From assembly GCA_030704615.1 (NCBI GenBank), contig CM060731.1, forward strand, positions 65,658,001 to 65,722,000: a DNA stretch of 64,000 nt, in the 5' to 3' direction. Numbering within the stretch: position 1 is the stretch's first letter; every line of letters begins with the position of its first letter. A program made the position numbers and the translations under genes. The notes under the pieces are model-generated. The model was not told where the DNA came from and made no database searches. It worked only from the letters and a program-made list of their open reading frames with translations. Positions 1 to 64,000 of the stretch are shown here, piece after piece. The DNA is from Takakia lepidozioides (taxonomy: Eukaryota > Plantae > Bryophyta).

Positions 1-1463
1 TGTAGGTCCAATCTGACCTCCCGATGCCAAGATACACAAAAATGCAGATGCGTGCCATCCCGGCACCATCTCCTCGTCCGTCTCACCATGCCACCGAGCT
101 CCAGTGTCATCCTGCTGGCTCATGCATGGATTGCGACTCAATCCATCCGCATCCCGATTGACCAAACCCGGTCGATGCACAACCTGAAAGTCATACTCCT
201 GGAGTATAAGTGCCCACCGTGCAAGCTTCCCCGTAAGCTTGTCTGACTCCATCAACCACTTGAGTGGCTGGTGATCCGTGACAAGGGTGAAAAGATTGCC
301 GTATAGATAGCACCTGAAGTGTGCCACGGCCCACACTGCAGCTAAGCACTCTCCCTCATATGAGCTGTACTTAGCCTCTGCAGCGTTGTTCGAGCGGCTA
401 GCGTAAGCCACTACGAACTCTCTTCCCTCATCATCCACCTGTGTGAGCACCGCTCCAAGCCCCAGCATGCTCCAATCCGTATGCAGCTGAAAGGGACGCC
501 CCCTGATAGGTCGTCTCAAGATAGGCGCCGAGGTCAACCTCGCCTTGAGCTCTTGAAAAGCTCGTTCCTGCTCATCTTCCCACTGCCACTCCTGGTCCAC
601 CTTGGTCAGCTTGGTTAGAGCCTTTGCAATGGTACTAAATCCCTTGACAAACCGTCTATAATAGTTTGCCAACCCCATGAAAGCTCGAACTCGGCTCACA
701 TCCGTGGGGCGTGGAATTTGTGCAATGGCCTCTACCTTAGTCTGCTGTACCCCAATCCTCCAGGATATCATGTGACCCAGATACTCAATCTGGTTGTGGA
801 AAAACTTGCACTTCCCCGGATGCAACTTCAATCCGTGCGCTCTCAAGCGCTCCAATACCACCTGAAGGTGTCTCTCATGCTCCTCCATCGTAACACTAAA
901 GATGATGATGTCATCTATGTAGCACCGAGCAAAGTCCACCCCTGCTAGAATCCTATCCATGACTCTCTGAAACTCTGCAGGAGCATTCTTAAGCCCAAAT
1001 GGTAAGAACCGCCACTGATATAGGCAATCCTTGCCGTGCTCATTGATCCCCCAGAATGCCGTCTTCTGCTTGTCCGCCTCCTTGATTGGCAACTGGTGAT
1101 ATCCGGATCGTAAATCCAAAGTGTGCTAAAGGCCTTAGCATGCCCGATGGCATCAAAGATCTCCTCTGGTGTTGGCATGGCATACTTATCGGACTTGGTC
1201 TGACGATTTACAGGCCGGTAATCACCGCACATACGTCTCTCCGTCCAATTGCCATAGACATCCTTCTTGGCTGGCATCACTGTGGCTGAAGCATACTCTC
1301 CACCAGAGAGCTCCACCAAACCTGCCTCCCAGAGATCTTGAGTCCTCATCTGAATCAAAGACCTCTCCATGTCACTGTATCTATAGGGTCTCCGAAAGAT
1401 TGGCGTGTCAGTGGCCAACTCAATACGGATCTCTTGACCCTTCAGTGCTCCCAAGTCCTTCAA
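1..1463 (-). CDS. Reverse transcriptase and RNase H domains of element A pol (frameshifted)
   Basis: RMCGDYRPVN, LPFGLKNAPAEFQ and YIDD motifs; RNase H reads TDWS..GLGAVL, YSSYEGECLAAVWA and LARWALILQEYDF. Confidence 0.92.
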
Positions 1464-1909
1464 ACTGAAGGCAAAGCAATTCCTGTAAGCCCTCAGGAAC
1501 CGCCGTATACGTCGTCTCTCTCCTCCGGTGACAATGGGTCCAATGTCAGGCTCCCAATTGTCCTCCGTAACTACAACCTTAAGTCCAGTGGGCTTAGAGG
1601 TAGAGGACGCGTCCCGTGGTTGCTATGCTGCAACCTCTTGAGCAGTACTCCCCTGCTCTCAGTCAATGACAAGGCATCATCCTGCCCCATCATCTCATCC
1701 TTGAGGACCTCCTCAACTCGAGAAGAATCCCCAACCTCATCCATCACAGCCGCCTTGGCTGCCAACTCCCTCTGAACCTCGAGCACCTCCCACGTGTGCC
1801 ATGGATGCATGCACCCCGTGGTCCTCATATGCTCGCCCCCACTCACTGCCTGTACCGTCTCGGTAGGCAGAGAGACCATTGAGGGAAGTGTATTCCGCAC
1901 TCTGCGTTG

Positions 1910-2870
1910 CTCAGCTAGAGCCAAGCTGATAATCCAGGTCAAGCAATTGAGATCCATTGCTTGCCCCAACACTTGACGACGTGATGCCTCAGAAAAGAGA
2001 CGACACCGCCGTGGTACCAGTGGGTAAAACCCATTGCCCGCTCACGCTCGTCAGCATTAGGCTCCACTAACTGCTGCAACTGAGCATCCCACAGGAGGCC
2101 AGGTCCACTATCCCGGAAAGCATGCGATCCTGGGAAGCTGAGCAGTGTAGGTAATGCTGCTCGTGGTTGACCCACCTTGTTGACCACTGCCAAAGGCGAA
2201 CGGTCATCGTGTCTCACACGTTGAGACTGCCTCCCTGTGTCCAGAATGTTATCCACTGTGAGATGTGCTGGCCGCTGCACCCCATCAAATGCACGCTTGA
2301 GCAGTGCGGGTGGCATCATGTTAGTCCACCATAGCGTGGACGATGAGCCCGTGACCCCACTGTAGCTGCATCTAGCAACACTGCTGACCCAAGCCACGAC
2401 CGGACTTGATGCACACTGGCCATCACCCTGGCCCGAGAATCGCCCATCAGTGGCACATTCTCCAAGATGTATGCTGGAGATACAGCTTGATGAAGCTGCA
2501 AGTGGCGCAAAACCCGCACCATCTCCCAAAACAGACCCGACCTCGAGTCTCGCAATCCATTGCCATGCCCGGCTGATGAATGCCCTTGGCAGGGCCAACC
2601 TGCCACTACCAGATCAATGGAGCCAACCCGCTCCAAATCCTGCGCCCCCAGCAACGAAATGTCTGCTGGCAAGGCCTGCTGATATCCACGAATTGCAGAC
2701 ACCGACAACAACTCAGGGTACCGCTGCACCAACTGAGCAACATGGCGAAGTGAAACGCGTCGTGCAGTCTCATCCCTCTCCACATACAGGTAACGCCGAA
2801 CTCGTACACCTGCTGTAACACAGCAGCCAATCCGGTGCTGATCCCCCAAACAAGTCCAGAAGACAAATGC
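1910..2870 (-). CDS. DNMT3-like DNA (cytosine-5) methyltransferase domain embedded in the gypsy polyprotein
   Basis: Joining ORFs 2770-3396, 2606-2866, 2316-3140, 1939-2598 and 1571-1972 across 1-bp slips gives, in order: motif I LLDLFGGIST, II YVERD, IV AGWPCQGHS (PCQ at 2586-2594), V RSGLF, VI ILENV (ENV at 2454-2462), VIII DAATVGSRAHRPRLWWTN, IX ERERAMGF and X LGQAMD. Confidence 0.92.
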
Positions 2871-3289
2871 CTTCATCCGGAGACTGCCACACAATAGGTG
2901 TGGTGTCCAATGGAGACAATTGAGGTGGTCCTGGTGCAATCCCCACACTCTCCTCCTCTCCTGACGGTACAAAAGCCTCCACCCAGGCTTGTTGCACCCG
3001 TCGATCAGCATCCCGCTGCAAATCCTTGCTCGTGCCCCACAATGGAGTCTGAGCAACCATGGTAGGCAACTCCGCCATACCATACATGTCATCCTGCTCT
3101 CCCGGAGGTGGTACATCCTCTGAATGAGCATTGCCCTCAAGCAACTCTCTAGGCCAACTCACTGCCGCTGTGAATGCTGCTAGTGTCGGCATCTTGCCTC
3201 GCTGGGCAACCGCAACTCCTCCTATGAACGTCACAGGGAGCTGCACACGCCGGCCCTCCCCTGACTGCCATGCAGGCCTATAGGAAGCT

Positions 3290-3700
3290 GACTCCTCCCA
3301 AAAATCCAGGGTGAAGCCCATGGGGTACAACACTGCCCCACCAACCAGGACATCGTATGAGACTGCGTCTGTCACAATGGCCTTGGCTCGCATCACTGAG
3401 CCATCTGTGTAGGGTGATCCGGCCGTAGTCTGATAGCCAACTCATGCCGTGTCATGCCCCGAGCCTGCTCCGATCCTCCCAGAGACGTCTGTATCTGGAA
3501 AGGACAAGGCTCCATATCCGCCTCCGTGAGGCCCAAGCCTGCAATAGCAGCTCTGCCCAGCATCAGTGGCTGAGCTCCCGAGTCCAACAAGACTCGCAGT
3601 GGCCGGTACCTCTTGCCTGCCGGTCCACTCAAACAGAAAATGCCATCCTGGTTGTCTAACATGACAACTCCAGGTGTCACCATGGCGCGCTCAATGGCTG
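3290..3700 (-). CDS. Retropepsin (aspartic protease) domain of element A
   Basis: RVLLDSGAQPLMLG active-site motif and downstream YDVLVGG. Confidence 0.85.
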
Positions 3701-4349
3701 GCCTAGCTGGCAGCTCCATCAACCTGGCAGCTGCAGCTTGCCATGGCGCCGCCGTGGCAGTCTTGACCCTCAAATCCGAGGATCCCTCCGGCACTACACC
3801 TCCCACTATCTCCGCAGAAGATGAAGTACCTCCCCACTCTCACAGAGTGTAGCTGCCAGCCTGAACACCTCAGCTGGTCTTACCCCCGGCGTCGCAATCA
3901 TGGTAGCCGAGAACAATGGAGCCTGGCACACAGATGTGGCCGCTCCTAGCAGCACACTAGCTGCCGTAGCCTTGGCAACACTAGGTAGTGGTGCTACCCG
4001 TGTAGCTCTCCCCAATGGCATAGTAACCTCCGCCTCGGTAACAGTCGGGCGAGAACTAGGTGCCATGGATGGCGTCGACACTGTCTCCGCCAATGTGAAT
4101 GACTGAGGAAGCCTAGCCTGACGGCTTGCCTCCCACGCTGTGGATCCAACTCCACCTCTGCACCTCGTGGCTCAGGAACTCGTGCTCCTCGAGTCACGGC
4201 TGCAGCAGACTCCACCTGCACTAGTGGTAGTGCTGCTCCACACATGAATCCCATGCCTCCCATATCTCCTCCCTCAGGAGCAGGAGGTGGACCATCCGGC
4301 CTTAGAGCCGGTACCACCTGAGCTGTAGCCATGGCAGCGAGCCTCTGCT

Positions 4350-5818
4350 CTAGCTGCTGAAGCCGGTTGGCCATGCCTTGGTCAACACCCTGACCTCCGC
4401 GTCCTTGGCCACGTTGAGCTTGCCCTTGGCCTGCACCTCGTGGCTGGCCACCTCGTCCTCTCTGGGCTGCTCCACCTCGCCCCCGGCCACCATTGTTCCC
4501 TTGGAACTGGCCTGGGCGCAACTCAGGATGCAAACATAACACTGGGCCTCTCCATGCCCGTGTTTGCCACAATGCCCACACTGTAACTGTGCAGGCTGTG
4601 CATGTGCCGGCCCTTTGCCTCCCTCTGGACAATCCTTCTTGACATGGGGTCCTCCACATGTCCAGCACACCACATCCGCCCGTTGTTGGCCAGCAAATGA
4701 AGGGAGAGACCCCTGCATCTGAGGTCCTCTCTGCCCTTCCCTGAGCTTCACCTGAGCCCCCTTGTTGCCTTGAGCACGTTGAGGTAGTGGTTGGCTAGGA
4801 GCACCACTACCCCGTGGTGTCTCCTTAGCAAATCCCACCATGACCACTCGTTCCTCCACCATGTTGAGCTCTATCCGCTCTGCCAGCAAAAAAACATTTG
4901 CTAAGGTGGGTTGGGCCGCTTGTAGGAGAGTTGCATCCCGCACCCTTCTCCTCAGCTCCTTGTCCAATATCCCATACCAGAATTGGACTGCCTGAGCTTC
5001 CGTAACCCCTTGGGTTACATTTATCAAGCGCCTCATGCGAGTGAAAGCCTCCCTCAAGCTCTCGGTCGGCTTCCGTTGGAACTCTTGCAAGCTCCGCAAC
5101 TTCTCTGTCCTCACCCCTTGGTAGTTCCCTCTCAACTCTTCGAAGAACTCCACAACAGGGTTGAAGGCAGGCACGGGTGCTAGTGCTGGTGCGGTAGTGG
5201 CTTGGGTGGACGTCGTAGCTACTGTACCACCAGTCCCACTGCTGCTTGCTGAAGCTGCCGGTGCAGCGGCAGGTGTAGCCACTGCCCTCGTGGCTCTAGT
5301 GCCCCTAGTGATGGAGACATAGTCGGGTGACCAGTACATCCTCCACTCCTCGATCTCAACCTCATGCCCCCGCCTGAACTCATGGTAATCATCCATAGGC
5401 GGCCCCTCAAGGTGCTGAAACAGCCCTTCCATGCCATGAAAGGCGTAAATAGTTGTGGATTGCGCATTTGCTGCAAATCACACCAACTATCAAACTCTTG
5501 GATAAAATCATCCAACTCGATGGTGCCCACCGCCCCAGAGTACCTTCGTGGCCCCTTGGTAGCTCCATACATCTCCTCCATTGTGTCCCACAATGGCAAA
5601 GAAACAACTTGCACCGCCGGTATGAGTCCTCCTGATTCACAATCCGAATCAGAACCTTCCGTAGAAGACACAGGAGGTGAAGGTGGCCTAAACCGCACAC
5701 CTCGTCTCGTGTACCCACTAGTATCGCTAGTGCTCGAACCGGCACTGTCCCCAGCAACTAGTGGCACCTCCGTGTTGACACTCAACCGGTCATGAACATG
5801 TCCTAACCCCCTCTTCAC
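4350..5818 (-). CDS. Gag of element A (frameshifted)
   Basis: Gag-like core (FQRKPTESLREAFTRM...FWYGILDKELR) with zinc knuckles CWTCGGPHVKKDC and CGHCGKHGHGEAQC. The start position is uncertain. Confidence 0.85.
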
Positions 5819-6499
5819 AAGGTAACCGGGTAGAGAACCTGTTGCGGCTTATGGTTTGGAATACTAAGTTCCTAACATAGCCTACACCTGTACCTGCATC
5901 CACCGCAAGCACTCCTATGGTTGGCTGGTCATCACCTCCAACCTCACCAGGAGAAACAATGATGGTCTGGCTGGTCATCACCCAGCCTCACCATCGACAG
6001 CATGCTCTAGGACTGGCCGGTGATCAAATCCGGACCAATCACCTATAAAAACAAGCGCCCACAAAAACTAGCATGGCGCACAGTCAAGCATGCAGGTATG
6101 GAGGGGATCCAAACACAAGAAATCAGATCGACAACTCCCCCACACCAAAAACAACTCCACGGTGTTGCTCCTGCAAGGACACCCCAGCCCAAACCCGGAC
6201 TGACTCTTGCCTCCACCTACGGAAAGGTCTTGGCCTAATGAGAGGGTGGAAACTACGAGGAAGAGAAGCTAAAGCAATGCCTAACCCCAGCATGCTCTCA
6301 TCCCAACACTCTGCCTCCTCTCTACCCTCACTTGCATGACCATGGGAATATCATGAAGATACTCCTCAAACCGCCCTCCACGAGCTTCAAAATTCGGCCT
6401 TCCAGACCACATGCCAGTCCTTAGGCAGTCCACCAGTGCCTCCACGAGTCAGCACAGGCCGTCCACAGGTCAACACGGGCCACCACAGACCAGCACAGG

Positions 6500-7430
6500 C
6501 CCACACAGCTCACTGGTCACAACCGTCACAGTCCCACAGCCACTGGGCACAGTCACAGCCTGCCTCAGGCACGGCCTGTCACAGCCCCTCACAGCCCGTC
6601 ACAGAGGCCACATCACAACAACAGCCCCAAAGGCCACACGGCCTGTTCACAGTGTCCTCACATCACAGCCCCAAAGGCCTCAGGCACGGCCTGTCACAGC
6701 CCCTCACAGCCCCTCACAGCCTCAAAGGCCTCAGGCACGGCCTGTCACAGCCCCTCACAGCCCCACAGCCCAAAGGCCACACGCCTGTCACAGGCCCGTC
6801 ACAGCCCCAAAGGCCAGGCACGGCCTGTCACAGCCCCTCACAGCCCGTCACAGCCCCAAAGGCCACACGGCCTGTCACAGCCCCTCACAGCCCGTCACAG
6901 CCCAAAGGCCTGGGCACGGCCTGTCACAGCCCCTCACAGCCGTCACAGCCCCAAAGGCCACGGCCTGTCACAGTCACAGCCCGTCACAGCCCCCCTCACA
7001 CGGCCTGTCACAGCCCTCACAGCCCGTCACAGCCCCAAAGGCCATGGGCACGGCCTGTCACAGCCCTCACAGCCCGTCACAGCCTCAAAGGCCTCAGGGC
7101 ATCACAGCCCTCACAGCCCCAAAGGCCATGGGCACAGCCCACCACACAGCCTGTCACAGGTCACAGCCCACACACAGCCCATCAGCCCGTCACAGCCCCA
7201 CACACTCACATCACAGGTGCCTCACAGCCCGTCAGCACCGTCACAGCCCCACAGGCAGCCTGTCACAGCCCCTTCAGTCACACAGCCCGTCACAGCCCAA
7301 AGGCCTCAGGCAGTCACAGCCCCTCACACACAGGGCCTCACAGCCTGTCACAGCCCCCTCACACACAGCCTCACATGTCACAGCCCCTCACAGCCCGTCA
7401 CACAGCTTGCCACAGCCTGTCACAGCCCAC
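6500..7430. repeat. Degenerate minisatellite built from TCACAGCC / GGCCTGTCACAGCCC units in the 5' UTR of element A
   Basis: Dozens of copies of tcacagcc interspersed with cccaaaggcc and cacggcctg. Confidence 0.9.
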
Positions 7431-8686
7431 ACATGGCCGCTCTGGCAGTTTAGCCATTTCTCCAAGGGGTTTAGCCACGCCAAGCTAGGGTTTGTGTCTC
7501 TTGGACTCTAGGCTTCTTTCCACCGAGCTATGGTGGCTGTGAGGAAATCAGCAAGGTATCCTTGCTCTTTCGGCTCCCACACACCACCATAGTAGCCCTA
7601 AGCCATGAGGTGGTTGCCACAAACCAAGCCTTCTTTCTCACTTAGCCTCCCCAAACACGCCACTAAACTCAATGGCAAACAACCAAGCCCTGCTGGTTCC
7701 CAGCCCTTGTGAGCACTCATTCAAGCACTCTCATTGGCCATAACATCTGTCTTAGAGCCTATTCCAGCCCTCTACACCTGTTGCTTCAAGAGTTGCGCTC
7801 CCTTCAAGCTTGAAGTTGAAACCCCAACTCACATAGGCCCTACAAGTGCTTTTCTTTCACTCCAAGTGGAAACCAGCCCTAGACCTTCCGTTCTAGCTCT
7901 CTAAGGCTTGAAAACAAGAGCCTCAATGGGCTGAAGGCATGCTCCACACATGCCCCACTCTCACCATAAGAGAATCAGCTCCTTTGCTTCATTTCTTGCA
8001 CCCACAAACCTGAAAATACAAGCTTCAGCAGGCTGAAAGCATGCTCTACATGCCCTACAGGGAAACCAGCCCCTTCCTTCCTTCCTTGCACTCCCACACC
8101 TAAAAGTGCAAGCCTTCACCAGGCTGATAGCATGCTCCACACATACATTGCCCTCACATAAGGGAAGTCAGCCCTTCCCTCTTCCTTGCTTGCCCTCCAA
8201 GCTTGAAGATGGAAGCTTCAATGAGCTGAATACATGCTCCACACATGCAACCTCTTCACACAAGAGATATCAGCCCCCTATCTTGGCTCCTTGGCTCCTT
8301 GATGCTCTCTAGACAAGACTAAGCACTCCACAGCCTTTGCCAAGCTCCTGAAACCCTAAGGCTTACATTTCCAGCCACAAGACACTTCTCTTGTGGTGCA
8401 AAGCTCTTTTCCAAGCTCTGAAACCCCAGGTGCACATTCCATGGCCTTGCCGCACCTCTTAGCTCCTGTTCCAGCCCCTGCAGCATGGTGCTTTCATCTC
8501 TGAAGCTGAAGATCGAATGCCAAGGTCTACCACCTCGTAACCCACATCGCCTCCGCTTCTAACAACCAAGAGCTCCATGGTGCTCCTTGCATAACAACTT
8601 GGTTTCTCTCAATCTCAAGCAAAAACCACAAGTGCTACAACTAACTCGTATCTAGCACTCATAGATACGAGCTGATCTTTCTCGAG

Positions 8687-9003
8687 TGATAAAGAAGAAG
8701 AATACAAGCACAAGCTCACAAATCTGAAGCATAAACTCATGCATATATAACCTCATCACTCAAATACAAGTCAAGCCAAGTGCACCCCACGCCATGGGGA
8801 ATCCACACTACGGCGCCATAGCTAGGCGCGGTGAGGCTCAACTCGAGAAAGATGAGCCTCCCGCGCTTGCCGTGAAGATAACCACTCCAGGGCCTAAATC
8901 TGCCTTGACCCCTGGATTGACACTTGGGCCAATCCCAAATGTCAATATGTAAAAGATAGCTATTTCCTAGCTAATTTCACACTAGTGGTAAAATAACTTG
9001 ACA
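8687..9003 (-). repeat. 5' LTR of element A (317 bp, TG...CA)
   Basis: Minus strand reads TGTCAAG...CTTTATCA. CSI1 coding sequence stops at 9004. An independent copy of the LTR 3' end (9679-9751) ends at the same TTTATCA. Confidence 0.8.
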
Positions 9004-9670
9004 GCTGAATACCACCAGCCTCAGCCACTGCACGCTTGTTGGACCGGCTGTTGCACACCAAGTTTTGCAGTGCGCACACGGCCACCATCTTCATTTTGGT
9101 TGATCCTCCAACAAGCTCACCAAAGCACGACAGGCTGATACTGCATCACTACTGCGAGACAGGCCCTGATGCTGAAACAGATCCCCTAATGCCAATGCTG
9201 CCAACAGCCTTGCTGGCTGCATTCGTGTCTGTGGGTCGAGCAAGTACTGTGACAAGATGCAATGGCAAGTTTGGCCACCTCATGTCACGAACTTTGACGT
9301 TGTTGAACAAGGCCTCCACAAGGCGTGCCGCAGTTTTCTCGCACTGATGGCACCGTAGTAGCTCCAACAGTGCCTCCACTGCACCTGTCTCAGCCATGCC
9401 TTCAGCACTAGATGCATTATCCCTCTCCAGAACTAGCAGTGCACTCAGTGCCACCACCACTGTTGCCTCATAGGTTGGGCGCAGCAACTTCACAAGCACC
9501 GCAACTGGTACTTTGAGATAATACTGTGAGCTGAAACGGAGCACATTGGAAAGCACCAGTGCTGCTGCTTCCAAAAGGGCATGTGGAGGCTGAGGATCCA
9601 CTTGCAGAATGAGGGCGGAAAGCTCCACTATGCCCCCTGCATCCGCCACTGCATTGGGCCAACTATTTGA
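9004..9670 (-). pseudogene. CSI1: Fragment of CELLULOSE SYNTHASE INTERACTIVE 1 / POM2 family ARM-repeat gene
   Basis: [12 protein letters not shown]...ALSALLVLE...[27 protein letters not shown], then in another frame [30 protein letters not shown], matches the C-terminal ARM region of CSI1 as I recall it. It is frameshifted and cut by LTR sequence on both sides. Confidence 0.85.
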
Positions 9671-9678
9671 TGCTCTCT

Positions 9679-9751
9679 GTGATGAGGTTATATATGCATG
9701 AGTTTATGCTTCAGATTTGTGAGCTCGTGCTTGTATTCTTCTTCTTTATCA
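9679..9751 (+). repeat. 3' end of an element-A-type LTR in inverted orientation
   Basis: Reverse complement of 8687-8759 (73 bp, 1 mismatch). Confidence 0.9.
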
Positions 9752-9752
9752 T

Positions 9753-9940
9753 TGTGTGGACTAGTGACTGCCATAGTGGGCAGCATAGTGGCAGCCTAGT
9801 GACTGACTAGTTGTAGCCTAGTGGTTGGACTAGTGGTTGGACTAGTGGTGGACTAGTGGTATACTAGTGTGTGGTGTGCACATGTGTTGTGTGGTTTTGT
9901 ACAGTGATGTAGTTGTGTAGCGATACGTATGCGCACGACA
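9753..9940 (+). repeat. Solo LTR related to the LTR of the PHD-gypsy fragment
   Basis: TG...CA termini. The 3' end GATGTAGTTGTGTAGCGATAYGTATGCGCACGACA is shared with the reverse complement of 32614-32650. Internal GACTAGTGGT repeats. Confidence 0.7.
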
Positions 9941-10988
9941 AGGTCGACAACGACTTTTCATGTGAGTAAGTGCTAAACCCTCTTTGGGAGCCATACTCAA
10001 TTTCTCAATAACATCAAAGTTACAGTAATAACTTTTTCAGGCTGTCTTTCAGGAAAGGCAGCGGTGGATCTTCAGGAGATACAGTCATTTCTGGCGAGTC
10101 TGTTTTTCGACAGCCCCCTTTCCAATTTTCTGCTTCTTGTTTATGCCGAAGCAATGGCACTTCACGCGGCCGAGTCCCTATCCCCTGACTTTTTACTGCC
10201 CAGCCGTAGGTGTATCCAGCGTGGATCCGGTGTTCTAAAATACTTAGACTTAGATGCAGAGGAAGCGGGGATACATTGTACTAACTCTGAGTCAGACTGA
10301 ACTATATTCTTTTAATATTCATTTTCATACTATCTGGAAAACATTGAATCCCCTTCCTCCGCCGTAGTTGTTCCTTTAGAACAAATAATAAACACATAAT
10401 CAACTTTCATTTAAATTGCAATATGTATGAATCCATCTCACAAACCTCCCTGACTCTTCTCATATCCATTGTGCATTCATCTACAGTGTATTCATGCGTG
10501 TGCTCCATTCATGAATGTTTTCCTTTGTTCAACATCCATTGTACATTCATCCTCTGTACTCTTTAATCCACCCCACAAACCTTCCACACTCATTTCATAT
10601 ACGTTGTGCATTCGTCAAAAGTTTTGGTCATGCATCTTCCTGTCATGAATTTTTGTCATTGCTCGACATCCATTATACATTCATCCATTTTACTCTTATC
10701 CATCCCTCATTCATCCATCTACATTCATTTTTCACACTCATCCATCTGTTTATCATCCAACTGACATTCATCCATCCTTTATTCAATGACTTTTATTATG
10801 TCGTCCAGCTTGTTTCCGCGGTAAAGGGTGCCAATCCGCGGGAATACACTCCACTTCTTTCTGGGCGCGTGGTGACGCGGCCTTCACGTGTGATGACGTG
10901 GAGTGAGCCCCGTGACGTGGCATTGGCGCAAAGTGACGTGGCGTGAGCGCTCACGCGCTCACGTGACCAGGCTCACGCCGAGGCATCC
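9941..10988. mobile_element. Right-end remnant of the Mutator-like element (copy A)
   Basis: Near-identical to 46561-47612 and followed by the same CTGGGCTGAAAT (10989-11000). Confidence 0.88.
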
Positions 10989-11255
10989 CTGGGCTGAAAT
11001 GGAGAAGTACCATTTGTGTGGGACTGATGAAGAGCCGCACACGTGCGCTAGTGTCGCGCAAGCCCTCTGATGCGCGCAAAAAAGACGACGCAAGCTGGGC
11101 ATGGGGTACGGTCTGATGAGAGAGGCGCATGCTGTCGGGGTAAGAGTGATGGGGTCGGCAATGCAGGTTGCACAACTGGAGAAGAAGTGACTGGCGTGGG
11201 ACCTCGAATCCTACCTGAGAGGCGCAGTGGGGGAGGGCTCAACAGACACTGTGGG

Positions 11256-11982
11256 TGTCGCGCCCCCTTGCCTTGAGAGCAGGGGGGTCGGGACACATGA
11301 GGGGCTGCCCCTGTGGTGGGGGCAGCGGCAGCGATAGGTATGGGGGGCTGAAGCACCCTTGAGTGCCCAAGGCACTCAAGGAGGCGGAGGCGCTCACTAG
11401 GTGGAGCCCCGCACACCGGGTTGCGGTGGGGGTGGCTCCACAAGGGGTGGTGGTAGCTTAGTGGGACTTAGCGGGGGTGGCATAGGACTCACCATGGGGG
11501 CGGAGACCTCGTGGTGGGAGTCGTGGGGAGTCTTGGGACTCATCACGGTCCATAGGGGCCGTGGTGAGTGGGCCAAGACTCACCGCGACTCATCACCGGG
11601 AGTCGAGGGTTTTCGTGGTGGTTCGCCATAAAATGGCATGGCTGGTTGTGAAACCCCCGCGGACAGCTACAGAAGTATATATAGGGAGTAGTAACCCCGA
11701 GAACGGTGCAAGCCCGTTGGTGACCAAAAACTAGTGAGTAAGCGAGCGAGCCGGAAAGCGACCAAAGAGTGGGGAGCTGTTCCGGACTGCCATCTACCAA
11801 AGGGAATTCCACAAGGCCCAAATAGGTGGAGGGTTTAGTGGGGGAGCGAAGGGGGACCGTTATGTCCCGGTGAGCAGCCGAAGCTCCAAGTTGGCCCGGC
11901 GGCCAGGTTGGGAGTCAGGCGCGCGCATCAAAGCGAGTAACTATGACTTGAAGGGGAGTTTACTGAAGTGAGGTGCGCGACA
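11256..11982 (+). repeat. 5' LTR of element B (727 bp)
   Basis: TG...CA termini. The 3' LTR is split into 14385-14676 (inverted) and 17766-18185. Confidence 0.93.
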
Positions 11983-11984
11983 CT

Positions 11985-11996
11985 TGGTATCAGAGC
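11985..11996 (+). promoter_or_regulatory. Primer-binding site complementary to initiator tRNA-Met
   Basis: TGGTATCAGAGC, 2 nt after the LTR end. Confidence 0.93.
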
Positions 11997-12037
11997 TTAG
12001 AGTTCAGTACGCGATTGTCCTTGGGATTGGCCTCATC

Positions 12038-14384
12038 ATGGGGTCGGGCAAGCCAAAGCGAAAGCGGAACGGCCCAAAAGATGATGATCCTGGTGAGCCC
12101 GATGGGGGCGACGTGTCACGAGGCGGCCGTTTGAGGAGCGATGCACGTTTCCGAAAACGAGGCCGCTCAAGAGCGGGAGGAATCCGAGGAGTCGGAGCCC
12201 GAGGAATCTGAGAGCTCCGACGACCAACAGATGCCTCCCATGCCGGCAGCCTTTTGGGAAGGGTTGTTGGCGCAGTTTGGCGGGACGCTGAAAGACATGT
12301 TGAGGGCGGCTAATGCCACTTCCACTAAGGCGAAGTTTAAGGTGAAGCCTAAAGAACCAGGCACCTTCGAGGGCGTCCGAAATCGGAAGGCACTCAACAC
12401 CTGGCTCTTGGAGCTAGAGCAGTAGTACTTCCGGGCGGCCAAGTTGAGTGACGAGGATCGGGTGGAAGTGGCTCCCACCTATTTGAGGGGCTATGCTCAA
12501 CAATGGTGGCAGAAACGCCTTCATGACCGAGGTCCAAGCCCGGAAACCTTGAACTGGAGTGGGTTCAAGGAATTGATGAAGAGACAGTTTGTACCCCTCA
12601 ACGCGTCCTGGCTTGCCCGGGACAAGATGAGGAATTTGAAGCAAACAGACGACATTCGGGGATATGTCCAGGCTTTCAATGTGCTTTTGCTCGAAGTCGC
12701 GGACATGGCAGAACCGGAAATGGTCTTCAACTTTGTGGCGGGACTGGCCCCATGGGCCAGGCGGAAGTTGGAGGAGAAGCCACCTAAGACTTTGAACGAG
12801 GCAATTTAGAGGGCTGAATGTTTCTCAGATGTCCCTAGGGGTGAAAGACAAGGCCGTACGGAGCTGAACCACAAGAAGACCCGGCGGGAAGTGACTCTTT
12901 TCGACCGGAAAAGAAGTGGGATAGGCCACGCGGCGACAATGGCACGTGGAAATCGAAGGGAGGGCCTTCACACGTCAAGGCGGCACCCGGTGCTTCGAAA
13001 GGAAAAGTGGGTGGAGCGGCTTATGGCGGACAGAAGGCGACCTTTGATGGAGTGTGTTTCAATTGCGGAGAGCCCGGGCACATGGCCAAGAAGTGCACGA
13101 AACCCCGACAATTGAACATGACTCGGGCAACCACGGAGCTGTCGGAAGATACCATCAGTCGCTTGGTGGAAGCGGTGGTCGCCAGGACTTGCAAGGTAGG
13201 CAAAATATTCTTGTGAGTTGTATCAGGAAACTGGCGCATTGCGTAAAGGGAGTCACTTATTGTTCGTGGATGGGATAATATCTGGAACTAACGTGTCGTT
13301 GTTGGTGGACATAGGAGCGTCGCACTCCTTTGTGACACCGGCAACGGCACAAAAGTTGGGACTCCCGACAACTGACGTAGGGGCCTCTATTGAGGGCGTT
13401 CTGCAAAAGGAGAACCGCAATTGGCAACGAGGTTGGCGTTCGATGTTCCTCTTCAACTGGGGAGTTGGGAGGGACGTGAGAACTTCACCGTCTGCGAGAT
13501 CGATGAGTGGATCTCATTTTGGGGATGACCTTTTTGAGCAAATCCGGAGCGGTCATAGATGGCCGCAAGAGGGTAGTCACGCTGCCATGTTGGAATGGTG
13601 GCGAGGTCTTACGAGTTTCGGAAACGCCCAAACCTGTGGAGGGCGAATAAACCTTCTGTCAGCAAGGGAGTGGGCCGTGGAGGAGGCACACGAGCCCCAG
13701 TTTTTGCTCTACATTAGAGAAGTGAAGGGAGAAGGCGATGGAGAGCCGAGCCCAGATTGGATCAAGGGGATTTTGGAGAAATACCATGATGTGATGCCGG
13801 AGGATTGCCAAGCGGCTTGCCACCGCGAAGAGGAGTTGACCACAAGATTGAGGTGATACCGGGATCGGAACCGCCTGCCAAGGCGCCCTACCGGTTGAGC
13901 CACAGAGAGTTGGTCGAGCTGAAGACTCAGCTCAAGGATCTAATGTCAAAGGGGTACATCCGGCCGAGTAAGTCACCTTACGGAGCCCCGGTGCTATTTG
14001 CAGACAAGAAGGATGGGACGCTGCGGATGTGTGTCGATTACAGGGCTCTGAATAAGGTGACTATCAAAAACCGGTACCCTTTGCCAAGGATCGACGACCT
14101 TTTCGATCGGTTGGCAGGGAGCGAAGTATTTCAGCCGGATCGATCTGCGCTCCGGCAATCATCAAATTCGAGTGGCGGAAGGAGATGAGGAGAAGACCGC
14201 GTGCAGGACGAGGTATGGTTCGTATGAGTTCTTGGTGATGCCTTTTGGGCTCACCAACGCACCCGCGACCTTTTAGCACGCTGATGAACAGCCTTTTCCA
14301 AGAGTGGTTGGATGACTTTGTGATCGTGTACATCGACGACATCTTGGTGTATTCAAAAACAAAGGAGGAGCACCTGGAGCACCT
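12038..14384 (+). pseudogene. gag-protease-RT (N-terminal part) of element B
   Basis: Retrotrans_gag-like region, CCHC knuckle, [22 protein letters not shown] and [10 protein letters not shown]; stops and frameshifts present. Confidence 0.9.
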
Positions 14385-15599
14385 GACCGTGATGAGTCCC
14401 AAGACTCCCCACGACTCCCACCACGAGGTCTCCCCCCATGGTGAGTCCTATGCCACCCCCACTAAGTCCCACTAAGCTACCACCACCCTTGTGGAGCCAC
14501 CCCCACCGCAACCCGGTGTGCGGGGCTCCACCTAGTGAGCGCCTCCGCCTCCTTGAGTGCCTTGGGCACTCAAGGGTGCTTCAGCCCCCCATACCTATCG
14601 CTGCCGCTGCCCCCACCACAGGGGCAGCCCCTCATGTGTCCCGACCCCCCTGCTCTCAAGGCAAGGGGGCGCGACACACACCCCTACCAACAGGGAGTCG
14701 ATGTCCTCATCGACTTGTCCATTTGTAGAGAAACGAACATCCAAGTTGTGGCGTCCCACATCAAGGAGTTTGTTTCCGTACCATGGCGTCCCATGGCAAA
14801 GAACCAAACCCCACACTTGACTCTACTCTCCACTAGCTAGTTCGGCCGACTTCCTCCAAGTCCCGGCCAAGGGTGGAGCCTCTCCAGCTCCTCCCAGTGC
14901 ACTCTTCTTGGCCTACTTCAAGGCCAAGGAACGATCCTCCCCGAGGATCGAATCGCCTTACTGCAACAACATTGCTTGCGACCGCTCATGATGCCGCTTT
15001 TGGCATCACCTTGAGCAAGGGTTCACCTGGAACCCTCTTTGACTAGGAAGATAACCTTGAACCAACCGTGCGCCCCAATCATTACAATTGGGTCCGCCTT
15101 GGAATGCTGGCCTGAGGTACGGGAACACGCCGAAGCCGCACTACGACTTCGTCCCGAGGCTACACGATTATAGTACGTGAACGGAAGCACGTAGCTTCCG
15201 CGTTAGCCCGCACTACAAGGCAACCCCCTCGGTAGCGCAGTTATAGTACGTGCACGCGCCAGGTGCGCACTAGCACGTGAACTCCCAAAGAAGGCGCAAG
15301 TTTCCTTGCCCCTTGGATGGGGGTCACCCGATTTCGGCACTACGCAAACACACGATTAACCCAATTTACCTCCCCCACTTTTATAAGCTAGCATGCATTC
15401 TACACACTAGCCAACCATACCATGCATCACCATTCCAAAACAAAATAGGACGCACAACATTTGGAAGCCATTTCATTTATAGCACGTTTTGTACAATACA
15501 AGTTTTTGCAATCGGATTCCTAAGCTAGCTAAGCCGGGCTAAGCATGCATTTCCTCCCCCACGCTCCAAGGTTGATGTCCCCATCAACGCTTCTTCCGC

Positions 15600-17765
15600 T
15601 TTTAAGGTCGCCCTTCGAAAGCTGCAACCGCCTCGGATGCGTTTCCCATTTCTGAGGCACGCCCAAGATGCCTCCACTGATGATAGCCCTTCCATTTGAC
15701 GAGATACTCCGTTTCTCGGTTCTTGAACCTCCTCGACTTAAGTATTGCCTCCACCTCGTACTCAGGTTCATTTTCATGATCCAACAGCATAGGTGGCGGA
15801 CGCAACACTTGATGCCGATTCGGACGCGCTTCATCTTTGAAGTAAGGCTTCAAAAGGGAGACATGGAATACTGGGTGCACCTTGCTTTGCCGGCAGCTCC
15901 AATTCATACACATCCTCATTCATAACCTTCCGAATGCGAAAGGGTCCCGCATACGGAGGTACGAACTTCGGACTCACTTCCGGAGGTAGTCGGAAATCTT
16001 GATGTTCAACCAGACCTCTGTGCCTGCCTCAAACTTCACTTCCCTCCGCTTCCGATTCGCCTGCCTTTCATACCGTTTCTAGCTTTGGCAATGTTGTACT
16101 TTGCGAGCTTCAACAAACGCTCGCGTTCTTCCAGTACGCCTACTGCCGGTTCCTCAACGTCCTGGGCGGCCCAACTTGTCGGCACCAGAGGTGCTTTTCC
16201 ATAGACCAATACGAAAGGGGAAACTCCCGTTGCGGAGTGTTCTGTGTTATTATAACAGAACTCTGCCGCGTCTAAGTGTTCCACCCAGTCTGTTTGGTCT
16301 GCCGACACGTAATTCCGCAAGATCTGCTTCACTACGGAATTCACTCTTTCTGTTTGGCCGTTGGTCGTAGGTCGGAAGGCGGTGCTCATCTTCAGCCTCG
16401 TCCCCATCTTCTTCCAAAGTGCCCTCCAAAATTTACTCGTAAACTTTGGATCGCGGTCCGAGACAATATCCTTTGGGACTCCATGATGCTTTAAGACGTG
16501 GGCGAAGTAAAGTCGCCCTGTTCCTGTGCCGTTGTCGTCTCCTTGGTGGGGATGAAATGCCCATTTTACTGAACCTATCCACCACCACCATGATTGCATC
16601 GAATCCTTTTGACAGCGGCATAGCAGTCATAAAATCCATCGAGACGCTTTCCCAAGTCCCCTCTGGAATCGGCAAGGGTTGTAACAGCCCCGCTTGCTTT
16701 TTGTACTCGCTCCGGTTTTGTTGGCATGTGGTGCATGTCTTGACATACTCCTCTGCCTCTCCCTCAGTTTGGGCCAGAAATACTCTTTCTTCAAGAGTAC
16801 CGCAGTGCGCTTGGCTCCGCCGTGGCCCGCAAGCGGGCTATCATGGCATTCTCTCAAGAGGCTATCTCTGATCCCTCCCTTCGGCACGTAGAGACGTTTT
16901 TGCTTATACCGGAGCAGTCCATTTTGCAAGTGGAACTGCGATTTAACCCCCATCCTCAAGTCCTGCATCACGGACTTCGCCAGCTCATCCTTCGGGGAAG
17001 CCTTCCGGATCTTCCTTTGGAGCGCCGTCTCGCCCTTGTACACCAACAAGAGCTGCTGCTTTCTACTTAAAGCATCGGCCACCACGTTGTCTCGTCCCGG
17101 TTTGTACTGGATATCCACGTCGAACACCGCCAAAGTATCTTGCCACCTAAGTTGTTTTGGGGACAACTTGGCTGCGTGGCAAAATACTTCACCGTGACAT
17201 TGTCCGTGAACACCTTTACTGGTTGGAACCAACATAGTGGCGCCAAAGCTCAAGACAGTGCACCACCGCCTTCATCTCTTTCTCGTGCGTCGGCCACCGT
17301 CGCTCCACGTCATTCAGTTTCTTACTTTCGTAAGCCACTGGACGTCCATCTTGCATCAGTACACCCCCAATCCGAAGTCCAACGCATCTGTGTATCTCGA
17401 ACGGACGATCGAACTCCGGGATTTTCAAGACTGGAGCTTCCGCCATCCGCTGCTTCAATTCAGCAAAAGCTTGGCCACAAAATGTGTTCCATGCCCAGAC
17501 TTTAGATTTACACAGAAGGTCTGACAACGGCCCGCGATCTTGGCGAAATTTCTCACATACTTCCGATAATAGGAGGCGAGTCCAAGGAAGGATCACACTC
17601 CCGGGACCGAAGTCGGAGGCTCCCAGTCCAAGATCGCCCTCACCTTTCTATATTTTGATCCTATCCTGTGTAATCACATGCCCCAGGAACTCCACTTTTG
17701 TGACCCCGAATTCGCACTTTGAAGCTTTGGCATACAGCTTCCCTTCTCGCAATTTCTGGAACACC
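15600..17765 (-). pseudogene. Inverted RT C-terminus, RNase H, integrase and chromodomain of element B
   Basis: HDSPLAGH zinc finger, SMDF, VSDRDPKF, NGQTERVN, and chromodomain EYEVEAILKSRRFKNRETEYLVKWKGY. Confidence 0.92.
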
Positions 17766-19481
17766 GCCGTGGTGAGTGGGCCAAGACTCACCGCGACTCA
17801 TCACCGGGAGTCGAGGGTTTTCGTGGTGGTTCGCCATAAAATGGCATGGCTGGTTGTGAAACCCCCGCGGACAGCTACAGAAGTATATATAGGGAGTAGT
17901 AACCCGAACGGTGCAAGCCCGTTGGTGACCAAAACTAGTGAGTAAGCGAGCGAGCCGGAAAGCGACCAAAGAGTGGGAGCTGTTCCGGACTGCCATCTAC
18001 CAAAGGGAATTCCACAAGGCCCAAATAGGTGGAGGGTTTAGTGGGGGAGCGAAGGGGGACCGTTATGTCCCGGTGAGCAGCCGAAGCTCCAAGTTGGCCC
18101 GGCGGCCAGGTTGGGAGTCAGGCGCGCGCATCAAAGCGAGTAACTATGACTTGAAGGGGAGTTTACCGAAGTGAGGTGCGCGACAGTGGGAGTTCTTCGG
18201 TCGGTGGGGCGCCAATGGAAGAACCTGGAATCAGCGGTGGAGAAGACCGTTGTGAAGAGACGACTCTTCTTGAACTTGGTGTCTGGAGCTTGGACTCTGG
18301 TGCGCATCAGGAACATGTGAGCTAGGGTAGGGGTACGTTGGCGTTGGGGTCTTCCAAGAGGAGCAAGTTTCTAGCAGGAGCAGTTTGCGGCTGTGTTCAG
18401 CACCTCTCGTTGCTCTGGGGAGCGAATTGTCAGGGATGGTGGAGTAGGCGGTAAAGGGGTTGTGGTGAGGGCTGGAGCTGGCTGCCTGTACGGCGTCGGG
18501 GCTGAACAAGCTGGGGGACGAGCCGATCGAGGCCGCCTGACCGGCGTGGGGCCCACTGTTGCACAACGTCCGCTTGCTCGCTTAGCGCTGCTACCGCTGT
18601 CGCTACTGCCAACACCTCCACTAACTTGGTGGCGCTGCAGGCCTTGCCGAGGTCTGGCGGCGACGCCGCTCATCGTACTTTTCACTTCCTTCTTTGTCTC
18701 TCTCGCCCTCTAGATACGATCGCACACCCGAAAAGCCAAAGGACAGCCTTCACCGGCGTTGGCGCTCTCTTTCGCTCAGTGGAAAAGCACAGTGGAATTC
18801 ACTTTCTAAAGGTCTCGTTGCTTCCCTACTGCCACAAAATACGGACGGAGTGGAAATTCCATCCGGGACATAAACTGGCGACGCCATAAGAATCAAGAGT
18901 CAAAGGTCCAAACTCACTTGAAATTCGAACCGCTCTACAGGACCACCATAGATACATCAGACGAGAACTTAGGGAAACTTCACGTGAGGCAGTCATGGAA
19001 ACCAGCCAACTCTTACAGCAAAACTCCAGTTCTAACGAGAGAGAGAGAGGAGAGGTAGACTTTGTCTCTGACTGTTGCGATTTACCGACGTGAAGATTCC
19101 AGATCAAGAAGTGTGGCAAATTGTATCAGTGACCACTTGCTGAGACCAAGCAAGAAAGATTAGCATTGTACTTCACGATTACAACCTCTCATTTTTTAAC
19201 AAATGACTACTACCTAGCACACACAATAACCTCCTACCGCAATAAACAACCCATTTCATTCACTATTTTCTTGACTCTAAGACAGCCCTCCCCTTAAAGA
19301 AAAGCCTGGTAGCAGCACTCTGCATGGGGAATACCCTCCTAATTCAATAAACCAGCCCCCCCCTTAAAGGAAAGCCTACTAGCACTTTGCTACGAACTCA
19401 ATGAACACCTTAGTTGACTCTCAGGCAACACCCCTTCATTGAATATTGGAATGTTCACATCAAAAAAAGTATTAAATACCG

Positions 19482-19554
19482 TGCGGCGAGCGTGGATCGA
19501 ACACGCGATCTTCAGATCTTCAGTCTGACGCTTTCCCAACTGAGCTATCCCCGC
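19482..19554 (-). tRNA. tRNA-Phe(GAA), variant or possible pseudogene
   Basis: GCGGGGATAGCTCAGTTGGGAAAGCGTCAGACTGAAGATCTGAAGATCGCGTGTTCGATCCACGCTCGCCGCA (73 nt). Upstream TATA-like tract and downstream T7 terminator. Three differences from the usual plant cytosolic tRNA-Phe as I recall it. Confidence 0.9.
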
Positions 19555-20249
19555 TATACAGACCAATATACTAACCGCTCTCTATATATTTACTTTATCA
19601 GCTAAATCTATAGACAGGAAAACATAATGGAGAATCGACGCTTTCCCCCCCTGAATTAGCTTTGCTTCCGTCGGCTCGAGGAACATGAAGACGAGGAAAC
19701 AGTGGGAGAATTTGCGAGAGCCCAGCTGCTGCGAGATACCATCGTTCCTCGACAATTACTTTCTTCTCACTCGCTGTGGCCCGTACGCTATGCAACTACA
19801 CGGAAGCGGGATGGGTAGGCAATGTGAGAGCGGATGGATTGTAGGAAGGCGTGAGTTCAGAATTGGCAGAGCATGAAGCATCGTGGTTGCAAAGTTTTGC
19901 GGGCTTCTGTGCTGAATTGGCGGGGTGGCTTTTGAGACGCCGTCTCTTGGAATATGCTCAGCTTGGGCATGCATATGAGGTAAGGGTGAGTGTGTATGTG
20001 CGTGTGTGCTTTTTCTGTATATAGGTTGTTGAAATTATGCACGGAGAGGAAGCATGAGCTGAAGAGTTTCCGTGTTTATTTGGGCTCAGTAGTTCCACCT
20101 TAATTGGGGCACAGAGAAAATTGTTGTAGGGATCACCAGTTGGATACATCGTCAGGAAGGACATTTGTACTGTCTGCGTATCTGAAGTGGCACAGTGGTC
20201 ATCCGATTGGCACGACTTCGTTGTGTCCAGTTTACCCCAGTGCTTCAGA

Positions 20250-20252
<3 letters not shown>

Positions 20253-20293
<41 letters not shown>
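20253..20293. repeat. (AG)20 microsatellite upstream of the lipase; (AG)14 in the duplicate at 49938-49966
   Basis: Direct reading. Confidence 0.95.
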
Positions 20294-20296
<3 letters not shown>

Positions 20297-20444
20297 ATCC
20301 GGGATTCGAATTCTGGGATCAGTGATTGGGCCCCACTGTAAAAGGAGAGCTTGTGGGATCAGGTCTCAGTTATCCTTTGCCTCATCATATAATTTCTCTT
20401 GTGCCTGGTCGCCTTCTCATTCGTGAGCGAGAACAGATTGGAGA

Positions 20445-23400
20445 ATGGAGGTGGCTGTGAGGAGGGTAGTCATGGTTGGGGCAGCAATAAGCTTGCTTCT
20501 GCTCCTTGCTCCAGCCTCGTCAGCTGCTAACACAGATGCCGAGACAGGTTAATGACTCCTCTTCTCTGGGATTCCTGTCTCTTGCAAAAGCTGATGGGGA
20601 TGATGATATCCTTAGTTGAAAAATTATCACAAACAAACTCTGCAAAGTGTGGAGAGAGATACACCAGGTTGTGTCTGCTGGGCAGCTAGGAGCATTTCAT
20701 AATAACAGGGAGGCAGATTTCCATACTTGGGCCTGGTGACCTTGCAGTAAACCTAACAATCAGAGGCTGCCTTCACTGAAAACAGATGTCTTAAGTATGC
20801 TTTCCTCATAGGGCTTGGTTCTTCCACAGGGATCGGCTATGCTTCCAACATGATCTGTAGTAGGGGAACAAGAAAGTGAAATACATGTCCAATTTAGACA
20901 GTGGTATGGTTTGGAGGAAAACTGTCTGCAGCCCATAGTTATCACACATAGGTGATACAATGCACATTTGCCCAGCACTAATGTCCAGTAGGAAATGGTT
21001 TGACTCTGCAGAAGTGGAAGTGGTCACAAAGATGTCAAATGGCTGTCGGTATAATAGAACCATGGCTCTCATCCTTGTGGAGTATGCATCGGCGGTAAGG
21101 GCCCCATTCCTGTTTTTTGTGCTATTGTTCCTTTCGACTAATTATGGAATCTTTTGATATGGTTTGTGTCTCCTGACAAAGTGGCAAATTTTGGATAGGT
21201 CTACATAGAAGATGAGCTTGCACTGCTCTCTTGGAGCTGCTCACGATGTGAAGATTTGACCAAGGTGGGCCTGTCGTGTGCAATTTGTGGTTTTGTGGCC
21301 ATGGTATTTTGTGGTTTGAACATATTTATTGTCAAACTTCGCAAGGCTGGGTGAGAAGGCGTGGACCGGAAAATCTTGGGATGCTGTGCTATTACCCAGT
21401 CCAGTGAACTTCGCTTATGAGTTATGAGAAGGAGGGAAAGTTGGAAACTATGAAAGGGAGTATTGTGATTCTGTGTACACTGTGGGTGTATTTGTTTCTT
21501 CACTGGACCAAACGAATGAATTACAATTTGCAAAAAGGAAAATCAGATTGTCAATGGACATGATATCATGATGGTCATACTCCGCTGCTGATTGAACTGT
21601 GTTTAAGAGCTTGTAAATGGATGGGCCTACTTGCACACATCAGGAGGTCTACTTACTTTCCACGGAGGGTTCATTGATGAATCTGGAGTTGGATCTGTGT
21701 TAATACATTATGGCAGGGATTCAAGATTCATACTCTTGTTGTGGATGTTCAACATTGCCTCCAGGTGTGCAACAGCATGCTTGAACTGCTACTCTTTGCT
21801 AATCCTCTCTTGCAGCGAGTTTTGCCTTTGGCTCATGGAGGAGAGATCAACTCGTTGGGAGGGGAAATTTCGCATGAATTGTTCTTCGGGTAGGAAAGTA
21901 ACGCACTATAATTTTTATGCATAGGCTTGCTGGAACTTCATCTATGTGCATCGCAATTCAAATATTCCAACCAAGATAAATGTGAATAACGGAGCTGGAG
22001 TGCAAGCAGTACTGACAACGTGTCTTTCGGAGCATGGATGGGAAAGGAAGACAGACAGAAGCTTGGTGATTTAGATCAGGGGTCGGTCAATACCAAAAGA
22101 TAATTACTGGTTAAATGCAGGCCTTTGTTGGAGTGGCGGAGAATTTGAATGCAATTGTGATAGCATTTCGTGGCACCCAAGAAAGCAGTCCCTTGATGAT
22201 GGTGAATTTAGGAACAAAAGAGTTGCAAAACTACATTCAGTTGTTGTTAGTGGTTGATATGATCAGTTTTGTCTTCCCTCTGTCACAGGTTGATAGTTGT
22301 AGAGGAGGATTTCAAGGTGTGGCAGTTAGGTGTGTGTTCACAACTAAATATATGGCACTCGTTCTGTTCCTTCCCTCCTACTCCTTCCTCCCCTTTCCCC
22401 TCCTGAATCATGATTTTTTTCACATTTTATTGTTAAGAGATGTTGTTAAACAGATGCTTGTCCAGTGGTATCCAGAAAGATCTGCATGCTTAGAAGAGAG
22501 TTGGCTAACGCGCAGATTACTGGTGGGGATATCTGGTAGTGTGCAGAATTGGGCTGAGGACTTGTACTTTAGACAGCTTGATCTCAATTATCCGGGTGTC
22601 ACTGATGCTATGGAGGGCATTATTCACCTTCTCTCCTGCATGCCAGACAAGCTTTTAGGCATGATATCCAAACTACAGATTACTTTTTAATGTGTATGAC
22701 TTGACATCTAGGACTGTACAGATTGAAGGTTTTGATTAGTCACCAAACACTGAGTCTCTAAACCCGAAATCCTGTCTCTGCCCAGCCAGATTGGACTTTA
22801 GGTACTCCCTATGAACGGGAATCACCGAGCATATGGGTGGCATGGAGCTAGCAAACGTACGGCGTGGCCCCAACCGCAGTCTTGTTTTCCATGACGACTT
22901 GCAATTCATGATCTTGACTTGTGATCCAAGGCCAGGTACATCAAGGGTTCTATTCAGCATATCACAACACCACAGTTCGTGACAGCATACTCACTGCTGT
23001 TCAAGCTATACAACAGGAAAGGGATGGGCTCCACTTCTTGGTCACAGGCCACTCAATGGGAGGGGCTATGGCTTCCTTTTGTGCACTTGATCTCGCTGTA
23101 CGTTTGGTCATCTCCCTCTCATCCCAGGCTTGCAAGGGCTCAAAACTTTCTTGTCATCAGACAATCAGTCAAGCTTGCTGAATTGTGAACTAGCTCCAAA
23201 ATGAGAAGCAGGTCCCTTTGCTCAACAAAATACTTTTGCAGGCACAAAGGGTTTAAGCAAGTCCTGGCTCATAGAGATTTGACTGGGTCCTAACCTGTTG
23301 GTCTAAGCCAAATAACTGGTATCAGTAGTGATACTGGTCGAAGGAAGGGACAATACTCTCTGTCATCTTCTACTCCCTAAACAATAGTGCTTCCTTGCAG

Positions 23401-24760
23401 GCGAACTATGGTGTTCAAGACATTGAGATTATCACATTTGGGCAGCCACGAATTGGGAACTCTGTGTTTGCAGTATATTACAATGAGCTTGTCCCTCGGA
23501 CTATTCGAATGACACATGCCAACGATCTGGTGCCACATCTGCCTCCCTATTACACTCTGATAGGCCCACGTTCCTACCATCATTTTGCAACTGAGGTATG
23601 TGTGTGTGGCGGTCAATCATTTCTGTATGTTCAGAGCTTATGCTAAATTTGGCAGAAGTGTGGACCTTTTTTAAAGAATGTTTTTCTAGGAACATGAATG
23701 TGTCTATTCAGTTGGAGAGTCTCAATCTTGTCATATATTGAGATGCTACTGGCTATATGCAATTTTGTTGCTGATGTTCTTTGTTCACACTTGGTAGGTT
23801 GGTTTGGTTTTTGCTTCAGGGGCTTTGTTTGTCAATAGTGCAATCAGTCTGTCCTTGCATGAGTACAGTTATGTATTCATACATATATTGTGTGCTTCAT
23901 GTATCATGTATTCGACTGACATATTCTAAATTTTGCTTGCTTGATGCACAGGGTTGACATCCAGCTTAATATTATCTGGGTTAGACTGTTGAGTATACGT
24001 GAATAGAGATTGATGCATCAAAGTTGATGCAGGTGTGGCTCTTCAAGATTGCTGTGGGTCGTCTGCAGTATGAGTTTGAGCGGGTTTGTGACAGTTCTGG
24101 GGAGGACCCTACCTGTAGCAGGTCGGCTTTCTTTCATCTCTTCCACTTGGCATTCTATCTTCCTCTTTCTCTTTCCCTCTCAACACTCCCTTCTAGTCAG
24201 TCAAAAACCATGGGGTGTACCTCTACTGAAAGGTTGCTGAAAGAATGCAAACAATGTTCCATTTAGAGAACAGGAGCACTATCACTGACATTGAATTCAT
24301 TATGTGAACAATGGATTTTTGGAAGATTTCAGTCTGTTTCTACAGCTTCAAAAGACCATTTAATTCCTCTACTGGGGTTGGAGTGTTCCATCTGAGAAGG
24401 TTGCTTGGGCACACCTGTACAGACCATTGGGGTTTTCCAGATGAAATTACTATTTTGTTACTCTGCGGGACTACTATCTAGCTCAAGGGCTACCTGCAGA
24501 GTAACAGACGGGGTGGACGGCAGGGAATTAAGGGGGAGAAGAGCAGGCATAGTGTGCTTATTTGTGGTTCTCACATTCATTTCGAGTCTTATGAATCCTG
24601 ATATTTTATGTTGCCTGTTGGCTATGGGAACGGTGCAGGTCAGTCAAAGGCAACAGCATTTCGGATCATCTCAACTACCTTGGTGTCTACCTTAGGACTG
24701 AAGACAATATAATGGCCAGAGACACTGAATTTCTCAAAGGGAAATCTTTGCTTAATTCCA
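20445..24760 (+). CDS. Secreted class-3 triacylglycerol lipase, about 10 exons (copy 1; possibly disabled)
   Basis: Signal-peptide exon, then YNRTMALILVEYASA, VDVQHCLQ, IAFRGTQES, VHQGFYSAY, GHSMGG nucleophile elbow, TFGQPRIGN, NDLVPHLPP and SISDHLNY (Ser-Asp-His triad). Introns are mostly GT-AG. The 3' end is approximate. Confidence 0.9.
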
Positions 24761-27008
24761 ACCTGGATGTTCCCGGCAAGCCCAGGAAAGCCACAAATGG
24801 GAGCTTATTGTAGCACATGCAACGTGCTTAGGTGTTCTGCATCATGGCTGCATCATGGTTGTTCGGGCCATTATCTTGCTGGTTTATGTACTACCATCCA
24901 TTTGTACAGTCAGACGTACGGTCCTATCAGACCAAAGAGAGGTCCTGAAGGTCCAGGTGCGTTCTCCGTCATTGGAAAATTTATTGTTGACATTTATTTA
25001 CATGAAGGGTGACTGTCTGCCAACCCACACTTTGGGTAGTTGAAGAGTGACACCCACTTTACTATAGTGGTTCAACCAGATGTGCATGACAACTACAATT
25101 TATCAAAGAGATCTGTTGCCGCTAGCTGACTGAGAACCATCCAACTTCCTGATTGCACAGGAGTCTCAACAACCTGTCTTGAATTACCCCCGATCACTTT
25201 GGAGTCCGGTGGGTTGGCCCCCATGAAAGCAGCATGGGTGATTGTAGGCATCCATTGTTACGAAGGGTACCACATGTCCTGCGAACATTGGCCGCTTCGG
25301 AAGGGATGAGGATGCGAGGTCTGACATTAAAGTGATTTAGTGGTGACAAGTTGATGCGGTTGCTGGCAGAGTCCGGGGAATTGATGAAGGGATGATTATT
25401 GGTTGGTGTCTCTTCAGCAGTTGAAATTGCTAATTGTCCAGGTTGGAATCCTCCCAACACATTAGCATCCCTATGGGTGTGCTTCATGGAGCACTCTACA
25501 ACTAGCCAACCTAATGTTGGAAAGGGGATTCGGACATACTTGGTTACAGGCCATTGAAACTGACCACGATTTTGGGTCAGCAGAAGAAGATTTCAAGCAA
25601 CTTCCATTGTGAGTGGCCACTGCCCATGATAGTTTCTTATTGTTTGAGTGTTGGGAGCACCAGCACCACATTGTAGTCTGATTTACATATTTGAGATCAG
25701 CGGGAACCAATGGGCTTGGTCCTTGCTCTCTTTGATCTCTGAAATTGAAAATGGCTTTGACTAGTTCTATACCGTCTTTTTATGTGCTAGACATGACCCA
25801 AGCTGCAAACATGAGTGGATCTTGGTTGCTATGGCTCCCAATCCAAATGCTCAGAGAAAATAATTGCATAACGATTTAACATAAAGCAACTCAGATATCA
25901 TCCCTGCCAAAGTATAAACTCTTGCTACCTACATGTGGAAAACACACATCTCAGTAATCGTGACATGCCTGTACACAAATCTATGGGTGTCCTCCATCAT
26001 CTAAGCTTTCTAGTAGTGCCTCCAAATTGCATTCAGTTTGGTGCACAATACTATGCTTGAATTCTCCGCAGAACAACAAATCTTTAGCCATCATCTCCTC
26101 TCCAAGTGGCCAACAATAGAAACTTTCTGGTCCTTACAACCACAACATCCTCCACTACTAGGGCTGTTTCAAGGAAGTCCTCAAATGTCTTACAGTAGGC
26201 AGTCTTTGTGGCTTACAAGTGCTGGAATTGTGCCTTTTGTTATAACTTTTTCTTTGGTTCAAAAGCTTCAGGGAGCGACTCTCCTAATACATTGCAGCTG
26301 TCTCAGCGCCTGCCAGCGGTGCCCTGAGTTCTGTAATCTTGATATATGGCCTAACCTGTTCTGCAGTCTGAAGTCACAGTTTCTCTTGGTCCATCCTTAC
26401 CCTCTATTGAAAGACAGTCTATGTCGTCATGCACCGAATCCCAATGCGCTTGAAGCATTCTTTCAATGCTGTTTCTTTGTGAGAACCCACATGTATCCTA
26501 CAACGCACATTCAACATTGAAAAGATCAGGTCACGAAATTGCAATTGCCCATCCTCTTCTCTCACTGCACGCTTCCTGCCATTGTCAATTTGGGATGGTG
26601 AAGCTGACGCTTTCATTCTAAGTTGTCTATGCTTGATTAACCAGATTGATTTCAGCAGGAGTACGTTGGTGGATGGGGGATCATGGAGACCTTTCCCATT
26701 GCAGGAGCACTTCAAGATGCTGACGTAAATTTATATGTTCGTTTCCTTTCCCGGGAGCTGACTGCGAAATCAAAGGCCGAGCTCAAACTCAGACGACAAC
26801 GATGCAAACTGCAGTGAACAGAAGAACAAACGCAGCACAGAACGCTTTTGAATGATTAACACCAAAATATGTGTTATGAATTTTTCTACTTGCGAAGCTT
26901 GGAATCACTCCCTCACCCACACTGCCCTTCGAAGCTACAAACCTTGCAAGAAAGTTTTTCTGCAAGATCGTCGCTACCGCTTTTGTACATTCCATCACCC
27001 GTAAAGCG

Positions 27009-27050
27009 TGCGGTGAGGGTGGATCGAACGCGGCCTTCAGATCTTCAATC
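27009..27050 (-). pseudogene. 3'-half fragment of tRNA-Phe (duplicate at 56758-56799)
   Basis: Reverse complement GATTGAAGATCTGAAGGCCGCGTTCGATCCACCCTCACCGCA aligns to the anticodon-to-3' half of tRNA-Phe. Confidence 0.75.
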
Positions 27051-28049
27051 ACGTTCATGCCACATAAGAGTCGCAAATCCAACAAAGAATAACCCTACGT
27101 CTAACTCTTTCTTTACCCAGTCCACCTTTCTGCTTAAGGCTCTAAAAGACAAGGAGAGTTGGGTATCTGAAGTTCAGTCTCCGAAATACATATTCAGGAC
27201 GCTTTGCGTCGAAAGAAGTACCATGTCAGATGCCAGTCGTGTGCAATCACTCATTCTCACTTCCTTACTGGCAGTTTAGGCTGTCCTATGGGTCCTTCCT
27301 TAGTACCTAGACAAATCCTAACTTAAACTCCTCAAGTAGCTTCAATGAAACTCATCTAGAGGGACAGTCTTGACATGAGTTAAGAAAGAGAACTTCAGAA
27401 TCTTAAAAAGATATTCTGCGGAAATTGAGCAATCTCAGGCTTTACAAATTCGACAATGCACTTCGATCCAGATGTTACACGTGAGCAATCGACATTCACT
27501 GTATTGGATATACACTTGGGCATCTACCAGAGTCAAGAATCACAAACATACATAGTTAAAGAATATCCTCACATATAGGTATCATCTCCCTCCGCTGTCT
27601 CAGATGTCCTAAGGCTCGGCAAGTTAAGAGGAGCATTGCAGTTTCATTCATGTCACTATGTCAAAAGTGTTCCTTACCTCGCAGACGCCATTCACCATGA
27701 AGCTAAAGAAAACTCCAAAAACAGCAAATCAGCAGCTGATGCAAATGGGAGAGCTCCGACATGCTCACACCCAACAATACCACCCTGCTGCTGACTGTGC
27801 CTCCTCCAATTGCAGCTCGGCCAGGCTTCATCTCCCTCCCTGGAATGTAGTCGACATCAAGTAAAATCCACGCAAAGGCAGCCCTCTGTGGGAAGAGGAG
27901 GAGGCAACAAGTCGCATTGCGGTGGGAAGAGTAGGGGACGATCCACGTCCTATGCAGCAGGAAGTAAGACCGCTGGAGTTGCTCGTTCTTCCCCAAAGCC
28001 TTGACTCATCACATTGTGAGCTCTGCAAGATCGCCCACAAGTCATGATC

Positions 28050-29310
28050 CAGGGATGGTTGCACCGCGTCATTCATGTCTGATGCCCATCGCACAGCTTC
28101 TGCTGACTAGATGATGAGTGTCGGATAGACAGCTGATGCTGAGAGATCTCCGGGCTTTGAAAGCAAAAGAGCCAGTGCCTGATCCGAGCCCCAAGAAAAA
28201 GGATAGAAAGAAAAATTCGAAGGAGAAAGATAAGGGCACCGCCCAGGGGGAAGCAGCTCAAAAGTCTCAAGGGGGATTGAAGGGGCCGAAGCTGTCTGAT
28301 CGGCCATACGAGGCCTCCCTCCCCGGCAGAGTGGTTGGTCCTCAGTTTCAACACAAAACTATCAACGAGGGCTTCCTGGTCATGATGGCGTCTCGAAGGA
28401 AAGGAGCTGGCGCGAAGAAGTCCCCTACCTGGGAAACAATGTTCTCATTCCTCACTCTGGTATTTCATTTCAGGCTACCGCCGTCTTTGTTCTCAATCAT
28501 TTCTCTTCCCTGTCTACAAGTGTTCTCAGTGGGGAATGATTTCATTGTTTCGATGTGTAGGCTGCGAAAGGGCCGTCCTGGGTGAATGGTGAGAAGAAAG
28601 CGTTTGCTTGCGAGCTTGTGGTTGTCGACATTCCCGACGGGCTGGCAGTCCCGGATGTTCCTGCGGAGAGTGGGACCCCCGCCTCAAATGTCTGGGACGA
28701 GCGACGTTGGCCATGGGTGTTCAAGTTCTGTGGGAACTTCTTAAAAGGTGAGTCTCATTTCCCTCCTTCGGCAATGTCGGTTCTGCTCAGAAGTCTGCAG
28801 GTGATCTCAATTCTTCATATTCGTTGCCCTTCTCCCAGGTTTGCATTGACGTAAGCTTGGTTTTTGTTGTCTTCCAGTGGGTTTCATGATCTGTTATGAT
28901 CAATGCAAGTGCGTTCTTCTCTTCAGCAACCTTATCCTTCTCCCAGGCTTGCGTTCACGCAAGCCTAGATTGTGTTGTCCTCCACTGAGTTGTTTGGGCT
29001 GGCTTCAATGCCCTCACCTCTATCTGCCCTTTCTTGTGTGTGCAGACTCGTGCATACGACGCACACTGTCTTGTTAGAGAGCGTCACTCATCCACACCGT
29101 CTTCCGTGAAAGAGTTCAAAGTCTTGTAAGGGGCGGAGCATGTTCACTCTACTTGCGATCCGGTGGATGATGATTTCATCTATAATTATGTGGACTCGAC
29201 CCTTACAACACGACGGTCATCTGGTGAGCCATGGAGAGGCGCAAGGGAGAAAAGTCCGGCCTTCATGCAGACTGTTATCGTCCAAGGTGGTGGATCTCAC
29301 TCTTGGAACA
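28050..29310 (+). pseudogene. Relic of a diverged paralogue of the MULE-borne MTase-fold gene
   Basis: Lys-rich linker, ELVVVDIPDGLAVPDV...WPWVFKFCGNFL, DDFIYNY...PWRGAREKSPAFMQ and VVDLTLGT parallel the peptides encoded at 45000-46300. Confidence 0.8.
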
Positions 29311-30599
29311 TGTGCTTGTTTTTTTTCTATCTGTCAGTCTTGCATTACCCAACTTTGCTTTAAATTGCATTTGTGTCTCGGTATGTAATAGACTATGAGT
29401 ATGTTGCTCTCCAAAATACCCCAACTCTAATTCATGAACATGTCGCACCAACCGTGTCCGTTGTGTGGGATGAGGCACAATCCTCTTACGACTATCCTCG
29501 TACGAATAAAAAATGCTCACAATCTTGCAGGCTCACCCGAGCAACTCATGTTCTAGCATTCCCCAAGGTATGAAATTGCTTCAATTTGACCGGGCTAGTC
29601 TTACATGCAAGTACTGCCACCCGGTATCTCTGCATTCCTATAACATTGTCTTTTACATTGCTCGATTCCCAAACACATTTGGCCCCCAGTCATCGCTATT
29701 GTCCGAACCTGGAACCGTTCTATGGCGCCCATTCACAAACTCCTGAAGTATCTACAACTCTACAAAAGAAACCTATAGTTACAAGTGTGTTACATCTGGA
29801 AAAATGTGGAAAGCTCATTGTCATTGGTCATTCTTTAATTCTTATTCTACTGTTTCAATGTTTTCACCTTTATACTGATCTATGATGTGTAAATTGAGGG
29901 AGGAAAATCTGCAAAAAAATGATTTCACACGTCAAAATAGCTTCGGAGGATGAGTATCAGCTCTATGAATGTTTTCAAGCTACATGGGGGAGGGAAGGAA
30001 TCACATGCACAAGCATTGCGCCATCCTCCTACATTTGGTCCGCTTGTCTACCCCTCTCTTGGTAGGGGCTCAACACCAACTTGTCTTAGGTCACCCGGAG
30101 TTTGGGGTAGTGCTAGTCCGTGAGCGGAAAGATTCCAATCCGTGAGCAGAAAGATTCTCACACAGTAGGATGCATGGGCCTACAACCGCGGATGAGGAAG
30201 CCCGGGAGACCTATGTCCGCGAGAATGAGTGCATACAAATATGTGGTGTAGAATTTTCTAGAATATATATTGTGTATACTTGGATGACTGTTGGATAAGT
30301 GTTGGATGAATAAAGGATGAATACTGGATGAATAATTGAAGAATGGATGAATGCAAGATCACTGTTGGATGGACATATGCATAGGGATGCATGAACAATG
30401 GATGAGTGGATGGTTAAAGGCTGGATGTATTATCGACCTATAGAAAATGAAGGAATGGAGTTGTAAATGCGGATTAAAGGAGGAGATGTTGTGCACCTAA
30501 GCATCGTGCCACAACATACATCGCTGTCCATCACACATTCTAAGCATACAATCCTAGAAAGCTATGCCACAATAGATAAGAGATGAGAAATGAGAGAAG

Positions 30600-30990
30600 T
30601 GGAAGACAATGAAAGCTCTCTAAGCATGAAGCAATCACACTAAGAACAAGCCTTAGTCCTTCCAAGTGAAATCCACTCTATCACATAAACTAAGTCAAGC
30701 CAAGGGCACCTTTGCTAAGGGAATCCACCCTACAAAACCCTCAACACACTCCCTCTCAATATCTAGAGCTATGGAGGTGAGAGAAGCTCATAGAGGCTCA
30801 ACTACAAGAAGATGAGCTCTCCACAACCCTCACAAGGGGAAAACCATCCCCATGTCCCAAGTGAGGCTTGATACCTCACTTTGCATATGAGACCAAATGA
30901 AGTCCCAAATGAAGTCCCAACACTCAAAATATAAATATAAACATCTAAAATGTCCTAGTTAACTAGAAGTAGGTAATTCTAGTTAACCAT
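30600..30990 (-). repeat. Degenerate solo LTR related to the element A LTR
   Basis: Shares AAGTCAAGCCAAG, GGGAATCCAC, GAGGCTCAACT..AGATGAGC and CCCAAAT blocks, in order, with 8768-8940. Boundaries are approximate. Confidence 0.6.
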
Positions 30991-31449
30991 GACGCAGACA
31001 AAAACTGAAAGAGAGGCACACACCGGATAAAAAAAAAACAAACCCCTCACATGGTCATTGATAACGAAACAAGGTGAATCATTCGGAAAAACAAAACTAT
31101 GAATATCCACTGCAACTGGAGTTTGCATCCGATTCTGAAGCACTACTATAGACCCTAGCCCTGCTGTGCACATTAGCCCTACGGTCGCAAAGCAGAGGAG
31201 GGGGAGATGCTTGCAGACTAAACTCTCTCGCTGCAGCCTCCGCATAGGATGGCAACTTCAGGACGGTTGGCGGACTGGGGAAGAAGTCCGGGTTGGCACA
31301 GAAAGGGAGACTCCTGGGCGTCTTAGGTCTCCTGCAAAAACGCACAGAGTTGCTAGTCAAAAAAGCATTTGGACAGCACTGTCGAGGGCAGACTCATGAA
31401 TAAAAAGCAAAGATAGAAGGATGCAAAATAGTATATGGTGTAGACTTAC

Positions 31450-31958
31450 TCACTGTCAAAATCGTCGTCAATCTCCATGTCCTCGTGATCCACCGCTACT
31501 GCCACAACCGCCTCTTTATCTGTATGTGTGCCAGAAGACGAGCCCTCGTGAAGAGGAGCTATTACTCCGCATCAGCCACAAAGGCGAACAGATGTCTTCC
31601 TGCTGCCTTGCACGCATGGAATGAGGCCCCTGCATGGAAAGAAGGCACGATGAGTGAAGACAAGGGATCGCAACTCAAGGAAGGTCGACGCAGCCAGAAT
31701 CAGATCCAAGTCGTGCAAGTGCACTGGGAGAGATCGAGATGCATGACAGGCCTGAACTTTGTGAGAAATTGTGAAGTTAACAAGGACCGCATTAGCAATT
31801 CTCGCGAGCGCAGCGTTAGCTTGTGCAGTGTGCACACTCTTTGTGGCCGCCTCATTCCACACCTTGCTTATCAGCATTGCTACGTGCCTATCCACGCCGT
31901 CATCCAATCTCTGCACGATTTGCTCCACCAAGCCCACATCCCTCAGAGCCACCTCCAT
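31450..31958 (-). CDS. Possible F-box(-LRR) gene or fragment
   Basis: LVEQIVQRLDDGVDRHVAMLISKVW resembles an F-box motif, followed by Leu-rich segments. Exon structure is unresolved. Confidence 0.45.
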
Positions 31959-32613
31959 GTTGCTGCAGATCGTTCCTTCTTGTGAGATAAAAAATTTAGG
32001 ACACCACCAATTCGACAAGGAAAACCGGAGCAAAGTTGTGCGGTCTTGGTTATAAAACAGCCATCTACTGCAACAATACGGTGCACAATGGTGCAACTCC
32101 TATTCCTCATATTAACTCATTGTCCACCATTCCGGTAGTTGCCTTTACAACACCTTTCTCTCTCAACATCACTCACCCGCTCCAGGTTAAATTGATTTAC
32201 TTGAGAATCGGTTCCTCTCTATCTATGCTCTCATCACCTTGTGCACTCTCTATGGTGTGTTGGCGGGGATGGGAGACTGAACCGGACTCGGATTCCGAGG
32301 ATGGAGATGATGGATCAACAATTCTTGAAGGAACAATCTACATCATGGATTTTGTACATACATTGAAGGTATGTGCATTGTTAAGTCAAGAATTTATACT
32401 TTTGAATCTATACTTTTCTCTACATACAAATGAATAGAATCCAATCAAGCTTGTTTTCATAGTATCCAAATTAGATTGTTGCACTTTTTTTATCAGATGG
32501 AATACAATTTTGAGATGAGGTTTTGATGTATGCATGATATGAAGTATGATGAACGCATATCAAAAAATCGACAAAATCATCAAAGAATTACAAAATTTGG
32601 TCATTACAACATG

Positions 32614-33540
32614 TGTCGTGCGCATACATATCGCTACACAACTACATCGATGTCCAAACCACACCACGCATATATGCACAATAAAGTAGTCTGCCACAAT
32701 CGCCCCCCTAGCTGGTGGATAGGTCCCTCTAACTTCAGATAGCTACAAGATGTAATAGCCACAGCCGTACTAAGTCCTCTATCACTGTCCCTATTGTACT
32801 CAAACTCTATAGACCAAGAGGCCGGTACAAGAGTAGCCCCATCGTTAGTCGCCGTCTTACAATCTGTGAACTTGAGCCATGATCTCGTATGTTCAAGGTC
32901 TCATAGTAGCTTGGCCTTGCGTTTCTTGTTAGCCTTCCATGGTTGTATCCACTCCCACTATCCAATGCAATGTGGACATAACCAATCCCCATCCGGAACC
33001 ATCTCAAGAGGTGGAGTCAAGCATCCCATATGCCAACCTCTAGAGCATCGATCACACACCAGCATGGTGGCTGCCCCTCTAGCAGACCCACACAACATGC
33101 ACCTCAAACTTGCAGATACCACTGCCAGGTTTTGGTCAATCCTGCCATCGACATTCGGAAGGTGACATGGCGCACAATTACGCACATGATCCTTCCAAGT
33201 TATGCCATCCCGACCCTCCAAGATCAAGACGCCTGAGGGCAAGACCTGCCCGTCTAACACGTCCTGCAGTCACATCCAAGGTCGTAGGAGCAGTCTGCTG
33301 CAGATAGACATAGTCACCAGGGTTGAATCTCCGAACCCCAGGACGATAACCCCCACCACGTATGGTAGCATACCTCAACGTATCACGATGTTGTGCAATG
33401 GCAAGGTTCTCGAAAGCCATGGGCATGATTTTTTTTGAACAACTCTGCACGCTGCTCACATGCACGTGCCCACACGTCCGGATCGTCAAGGTTAAGAATT
33501 GTAGCAGGATCGCCTTGTTGCCGGGTGCGCCCTCTACGCT
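32614..33540 (-). mobile_element. 3' end of a Ty3/gypsy element: integrase C-terminus, PHD finger, PPT and 85-bp LTR
   Basis: AFENLAIAQHRD...FNPGDYVYL, then C4HC3 PHD CMLC...MLVCDRC..GWHMGCL.PPL..VP.GDWLCPHC. PPT AGGGGGGCGA precedes LTR TGTGG...CGACA (32698-32614). Confidence 0.85.
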
Positions 33541-33724
33541 CTTGATCTTTACTTGTGATGGGGAATGGACAATGTTTATGTTTGCTGGAGACCACTTTAG
33601 GTTTGTACGTGACCCAACACTAACTAGTTCCAGGACGCTCAAGGGGATCAGGTCCAGAAGCTATAGTAAGCTACTGAAGCAGAGCGACCCTCCCAGCCAA
33701 CAGCCTGGAGGAGATCAAGCAAGG

Positions 33725-33781
33725 ATGACTGAACGAAATGTGATGTCGTGCAATTCATTGATCGCATGATATGCTCAGCAT
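33725..33781 (+). pseudogene. PLS-class PPR motif fragment (duplicate near 57372-57428)
   Basis: MTERNV(M/V)SCNSLIA*YAQH matches the plant PPR consensus M.ERNVVSWNALIAGYAQH. Confidence 0.6.
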
Positions 33782-33789
33782 GTTGTCAT

Positions 33790-36224
33790 AGGGAGTGCAA
33801 TGAACCAAATATCGGCGGCGTGTAGAGTGGGACATGAGCGTGGGTCATAGATGTGGTTGCTCACGCAGTACATGATACCCTGCCTCCCGAGCAATAGATG
33901 TCACCGCATCGCGAACCATATCATAAGACGTAGTGCGCTCACCACCACATGGACAGCGGAGGAGATGGATGGCAAGGTCATCGATGGACTGAAGACAGAC
34001 GCAGCGCTGAAGGCCCAATGCCGAAGGATGAGACAAACCGAGTCGAAGGCGGAGCGCAGTAGTGAAAATAGGGGATGAGAGGTGAAAAGGTGCGATAGTG
34101 GGTCGTGTTGCCAACCATGCCCCTGCTCCGGGTCCTGCGCATAATAGAAGTCGGGCTCAATGCAACTCAGAAGAAGCACTTGAGAGCATGCCGGAAAAGG
34201 AATGACGGTGTACGCACTCGGAAATGGACTCGTGAAGATGGTCGAGGCCTTGAGCAACCAACTGCTCAAATGGTGGTAGACATGCTCGCGCCAGTGCCGG
34301 AAGAAGATCTCGAGCAGAGCGGAGATGCTGCTAGAAGGGTAAAATGTCATTGTCGACATGTGTAACGGCGTCCATAAGGATGGGACGATGGTCACAGAGA
34401 AATCATGAACCGAGGGCTGGCGCCACCAACGCCCAACTGTCGATGAAAGCTGACGAGGCGGTAGTGACAGTGGACAAAAGACCCACACCACCGGAAGAGA
34501 CGGGCAGGGTGGCTTGTTGTCGTGGCAAAAGTCCCTGAGCACCCTCTAGAGCTCCTCATCCTAACAATCTCCCAAAGATAGTCATCATTGTAGTATTAAA
34601 CCGAGATAAGAGGTGTAGGAAATCTGGGCTGGGTGGAACAGTGCGCAAGAGATATGAGTGACGCTGAAGGAAACATTTGGTCAAGATTCCATATGCTACA
34701 TGTACATCTCCGAGCCTAGGAAGGAGATCGGTGTGGGTGGCATCCTGGTGGAGTGCATCGGAGTGCGTCTTCCAAGAAGGACGTTGTGAATTGGGTGGTG
34801 CCAAAAGGGACTCCCATGATTCTGATGTCATTGGGCGGAACAATGAAGTGAGCATGGAGGACAAAACAAAATGCAGGGAAACCGGACGGAGACCACACCG
34901 CACATTTGCGAGGTTGCACTGAAAAGCCCACGGCAGAGAGTTGCGTGAGTAAATGATGGTAAGCTGAAAGTACCTGTGAGGCAGGGCCTACAATGTGCGT
35001 GTCGTCTGCCATCGACGGAAAAAGACAAGATGAGTATACTTGTGCAGAAGCCGTGAGGGCGCGGACATGAGTCATGGCAAACAAAGGTCCTCGTAAAGGG
35101 TCGCCTTGGCGGGTCCCAACCTCAGACTGAATGATGGAGCACTCACCTAGGCGAGAATGATGACTGTAGTATAGGGGAGTGGTGGATGCATAGAATAATC
35201 GAACAAACGGAATGAGTTGGTGGAAATCTCCTCCGACTGAACGGAGCTCCTGAAAGATAGTCGCTCGTGACACAGTGTTGAAAGCGTTGGTGATGTCGAC
35301 CTGGAGAACCACCCAATCCGGATGAAGATCAAGAGCTGCACAAATCCCCTGAACCACCGCCTCGCAACCTCCTGGAGGGCGACCCTGAACTGGGTGTGGA
35401 AAGAGGTGTCCGGAGAAGGCATCTCGAAACTGAAGACAAAATGAGCAGCTGACAAGGCGGTAAAGAACCTCTCCAACTACGATAGGGCGGATGCCAGTAC
35501 CTGAGGGTTTGCTCATAGCCAACAATCTGGAGGCCCCAAGGAAACGGGCCACTGGGGTAGGGATACGGCCAGCAGCAATAAAGGATCAACTCTGAAATAG
35601 CTGAGAGAAGCCACTAGCAGAGCTCGGTGGAGAGAAAAAGTCGCGTAAGTGTTCATACAAGTCGAAGTCCTCGACAAAGAGCTACAAAATATCTTGAGCT
35701 GATGGGTGAAGGGCTTCGAGGGCAATGACAGTATCCGGTGATGGAGGCGCTGGTGAGGAAGGTGCTAAAGCCTTGGCCGCGGCGTGAATACTCGCCAACG
35801 CGGCCTAACATGAGACTATGACGAAGTCATATGTGGGCCGATGAGGGTGGCTGCGTGGAGGAAGCGGGAGGGGTGCGTGCCGCAAGGGCTAGTGCCCGTA
35901 ATTGATGCTCATCTTGCAGACTCTCCCAATCTCCAGATAAAAAACGGCGAAGACCCTGACTGACCGCCACGAGGGGGCAAAACCAAACACCACTAAGGAA
36001 ATAACAAGAAAAGATACCATGCTGGTATATCATCAGGATCACGAGCCAGAATATCTAAGGGCAGACGGAGTGCCAGTTGGACCTCATGACGCAGTGCCAC
36101 CGGAATTCTTGTATAAAGACGAGGCCTTGGCAGTCCTAGCTGAAATGCGCCCAGATAATCTAGCGCTGAAAGCCAATGCCATGTAGAGGCAAGAGGTGGC
36201 GCATGCAAGACACTGGGCTGAAAT
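33790..36224 (-). mobile_element. CRE/R2-group (RLE-type) non-LTR retrotransposon, RT and CCHC region
   Basis: GIRPIVVGE, QVDITNAFNTV, GTRQGDP and MADD motifs; LRLRLG followed by CVC...HLLRC..GGERT knuckle. The endonuclease end is degraded. Confidence 0.88.
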
Positions 36225-36840
36225 CAACGACGCAATGGCGTGAGCGTTGCGCGTGAGCGCGTGAGCGCGCGAGCGTACGCTCACGCAGAAGTGACGTGGC
36301 GTGAGCCTGCACACACGCTGACGTGGCGTGAGCGTCATGTCAGCATGCTGATGTGGGTAAATTGATGATGTGGCACTGTCCGTCATCTGTCACATCAGCA
36401 TTAACATGCGCCGCCTATAACCGAGGATGGTCCTATGACTGTGGAATTAATGCAGGGAATCTTGAATCATGACGAGCGTTGAGGCCTACAATTGCAGCAT
36501 CCAACATTGTGCAATTACAAATGCTTGTTTCACTTTTACAATTACGAGGACGAAAAAAATATCCTCACAAAGTGTGCGCCATAAAGGCTGCCACGGGAAG
36601 ACCTTCCTCCCTCCTCAAATAACAATGAGAGTTAGGATCATCTTCAAAAGATGATTGTAGTGCATAGCGACAGCAAGACATGTAGACTTCGAACGATGCA
36701 ATGACAAATGTGCACCTAAAAGTTGTCACTCAGAGCTCAGTCCGTATAGTTGGAGGCCATATCATTGCACCGCCGACGAATTGATGTGAATTACACATTT
36801 CAAATCATGGTCGTCCACATACCACATTGTATAGTTGATG

Positions 36841-39800
36841 CTACCCATGTGTTGTATCCCGCTGCAATAGAGTATCGACCTCGTTGAAACTCATAGTGGC
36901 CTGGTGAATGAAGTTGTTGTCACGTTTGGGATCGCAAACCATCCTCTTCAAAAATATGAAATACAAATGTTTGCAGGGTATGAATTTACCTCTCTTGCCC
37001 AAACTGGTTGATAGCATATTCACAAAATCAGGACATGTGCAATTGGGGAAATTGGAAACCGTGATGTCGTAGGTCCTGTCATGAACAGCAGATGTGGAAG
37101 TGTGATGATTGTGAATACCCGACCATATCTTGGATGTGGTACTTCCGTGGTGCTTCCAACACGAGCTTGGAGCATTCTTGCGGACTCCACTTTGCCAAAG
37201 TGTTCAGCGGTTGGAGGGAAACGCCGAACGAGCTTTCCATCTCGTTTGGTTGGCCACAAGTCAGGATTTGCTGGGGGGACCCGGGAGGATGCAGAAGTAG
37301 TAGCACATGCATGGAGTTGGGGTTGTCTCGCAAGGGAAAAACCTGCCTCCTCCAGCATTTCAATCTCCTGAAAGCTGAGATGTGTTCCCACCTTCACGGG
37401 CCAAACGGTTGGAGGAGATGGCTTCATCACTACAGAAGGACGCACAGTTCCATGCACACATCTGGCACAATCATCTGCGCAGAACCAGAACTTGTGGTTC
37501 TTGGCTTCTGGTTGACCGTATGGACGCATCAAGCCCGTGAAAGTCGGAGCAGGAGTTCGGGCACCACCTCTGGATATAGATGAAGTGCACTTCTCGAAAT
37601 TAGTTGCCCTGATCGCTGTACATTTCACACGAGACCCTACACTTGTGCGTTCTATGTGCCAAACGTGGTCGGGGCATGCGGACTCAAGCACATCAAGGGG
37701 GTTGTTTCTCTCCTGCACCATTTTAGTGGCACTGTTTGATGCTGGAGCTTGCCGTCGTGTTGGAGGTTCCTCCACAATGGAGGTTCCGGACATGGAGCTG
37801 TCATGCAGGGAAACACGAGCTTCGAGAAGTTATCACGGTCTGCCCTGTGGGAATCTGAATCCGAACCAGGTGGAGTGTTCAATTTCCTCTTACAGGAGCC
37901 GAATCTCTCCTCCCCTTCAAGATGTGGAACTCTAGAAACAAGTGGCGTTCCCTGGGCATACATGCTCACCGCCCGTGCTATCTTGATTAGATCCCCAGAT
38001 CTGTTTGCAGCACGCAACATCAACTCCCATTTGTCCGGACCCTTGCCCCAACCCCACCTCGTAAGAAATCACGGTATCGGGTTTGTTGTTGCAAGGCACG
38101 TATCAAATCGTCTGTTGTTGCCACATACAAATCCCAACCTCGTTTCCCAGACTGCTACAACCATGCGTTGTGCACAGTTTCTGTCAAATTGGAAGATGGC
38201 ATGTCCGCCATTTCCTCAATGGACATGTTCTGCAAAGTGCAGAACCACACTTCAAAACAGTGAACAGAAAACAACATAAAGAAAGCGAGGACACAAAAAA
38301 ATGGAAAGCAAATGTATGAATAAAGCAATAAATATAAGCCTCGTACCAATAGCATGGCTGCTCCCCACTGTCTATACCGGAAGTGCCAAAACCCAATCTT
38401 CCAATGCTCTCATACTCTCAAGTGATGCAGCTCCAGAAGAGAACCACCAGGCACGAATTGTCTGGAACAAAGTGTCCGCCTCCTTCATTGTTCTAGCATC
38501 TTTGTACTCTTTGCACAATTTACGGTGCTGAGTCTGCATCTCTGGTTTGATGTCCGACTTTATATGTTTTTCCAGAGATTGTGTCCAATGGAATAGACAT
38601 GTACGCTCTCTTCCTTGCATAGGCACTTTTGGGTCGCCCGATCCGAAGACAATACGAACAGCATTGAAATTTGCTTGAGCACTATCCGCCATGAAACTGC
38701 GAAATTTGGAGATGGCAGCCCATGGCAGCCCATGACACGTATCAGGGAATTCCACATGAGCTTGGGATTCGTATCCTCGGATTGCATGTCACAAACTGCA
38801 ATTGTCATAACTCGTTGGTACACTGGATCGTAGACATGACAAGCCATTGTCGTCCAATCCTTCACTCGTTTCACATGATCAAACATAAGAAAACAGTTCT
38901 GCAAGTCCCCAGTCTTCTGCATCGCTTCACGAGGCTAACCCCACTGCCCTCCCCAACAGTCGACATTTTGAAAAGAAAAACTTTGATGGCACCTTGACCT
39001 GGGAATACATTGTCCTGGATGTAATCGTACTTGCTCACTCGTTTCAATTCCAAAATGTTGTCTATGTAGCCTCTGATCCCAGAGCCCATTCTCAATGCAT
39101 TGATCTGATGCCGAATGTTAGGTGAACTTAAAGTTGAGAAATGATCCATGACCAGGTCCAATGCTGCACCGTCAAGTTTAGTCCCCACAGAATCCCCTTC
39201 ACTCAAAATATGGCTTTCCAAGAAGGACTTGCTTGCGCCAAGAGCAATTGCAGATGTTGTTGCGGATGGGTTTCTCCCGAACTCCTGTTTAATCAACCTC
39301 GATACTGTCTCAACACTCTCCCTGTAATCCCCCTTCGAGACAGGATGGTTATGGAATCCGAAATGCACACAAGCTCTTGTCATTGTTTCAAACGGTGGAC
39401 AACATAGTACATTCTTGCTCCGCAGAGCGCCAAGCAGGATGGCACAAGTTTGCAGAATTTGCAGACGAAAGTGTTTGCCGGTGGAGGGGCAGTCCCAGGC
39501 TGAAATGGATTTTCCGCCAGACCCTCCCATTCGCTTTGATTACTGAAGAAAGTGTCTGCAATTCAAATTATCACACCTAAGGTGTCCATTGCAAACTGTC
39601 CTCCTGAAAACAAGCTTGTCATCATTCTGAATATTGGATGTTTTTGTTCTGCACCACGGGTGCCCGTCGTGTTTCTTGTCCATTCCATGCATCATGATTG
39701 TTACACCTCCAACTCGCGGAGGAGGAGGCAGCTCGAATAGGATATCGCCATCAAAAGTCTCCAGCAAGAACTTCACAGGCACCTGCTTCAAAGATTCCCA

Positions 39801-40336
39801 ATCAATTCCCCGCAACTCACTTTTGAATCCAGCCATTCCTCCCATCGCCCGCAATTTTGGAATGACACTACAAATCTCTTCTTCATCAGCTTCTCCAACC
39901 ACAGTAGGAAGGACTGGATTTGGGAATTTCACTTATGTCATCATCGGACGAATCCGAAAGCTCAACGATTGGAGTGGAGGACGTCTGTTCTTTTTTCACC
40001 ACCACCTCCCTCTTGTCTTCAACGACCGAAGCAGCAGTCCCCGGCGTCACATATGACCCAAGGGACTTTCGCCGAGGCTCTCCAAGTACTCTGTATCGAC
40101 CAGGACGCACTCTCCACTGGCTGATATGAGCCGTCTCATCACGGTTTTGGAAAGAGTATTTCAACAACTTCCCTTTAAGATCGTACACCTCTTTCTCCAA
40201 AAAGATGGAGCCATTCTGCAGCTGAAAACGGGTAGCCAAGACATGTTCCAGAAAATTGCAAATCCATTGTCAAGGACTTCCTGGGAGAACGGCACTGGTT
40301 TGTCGTCAGAGAAAAACTCGCTTCAGAGGAAGCCAT
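36841..40336 (-). CDS. MULE-type transposase: GCM/WRKY-like Zn domain, DDE core, C-terminal SWIM finger (frameshifted)
   Basis: LMFDHV (D1), FMADSAQANFNAV (D2), CLFHW (CxxH), SNLTETVHN (E) and SWIM CTCPDF...PCKH. One intron at about 38240-38345. Confidence 0.85.
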
Positions 40337-41181
40337 CTTCCTTCGTCGCGTACGTTTATACCTTGCTATCGCAGATCTAGTGTAAATCGGTTTACTGTGT
40401 CTCCAGAACACAGTTGAAGAATGAGCAGAGAAATATGGCGGAGGAAGCTCAGACAACGACTGTGCATATTCTGTTATTCTTCCAGATATGCAGCCGTCCA
40501 TTTTAATACTTTTTTGTGGGCCCAGTGGTGGTCAGAGTATCCTAGGAGCAGTGTCGGCAGCTGTTAAACTTAATCAGAACCTCATCAATAAACCCAATAA
40601 CAAAGCCGACTTCCTGGAAGCATCCAACAGGATCTGAGGATTGGATTGCAGATTAAGTAAATGTATCTTTATACTACTACCAATGATCATGCGCACCTGG
40701 AAAGTTCCAAATGTGAAAACGAATGGGGTTTGGCTAACAAGGATGACCGTGTATGATATTCCAAAATTTGTCATCAAACTCTCGTTCATTTACATATTTG
40801 TGTAAGAACGTGCGCCAAGATTTCTGGGATTCGCTGTTATTTTTAAATATTGAAACCGTTCTAATAAAGAACACGCCGTTTTTTTGGGCGACACACGTCA
40901 AACATCCATAACTGAATACGAACAGCTGTACACCCAATTGCTGGCATGTGCACTAATAAGGGAACGACTATGTGTAACGGTCATGCGAGAGGGAATCCGA
41001 TGCTTCTAGAGACAAGCAACAACGCAGGCAATCCCGCAAGAAATCGGGAGTCACTGCGTTTTTTCTACTTTGTACTTAGAGGAGAGTGGTAGTCAAGCTC
41101 GAGAGGGTTCCTTTCTAGAAAAGAAGAGAAAGTCTCTTTATTTTACTTCCCTTAGAGAGAGACGCAGAAGCAAGAGAGCAA

Positions 41182-44100
41182 ATGACGAGGCGTCGTTGTT
41201 GGAGAAACACAGGGCAAAAGGCAGCAGGTGAACGCGGAGACTGAGACAAGAGCAGACGTAGACTGAAAGCAACGGCTGTGAAACAGTGCGCAGCCTGTGG
41301 ATGCAGAGATGACTCGCAGGGACACTAAAGAGGTGGTGGAAGCACGAGGAACGCCGAACCGGGAGAAGGTCCGAAACCCTAGAGCAGACAAAAATTCCAG
41401 CAGATGTGAGAGAGAAAGAGAATGCAGAAGGGGATCCAATTTCAAAACCTAAGAAGGCGCCAGTAAGTTTCTCTAACTTACATTCATTGTTGAAGATTTG
41501 CGTAGAGATTGAGTGGAATGTCCCAGACAGGTTGTCGCTACCGACCATCACAACGGTGATTTTGCTTTCTACTCCTCTGCTAAGGGTTTACCGCACATGA
41601 GTGGGTGACTGACGGGTACGTCAATCATCGTTGTTCAGATCATACAATCTGTCTGATTGCCTTTCAAGCAGTCCTTCATCTTCCCATGCTGGCGACAGTA
41701 ATCACAATGGAGTCAATCTGAATAATCTGCACTTACTGTCCGCTCTAAACTATACTGAATGTTGTTGCCGCCAATCACTTACACATAGATGTCATTACAC
41801 AACACCGATCCGGCAGGTCCTTATCTTTTGTGATTGTCGTTAACGCCGTTCGCTATCGCTCTCGCTTTTGTTTGAATACGGCAGGATCAGCTTTGCTTGT
41901 GTAGATTGTGCTGAATTGTTTCACACCATTCATAGTGAGTTTCTTGGAGACAGAGTGATGGTCGTTACCGTCGTTCACTATTTACAAATTACTCAGTCAG
42001 AATTGAATGGCATCGTGCAGAAAACTGTGAGGTCCAAGCCTACAGGATCAGAAGGGAAAGGATCTGGAGATGGGGACGAGTCCGGAAAAAGCTCAGAGAA
42101 TACAGATGAAGCAGATGAATCTGAAGTGCACTACCTTGACAAGATGAAAGAACTCATGTCATTCCAGAAGGTAAACTCTCAGGAGGTTATAAGGGACATG
42201 CTCGTATCTGGAGGGCGTCTGGACATCCCTCTGTGCCGGATGATATCTATGCCTGTTGTGCGTCCACCTCTTTCCCATGACATAACAAAATTGGAGAGTG
42301 ATTTTGTGCATGGATATAGACTTGGTGCACAAGTTTTTTATGTGTCACTGACGGATATAAATGGGAAAAGCACATTAGTGTCTCCAGAGATCAGTGATAA
42401 CTGGGATGAGTGCTGGAAAGATGCCAATGAGGAGTTCGAGCTGGGCCTCATGATGGGAAAGAACACCCAGCAATTCTGCAACCACATGTTCTACGTCTGG
42501 GACGGCAACCACCGATTGCTGGCATGGATGGGATACATTCAGAAACACCATGCGAAAGACAAAGACAAGCATGTTGCTGTGGAGGCAATGGTTTTGGATC
42601 CTGGAAACGACATCGCTAGGCTTCTTACAGCTATGCACGACGTGAACAAGTAAGTCATCCAGGAGATTTCATTCCCTCTGTAGTGTCTTATTAATCCCCA
42701 AAAAACAGTGTTAAGGAATGCAATGTTTCCAATGTTTTTGCAGATCGACAGAGAAATCGCATGTGACAACAAGCTTGGTCCACACACTATTCCGAATTCA
42801 GAGGATTGGTCTGATGAAGCTGGATGATTTTCGGACAGTACTCCCACCCAATATAATCAAGAAGTGCGAAACAGGAAGAGCTGCAGGCACTTGGTATTCT
42901 TTGACACGAGAGGCGTTTCTGGAGTACATGTATGCGGTAAGCCCGAGTCTGTACTCAGTTTACTTTTCGAATACATGTTTGTAGTCCCTTCGGTGCTAAT
43001 CACTACTTGAATCAATGCAGCAAGAACTGGCAGAGGCAGCTGAGAAGGGAAAATCCGAATATTACCGCACTACACCAGAGGAACTAAGGACATCAAAGGG
43101 TGTGGAAGCTGCAATAAAGAAGGAGTTTGAAATGCGAAGAACCAAATTGATGTCCGCCTTCGGAAAGCAGCTTAGAATAGTAGATCCTGGACTTGGTTCT
43201 GAGTTCCTTCAGCAGATCAAAACACACTATGACAAGCATGTGCATCCGGAGATGCAGCAGGAGAAATTGCACCGGCTGGCCATATCGATGGTCGACCCAC
43301 AAACAAAAATAAGGTGGCTGGAGATATGGAACTCAGATCAAACAGTAAAGGACTTGAATCAGTTCCCAAAGAGCACCATACAGCCTGACACAAAGGTGGA
43401 AGGAATCAGTGATTTGGTGTTTGATAACTGGCTCCACAAGGCTACATTTTGGAGTCAGGTGTGTATTCAAATATGTCGTTTTCTTTTCTTCAAGTATGTG
43501 ATGAGTATCTTATTTGCAATTCTGACAAATATACAATTTGCAGCTCGAAAAGCGCGCCGTCATTGTGCTGGATCAGACTTTGAAGGACCTGAACATTTCG
43601 ATTGTTTCCCCTCCCCAAATGTCATTGGAGGCATACATAAGGAAGTGGAGAGGTCTCACCTGGAGATACTGTTTTTTCCGGGAGTTCTCCAAAGATGGTA
43701 ACATTTTACGGTCCAACGACTTTGACAGTCAGGTTGGAGGAGAGTGGGCCATGATGCGAGTTGTGTACAGGTGCAATGTCATACTGGAAACTCGGCTATT
43801 TTTTTGGGAAAAAATGTGGCTTCATAAGGATTGCAATCATAGATCCAGATTGAATGTCGTTGACGACATTCACTTCTTTGTCTGAGTCATTCTTAAGCGA
43901 GTATATGAATTCATCTAAGGGTGTAATTATAGTGTCCCTGATTAGAATTGATAATGTCCTTGAATGGCGTTGACGACATTCACATCCGGAGTTGTTGAGA
44001 GGTCCTCAGAGTTATGTAAATTTTTGTATGTCCATAGAGTTTATAATGAGGGTTCCTCACTTCATTTTGCTGAATGTCAATGCAGACATTCAGTTGTTCT

Positions 44101-46919
44101 GCATTGTTTTTGCCTCTTGCGAGGAATCTGGAGGCTTGATAAGCTGTGTTATGAGACAAAATTGTTGATGACATTCACTTCTGTGTCTGTATTATTCACC
44201 AGCGACAATTTGAATTTACATGGATTGGGAGCTAAGTAATTGGTTCCTTGTTGGTATTTTTGTGAATGGCGTTGACGTACAGTGTTGTTGTGAGGTCCTC
44301 AGTGATATGTTCGTTATGAATGTGCATTGAGTTTTCCGGGAGGGTTCCTTACTCGAGTTTATGATTTCCATCCTTTGATTTTGCTTCATTTGAGGAATAA
44401 TTAGGCTTGATTAGGAGTGTATTCACAAATCCAAAGTGAATGTCGTTGACGACATTCACTTCTATGTCTGTGTCATTCCAAAACGATAGTTTGCATTCAC
44501 GTGGATTAGGGTGTATTTACAGTATCATTGAATGGAATGTTTTGAATGGCGTTGACGACATTCACATCCGGAGCAGTCGTGTGGTCCTGAAAGGTCCTTG
44601 GAGCAATTCTCAGAGCCATTTTCATTCTATGTTTTTTCCATTCTGTTCTTCTTGCATCTTACTCACTGAGCGCTTTGGTGGGTTGGGATTTATCTCCTAT
44701 TTTTCAGGTACACGGAATATGTGCTTATGGAAGGAAATCACCTGAGCGGAATTCCAGACTATCTTGACATGTGGTCGGACCCTGCAAACGATCCAACCAT
44801 GTATACTGCAGGGATATTGAAGGACTGGAGTCCTTCTCACTTCAGAGACTGTGGGTGGTACCTTGACTGCCCACCGGAGCACACGACCTTTCAAGAACAG
44901 CATATGAAATACTTGAACAATAACGCTGAGATGCTGGCGCCTCTGACTGACGAAGAGTACCAACGAAACATAGCAACATTGGCTGCCAAGGAGCCTGATG
45001 CTCAGGGAACGCCGCAGAAGGGAAAGAAGGCGGGCCGCAAACCAAAAGACAAGGTTGTTGATGTCATAGCCATCTCACCAGTAAAGCCAAAGGACAAAGA
45101 CAAGTCCAAAGAGAAGGAAAAAGACAAGGGGAAGGAGAAAGAAAAGGAGATGGAGAGTGGGCAGGACTTTACTGCTGGAAGATATACCCGCACTGTTCAG
45201 TGCGTGTTCGATGCCAAGCCACACCCTTCCCGTTCTGATTCGGCAGGAGAGATGAAAATTGTTAATGAGGTTGGCTGTCGATGATGCAGAGTCGAAAGAG
45301 AGGATACACTGGGGTGCCTTCGCCTACCTGGGACAATATAATCTCATTCCTCAATCTGGTGAGAATTCCAGTTTCTTTCTTTTTTCTCTGAAAGTTTCGT
45401 TGGCAGTATTTCAGTCTCGTTCTTTGAAAACATTCTTGCCATCGTTCTTATAAAAAACATGTCTGTTGCAGGTGAGCAGAGATCCCACCTTCGTGTGCAG
45501 TGTGCAGAAAACATATGCGGCCGACATTGTCATTCTCGATGTCCCGGATGGCCAGGCTGTGCCAGAAGTTCTTCCAAAGGGCAAGACGTCAGGCTGGAAC
45601 AAATTCGAGGACAACTACTGGAGTTGGGTGTTCGGGTTCTGTAATAACTTCCTCTTTGATGCAGGGACACTTCTGCTTTTTCAGTCATGTGACAATGATA
45701 GTCGTCGGGCATTGGCATCATACCTCAAGTCTTTAGGGTTTGAAGTTTTGCGCACATGGAATTGTGTGAACAGCCTCTACCTTGTGAAAGGGGGTTTCCC
45801 TGGTCAGCTGGTATGCCATCTCCCTTCTGCTTGTGCTTTCATGATGAGTTTCAATGTTCTCTGCAACTCCGCTCTAGTAGAATCTGTTATGATCGACACC
45901 GATCATCACCGATTCGTGATAAAAATGATTTTTTTGTGTCTGAGTTTTGAATAGCCGATGTACACACTTCCACTATAGATTGTGTTTACCACACTAACCT
46001 GCTATCTTCGGCAGACGAGGATGTTCGAGGCGATCTGCCTGCGCAGGATTCGCACCTCCAAGACACCATCCTCCATCCGCAGCTTTGAGATTTCTAACCA
46101 GGGTTGTTTCGTCAACCCCCGTTATGAGCCCCATGTCGATGACATTTTGTACAACTTCATGCAGTCCAGTCAGACTCTAAAGAGACCAGATGGCACTCCC
46201 TGGAGAGGTGCAAAGGAAAAGTCCCCAGCGTTCATGCAAATACTGCTGGAGTCATGCAGCCACCACTCTGCACGGGTGGTCGATCTTTCTGTGTCCACAT
46301 GTTCGTTCTTTCCCTTCCGAATTGGTTTTCTTTCAACAGTTTCATCTGCTTAAATCCCCCCCACCAAACTGTTCATGTCCTCCTGTGTGGTGCAGGAGCA
46401 ACTTACCATGCATGCAAGGCAGGTGGAAGAAGCCTTTTTGGCATGGAGGGTGATTCTGACCTCTACAACACAGTGCTCCTCCCCCTTTTGTCTGGCTCCA
46501 CTTCAGGCACACAGACTGATCGGATTCAAATTTGAAATGATGACGATCCCGAAGATAAGCAGGTCGACAACGACTTTTCATGTGAGTAAGTGCTAAACCC
46601 TCTTTGGGAGCCATACTCAATTTCTCAATAACATCAAAGTTACAGTAATAACTTTTTCAGGCTGTCTTTCAGGACAGGCAGCGGTGGATCTTCAGGAGAT
46701 ACAGTCATTTCTGGCGAGTCTGTTTTCGACAGCCCCTTTTCCAATTTTCTGCTTCCTGTTTATGCCGAAGCAATGGCACTTCACGCGGCCGAGTCCCTAT
46801 CCCCTGACTTTTTACTGCCCAGCCGTAGGTGTATCCAGCGTGGATCCGGTGTTCTAAAATACTTAGACTTAGATGCAGAGGAAGCGGGGATACATTGTAC
46901 TGACTCTGAGTCAGACTGA
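41182..46919 (+). CDS. Multi-exon transposon accessory gene: ParB/Srx-like N-domain plus beta-class N4C/N6A DNA methyltransferase fold (atypical motifs; may be disabled)
   Basis: FYVWDGNHRL (DGNHR at 42501-42515); ADIVILDVPDG (DVPD at 45538-45549); KSPAFMQILLESCS..SARVVDLSVST / GATYHACKAGGRSLFGMEGD (46200-46460). GT-AG introns. Start codon and some junctions are uncertain. Confidence 0.72.
43851..44564. repeat. Intronic ~293-bp tandem repeat carrying paired 22-bp palindromes TGAATGTCGT-TG-ACGACATTCA
   Basis: Copies at 43851, 43961, ~44157 (degenerate), 44263 (partial), 44437 and 44543. Confidence 0.88.
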
Positions 46920-47612
46920 ACTATATTCTTTTAATATTCATTTTCATACTATCTGGAAAACGTTGAATCCCCTTCCTCCACCGTAGTTGTTCCTTTAGAA
47001 CAAATAATAATCACAGAATCAACTTTAATTTAAATTGCAATATGTATGAATCCATCTCACAAACCTCCCTGACTCTCTCATATCCATTGTGCATTCATCT
47101 ACAGTGTATTCATGCGTGCTCCATTCATGAATGTTTTCCTTTGTTCAACATCCATTGTACATTCATCCTCTGTACTCTTTAATCCACCCCACAAACCTTC
47201 CACACTCATTTCATATACGTTGTGCATTCGTCAAAAGTTTTGGTCATGCATCTTCCTGTCATGAATTTTTGTCATTGCTCAACATCCATTATACATTCAT
47301 CCATTTTACTCTTATCCATCCCTCATCATCCATCTACATTCATTTTTCACACTCATCCATCTGTTTATCATCCAATTGAACATTCATCCATCATTTATTC
47401 AATGACTTTTATTATGTCGTCCAGCTTGTTTCCGCGGTAAAGGGTGTCAATCCGCGGGAATACACTCCACTTCTTTCTGGGCGCGTGGTGACGCGGCCTT
47501 CACGTGTGATGACATGGAGTGAGCCCCGTGACGTGGCATTGGCGCAATGTGACGTGGCGTGAGCGCAATTGCGCTCACGCGCTCACGTGACCAGGCTCAC
47601 GCCGAGGCATCC

Positions 47613-48600
47613 CTGGGCTGAAATGGAGAAGTACCATTTGTGTGGGACTGATGAAGAGCCGCACACGTGCGCTAGTGTCGCGCAAGCCCTCTGATGCGCG
47701 CAAAAAGACGACCGCAAGCTGGGCATGGTACGGTCTGATGGGAGAGGCGCATGCTGTCGGGGTAAGAGTGATGGGGTCGGCAATGCAGGCTGCACAACTG
47801 GAGAAGAAGTGACTGGCATGGGACGTCTAACCCTACCTGAGAGGCGCAGTGGGGGAGGGCTCAACAGACACTGTGGGAGTTCTTCGGTCGGTGGGGCGCC
47901 AATGGAAGAACCTGGAATCAGCGGTGGAGAAGACCGTTGTGAAGAGGACGACTCTTCTTGAACTTGGTGTCTGGAGCTTGGACTCTGGTGCGCATCAGGA
48001 ACATGTGAGCTAGGGGTAGGGGTACATTGGCGTTGGGGTCTTCCAAGAGGAGCAGGTCTTCTAGCAGGAGCAGTTTGCGGCTGTGTTCAGCACCTCTCGT
48101 TGCTCTGGGGAGCGAACTGTCAGGGATGTGGAGTAGGCAGTAAAGGGGTTGTGGTGAGGGCTGGAGCTGGTTGCCTGTACGACGTCGGGGCTGAACAAGC
48201 TGGGGGACGAGCCGATCGAGGCCGCCTGACCGGCGTGGGGCCCACTGTTGCACAACGTCCGCTTGCTCGCTTAGCGCTGCTACCGCTGTCGCTACTGCCA
48301 ACACCTCCACTAACTTGGTGGCGCTGCAGGCCTTGCCGAGGTCTGGCGGCGACGCCGCTCATCGTACTTTTCACTTCCTTCTCTTTGTCTCTCTCGCCCT
48401 CTAGATACGATCGCACACCCGAAAAGCCAAAGGACAGCCTTCACGGCGTTGGCGCTCTCTTTCGCGCTCAGTGGAAAAGCACAGTGGAATTCACTTTCTA
48501 AAGGTCTCGTTGCTTCCCTACTGCCACAAAATATGGACGGAGTGGAAATTCCATCCGGGACATAAACTGGCGACGCCATAAGAATCAAAAGTCAAAGGTC
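47613..48600 (-). mobile_element. 5' portion of the CRE-like LINE, with N-terminal zinc finger
   Basis: CPACGRLFARIRGLARH*RTC is in frame with LHAPPLASTWHW on the other side of the MULE. The 5' boundary is approximate. Confidence 0.78.
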
Positions 48601-49174
48601 CAAACTCACTTGAAATTCGAACCGCTCTACAGGACCACCATAGATACATCAGACGAGAACTTAGGGAACTTCACGTGAGGCAGTCATGGAAACCAGCCAA
48701 CTCTTACAGCAAAACTCCAGTTCTAACGAGAGAGAGAGAGGAGAGGTAGACTTTGTCTCTGACTGTTGCGATTTACCGACGTGAAGATTCCAGATCAAGA
48801 AGTGTGGCAAATTGTATCAGTGACCACTTGCTGAGACCAAGCAAGAAAGATTAGCATTGTACTTCACGATTACAACCTCTCATTTTTTAACAAATGACTA
48901 CTACCTAGCACACACAATAACCTCCTACCGCAATAAACAACCCATTTCATTCACTATTTTCTTGACTCTAAGACAGCCCTCCCCTTAAAGAAAAGCCTGG
49001 TAGCAGCACTCTGCATGGGGAATACCCTCCTAATTCAATAAACCAGCCTCCCCCCTTAAAGGAAAGCCTACTAGCACTTTGCTACGAACTCAATGAACAC
49101 CTTAGTTGACTCTCAGGCAACACCCCTTCATTGAATATTGGAATGTTCACATCAAAAAAACTATTAAGATACCG

Positions 49175-49247
49175 TGCGGCGAGCGTGGATCGAACACGCG
49201 ATCTTCAGATCTTCAGTCTGACGCTTTCCCAACTGAGCTATCCCCGC
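49175..49247 (-). tRNA. tRNA-Phe(GAA), duplicate copy
   Basis: Same 73-nt sequence as 19482-19554. Confidence 0.9.
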
Positions 49248-49934
49248 TATGTAGACCTATATACTAACCGCTCTCTATATATTTACTTTATCAGCTAAAT
49301 CTATAGACAGGAAAACATAATGGAGAATCGACGCTTTCCCCCCCTGAATTAGCTTTGCTTCCGTCGGCTCGACAGGAACATGAAGACGAGGAAACAGTGG
49401 AGAATTTGCGAGAGCCCAGCTGCTGCGAGATACCATCGTTCCTCGACAATTACTTTCTTCTCACTCGCTGTGGCCCGTACGCTATGCATCTGCTACACGG
49501 AAGCGGGATGGGTAGGCAATGTGAGAGCGGATGGATTGTAGGAAGGCGTGAGTTCAGAATTGGCAGAGCATGAAGCATCGTGGTTGCAAAGTTTTGCGGG
49601 CTTCTGTGCTGAATTGGCGGGGTGGCTTTTGAGACGCCGTCTCTTTGGAATATGCTCAGCTTGGGCATGCATATGAGGTAAGGGTGAGTGTGTATGTGCG
49701 TGTGTGCTTTTTCTGTATATAGGTTGTTGAAATTATGCACGGAGAGGAAGCATGAGCTGAAGAGTTTCCGTGTTTATTTGGGCCTTAATTGGGGCACAGA
49801 GAAAATTGTTGTAGGGATCACCAGTTGGATACATCGTCAGGAAGGACATTTGTACTGTCTGCGTATCTGAAGTGGCACAGTGGTCATCCGATTGGCACGA
49901 CTTCGTTGTGTCCAGTTTACCCCAGTGCTTCAGA

Positions 49935-49969
<35 letters not shown>

Positions 49970-50116
49970 ATCCGGGATTCGAATTCTGGGATCAGTGATT
50001 GGGCCCCACTGTAAAAGGAGAGCTTGTGGGATCAGGTCTCAGTTATCCTTTGCCTCATCATATAATTTCTCTTGTGCCTGGTCGCCTTCTCATTGTGAGC
50101 GAGAACAGATTGGAGA

Positions 50117-53100
50117 ATGGAGGTGGCTGTGAGGAGGGTAGTCATGGTTGGGGCAGCAATAATCTTGCTTCTGCTCCTTGCTCCAGCCTCGTCAGCTGCT
50201 AACACAGATGCCGAGACAGGTTAATGACTCCTCTTCTCTGGGATTCCTGTCTCTTGCAAAAGCTGATGGGGATGATGATATCCTTAGTTGAAAAATTATC
50301 ACAAACAAACTCTGCAACGTGTGGAGAGAGATACACCAATTTATGGAGGAGTTAGGCCATGAAAACTTGTCCCCTTGGTCCTAGTTGCACAGGTTGTGTC
50401 TGCTGGGCAGCTAGGAGCATTTCATAATAACCAGGGAGGCAGATTTCCATACTTGGGCCTGGTGACCTTGCAGTAAACCTAACAATCAGAGGCTGCCTTC
50501 ACTGAAAACAGATGTCTTAAGTATGCTTTCACTCATAGGGCTTGGTTCTTCCACAGGGATCGGCTATGCTTCCAACATGATCTGTAGTAGGGGAACAAGA
50601 AAGTGAAATACATGTCCAATTTAGACAGTGGTATGGTTTGGAGGAAAACTGTCTGCAGCCCATAGTTATCACACATAGGTGATACAATGCACATTTGCCC
50701 AGCACTAATGTCCAGTAGGAAATGGTTTGACTCTGCAGAAGTGGAAGTGGTCACAAAGATGTCAAATGGCTGTCGGTATAATAGAACCATGGCTCTCATC
50801 TTGTGGAGTATGCATCGGCGGTAAGGGCCCCATTCCTGTTTTTTGTGCTATTGTTCCTTTCGACTAATTATGGAATCTTTTGATATGGTTTGTGTCTCCT
50901 GACAAAGTGGCAAATGTTTTGGATAGGTCTACATAGAAGATGAGCTTGCACTGCTCTCTTGGAGCTGCTCACGATGTGAAGATTTGACCAAGGTGGGCCT
51001 GTCGTGTGCAATTTGTGGTTCATTTTGTGGCCATGGTATTTTGTGGTTTGAACATATTTATTGTCAAACTTCGCAAGGCTTGGTGAGAAGGCGTGGACCG
51101 GAAAATCTTGGGATGCTGTGCTATTACCCAGTCCAGTGAACTTCGCTTATGAGTTATGAGAAGGAGGGAAAGTTGGAAACTATGAAAGGGAGTATTGTGA
51201 TTCTGTGTACACTGTGGGTGTATTTGTTTCTTCACTGGACCAAACGAATGAATTACAATTTGCAAAAAGGAAAATCAGATTGTCAATGGACATGATATCA
51301 TGATGGTCATACTCCGCTGCTGATTGAACTGTGTTTAAGAGCTTGTAAATGGATGGGCCTACTTGCACACATCAGGAGGTCTACTTACTTTCCACGGAGG
51401 GTTCATTGATGAATCTGGAGTTGGATCTGTGTTAATACATTATGGCAGGGATTCAAGATTCATACTCTTGTTGTGGATGTTCAACATTGCCTCCAGGTGT
51501 GCAACAGCATGCTTGAACTGCTACTCTTTGCTAATCCTCTCTTGCAGCGAGTTTTGCCTTTGGCTCATGGAGGAGAGATCAACTCGTTGGGAGGGGAAAT
51601 TTCGCATGAATTGTTCTTCGGGTAGGAAAGTAACGCACTATAATTTTTATGCATAGGCTTGCTGGAACTTCATCTATGTGCATCGCAATTCAAATATTCC
51701 AACCAAGATAAATGTGAATAACGGAGCTGGAGTGCAAGCAGTACTGATATTATACAACGTGTCTTTCGGAACATGGATGGGAAAGGAAGACAGACAGAAG
51801 CTTGGTGATTTAGATCAGGGGTCGGTCAATACCAAAAGATAATTACTGGTTAAATGCAGGCCTTTGTTGGAGTGGCGGAGAATTTGAATGCAATTGTGAT
51901 AGCATTTCGTGGCACCCAAGAAAGCAGGTATTCCCTTGATGATGGTGAATTTAGGAACAAAAGAGTTGCAAAACTACATTCAGTTGTTGTTAGTGGTTGA
52001 TATGATCAGTTTTGTCTTCCCTCTGTCACAGGTTGATAGTTGTAGAGGAGGATTTCAAGGTGTGGCAGTTAGGTGTGTGTTCACAACTAAATATATGGCA
52101 CTCGTTCTGTTCCTTCCCTCCTACTCCTTCCTCCCCTTTCCCCTCCTGAATCATGATTTTTTTCACATTTTATTGTTAAGAGATGTTGTTAAACAGATGC
52201 TTGTCCAGTGGTATCCAGAAAGATCTGCATGCTTAGAAGAGAGTTGGCTAACGCGCAGATTACTGGTGGGGATATCTGGTAGTGTGCAGAATTGGGCTGA
52301 GGACTTGTACTTTAGACAGCTTGATCTCAATATATATCCGGGTGTCACTGATGCTATGGAGGGCATTATTCACCTTCTCTCCTGCATGCCAGACAAGCTT
52401 TTAGGCATGATATCCAAACTACAGATTACTTTTTAATGTGTATGACTTGACATCTAGGACTGTACAGATTGAAGGTTTTGATTAGTCACCAAACACTGAG
52501 TCTCTAAACCCGAAATCCTGTCTCTGCCCAGCCAGATTGGACTTTAGGTACTCCCTATGAACGGGAATCACCGAGCATATGGGTGGCATGGAGCTAGCAA
52601 ACGTACGGCGTGGCCCCAACCGCAGTCTTGTTTTCCATGACGACTTGCAATTCATGATCTTGACTTGTGATCTATGTTGTGGCCAGGTACATCAAGGGTT
52701 CTATTCAGCATATCACAACACCACAGTTCGTGACAGCATACTCACTGCTGTTCAAGCTATACAACAGGAAAGGGATGGGCTCCACTTCTTGGTCACAGGC
52801 CACTCAATGGGAGGGGCTATGGCTTCCTTTTGTGCACTTGATCTCGCTGTACGTTTGGTCATCTCCCTCTCATCCCAGGCTTGCAAGGGCTCAAAACTTT
52901 CTTGTCATCAGACAATCAGTCAAGCTTGCTGAATTGTGAACTAGCTCCAAAATGAGAAGCAGGTCCCTTTGCTCAACACAAATACTTTTGCAGGCACAAA
53001 GGGTTTAAGCAAGTCCTGGCTCATAGAGATTTGACTGGGTCCTAACCTGTTGGTCTAAGCCAAATAACTGGTATCAGTAGTGATACTGGTCGAAGGAAGG

Positions 53101-54510
53101 GACAATACTCTCTGTCATCTTCTACTCCCTAAACAATAGTGCTTCCTTGCAGGCGAACTATGGTGTTCAAGACATTGAGATTATCACATTTGGGCAGCCA
53201 CGAATTGGGAACTCTGTGTTTGCAGTATATTACAATGAGCTTGTCCCTCGGACTATTCGAATGACACATGCCAACGATCTGGTGCCACATCTGCCTCCCT
53301 ATTACACTCTGATAGGCCCACGTTCCTACCATCATTTTGCAACTGAGGTATGTGTGGTGGCGGTCAATCATTTCTGTATGTTCAGAGCTTATGCTAAATT
53401 TGGCAGAAGTGTGGACCTTTTTTAAAGAATGTTTTTCTAGGAACATGAATGTGTCTATTCAGTTGGAGAGTCTCAATCTTGTCATATATTGAGATGCTAC
53501 TGGCTATATGCAATTTTGTTGCTGATGTTCTTTGTTCACACTTGGTAGGTTGGTTTGGTTTTTGCTTCAGGGGCTTTGTTTGTCAATAGTGCAATCAGTC
53601 TGTCCTTGCATGAGTACAGTTATGTATTCATACATATATTGTGTGCTTCATGTATCATGTATTCGACTGACATATTCTAAATTTTGCTTGCTTGATGCAC
53701 AGGGTGACATCCAGCTAATATTATCGGTTAGGTTAGAATGTTGAGTATACGTGAATAGAGATTGATGCATCAAAGTTGATGCAGGTGTGGCTCTTCAAGA
53801 TTGCTGTGGGTCGTCTGCAGTATGAGTTTGAGCGGGTTTGTGACAGTTCTGGAGGACCCTACCTGTAGCAGGTCGGCTTTCTTTCATCTCTTCCACTTGG
53901 CATTCTATCTTCCTCTTTCTCTTTCCCTCTCAACACTCCCTTCTAGTCAGTCAAAACCATGGGGTGTACCTCTACTGAAAGGTTGCTGAAAGAAAGAATG
54001 CAAACAATGTTCCATTTAGAGAACAGGAGCACTATCACTGACATTGAATTCATTATGTGAACAATGGATTTTTGGAAGATTTCAGTCTGTTTCTACAGCT
54101 TCAAAAGACCATTTAATTCCTCTACTGGGGTTGGAGTGTTCCATCTGAGAAGGTTGCTTGGGCACACCTGTACAGACCATTGCGGGTTTTCCAGATGAAA
54201 TTACTATTTTGTTACTCTGCGGACTACTATCTAGCTCAAGGGCTACCTGCAGAGTAACAGACGAGGGGTGGACGGCAGGGAATTAAGGGGAGAAGAGCAG
54301 GCATAGTGTGCTTATTTGTGGTTCTCACATTCATTTCGAGTCTTATGAATCCTGATATTTATGTGCCTGTTGGCTATGGGAACGGTGCAGGTCAGTCAAA
54401 GGCAACAGCATTTCGGATCATCTCAACTACCTTGGTGTCTACCTTAGGACTGAAGACAATATAATGGCCAAGACACTGAATTCTCAAAGGGAAATCTTTG
54501 CTTAATTCCA
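50117..54510 (+). CDS. Class-3 lipase, copy 2 (apparent 1-bp frameshifts)
   Basis: Same exons as copy 1, with single-base losses near 50800 and 53850. Confidence 0.85.
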
Positions 54511-57429
54511 ACCTGGATGTTCCCGGCAAGCCCAGGAAAGCCACAAATGGGAGCTTATTGTAGCACATGCAACGTGCTTAGGTGTTCTGCATCATGGCTG
54601 CATCATGGTTGTTCGGGCCATTATCTTGCTGGTTATGTACTACCATCCATTTGTACAGTCAGACGTACGGTCCTATCAGACCAAAGAGAGGTCCTGAAGG
54701 TCAAGGTGCGTTCTCCGTCATTGGAAATTATTGTTGACATTTATTTACATGAAGGGTGACTTCTGCCAACCCACACTTTGGGTAGTTGAAGAGTGACACC
54801 CACTTTACTATAGTGGGTTCAACCAGATGTGCATGACAACTACAATTTATCAAAGAGATCTGTTGCCGCTAGCTGACTGAGAACCATCCAACTTCCTGAT
54901 TGCACAGGAGTCTCAACCACCTGTCTTGAATATTACCCCCGATCACTTTGGAGTCGGTGGGGTTGGCCCCATGAAAGCAGCATGGTGATTGTAGGCATCC
55001 ATTGTTACGAAGGTACCACATGTCCTGCGAACATTGGCCGCTTCGGAAGGGATGAGGATGCGAGGTCTGACATTAGAGTGATTTAGTGGTGACAAGTTGA
55101 TGCGGTTGCTGGCAGAGTCGGGGAATTGCTGAAGGGATGATTATTGGTTGGTGTCTCTTCAGCAGTTGAAATTGCTAATTGTCCAGGTTGGAATCCCCAA
55201 CACATTAGCATCCCTATGGGGTGCTTCATGAGCACTCTACAACTAGCCAACCTAATGTTGGAAAGGGGATTCGGACATACTTGGTACAGGCCATTGAAAC
55301 TGACCACGATTTTGGGTCAGCAGAAGAAGATTCAAGCAACTTCCATTGTGAGTGGCCACTGCCCATGATAGTTTCTTATTGTTTGGTGTTGGAGCACCAG
55401 CACCACATTGTAGTCTGATTTACATATTTGAGATCAGCGGTACCAATGGGCTTGGTCCTTGCTCTCTTTGATCTCTGAAATTGAAAAGGCTTGACTGGTT
55501 TGGTTCTATACCGTCTTTTTATGTGCTAGACATGACCCAAGCTGCAAACATGAGTGGATCTTGGTTGCTATGGCTCCCAATCCAAATGCTCAGAGAAATA
55601 ATTGATAACGATTGAATAAAGGCAAAAAAGAAAAACTCAGATATCATCCCTGCCAAGTATTTTAAACTCTTGTACATACATGTGGAAAACCACACATCGC
55701 ACAGGAATCCGTGACATGCCGTAACCAAATCTATGTGTTCACCATCAGCTACGTTTCTAGTAGTGCCTCCAAATTGCATTCAGTTTGGTGCACAATACTA
55801 TGCTTGAATTCTCCGCAGAACAACAAATCTTTAGCCATCATCTCCTCTCCAAGTGGCCAACAATAGAAACTTTCTGGTCCTTACAACCACAACATCCTCC
55901 ACTACTAGGCTGTTTCAAGGAAGTCCTCAAATGTCTTACAGTAGGCAGTCTTTGTGGCTTACAAGTGCTGGAATTGTGCCTTTTGTTATAACTTTTTCTT
56001 TGGTTCAAAAGCTTCAGGGAGCGACTCTCCTAATACATTGCAGCTGTCTCAGCGCCTGCCAGCGGTGCCCTGAGTTCTGTAATCTTGATATATGGCCTAA
56101 CCTGTTCTGCAGTCTGAAGTCACAGTTTCTCTGGTCCATCCTTACCCTCTATTGAAAGACAGTCTATGTCGTCATGCACCGAATCCCAATGCGCTTGAAG
56201 CATTCTTTCAATGCTGTTTCTTTGTGAGAACCCACATGTATCCTACAACGCACATTCAACATTGAAAAGATCAGGTCACGAAATTGCAATTGCCCATCCT
56301 CTTCTCTCACTGCACGCTTCCTGCCATTGTCAATTTGGGATGGTGAAGCTGACGCTTTCATTCTAAGTTGTCTATGCTTGATTAACCAGATTGATTTCAG
56401 CAGGAGTACGTTGGTGGATGGGGGATCATGGGAGACCTTTCCCATTGCAGGAGCACTTCAAGATGCTGACGTAAATTTATATGTTCGTTTCCTTTCCCGG
56501 GAGCTGACTGCGAAATCAAAGGCCGAGCTCAAACTCAGACGACAACGATGCAAACTGCAGTGAACAGAAGAACAACCGCAGCACAGAACGCTTTTGAATG
56601 ATTATAACACCAAAATATGTGTTATGAATTTTTCTACTTTGCGAAGCTTGGAATCACTCCCTCACCCACACTGCCCTTCGAAGCTACAAACCTTGCAAGA
56701 AAGTTTTTCTGCAAGATCGTCGCTACCGCTTTTGTACATTCCATCACCCGTAAAGCGTGCGGTGAGGGTGGATCGAACGCGGCCTTCAGATCTTCAATCA
56801 CGTTCATGCCACATAAGAGTCGCAAATCCAACAAAGAATAACCCTACGTCTAACTCTTTCTTTACCCAGTCCACCTTTCTGCTTAAGGCTGCACTAAAAG
56901 ACAAGGAGAGTTGGGTATCTGAAGTTCAGTCTCCGAAATACATATTCAGGACGCTTTGCGTCGAAAGAAGTACCATGTCAGATGCCAGTCGTGTGCAATC
57001 ACTCATTCTCACTTCCTTACTGGCAGTTTAGGCTGTCCTATGGGTCCTTCCTAAGTACCTAGACAAATCCTAACTTAAACTCCTCAAGTAGCTTCAATGA
57101 AACTCATCTAGAGGAGGACAGTCTTGACATGAGTTAAGAAAGAGAACTTCAGAATTAAAAAGATATTCTGCGGAAATTGAGCAATCTCAGGCTTTACAAA
57201 TTCGACAATGCACTTCGATCCAGATGTTACACGTGAGCAATCGACATTCACTGTATTGGATATACACTTGGGCATCTCAAGACGCTCAAGGGGATCAGGT
57301 CCAGAAGCTATAGTAAGCTACTCAAGCAGAGCGACCCTCCCAGCCAACAGCCTGGAGGAGATCAAGCAAGGATGACTGAACGAAATGTGGTGTCGTGCAA
57401 TTCATTGATCGCATGATATGCCCAGCATG

Positions 57430-59924
57430 TTGTCATAGGGAGTGCAATGAACAAAATATCGGCGACGTGTAGAGTGGGACGTGAGCGTGGGTCATAGATG
57501 TGGTTGCTCACGCAGTACATGATACCCTGCCTCCCGAGCAATAGATGTCACCGCATCGAACCATATCATAAGACGCAGTGCGCTCACCACCACATGGACA
57601 GCGGAGGAGATGGATGGCAAGGTCATCGATGGGCTGAAGACAGACGCAGCGCTGAAAGCCCAATGCCGAAGGATGAGACAAACCGAGTCGAAGGCGGAGC
57701 GCAATAGTGAAAATAGGGGATGAGAGGTGAAAAGGTGCGATAGTGGGTCGTGTTGCCAACCATGCTCCTGCTCCGGGTCTTGCGCATGATAGAAGTCGGG
57801 CTCGATGCAACTCAGAAGAAGCACTTGAGAGCATGCCGGAAAAGAAATGACGGTGTACGCGCTCAGAAATGGACTCGTGAAGATGGTCGAGGCCTTGAGC
57901 AACCAACTGCTCAAATGGTGGTAGACATGCTCGCGCCAGTGCCGGAAGAAGATCTCGTGCAGAGCGGAGATGCTGCTAGAAGGGTAAAATGTCACTGTCG
58001 ACATGTGTAACGGCGTCCATAAGGATGGGATGATGGTCACAGAGAAATCATGAAGCGAGGGCTGGCGCCACCAACGCCCAACTGTCGATGAAAGCTGACG
58101 GGGCGGTAGTGACAGTGGACAAAAGACCCACACCACCGGAAGAGACGGGCAGGGTGGCTTGCTGTCGTGGCAAAAGTCCCTGAGCACCCTCCAGAGCTCC
58201 TGGTCCTAACAATCTCCCGAAGATAGTTATCATGGTAGTATTAAACCCAGATAAGAGGTGTAGGAAATCTGGGCTGGGTGGAACAGTGCGCAAGAGATAT
58301 GAGTGACGTTGAAGGAAACATTTGGTCAAGATTCCATATGCTACATGTACATCTCCGAGCCTAGGAAGGAGATCGGTGTGGGTGGCATCCTGGTGGAGTG
58401 CATCGGAGTGCATCTTCCAAGAAGGATGTTGTGAATTGGGTGGTGCCAAAAGGGACTCCCAGGATTTTGATGTCATTGGGCGGAACAATGAAGTGAGCAT
58501 GGAGGACAAAATCTGCAGGGAAACCGGACGGAGACCACACCGCACATTTTGCGAGGTTGCACTGAAAAGCCCACGGCAGAGAGTTGGGTGACAAAATGAT
58601 GGTAAGCTGAAAGTACCTGTGAGGCAGGGCCTACAATATGCGTGTCGTCTGCCATCGACGGAAAAAGACAACATGAGTATACTTGTGCAGAAGCCGTGAG
58701 GGCGCTGACATGAGCCATGGCAAACAAAGGTTCTCGTAAAGGGTCGCCTTGGCGGGTCCCAACCTCAGACTGAATGATGGAGCACTCACCTAGGCGAGAA
58801 TGATGACTGTAGTATTGGGAGTGGTGGATGCATAGAGTAATCGAACAAACGGAATGAGCTGGTGGAAATCTCCTCCGACTGAACGGAGCTCCTGAAAGAT
58901 AGCCGCTCGTGACAGTGTTGAAAGCGTTGGTGATGTCGACCTGGAGAACCACCCAATCCGGATGAAGATCAAGAGCTGCACAAATCCCCTGAACCACCGC
59001 CTCGCAACCTCCTGGAGTGGCGACCCTGAACTGGTGTGGAAAGAGGTGTCCGGAGAAGGCATCTCGAAACTGAAGACAAAGTGAGCAGCTGACAAGGTGG
59101 TAAAGAACCTCTCCAACTACGATAGGGCGGATGCCAGTACCTGAGGGTTTGCTCATAGCCAACCATCTAGAGGCCCCAAGGAAACGGGCCATTGGGCAGA
59201 GATACGGCCAGCAGCAATAAAGGATCAACTCTGAAATAGCTGAGAGAAGCCACTAGCAGAGTCCGGTGGAGAGAAACAGTCGCGTAAGTGCTCATACAAG
59301 AGACCGGAAGGACCTGCCGCTGCAAGATGGGGACTGCGCGTGAAAGCCTGGGGACAGATGGGGACAGAATATCCTGAGCTGATGGGTGAAGGGCTTTGGG
59401 GGCAGTGACAGTATCCGGTGATGGAGGCGCTGGTGAGGAAGGTGCTAAAGCCTTGGCCGCGCGTGAATACTCGCCAACACGGCCTAACATGAGACTATGA
59501 CGAAGTCACATGTGGGCCGATGAGGGTGGCTGCGTGGAGGAAGCGGGAGGGGCGCGTGCCGCAAGGGCTAGTGCCCGTAATTAATGCTCATCTTGCAGAC
59601 TCTCCCAATCTCCAGATAAAAAAACGGCGAAGACGAATGCGCGTCTCTCTGTGCCCTGACTGACCGTCACGAGGGGGCAAAACCAAACACCACTAAGGAA
59701 ATAACAAGAAAACATACCATGCTGGTATATCATCAGGATCACGAGCCAGAATGTCTAAGGGCAGACGGAGTGCCAGTTGGACCTCATGACGCAGTGCCAC
59801 CGGAATTCTTGTATAAAGACGGGGCCTTGGCAGTCCTAGCTGAAATGCGCCCAGAACATCTAGCGCTGAAAGCCAATGCCATGCAGAGGCAAGAGGTAGC
59901 GCATGCAAGACACTGGGCTGAAAT
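57430..59924 (-). mobile_element. CRE-like LINE RT region, duplicate copy
   Basis: Collinear with 33790-36224. Confidence 0.88.
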
Positions 59925-62179
59925 CAACGACGCAATGGCGTGAGCGTTGCGTGTGAGTGCGCGAGCGTACGCTCACGCAGGATGACGTGGCGTGAGCGTA
60001 CGCTCACGCCAGCTGACGTGGCGTGAGCCTGCACACACGCTGACGTGGCGTGAGCGTCATGTCAACATGCTGATGTGGCGGTAAATGATGACTGGCACTG
60101 TCCGTCATCTGCCACGTTAGCATTAACATGCGCCGCCTATAACCGAGGATGGTCCTATGACCGTGGAATTAATGTGGGAATCTTGCCTAAATAGAATCAA
60201 GACGAGCGTTGAGGCCTACAATTGCAGCATCCAACATTGTGCAATTACAAATGCTTGTTTCACTTTTACAATTACGAGGACGAAAAAATATCCTCACAAA
60301 GTGTGCGCCATAAAGGCTGCCACGGGAAGACCTTCCTCCCTCCTCAAATAACAATGAAAGTTAGGATCATCTTCAAAAGATGATTGTAGTGCATAGCGAC
60401 AGCAAGACATGTAGACTTCGAACGGTGCAATGACAAATGTGCACTACCTAAAAGTTGTCACTCAGAGCTCACTCCGTATAGTTGGAGGCCATATCATTGC
60501 ACCGCCGACGAATTGATGTGAATTACACATTTCAAATCATGGTCGTCCACATACCACATTGCATAGTTGATGCTACCCATGTGTTGTATCCCGCTGCAAT
60601 AGAGTATCGACCTCGTTGAAACTCATAGTGGCCTGGTGAATGAAGTTGTCACGTTTGGGATCGCAAACCATCCTCTTCAAAAATATGAAATACAAATGTT
60701 TGCAGGGTATGAATTTACCTCTCTTGCCCAAACTGGTTGATAGCATATTCACAAAATCAGGACATGTGCAATTGGGGAAATTGGAAACCGTGATGTCGTA
60801 GGTCCTGTCATGAACAGTAGATGTGGAAGTGATGATTGTGAATACCCGACCATATCCTGGATGTGGTACTTCCGTGGTGCTTCCAACACGAGCTTGGAAC
60901 ATTCTTGCGGACTCCACTTTGCCAAAGTGTTCAGCGGTTGGAGGGAAACGCCGAACGAGCTTTCCATCTCGTTTGGTTGGCCACAAGTCAGGATTTGTCG
61001 GGGGGACCCGGGAGGATGCAGAAGTAGTAGCACATGCATGGAGTTGGGGTTGTCTCGCAAGGGAAAACCTGCCTCCTCCAGCATTACAATCTCCTGAAAG
61101 CTCAGATGTGTTCCCACCTTCACGGGCCAATCGGTTGGAGGAGATGGCTTCATCACTACGGAAGGACGCACAGTTCCATGCACACATCTGGCACAATCAT
61201 CTACGCAGAACCAGAACTTGTGGTTCTTGGCTTCTGGTTGACCGTATGGACGCATCAAGCCCGTGAAAGTCGGAGCAGGAGTTCGGGCATCACCTCTGGA
61301 TATAGATGAAGTGCACTTCTCGAAATTAGTTGCCCTGATCGTTGTACATTTCACACGAGACCCTACACTTGTGCGTTCTATGTGCCAAACGTGGTCGGGG
61401 CATGCGGACTCAAGCACATCAAGGGGGTTGTTTCTCTCCTGCACCATTTCAGTGGCACTGTTTGATGCTGGAGCTTGCCGTCGTGTTGGAGGTTCCTCCA
61501 CAATGGAGGTTCCGGACATGGAGCTGTCATGCAGGGGAACACGAGGCTTCGAGAAGTTATCACGGTCTGCCCTGTGGGAATCTGAATCCGAACCAGGTGG
61601 AGTGTTCAATTTCCTCTTACAGGAGCCGAATCTCTCCTCCCCTTCAAGATGTGGAACTCTAGAAACAAGTGGCGTTCCCTGGGCATACATGCTCACCGCC
61701 CATGCTATCTTGATTGGATCCCCAGATCTGTTTGCAGCACGCAACATCAACTCCCATTTGTCCGGACCCGCCACCAACCCCACCTCGTAAGAAAACACGG
61801 TATCAGGTTTGTTGTTGCAAGGCACGTATCAAATCGTCTGTTGTTGCCACATACAAATCCCCGACCTCGTTTCCCAGACTGCTGCAACCATGCGTTGTGC
61901 ACAGTTTCTGCCAAATTGCAAGATGGCATGTCCGCCATTTCCTCAATGGACATGTTCTGCAAAGTGCAGAACCACACTTCAAAACAGTGAACAAAAAACA
62001 ACATAAAGAAATCGAGGACACAATAAAATGGAAAGCAAATGTATGAATAAAGCAATAAATATAAGCCTCGTACCAATGGCATGGTTGTTCCCCACTGTCT
62101 ATACCGGAAGTGCCAAAACGCCAGCCAATCTTCCAATGCTCTCATATTCTCAAGTGATGCAGCCCCAGAAGAGAACCAC
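59925..62179 (-). mobile_element. Left arm of the Mutator-like element (copy C) with transposase 3' half including SWIM
   Basis: Collinear with 36225-38447 and preceded by CTGGGCTGAAAT at 59913-59924. Confidence 0.88.
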
Positions 62180-63167
62180 GTCAGCTGGCGTGAGCGTACG
62201 CTCACGCCACGTCACTCCTGCGTGAGCGTACGCTCGCGCACTCACACGCAACGCTCACGCCATTGCGTCGTTGATTTCCGCCCAGTGTCTTGCACGCGCT
62301 ACCTCTTGCCTCTGCATGGCATTGGCTTTCAGCGCTAGATGTTCTGGGCGCATTTCAGCTAGGACTGCCGAGGCCCCGTCTTTATACAAGAATTCCGGTG
62401 GCACTGCGTCATGAGGTCCAACTGGCACTCCGTCTGCCCTTAGACATTCTGGCTCGTGATCCTGATGATATACCAGCATGGTATGTTTTCTTGTTATTTC
62501 CTTAGTGGTGTTTGGTTTTGCCCCCTCGTGACGGTCAGTCAGGGCACAGAGAGACGCGCATTCGTCTTCGCCGTTTTTTTATCTGGAGATTGGGAGAGTC
62601 TGCAAGATGAGCATTAATTACGGGCACTAGCCCTTGCGGCACACGCCCCTCCTGCTTCCTCCACGCAGCCACCCTCATCGGCCCACATGTGACTTCGTCA
62701 TAGTCTCATGTTAGGCCGTGTTGGCGAGTATTCACGCGCGGCCAAGGCTTTAGCACCTTCCTCACCAGCGCCTCCATCACCGGATACTGTCACTGCCCCC
62801 AAAGCCCTTCACCCATCAGCTCAGGATATTCTGTCGCTCTTTGTCGAGGACTTCGAGCCAGACCAGGATCTCAAGCTAGATCGGGAGGTTTTCACTGAGG
62901 CTTTCACGCGCAGTCCCCATCTTGCAGCGGCAGGTCCTTCCGGTCTCTTGTATGAGCACTTACGCGCCTGTTTCTCTCCACCGGACTCTGCTAGTGGCTT
63001 CTCTCAGCTATTTCAGAGTTGATCCTTTATTGCTGCTGGCCGTATCTCTGCCCAATGGCCCGTTTCCTTGGGGCCTCCAGATGGTTGGCTATGAGCAAAC
63101 CCTCAGGTACTGGCATCCGCCCTATCATAGTTGGAGAGGTTCTTTACCGCCTTGACAGCTGCTCACT
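62176..63167 (+). repeat. Inverted copy of the MULE left terminus plus adjacent LINE
   Basis: Reverse complement of about 60021-59080, with CCAC microhomology at the junction. Confidence 0.9.
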
Positions 63168-64000
63168 CATCAAATTCGGGTGGCGGAAGGAGATGAGGAG
63201 AAGACCGCGTGCAGGACAAGGTATGGTTCATATGAGTTCTTGGTGATGCCTTTTGGGCTCACCAATGCACCAGTGACATTTAGCACGCTGATGAACAACC
63301 TTTTCCAGGAGTGGTTGGATGACTTTGTGATCGTGTACATCGACGACATCTTGGTATACTCGAAAACAAAGGAAGAACACCTGAAGCACCTAAAAAGGGT
63401 GTTCCAAAAATTGCGAGAAGGGAAGCTGTATGCCAAAGCTTCAAAGTGCGAATTCGGGGTCACAAAAGTGGAGTTCCTGGGGCATGTGATTACATAGGAT
63501 GGGATCAAAATGGATGACAGAAAGGTGAGGGCGATCTTGGACTGGGAGCCTCCGACTTCGGTCCCGGGAATGCGATCCTTCCTAGGACTCGCCTCCTATT
63601 ACCGGAAGTATGTGAGAAATTTCGCCAAGATCGCGGGGCCGTTGTCGGACCTTCTGTGTAAATCCAAAGTCTGGGAATGGAATACATTTTGTGGCCAAGC
63701 TTTTGCTGAATTGAAGCAGCGGATGGCGGAAGCTCGAGTCTTGAAAATCCCGGAGTTCGATCGTCCATTTGAGATTCATACAGATGCGTCGGACTTCGCG
63801 ATTGGGGGTGTACTTATGTAAGATGGACGTCCAGTGGCTTACGAAAGTAAGAAACTGAATGAAGTGGAGCGACGGTGGCCGACGCACAAAAAAAGATGAA
63901 GGCGGTGGTGCATTGCCTCGAGCTTTGGCGCCACTATGTTGGTTCCAACCCAGTGAAGGTGTTCACGGACAATGTCACGGTGAAGTATTTTGCCACGCAG
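63167..64000 (+). mobile_element. RT-RNase H fragment of another element-B-family chromovirus
   Basis: Highly similar to 14160-14384 and to the reverse complement of 17765-17170, in un-inverted order. Stop codon at 63819-63821. Confidence 0.9.

Follow-up and report, generated by a model that had tools for sequence, protein, structure and literature searches.

Why transposons keep a silencing enzyme of their hosts has been a question since 2018, and genetic tools are scarce in the algae known to carry such elements. A 64,000-nucleotide stretch of the Takakia lepidozioides genome (GCA_030704615.1, contig CM060731.1, positions 65,658,001 to 65,722,000; hereafter the window) raises it in a bryophyte, since a preliminary description had placed a DNMT3-like cytosine methyltransferase (DNMT) inside the Pol region of an LTR retrotransposon. 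Using Marchantia proteins as tblastn queries, we located a Ty3/gypsy element on the minus strand, with gag at 5581-4536, protease (PR) at 3725-3396, DNMT at 2871-1910 and reverse transcriptase (RT)/RNase H (RH) at 1560-1. The gag-PR-RT-RH-integrase (INT) order of Ty3/gypsy elements is present in the window and its relatives together. The features of the element and of two remnants in the window are:

8687..9003, minus strand: likely 5' terminal repeat A, 317 bp, starting with TGTCA at 9003 and ending with TCA at 8687.
5849..8686, minus strand: putative 5' leader; a degenerate tandem array is seen at 6438-7427, and family-level depth extends up to 6200, the edge of the stretch compared.
4536..5848, minus strand: Gag with two zinc knuckles, opening ORF1 and frameshifted in the window copy; 53-78% identity to Marchantia P0008 over 5581-4536.
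3396..3725, minus strand: aspartic protease in ORF1, LLDSGA motif near 3584; 55% identity to Marchantia P0008.
1910..2871, minus strand: DNMT3-like C5 cytosine methyltransferase, closing ORF1 as its final domain, with intact motifs I-X and four 1-bp slips.
1626..1909, minus strand: variable linker closing ORF1.
1617..1625, minus strand: conserved in-frame stop (TAG 1625-1623) in the readthrough-type context TAG CAA CCA.
1510..1612, minus strand: RNA stem predicted to form over a long range downstream of the stop, with arms at about 1612-1596 (5') and 1526-1510 (3'); support for the prediction is mixed.
1..1622, minus strand: ORF2 with RT and RH (RVT_1, E 1.5e-29; RT_RNaseH, E 2.3e-36), continuing past the window edge.
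9679..9940, plus strand: remnant of another copy, the end of repeat A followed by repeat B.
32612..33505, minus strand: 3' remnant of a related copy with integrase C-terminus, PHD finger, purine tract and repeat B.

The matches of Retrotrans_gag (E 0.0024) and Asp_protease_2 (E 0.0051) to the window lay under their cut-offs, curated in the case of gag, and the protease of relatives P0035, P0048 and P0210 passed. Integrase and a PHD finger complete ORF2 in three relatives (L024, L074 and L087); the chromodomain found at the integrase end of chromoviruses such as Tcn1 and Chlamyvir is absent, and the PHD finger stands there instead. The window element contains at least 13 small indels. Because many of them fall in homopolymer runs, and because just one stop, the TAG at 1625-1623, interrupts the 1,487 window codons that could be mapped to a near-intact relative, long-read assembly error is a likelier cause than decay. 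In the linker, about 90% of the depth of run X3 (17,863/19,885) carries an indel relative to the window at 1657, so the frame offset of the window there is not the state of the family.

The methyltransferase reads, in minus-strand frames, from motif I (LDLFGG/ISTG, from 2871) and motif II (YVE) through motif IV (GWPCQG, PC at 2594-2589), motif VI (ILENV, 2462-2454) and motif VIII (DAATVGSRAHRPR/WWTNM, 2380-2320) to motif IX (ERERAMGF) and motif X (LGQAMDLN), which is the canonical, non-rearranged order of C5-methyltransferases. Frame changes occur near 2846, 2334, 2022 and 1993, with no internal stop, and PF00145 (DNA_methylase) matched 2319-3158 on the minus strand at E 4e-13 (49.9 bits; cut-off 22). 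The earlier statement that ordered motifs lie between protease and RT on the same strand, broken by 1-bp slips alone, was thus borne out. In a search of solved structures with a profile of nine relatives, DNMT3A ranked at the top (E 2e-20), then DNMT3B, with DRM at 5e-9 to 1e-4 and HhaI/HaeIII at 4e-7. An AlphaFold model of the L024 domain (pLDDT 76.7, pTM 0.82) likewise found DNMT3A/B as its best fold matches (DNMT3A 6f57, E 5e-20, TM 0.82 by target). With DNMT3A/B ranking as the closest solved relatives by both profile and fold, the enzyme can be classed as DNMT3-like, as first proposed, by this ranking and by its motifs. Of 80 loci, 77 retain the catalytic Cys, and of 81 loci, 79 retain the Glu of ENV. 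A search of a viral collection gave weak phage-type methylase matches only, and none with the RT query.

The term LTR retrotransposon holds for the Ty3/gypsy domain order, the TG...CA ends and the target duplications, but not for an ordinary LTR pair and primer site, since the direct repeats are split. They are arranged as A-coding-B-A-B in relatives L048, L074 and L079 and as A-coding-B in others; split repeats of this kind are likely to be missed by ordinary LTR finders. Relatives begin with TG(TCA) and end with (G)ACA, and an exact 4-bp target duplication was found in 8 of the 11 having both ends; the 3' end of the window element lies beyond the window. Junctions of A with B and of the purine tract with B are present in the window remnants (9679-9940; 32612-33505). 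No tRNA primer site (TGG) was seen after repeat A in the window or the relatives. Repeat A of the window agrees with that of the relatives in start, end and length; its boundary is putative because its similarity to the Sphagnum-type repeat A is not significant (score 93.5; shuffled maximum 104.5).

The final 73 bp of repeat A (8687-8759) are found again at 9679-9751, there adjoining a B repeat. Interpretation of this inverted match as a pair of DNA-transposon ends was dropped, because it consists of the repeat A ends of two copies in opposite orientation. Between these two opposed ends of the element family, at 9003-9703 on the minus strand, lies a frameshifted piece of an armadillo-repeat gene, interrupted by the 5' end of the focal element at 9003; an atlas search returned only 'armadillo repeat', and the piece resembles plant CSI1. 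Elsewhere in the window, the block 9941-38447 is duplicated at 46561-62179, with 95-98% identity in the pieces 9941-11255, 18183-27537 and 33631-38447 and with different inserted elements in each copy. A LINE-like RT (33631-35661 and 57278-59300) and a SWIM-finger transposon-like region (36300-39540 and 59364-62179) each occur in two copies, and pieces of a second Ty3 family at 13200-17764 and 63168-64000 have neither methyltransferase nor CpG depletion.

Two runs of one sample placed 64,487 and 71,399 contigs on window positions 1-6200, with cover in all 30 bins and evenly across gag, PR, DNMT and RT in both, and the DNMT domain is a standard part of a high-copy family; run X17 yielded no aligned contig. 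A metagenome scan yielded 146 relatives, of which the best 80 were used. Among these, 78 loci form a Sphagnum-type family, in which four of the five loci checked match a Sphagnum troendelagicum protein at 86-92% identity; L024 and L040 make up a second family, and the window represents a third. Of two prokaryote-genome scans, the first gave no match and the second gave one weak match together with L087, a fourth, distant family with 52% DNMT identity to the window. L087 is a eukaryotic retrotransposon contig in a prokaryote genome record, and proteins P0053 and P0254 are likewise labelled bacterial; contamination is the likely origin of these labels. Named relatives belong to Marchantia polymorpha, Calypogeia fissa and three Sphagnum species, and those nearest to the window element are bryophyte elements at 72-74% identity. 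The occurrence in land plants, for which the preliminary description knew of no well-characterised case, is thus supported. One Marchantia cluster contains, among 15 listed members, five intact Gag-PR-DNMT ORFs of 1,278-1,281 aa.

Between families synonymous sites are saturated (pS 0.65-0.76), and DNMT pN is 0.17-0.25, with dN/dS at most 0.08-0.20, a constraint comparable to that of protease and gag; against the distant L087, pN is 0.35-0.37 and pS 0.69-0.75. Within the decayed Sphagnum-type family dN/dS is 0.47-0.92, as expected after insertion. Neutral evolution, which the preliminary description had named as an outcome that would overturn its reading, does not fit the values between families, and judged by these substitution rates the domain is under purifying selection there. 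In decayed Sphagnum-type copies (L001-L080), changes of CAG to TAG and of CGA to TGA occur at high rates, a pattern that CHG and CG methylation by the host would be expected to produce.

DNMT and RT share one frame and are separated by a single in-frame stop. Of the 58 loci aligned, 55 have a stop at this codon (40 TAG, 15 TAA) and none has CAG, CAA or TGG there; two of the exceptions (L026, L029) are alignment edges with the stop present, and one locus has TAC. At all other stop-rich sites of the alignment the majority is a sense codon. No variant of at least 1% was found at 1616-1628 among 771 aligned contigs of run X3, and in four of four families the stop is kept in frame with RT while synonymous sites are saturated. 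In L087 ORF1 is unbroken, and after TAG CAA TCA the frame stays open for 1,047 codons, as far as the PHD finger. The location inside Pol is consequently only partly right: the domain does lie between protease and RT on the same strand, but the conserved TAG parts it from RT, so there is no single Pol ORF. In the same way, the continuous gag-PR-DNMT-RT frame under selection that had been envisaged stands as to selection and fails as to continuity, since ORF1 stops after DNMT.

Conservation on this scale leaves very little room for a one-off capture of a host DNMT3 piece, or for a chance stop in a decayed copy. The small indels of the window copy would suit such an origin, but both domain and stop occur throughout the family, no insertion boundary of its own was seen around the domain, other copies differ from the window at its frame-break sites, and the DNMT and RT trees group the same elements. 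Together with the selection between families and the state of L087, these observations refute it; the methyltransferase is encoded by the element, as the preliminary description had it.

Among 153 proteins of at least 1,000 aa with a full domain, 33 read Gag-PR-DNMT and then end, and RH precedes DNMT in 93. In a tree of 64 DNMT domains (quick IQ-TREE, SH-aLRT support, without bootstrap), the window falls in a 30-row clade (SH-aLRT 97) in which none of 27 database proteins runs into RT, two of these being cut inside or right at the domain. Of eight sister rows, six contain RT and a seventh reaches the RT N-terminal motif. Since none of these clade proteins reaches RT and sister rows mostly do, the stop looks like a derived trait of the window's clade; it was read from DNA in the four families and from protein ends in the other members. 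Six Marchantia and Sphagnum gene models left out of the tree (P0010, P0014, P0024, P0025, P0029 and P0209) fuse DNMT to downstream Pol domains with joints at differing places, and these fusions may be read as predicted introns.

A quick IQ-TREE of RT agreed with the DNMT tree: the window grouped with L024, L011 and Marchantia (99), separate from a chlorophyte-type branch (100). In this sister branch the order is RT-RH-DNMT-INT-PHD, with the DNMT3-like domain after RNase H and in some members a G-patch, and many domains have EC instead of PC. Its named members belong to Chromochloris, Monoraphidium and Haematococcus, and it includes P0117, P0256, P0276, P0279, P0220 and about 90 unnamed proteins. 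Across the protein set 555 cluster representatives match the domain at E 1e-30, and the chlorophyte branch suggests that the association of DNMT with retrotransposons spans green plants.

How RT is made behind such a stop is suggested by its context. UAG-CAR-YYA is the readthrough signal of TMV type (PMC2194720, PMC3159437), and the element reads TAG-CAA-CCA in the window and L024, TAG-CAA-TCA in L087 and TAR-CAA-CCC in the Sphagnum-type family; the signal is exact in three of four families and one base off the consensus (CAR-YYC) in the fourth, the largest. CAA-CCC stands in 55 of 60 loci at that codon, and CARYYA accounts for 8 of 2,207 and 5 of 2,059 in-frame hexamers. The peptide after the stop varies (QP, QS) while CAR-YY stays. 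In plant reporters, readthrough was 32% at the TMV site and 11% at the BNYVV site; the inserted amino acid was tyrosine, and readthrough was lost when the first C was changed (PMC2754532). From the sequence context, we consider it probable that ribosomes read through the conserved UAG.

Some viruses add a 3' stem beginning 8-12 nt past the stop (PMC3159437), and the stem predicted here has the geometry of those stimulators: all four families can pair a stretch that begins 11-15 nt past the stop with downstream TG(G/A)E codons. The L087 junction folds at z -4.4, with 1 of 26 L087 control windows folding better, and a joint stem of window and L087 has 10 common positions with 4 two-sided changes. 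Among 10 rows of the three closer families no two-sided change was found, the single-family z values are -1.8, -0.6 and 0.05 (7, 21 and 23 of 200 recodings equally good), and the L024 stem pairs in a shifted register. The predicted stem is suggestive.

Splicing offers another route to RT, in which the TAG serves as a 3' splice acceptor, or the stop is lost with an intron, so that RT-RH-INT comes from spliced RNA. TAG fits the YAG of an acceptor, several predicted Marchantia gene models contain a splice that crosses the site, and Ogre is described as making RT-RH-INT by splicing after GAG-PROT (PMC6317226). We nevertheless regard it as unlikely, because a single stop with open in-frame coding on both sides is seen in four of four families, the 40 nt upstream are only 17-33% U, and a competing AG lies at -4 in the window and -2 in L087. 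Conserved bases 3' of the stop that match CAR-YYA also speak against it, as do predicted junctions that vary among gene models and one 2,173-nt contig that spans the site without a joint, from a run only guessed to be RNA. Under splicing, too, ORF1 would carry the methyltransferase at Gag level. Less probable still is that the stop is not decoded and RT-RH-INT arises from an internal promoter or by reinitiation. An ATG does lie two codons past the CAA in 54 of 58 loci, almost all of them members of a single family, and the Candida Tca2 junction had minor promoter activity, its flanks alone giving no readthrough in yeast (PMC2194720). That ATG is missing in the window, L024 and L087, however. 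The first Met after the stop is at codon 85 in the window, 48 in L024, 3 in the Sphagnum-type family and 117 in L087, with no conserved AUG, and those at 85, 48 and 117 lie beyond the conserved RT N-terminus.

Under readthrough, a minority of the ribosomes passing the UAG would decode it, prompted by CAR-YYA and perhaps also by the 3' stem. Because plant reporters gave 11-32% for viral CAA-UYA contexts, some 3-10 methyltransferases would be made per RT, placing the enzyme at capsid-like amounts, several times more than RT. We favour the view that it is carried into the particle as a fusion with Gag and released by the protease. The chances that it methylates the element's cDNA, as its position on the abundant side of the stop suggests, seem to us about even; in that event a cDNA of roughly 9 kb would be methylated, most likely at CG, before or at integration, at hundreds of sites inside or just outside the particle. 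DNMT3 is a slow, distributive enzyme, and a need for many copies of it would explain why the stop lies behind the DNMT domain. The integrase PHD finger (L074:15863-16036; window 32960-33110, minus strand) is closest to the fingers of KMT2C/D, CHD4, KDM5B PHD1, PHF21A and ATXR5. Several of these bind unmethylated H3K4, as does the ADD domain of animal DNMT3, and the finger would likely read histone H3 tails and pick the target site.

Codon-junction CpG is depleted in the window element (34 observed vs 97 expected) and in L024 (10 vs 108), and other Ty3 pieces in the window show no depletion (51 vs 55). A LINE piece, however, has a CpG ratio of 0.42, other ORFs flanking the loci 0.2-0.8 and L087 itself 0.59-0.74. 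CpG depletion as specific evidence of self-methylation was rejected, the LINE piece and the flanking ORFs being low as well.

With readthrough granted, the domain may still act elsewhere than on cDNA: at the target site, on resident copies in trans as a copy-number control, on RNA, or by binding nucleic acid or silencing factors of the host. Roles of this kind are put forward by de Mendoza et al., who regard the function as unclear (PMC5890265). The intercalating and CpG-reading loops align poorly with those of DNMT3A, and EC replaces PC in 78 of 207 full domains of the protein set, by inspection mostly outside the window's clade. Weighing more heavily on the other side are the catalytic Cys, ENV and RxR kept under selection, the fusion to Gag, which points to the particle, and the CpG depletion in two families, so we give these other targets only a small share of the probability. 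The whole account, a leaky-stop Ty3/gypsy element with a selected DNMT at Gag level that likely methylates its own cDNA, we put at about 0.65.

The closest published system is KnitGypsy-Dnmt3 of the charophyte alga Klebsormidium nitens, with a DNMT3-like domain 'in the Pol polyprotein ORF' (de Mendoza et al. 2018, PMC5890265). As described there, it shares with the present elements the Gypsy class, a non-rearranged DNMT3-like domain, purifying selection and the DIRS-like A-coding-B-A-B repeats (Fig. 4c legend), which here occur in relatives. Compared by that description, our elements differ in belonging to liverworts and mosses and in closing a Gag-PR-DNMT ORF with a conserved stop; a DNMT in one Pol ORF with RT, the KnitGypsy-Dnmt3 trait, occurs only in rows outside the window's clade, and no Klebsormidium-named protein was among the matches listed. 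The Klebsormidium enzyme had no activity in yeast, a result its authors call inconclusive, and SymbioDIRS-Dnmt3 of Symbiodinium methylates CG de novo in yeast (PMC5890265). SymbioDIRS-Dnmt3 and SymbioLINE-Dnmt likewise are retrotransposon-borne C5 methyltransferases, of other element classes or another DNMT lineage, as are the EpiLTRs of Euglena and Cymbomonas, whose DNMT is reported as sister to DNMT4 (10.64898/2026.05.21.726589). The host enzymes PpDNMT3b and MpDNMT3b are of the same class, with de novo CG/CHH activity described for the host enzyme, but have an N-terminal domain and lie outside retrotransposons, unlike the element DNMT (PMC6453930, 10.1101/2021.02.12.428880).

As to the stop, TMV-type sites, SIRE1, MuLV and Tca2 have an in-frame stop as here, with CAR-YYA and a 3' stem in some viruses; that of SIRE1 lies at pol/env and those of MuLV and Tca2 at gag/pol, whereas here it follows the protease and an added enzyme (PMC2754532, PMC3159437, PMC2194720). 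Ogre and Bianca share the division into an ORF1 of GAG-PROT and an ORF2 with the rest, but their ORFs are given as 172-274 bp apart, Ogre with an intron and neither with a methyltransferase (PMC6317226). Papers of 2025 and 2026 mention Gypsy-DNMT3 in 'streptophytes', citing or echoing the 2018 work, and name no land plant in those passages; further literature drawn on comprises PMC12344493, PMC11982613, PMC9915684 and PMC6673714. The titles and abstracts searched, outside subscription journals and Repbase, gave no account of bryophyte DNMT-carrying elements or of the conserved stop.

The elements described here extend Gypsy-Dnmt3 elements to land plants, with a likely readthrough switch behind the methyltransferase. 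More tentatively, and on odds somewhat below even, an ancient green-plant lineage would have shifted its translational switch, which first followed Gag, to a place after a captured DNMT3, so that enzyme at capsid level methylates each cDNA before integration and the PHD finger steers it to chosen chromatin. The position of the stop predicts a greater need for methyltransferase than for RT and integrase; this is open to measurement and restricts the functions that the enzyme could have. Element ORFs of this kind may be mistaken for host DNMT3 genes. The lineage is present in Marchantia polymorpha as 'hypothetical' genes, and methylation mutants exist in that species; if the account is true, self-methylation of a transposon would become testable in a model land plant through the intact Marchantia members.
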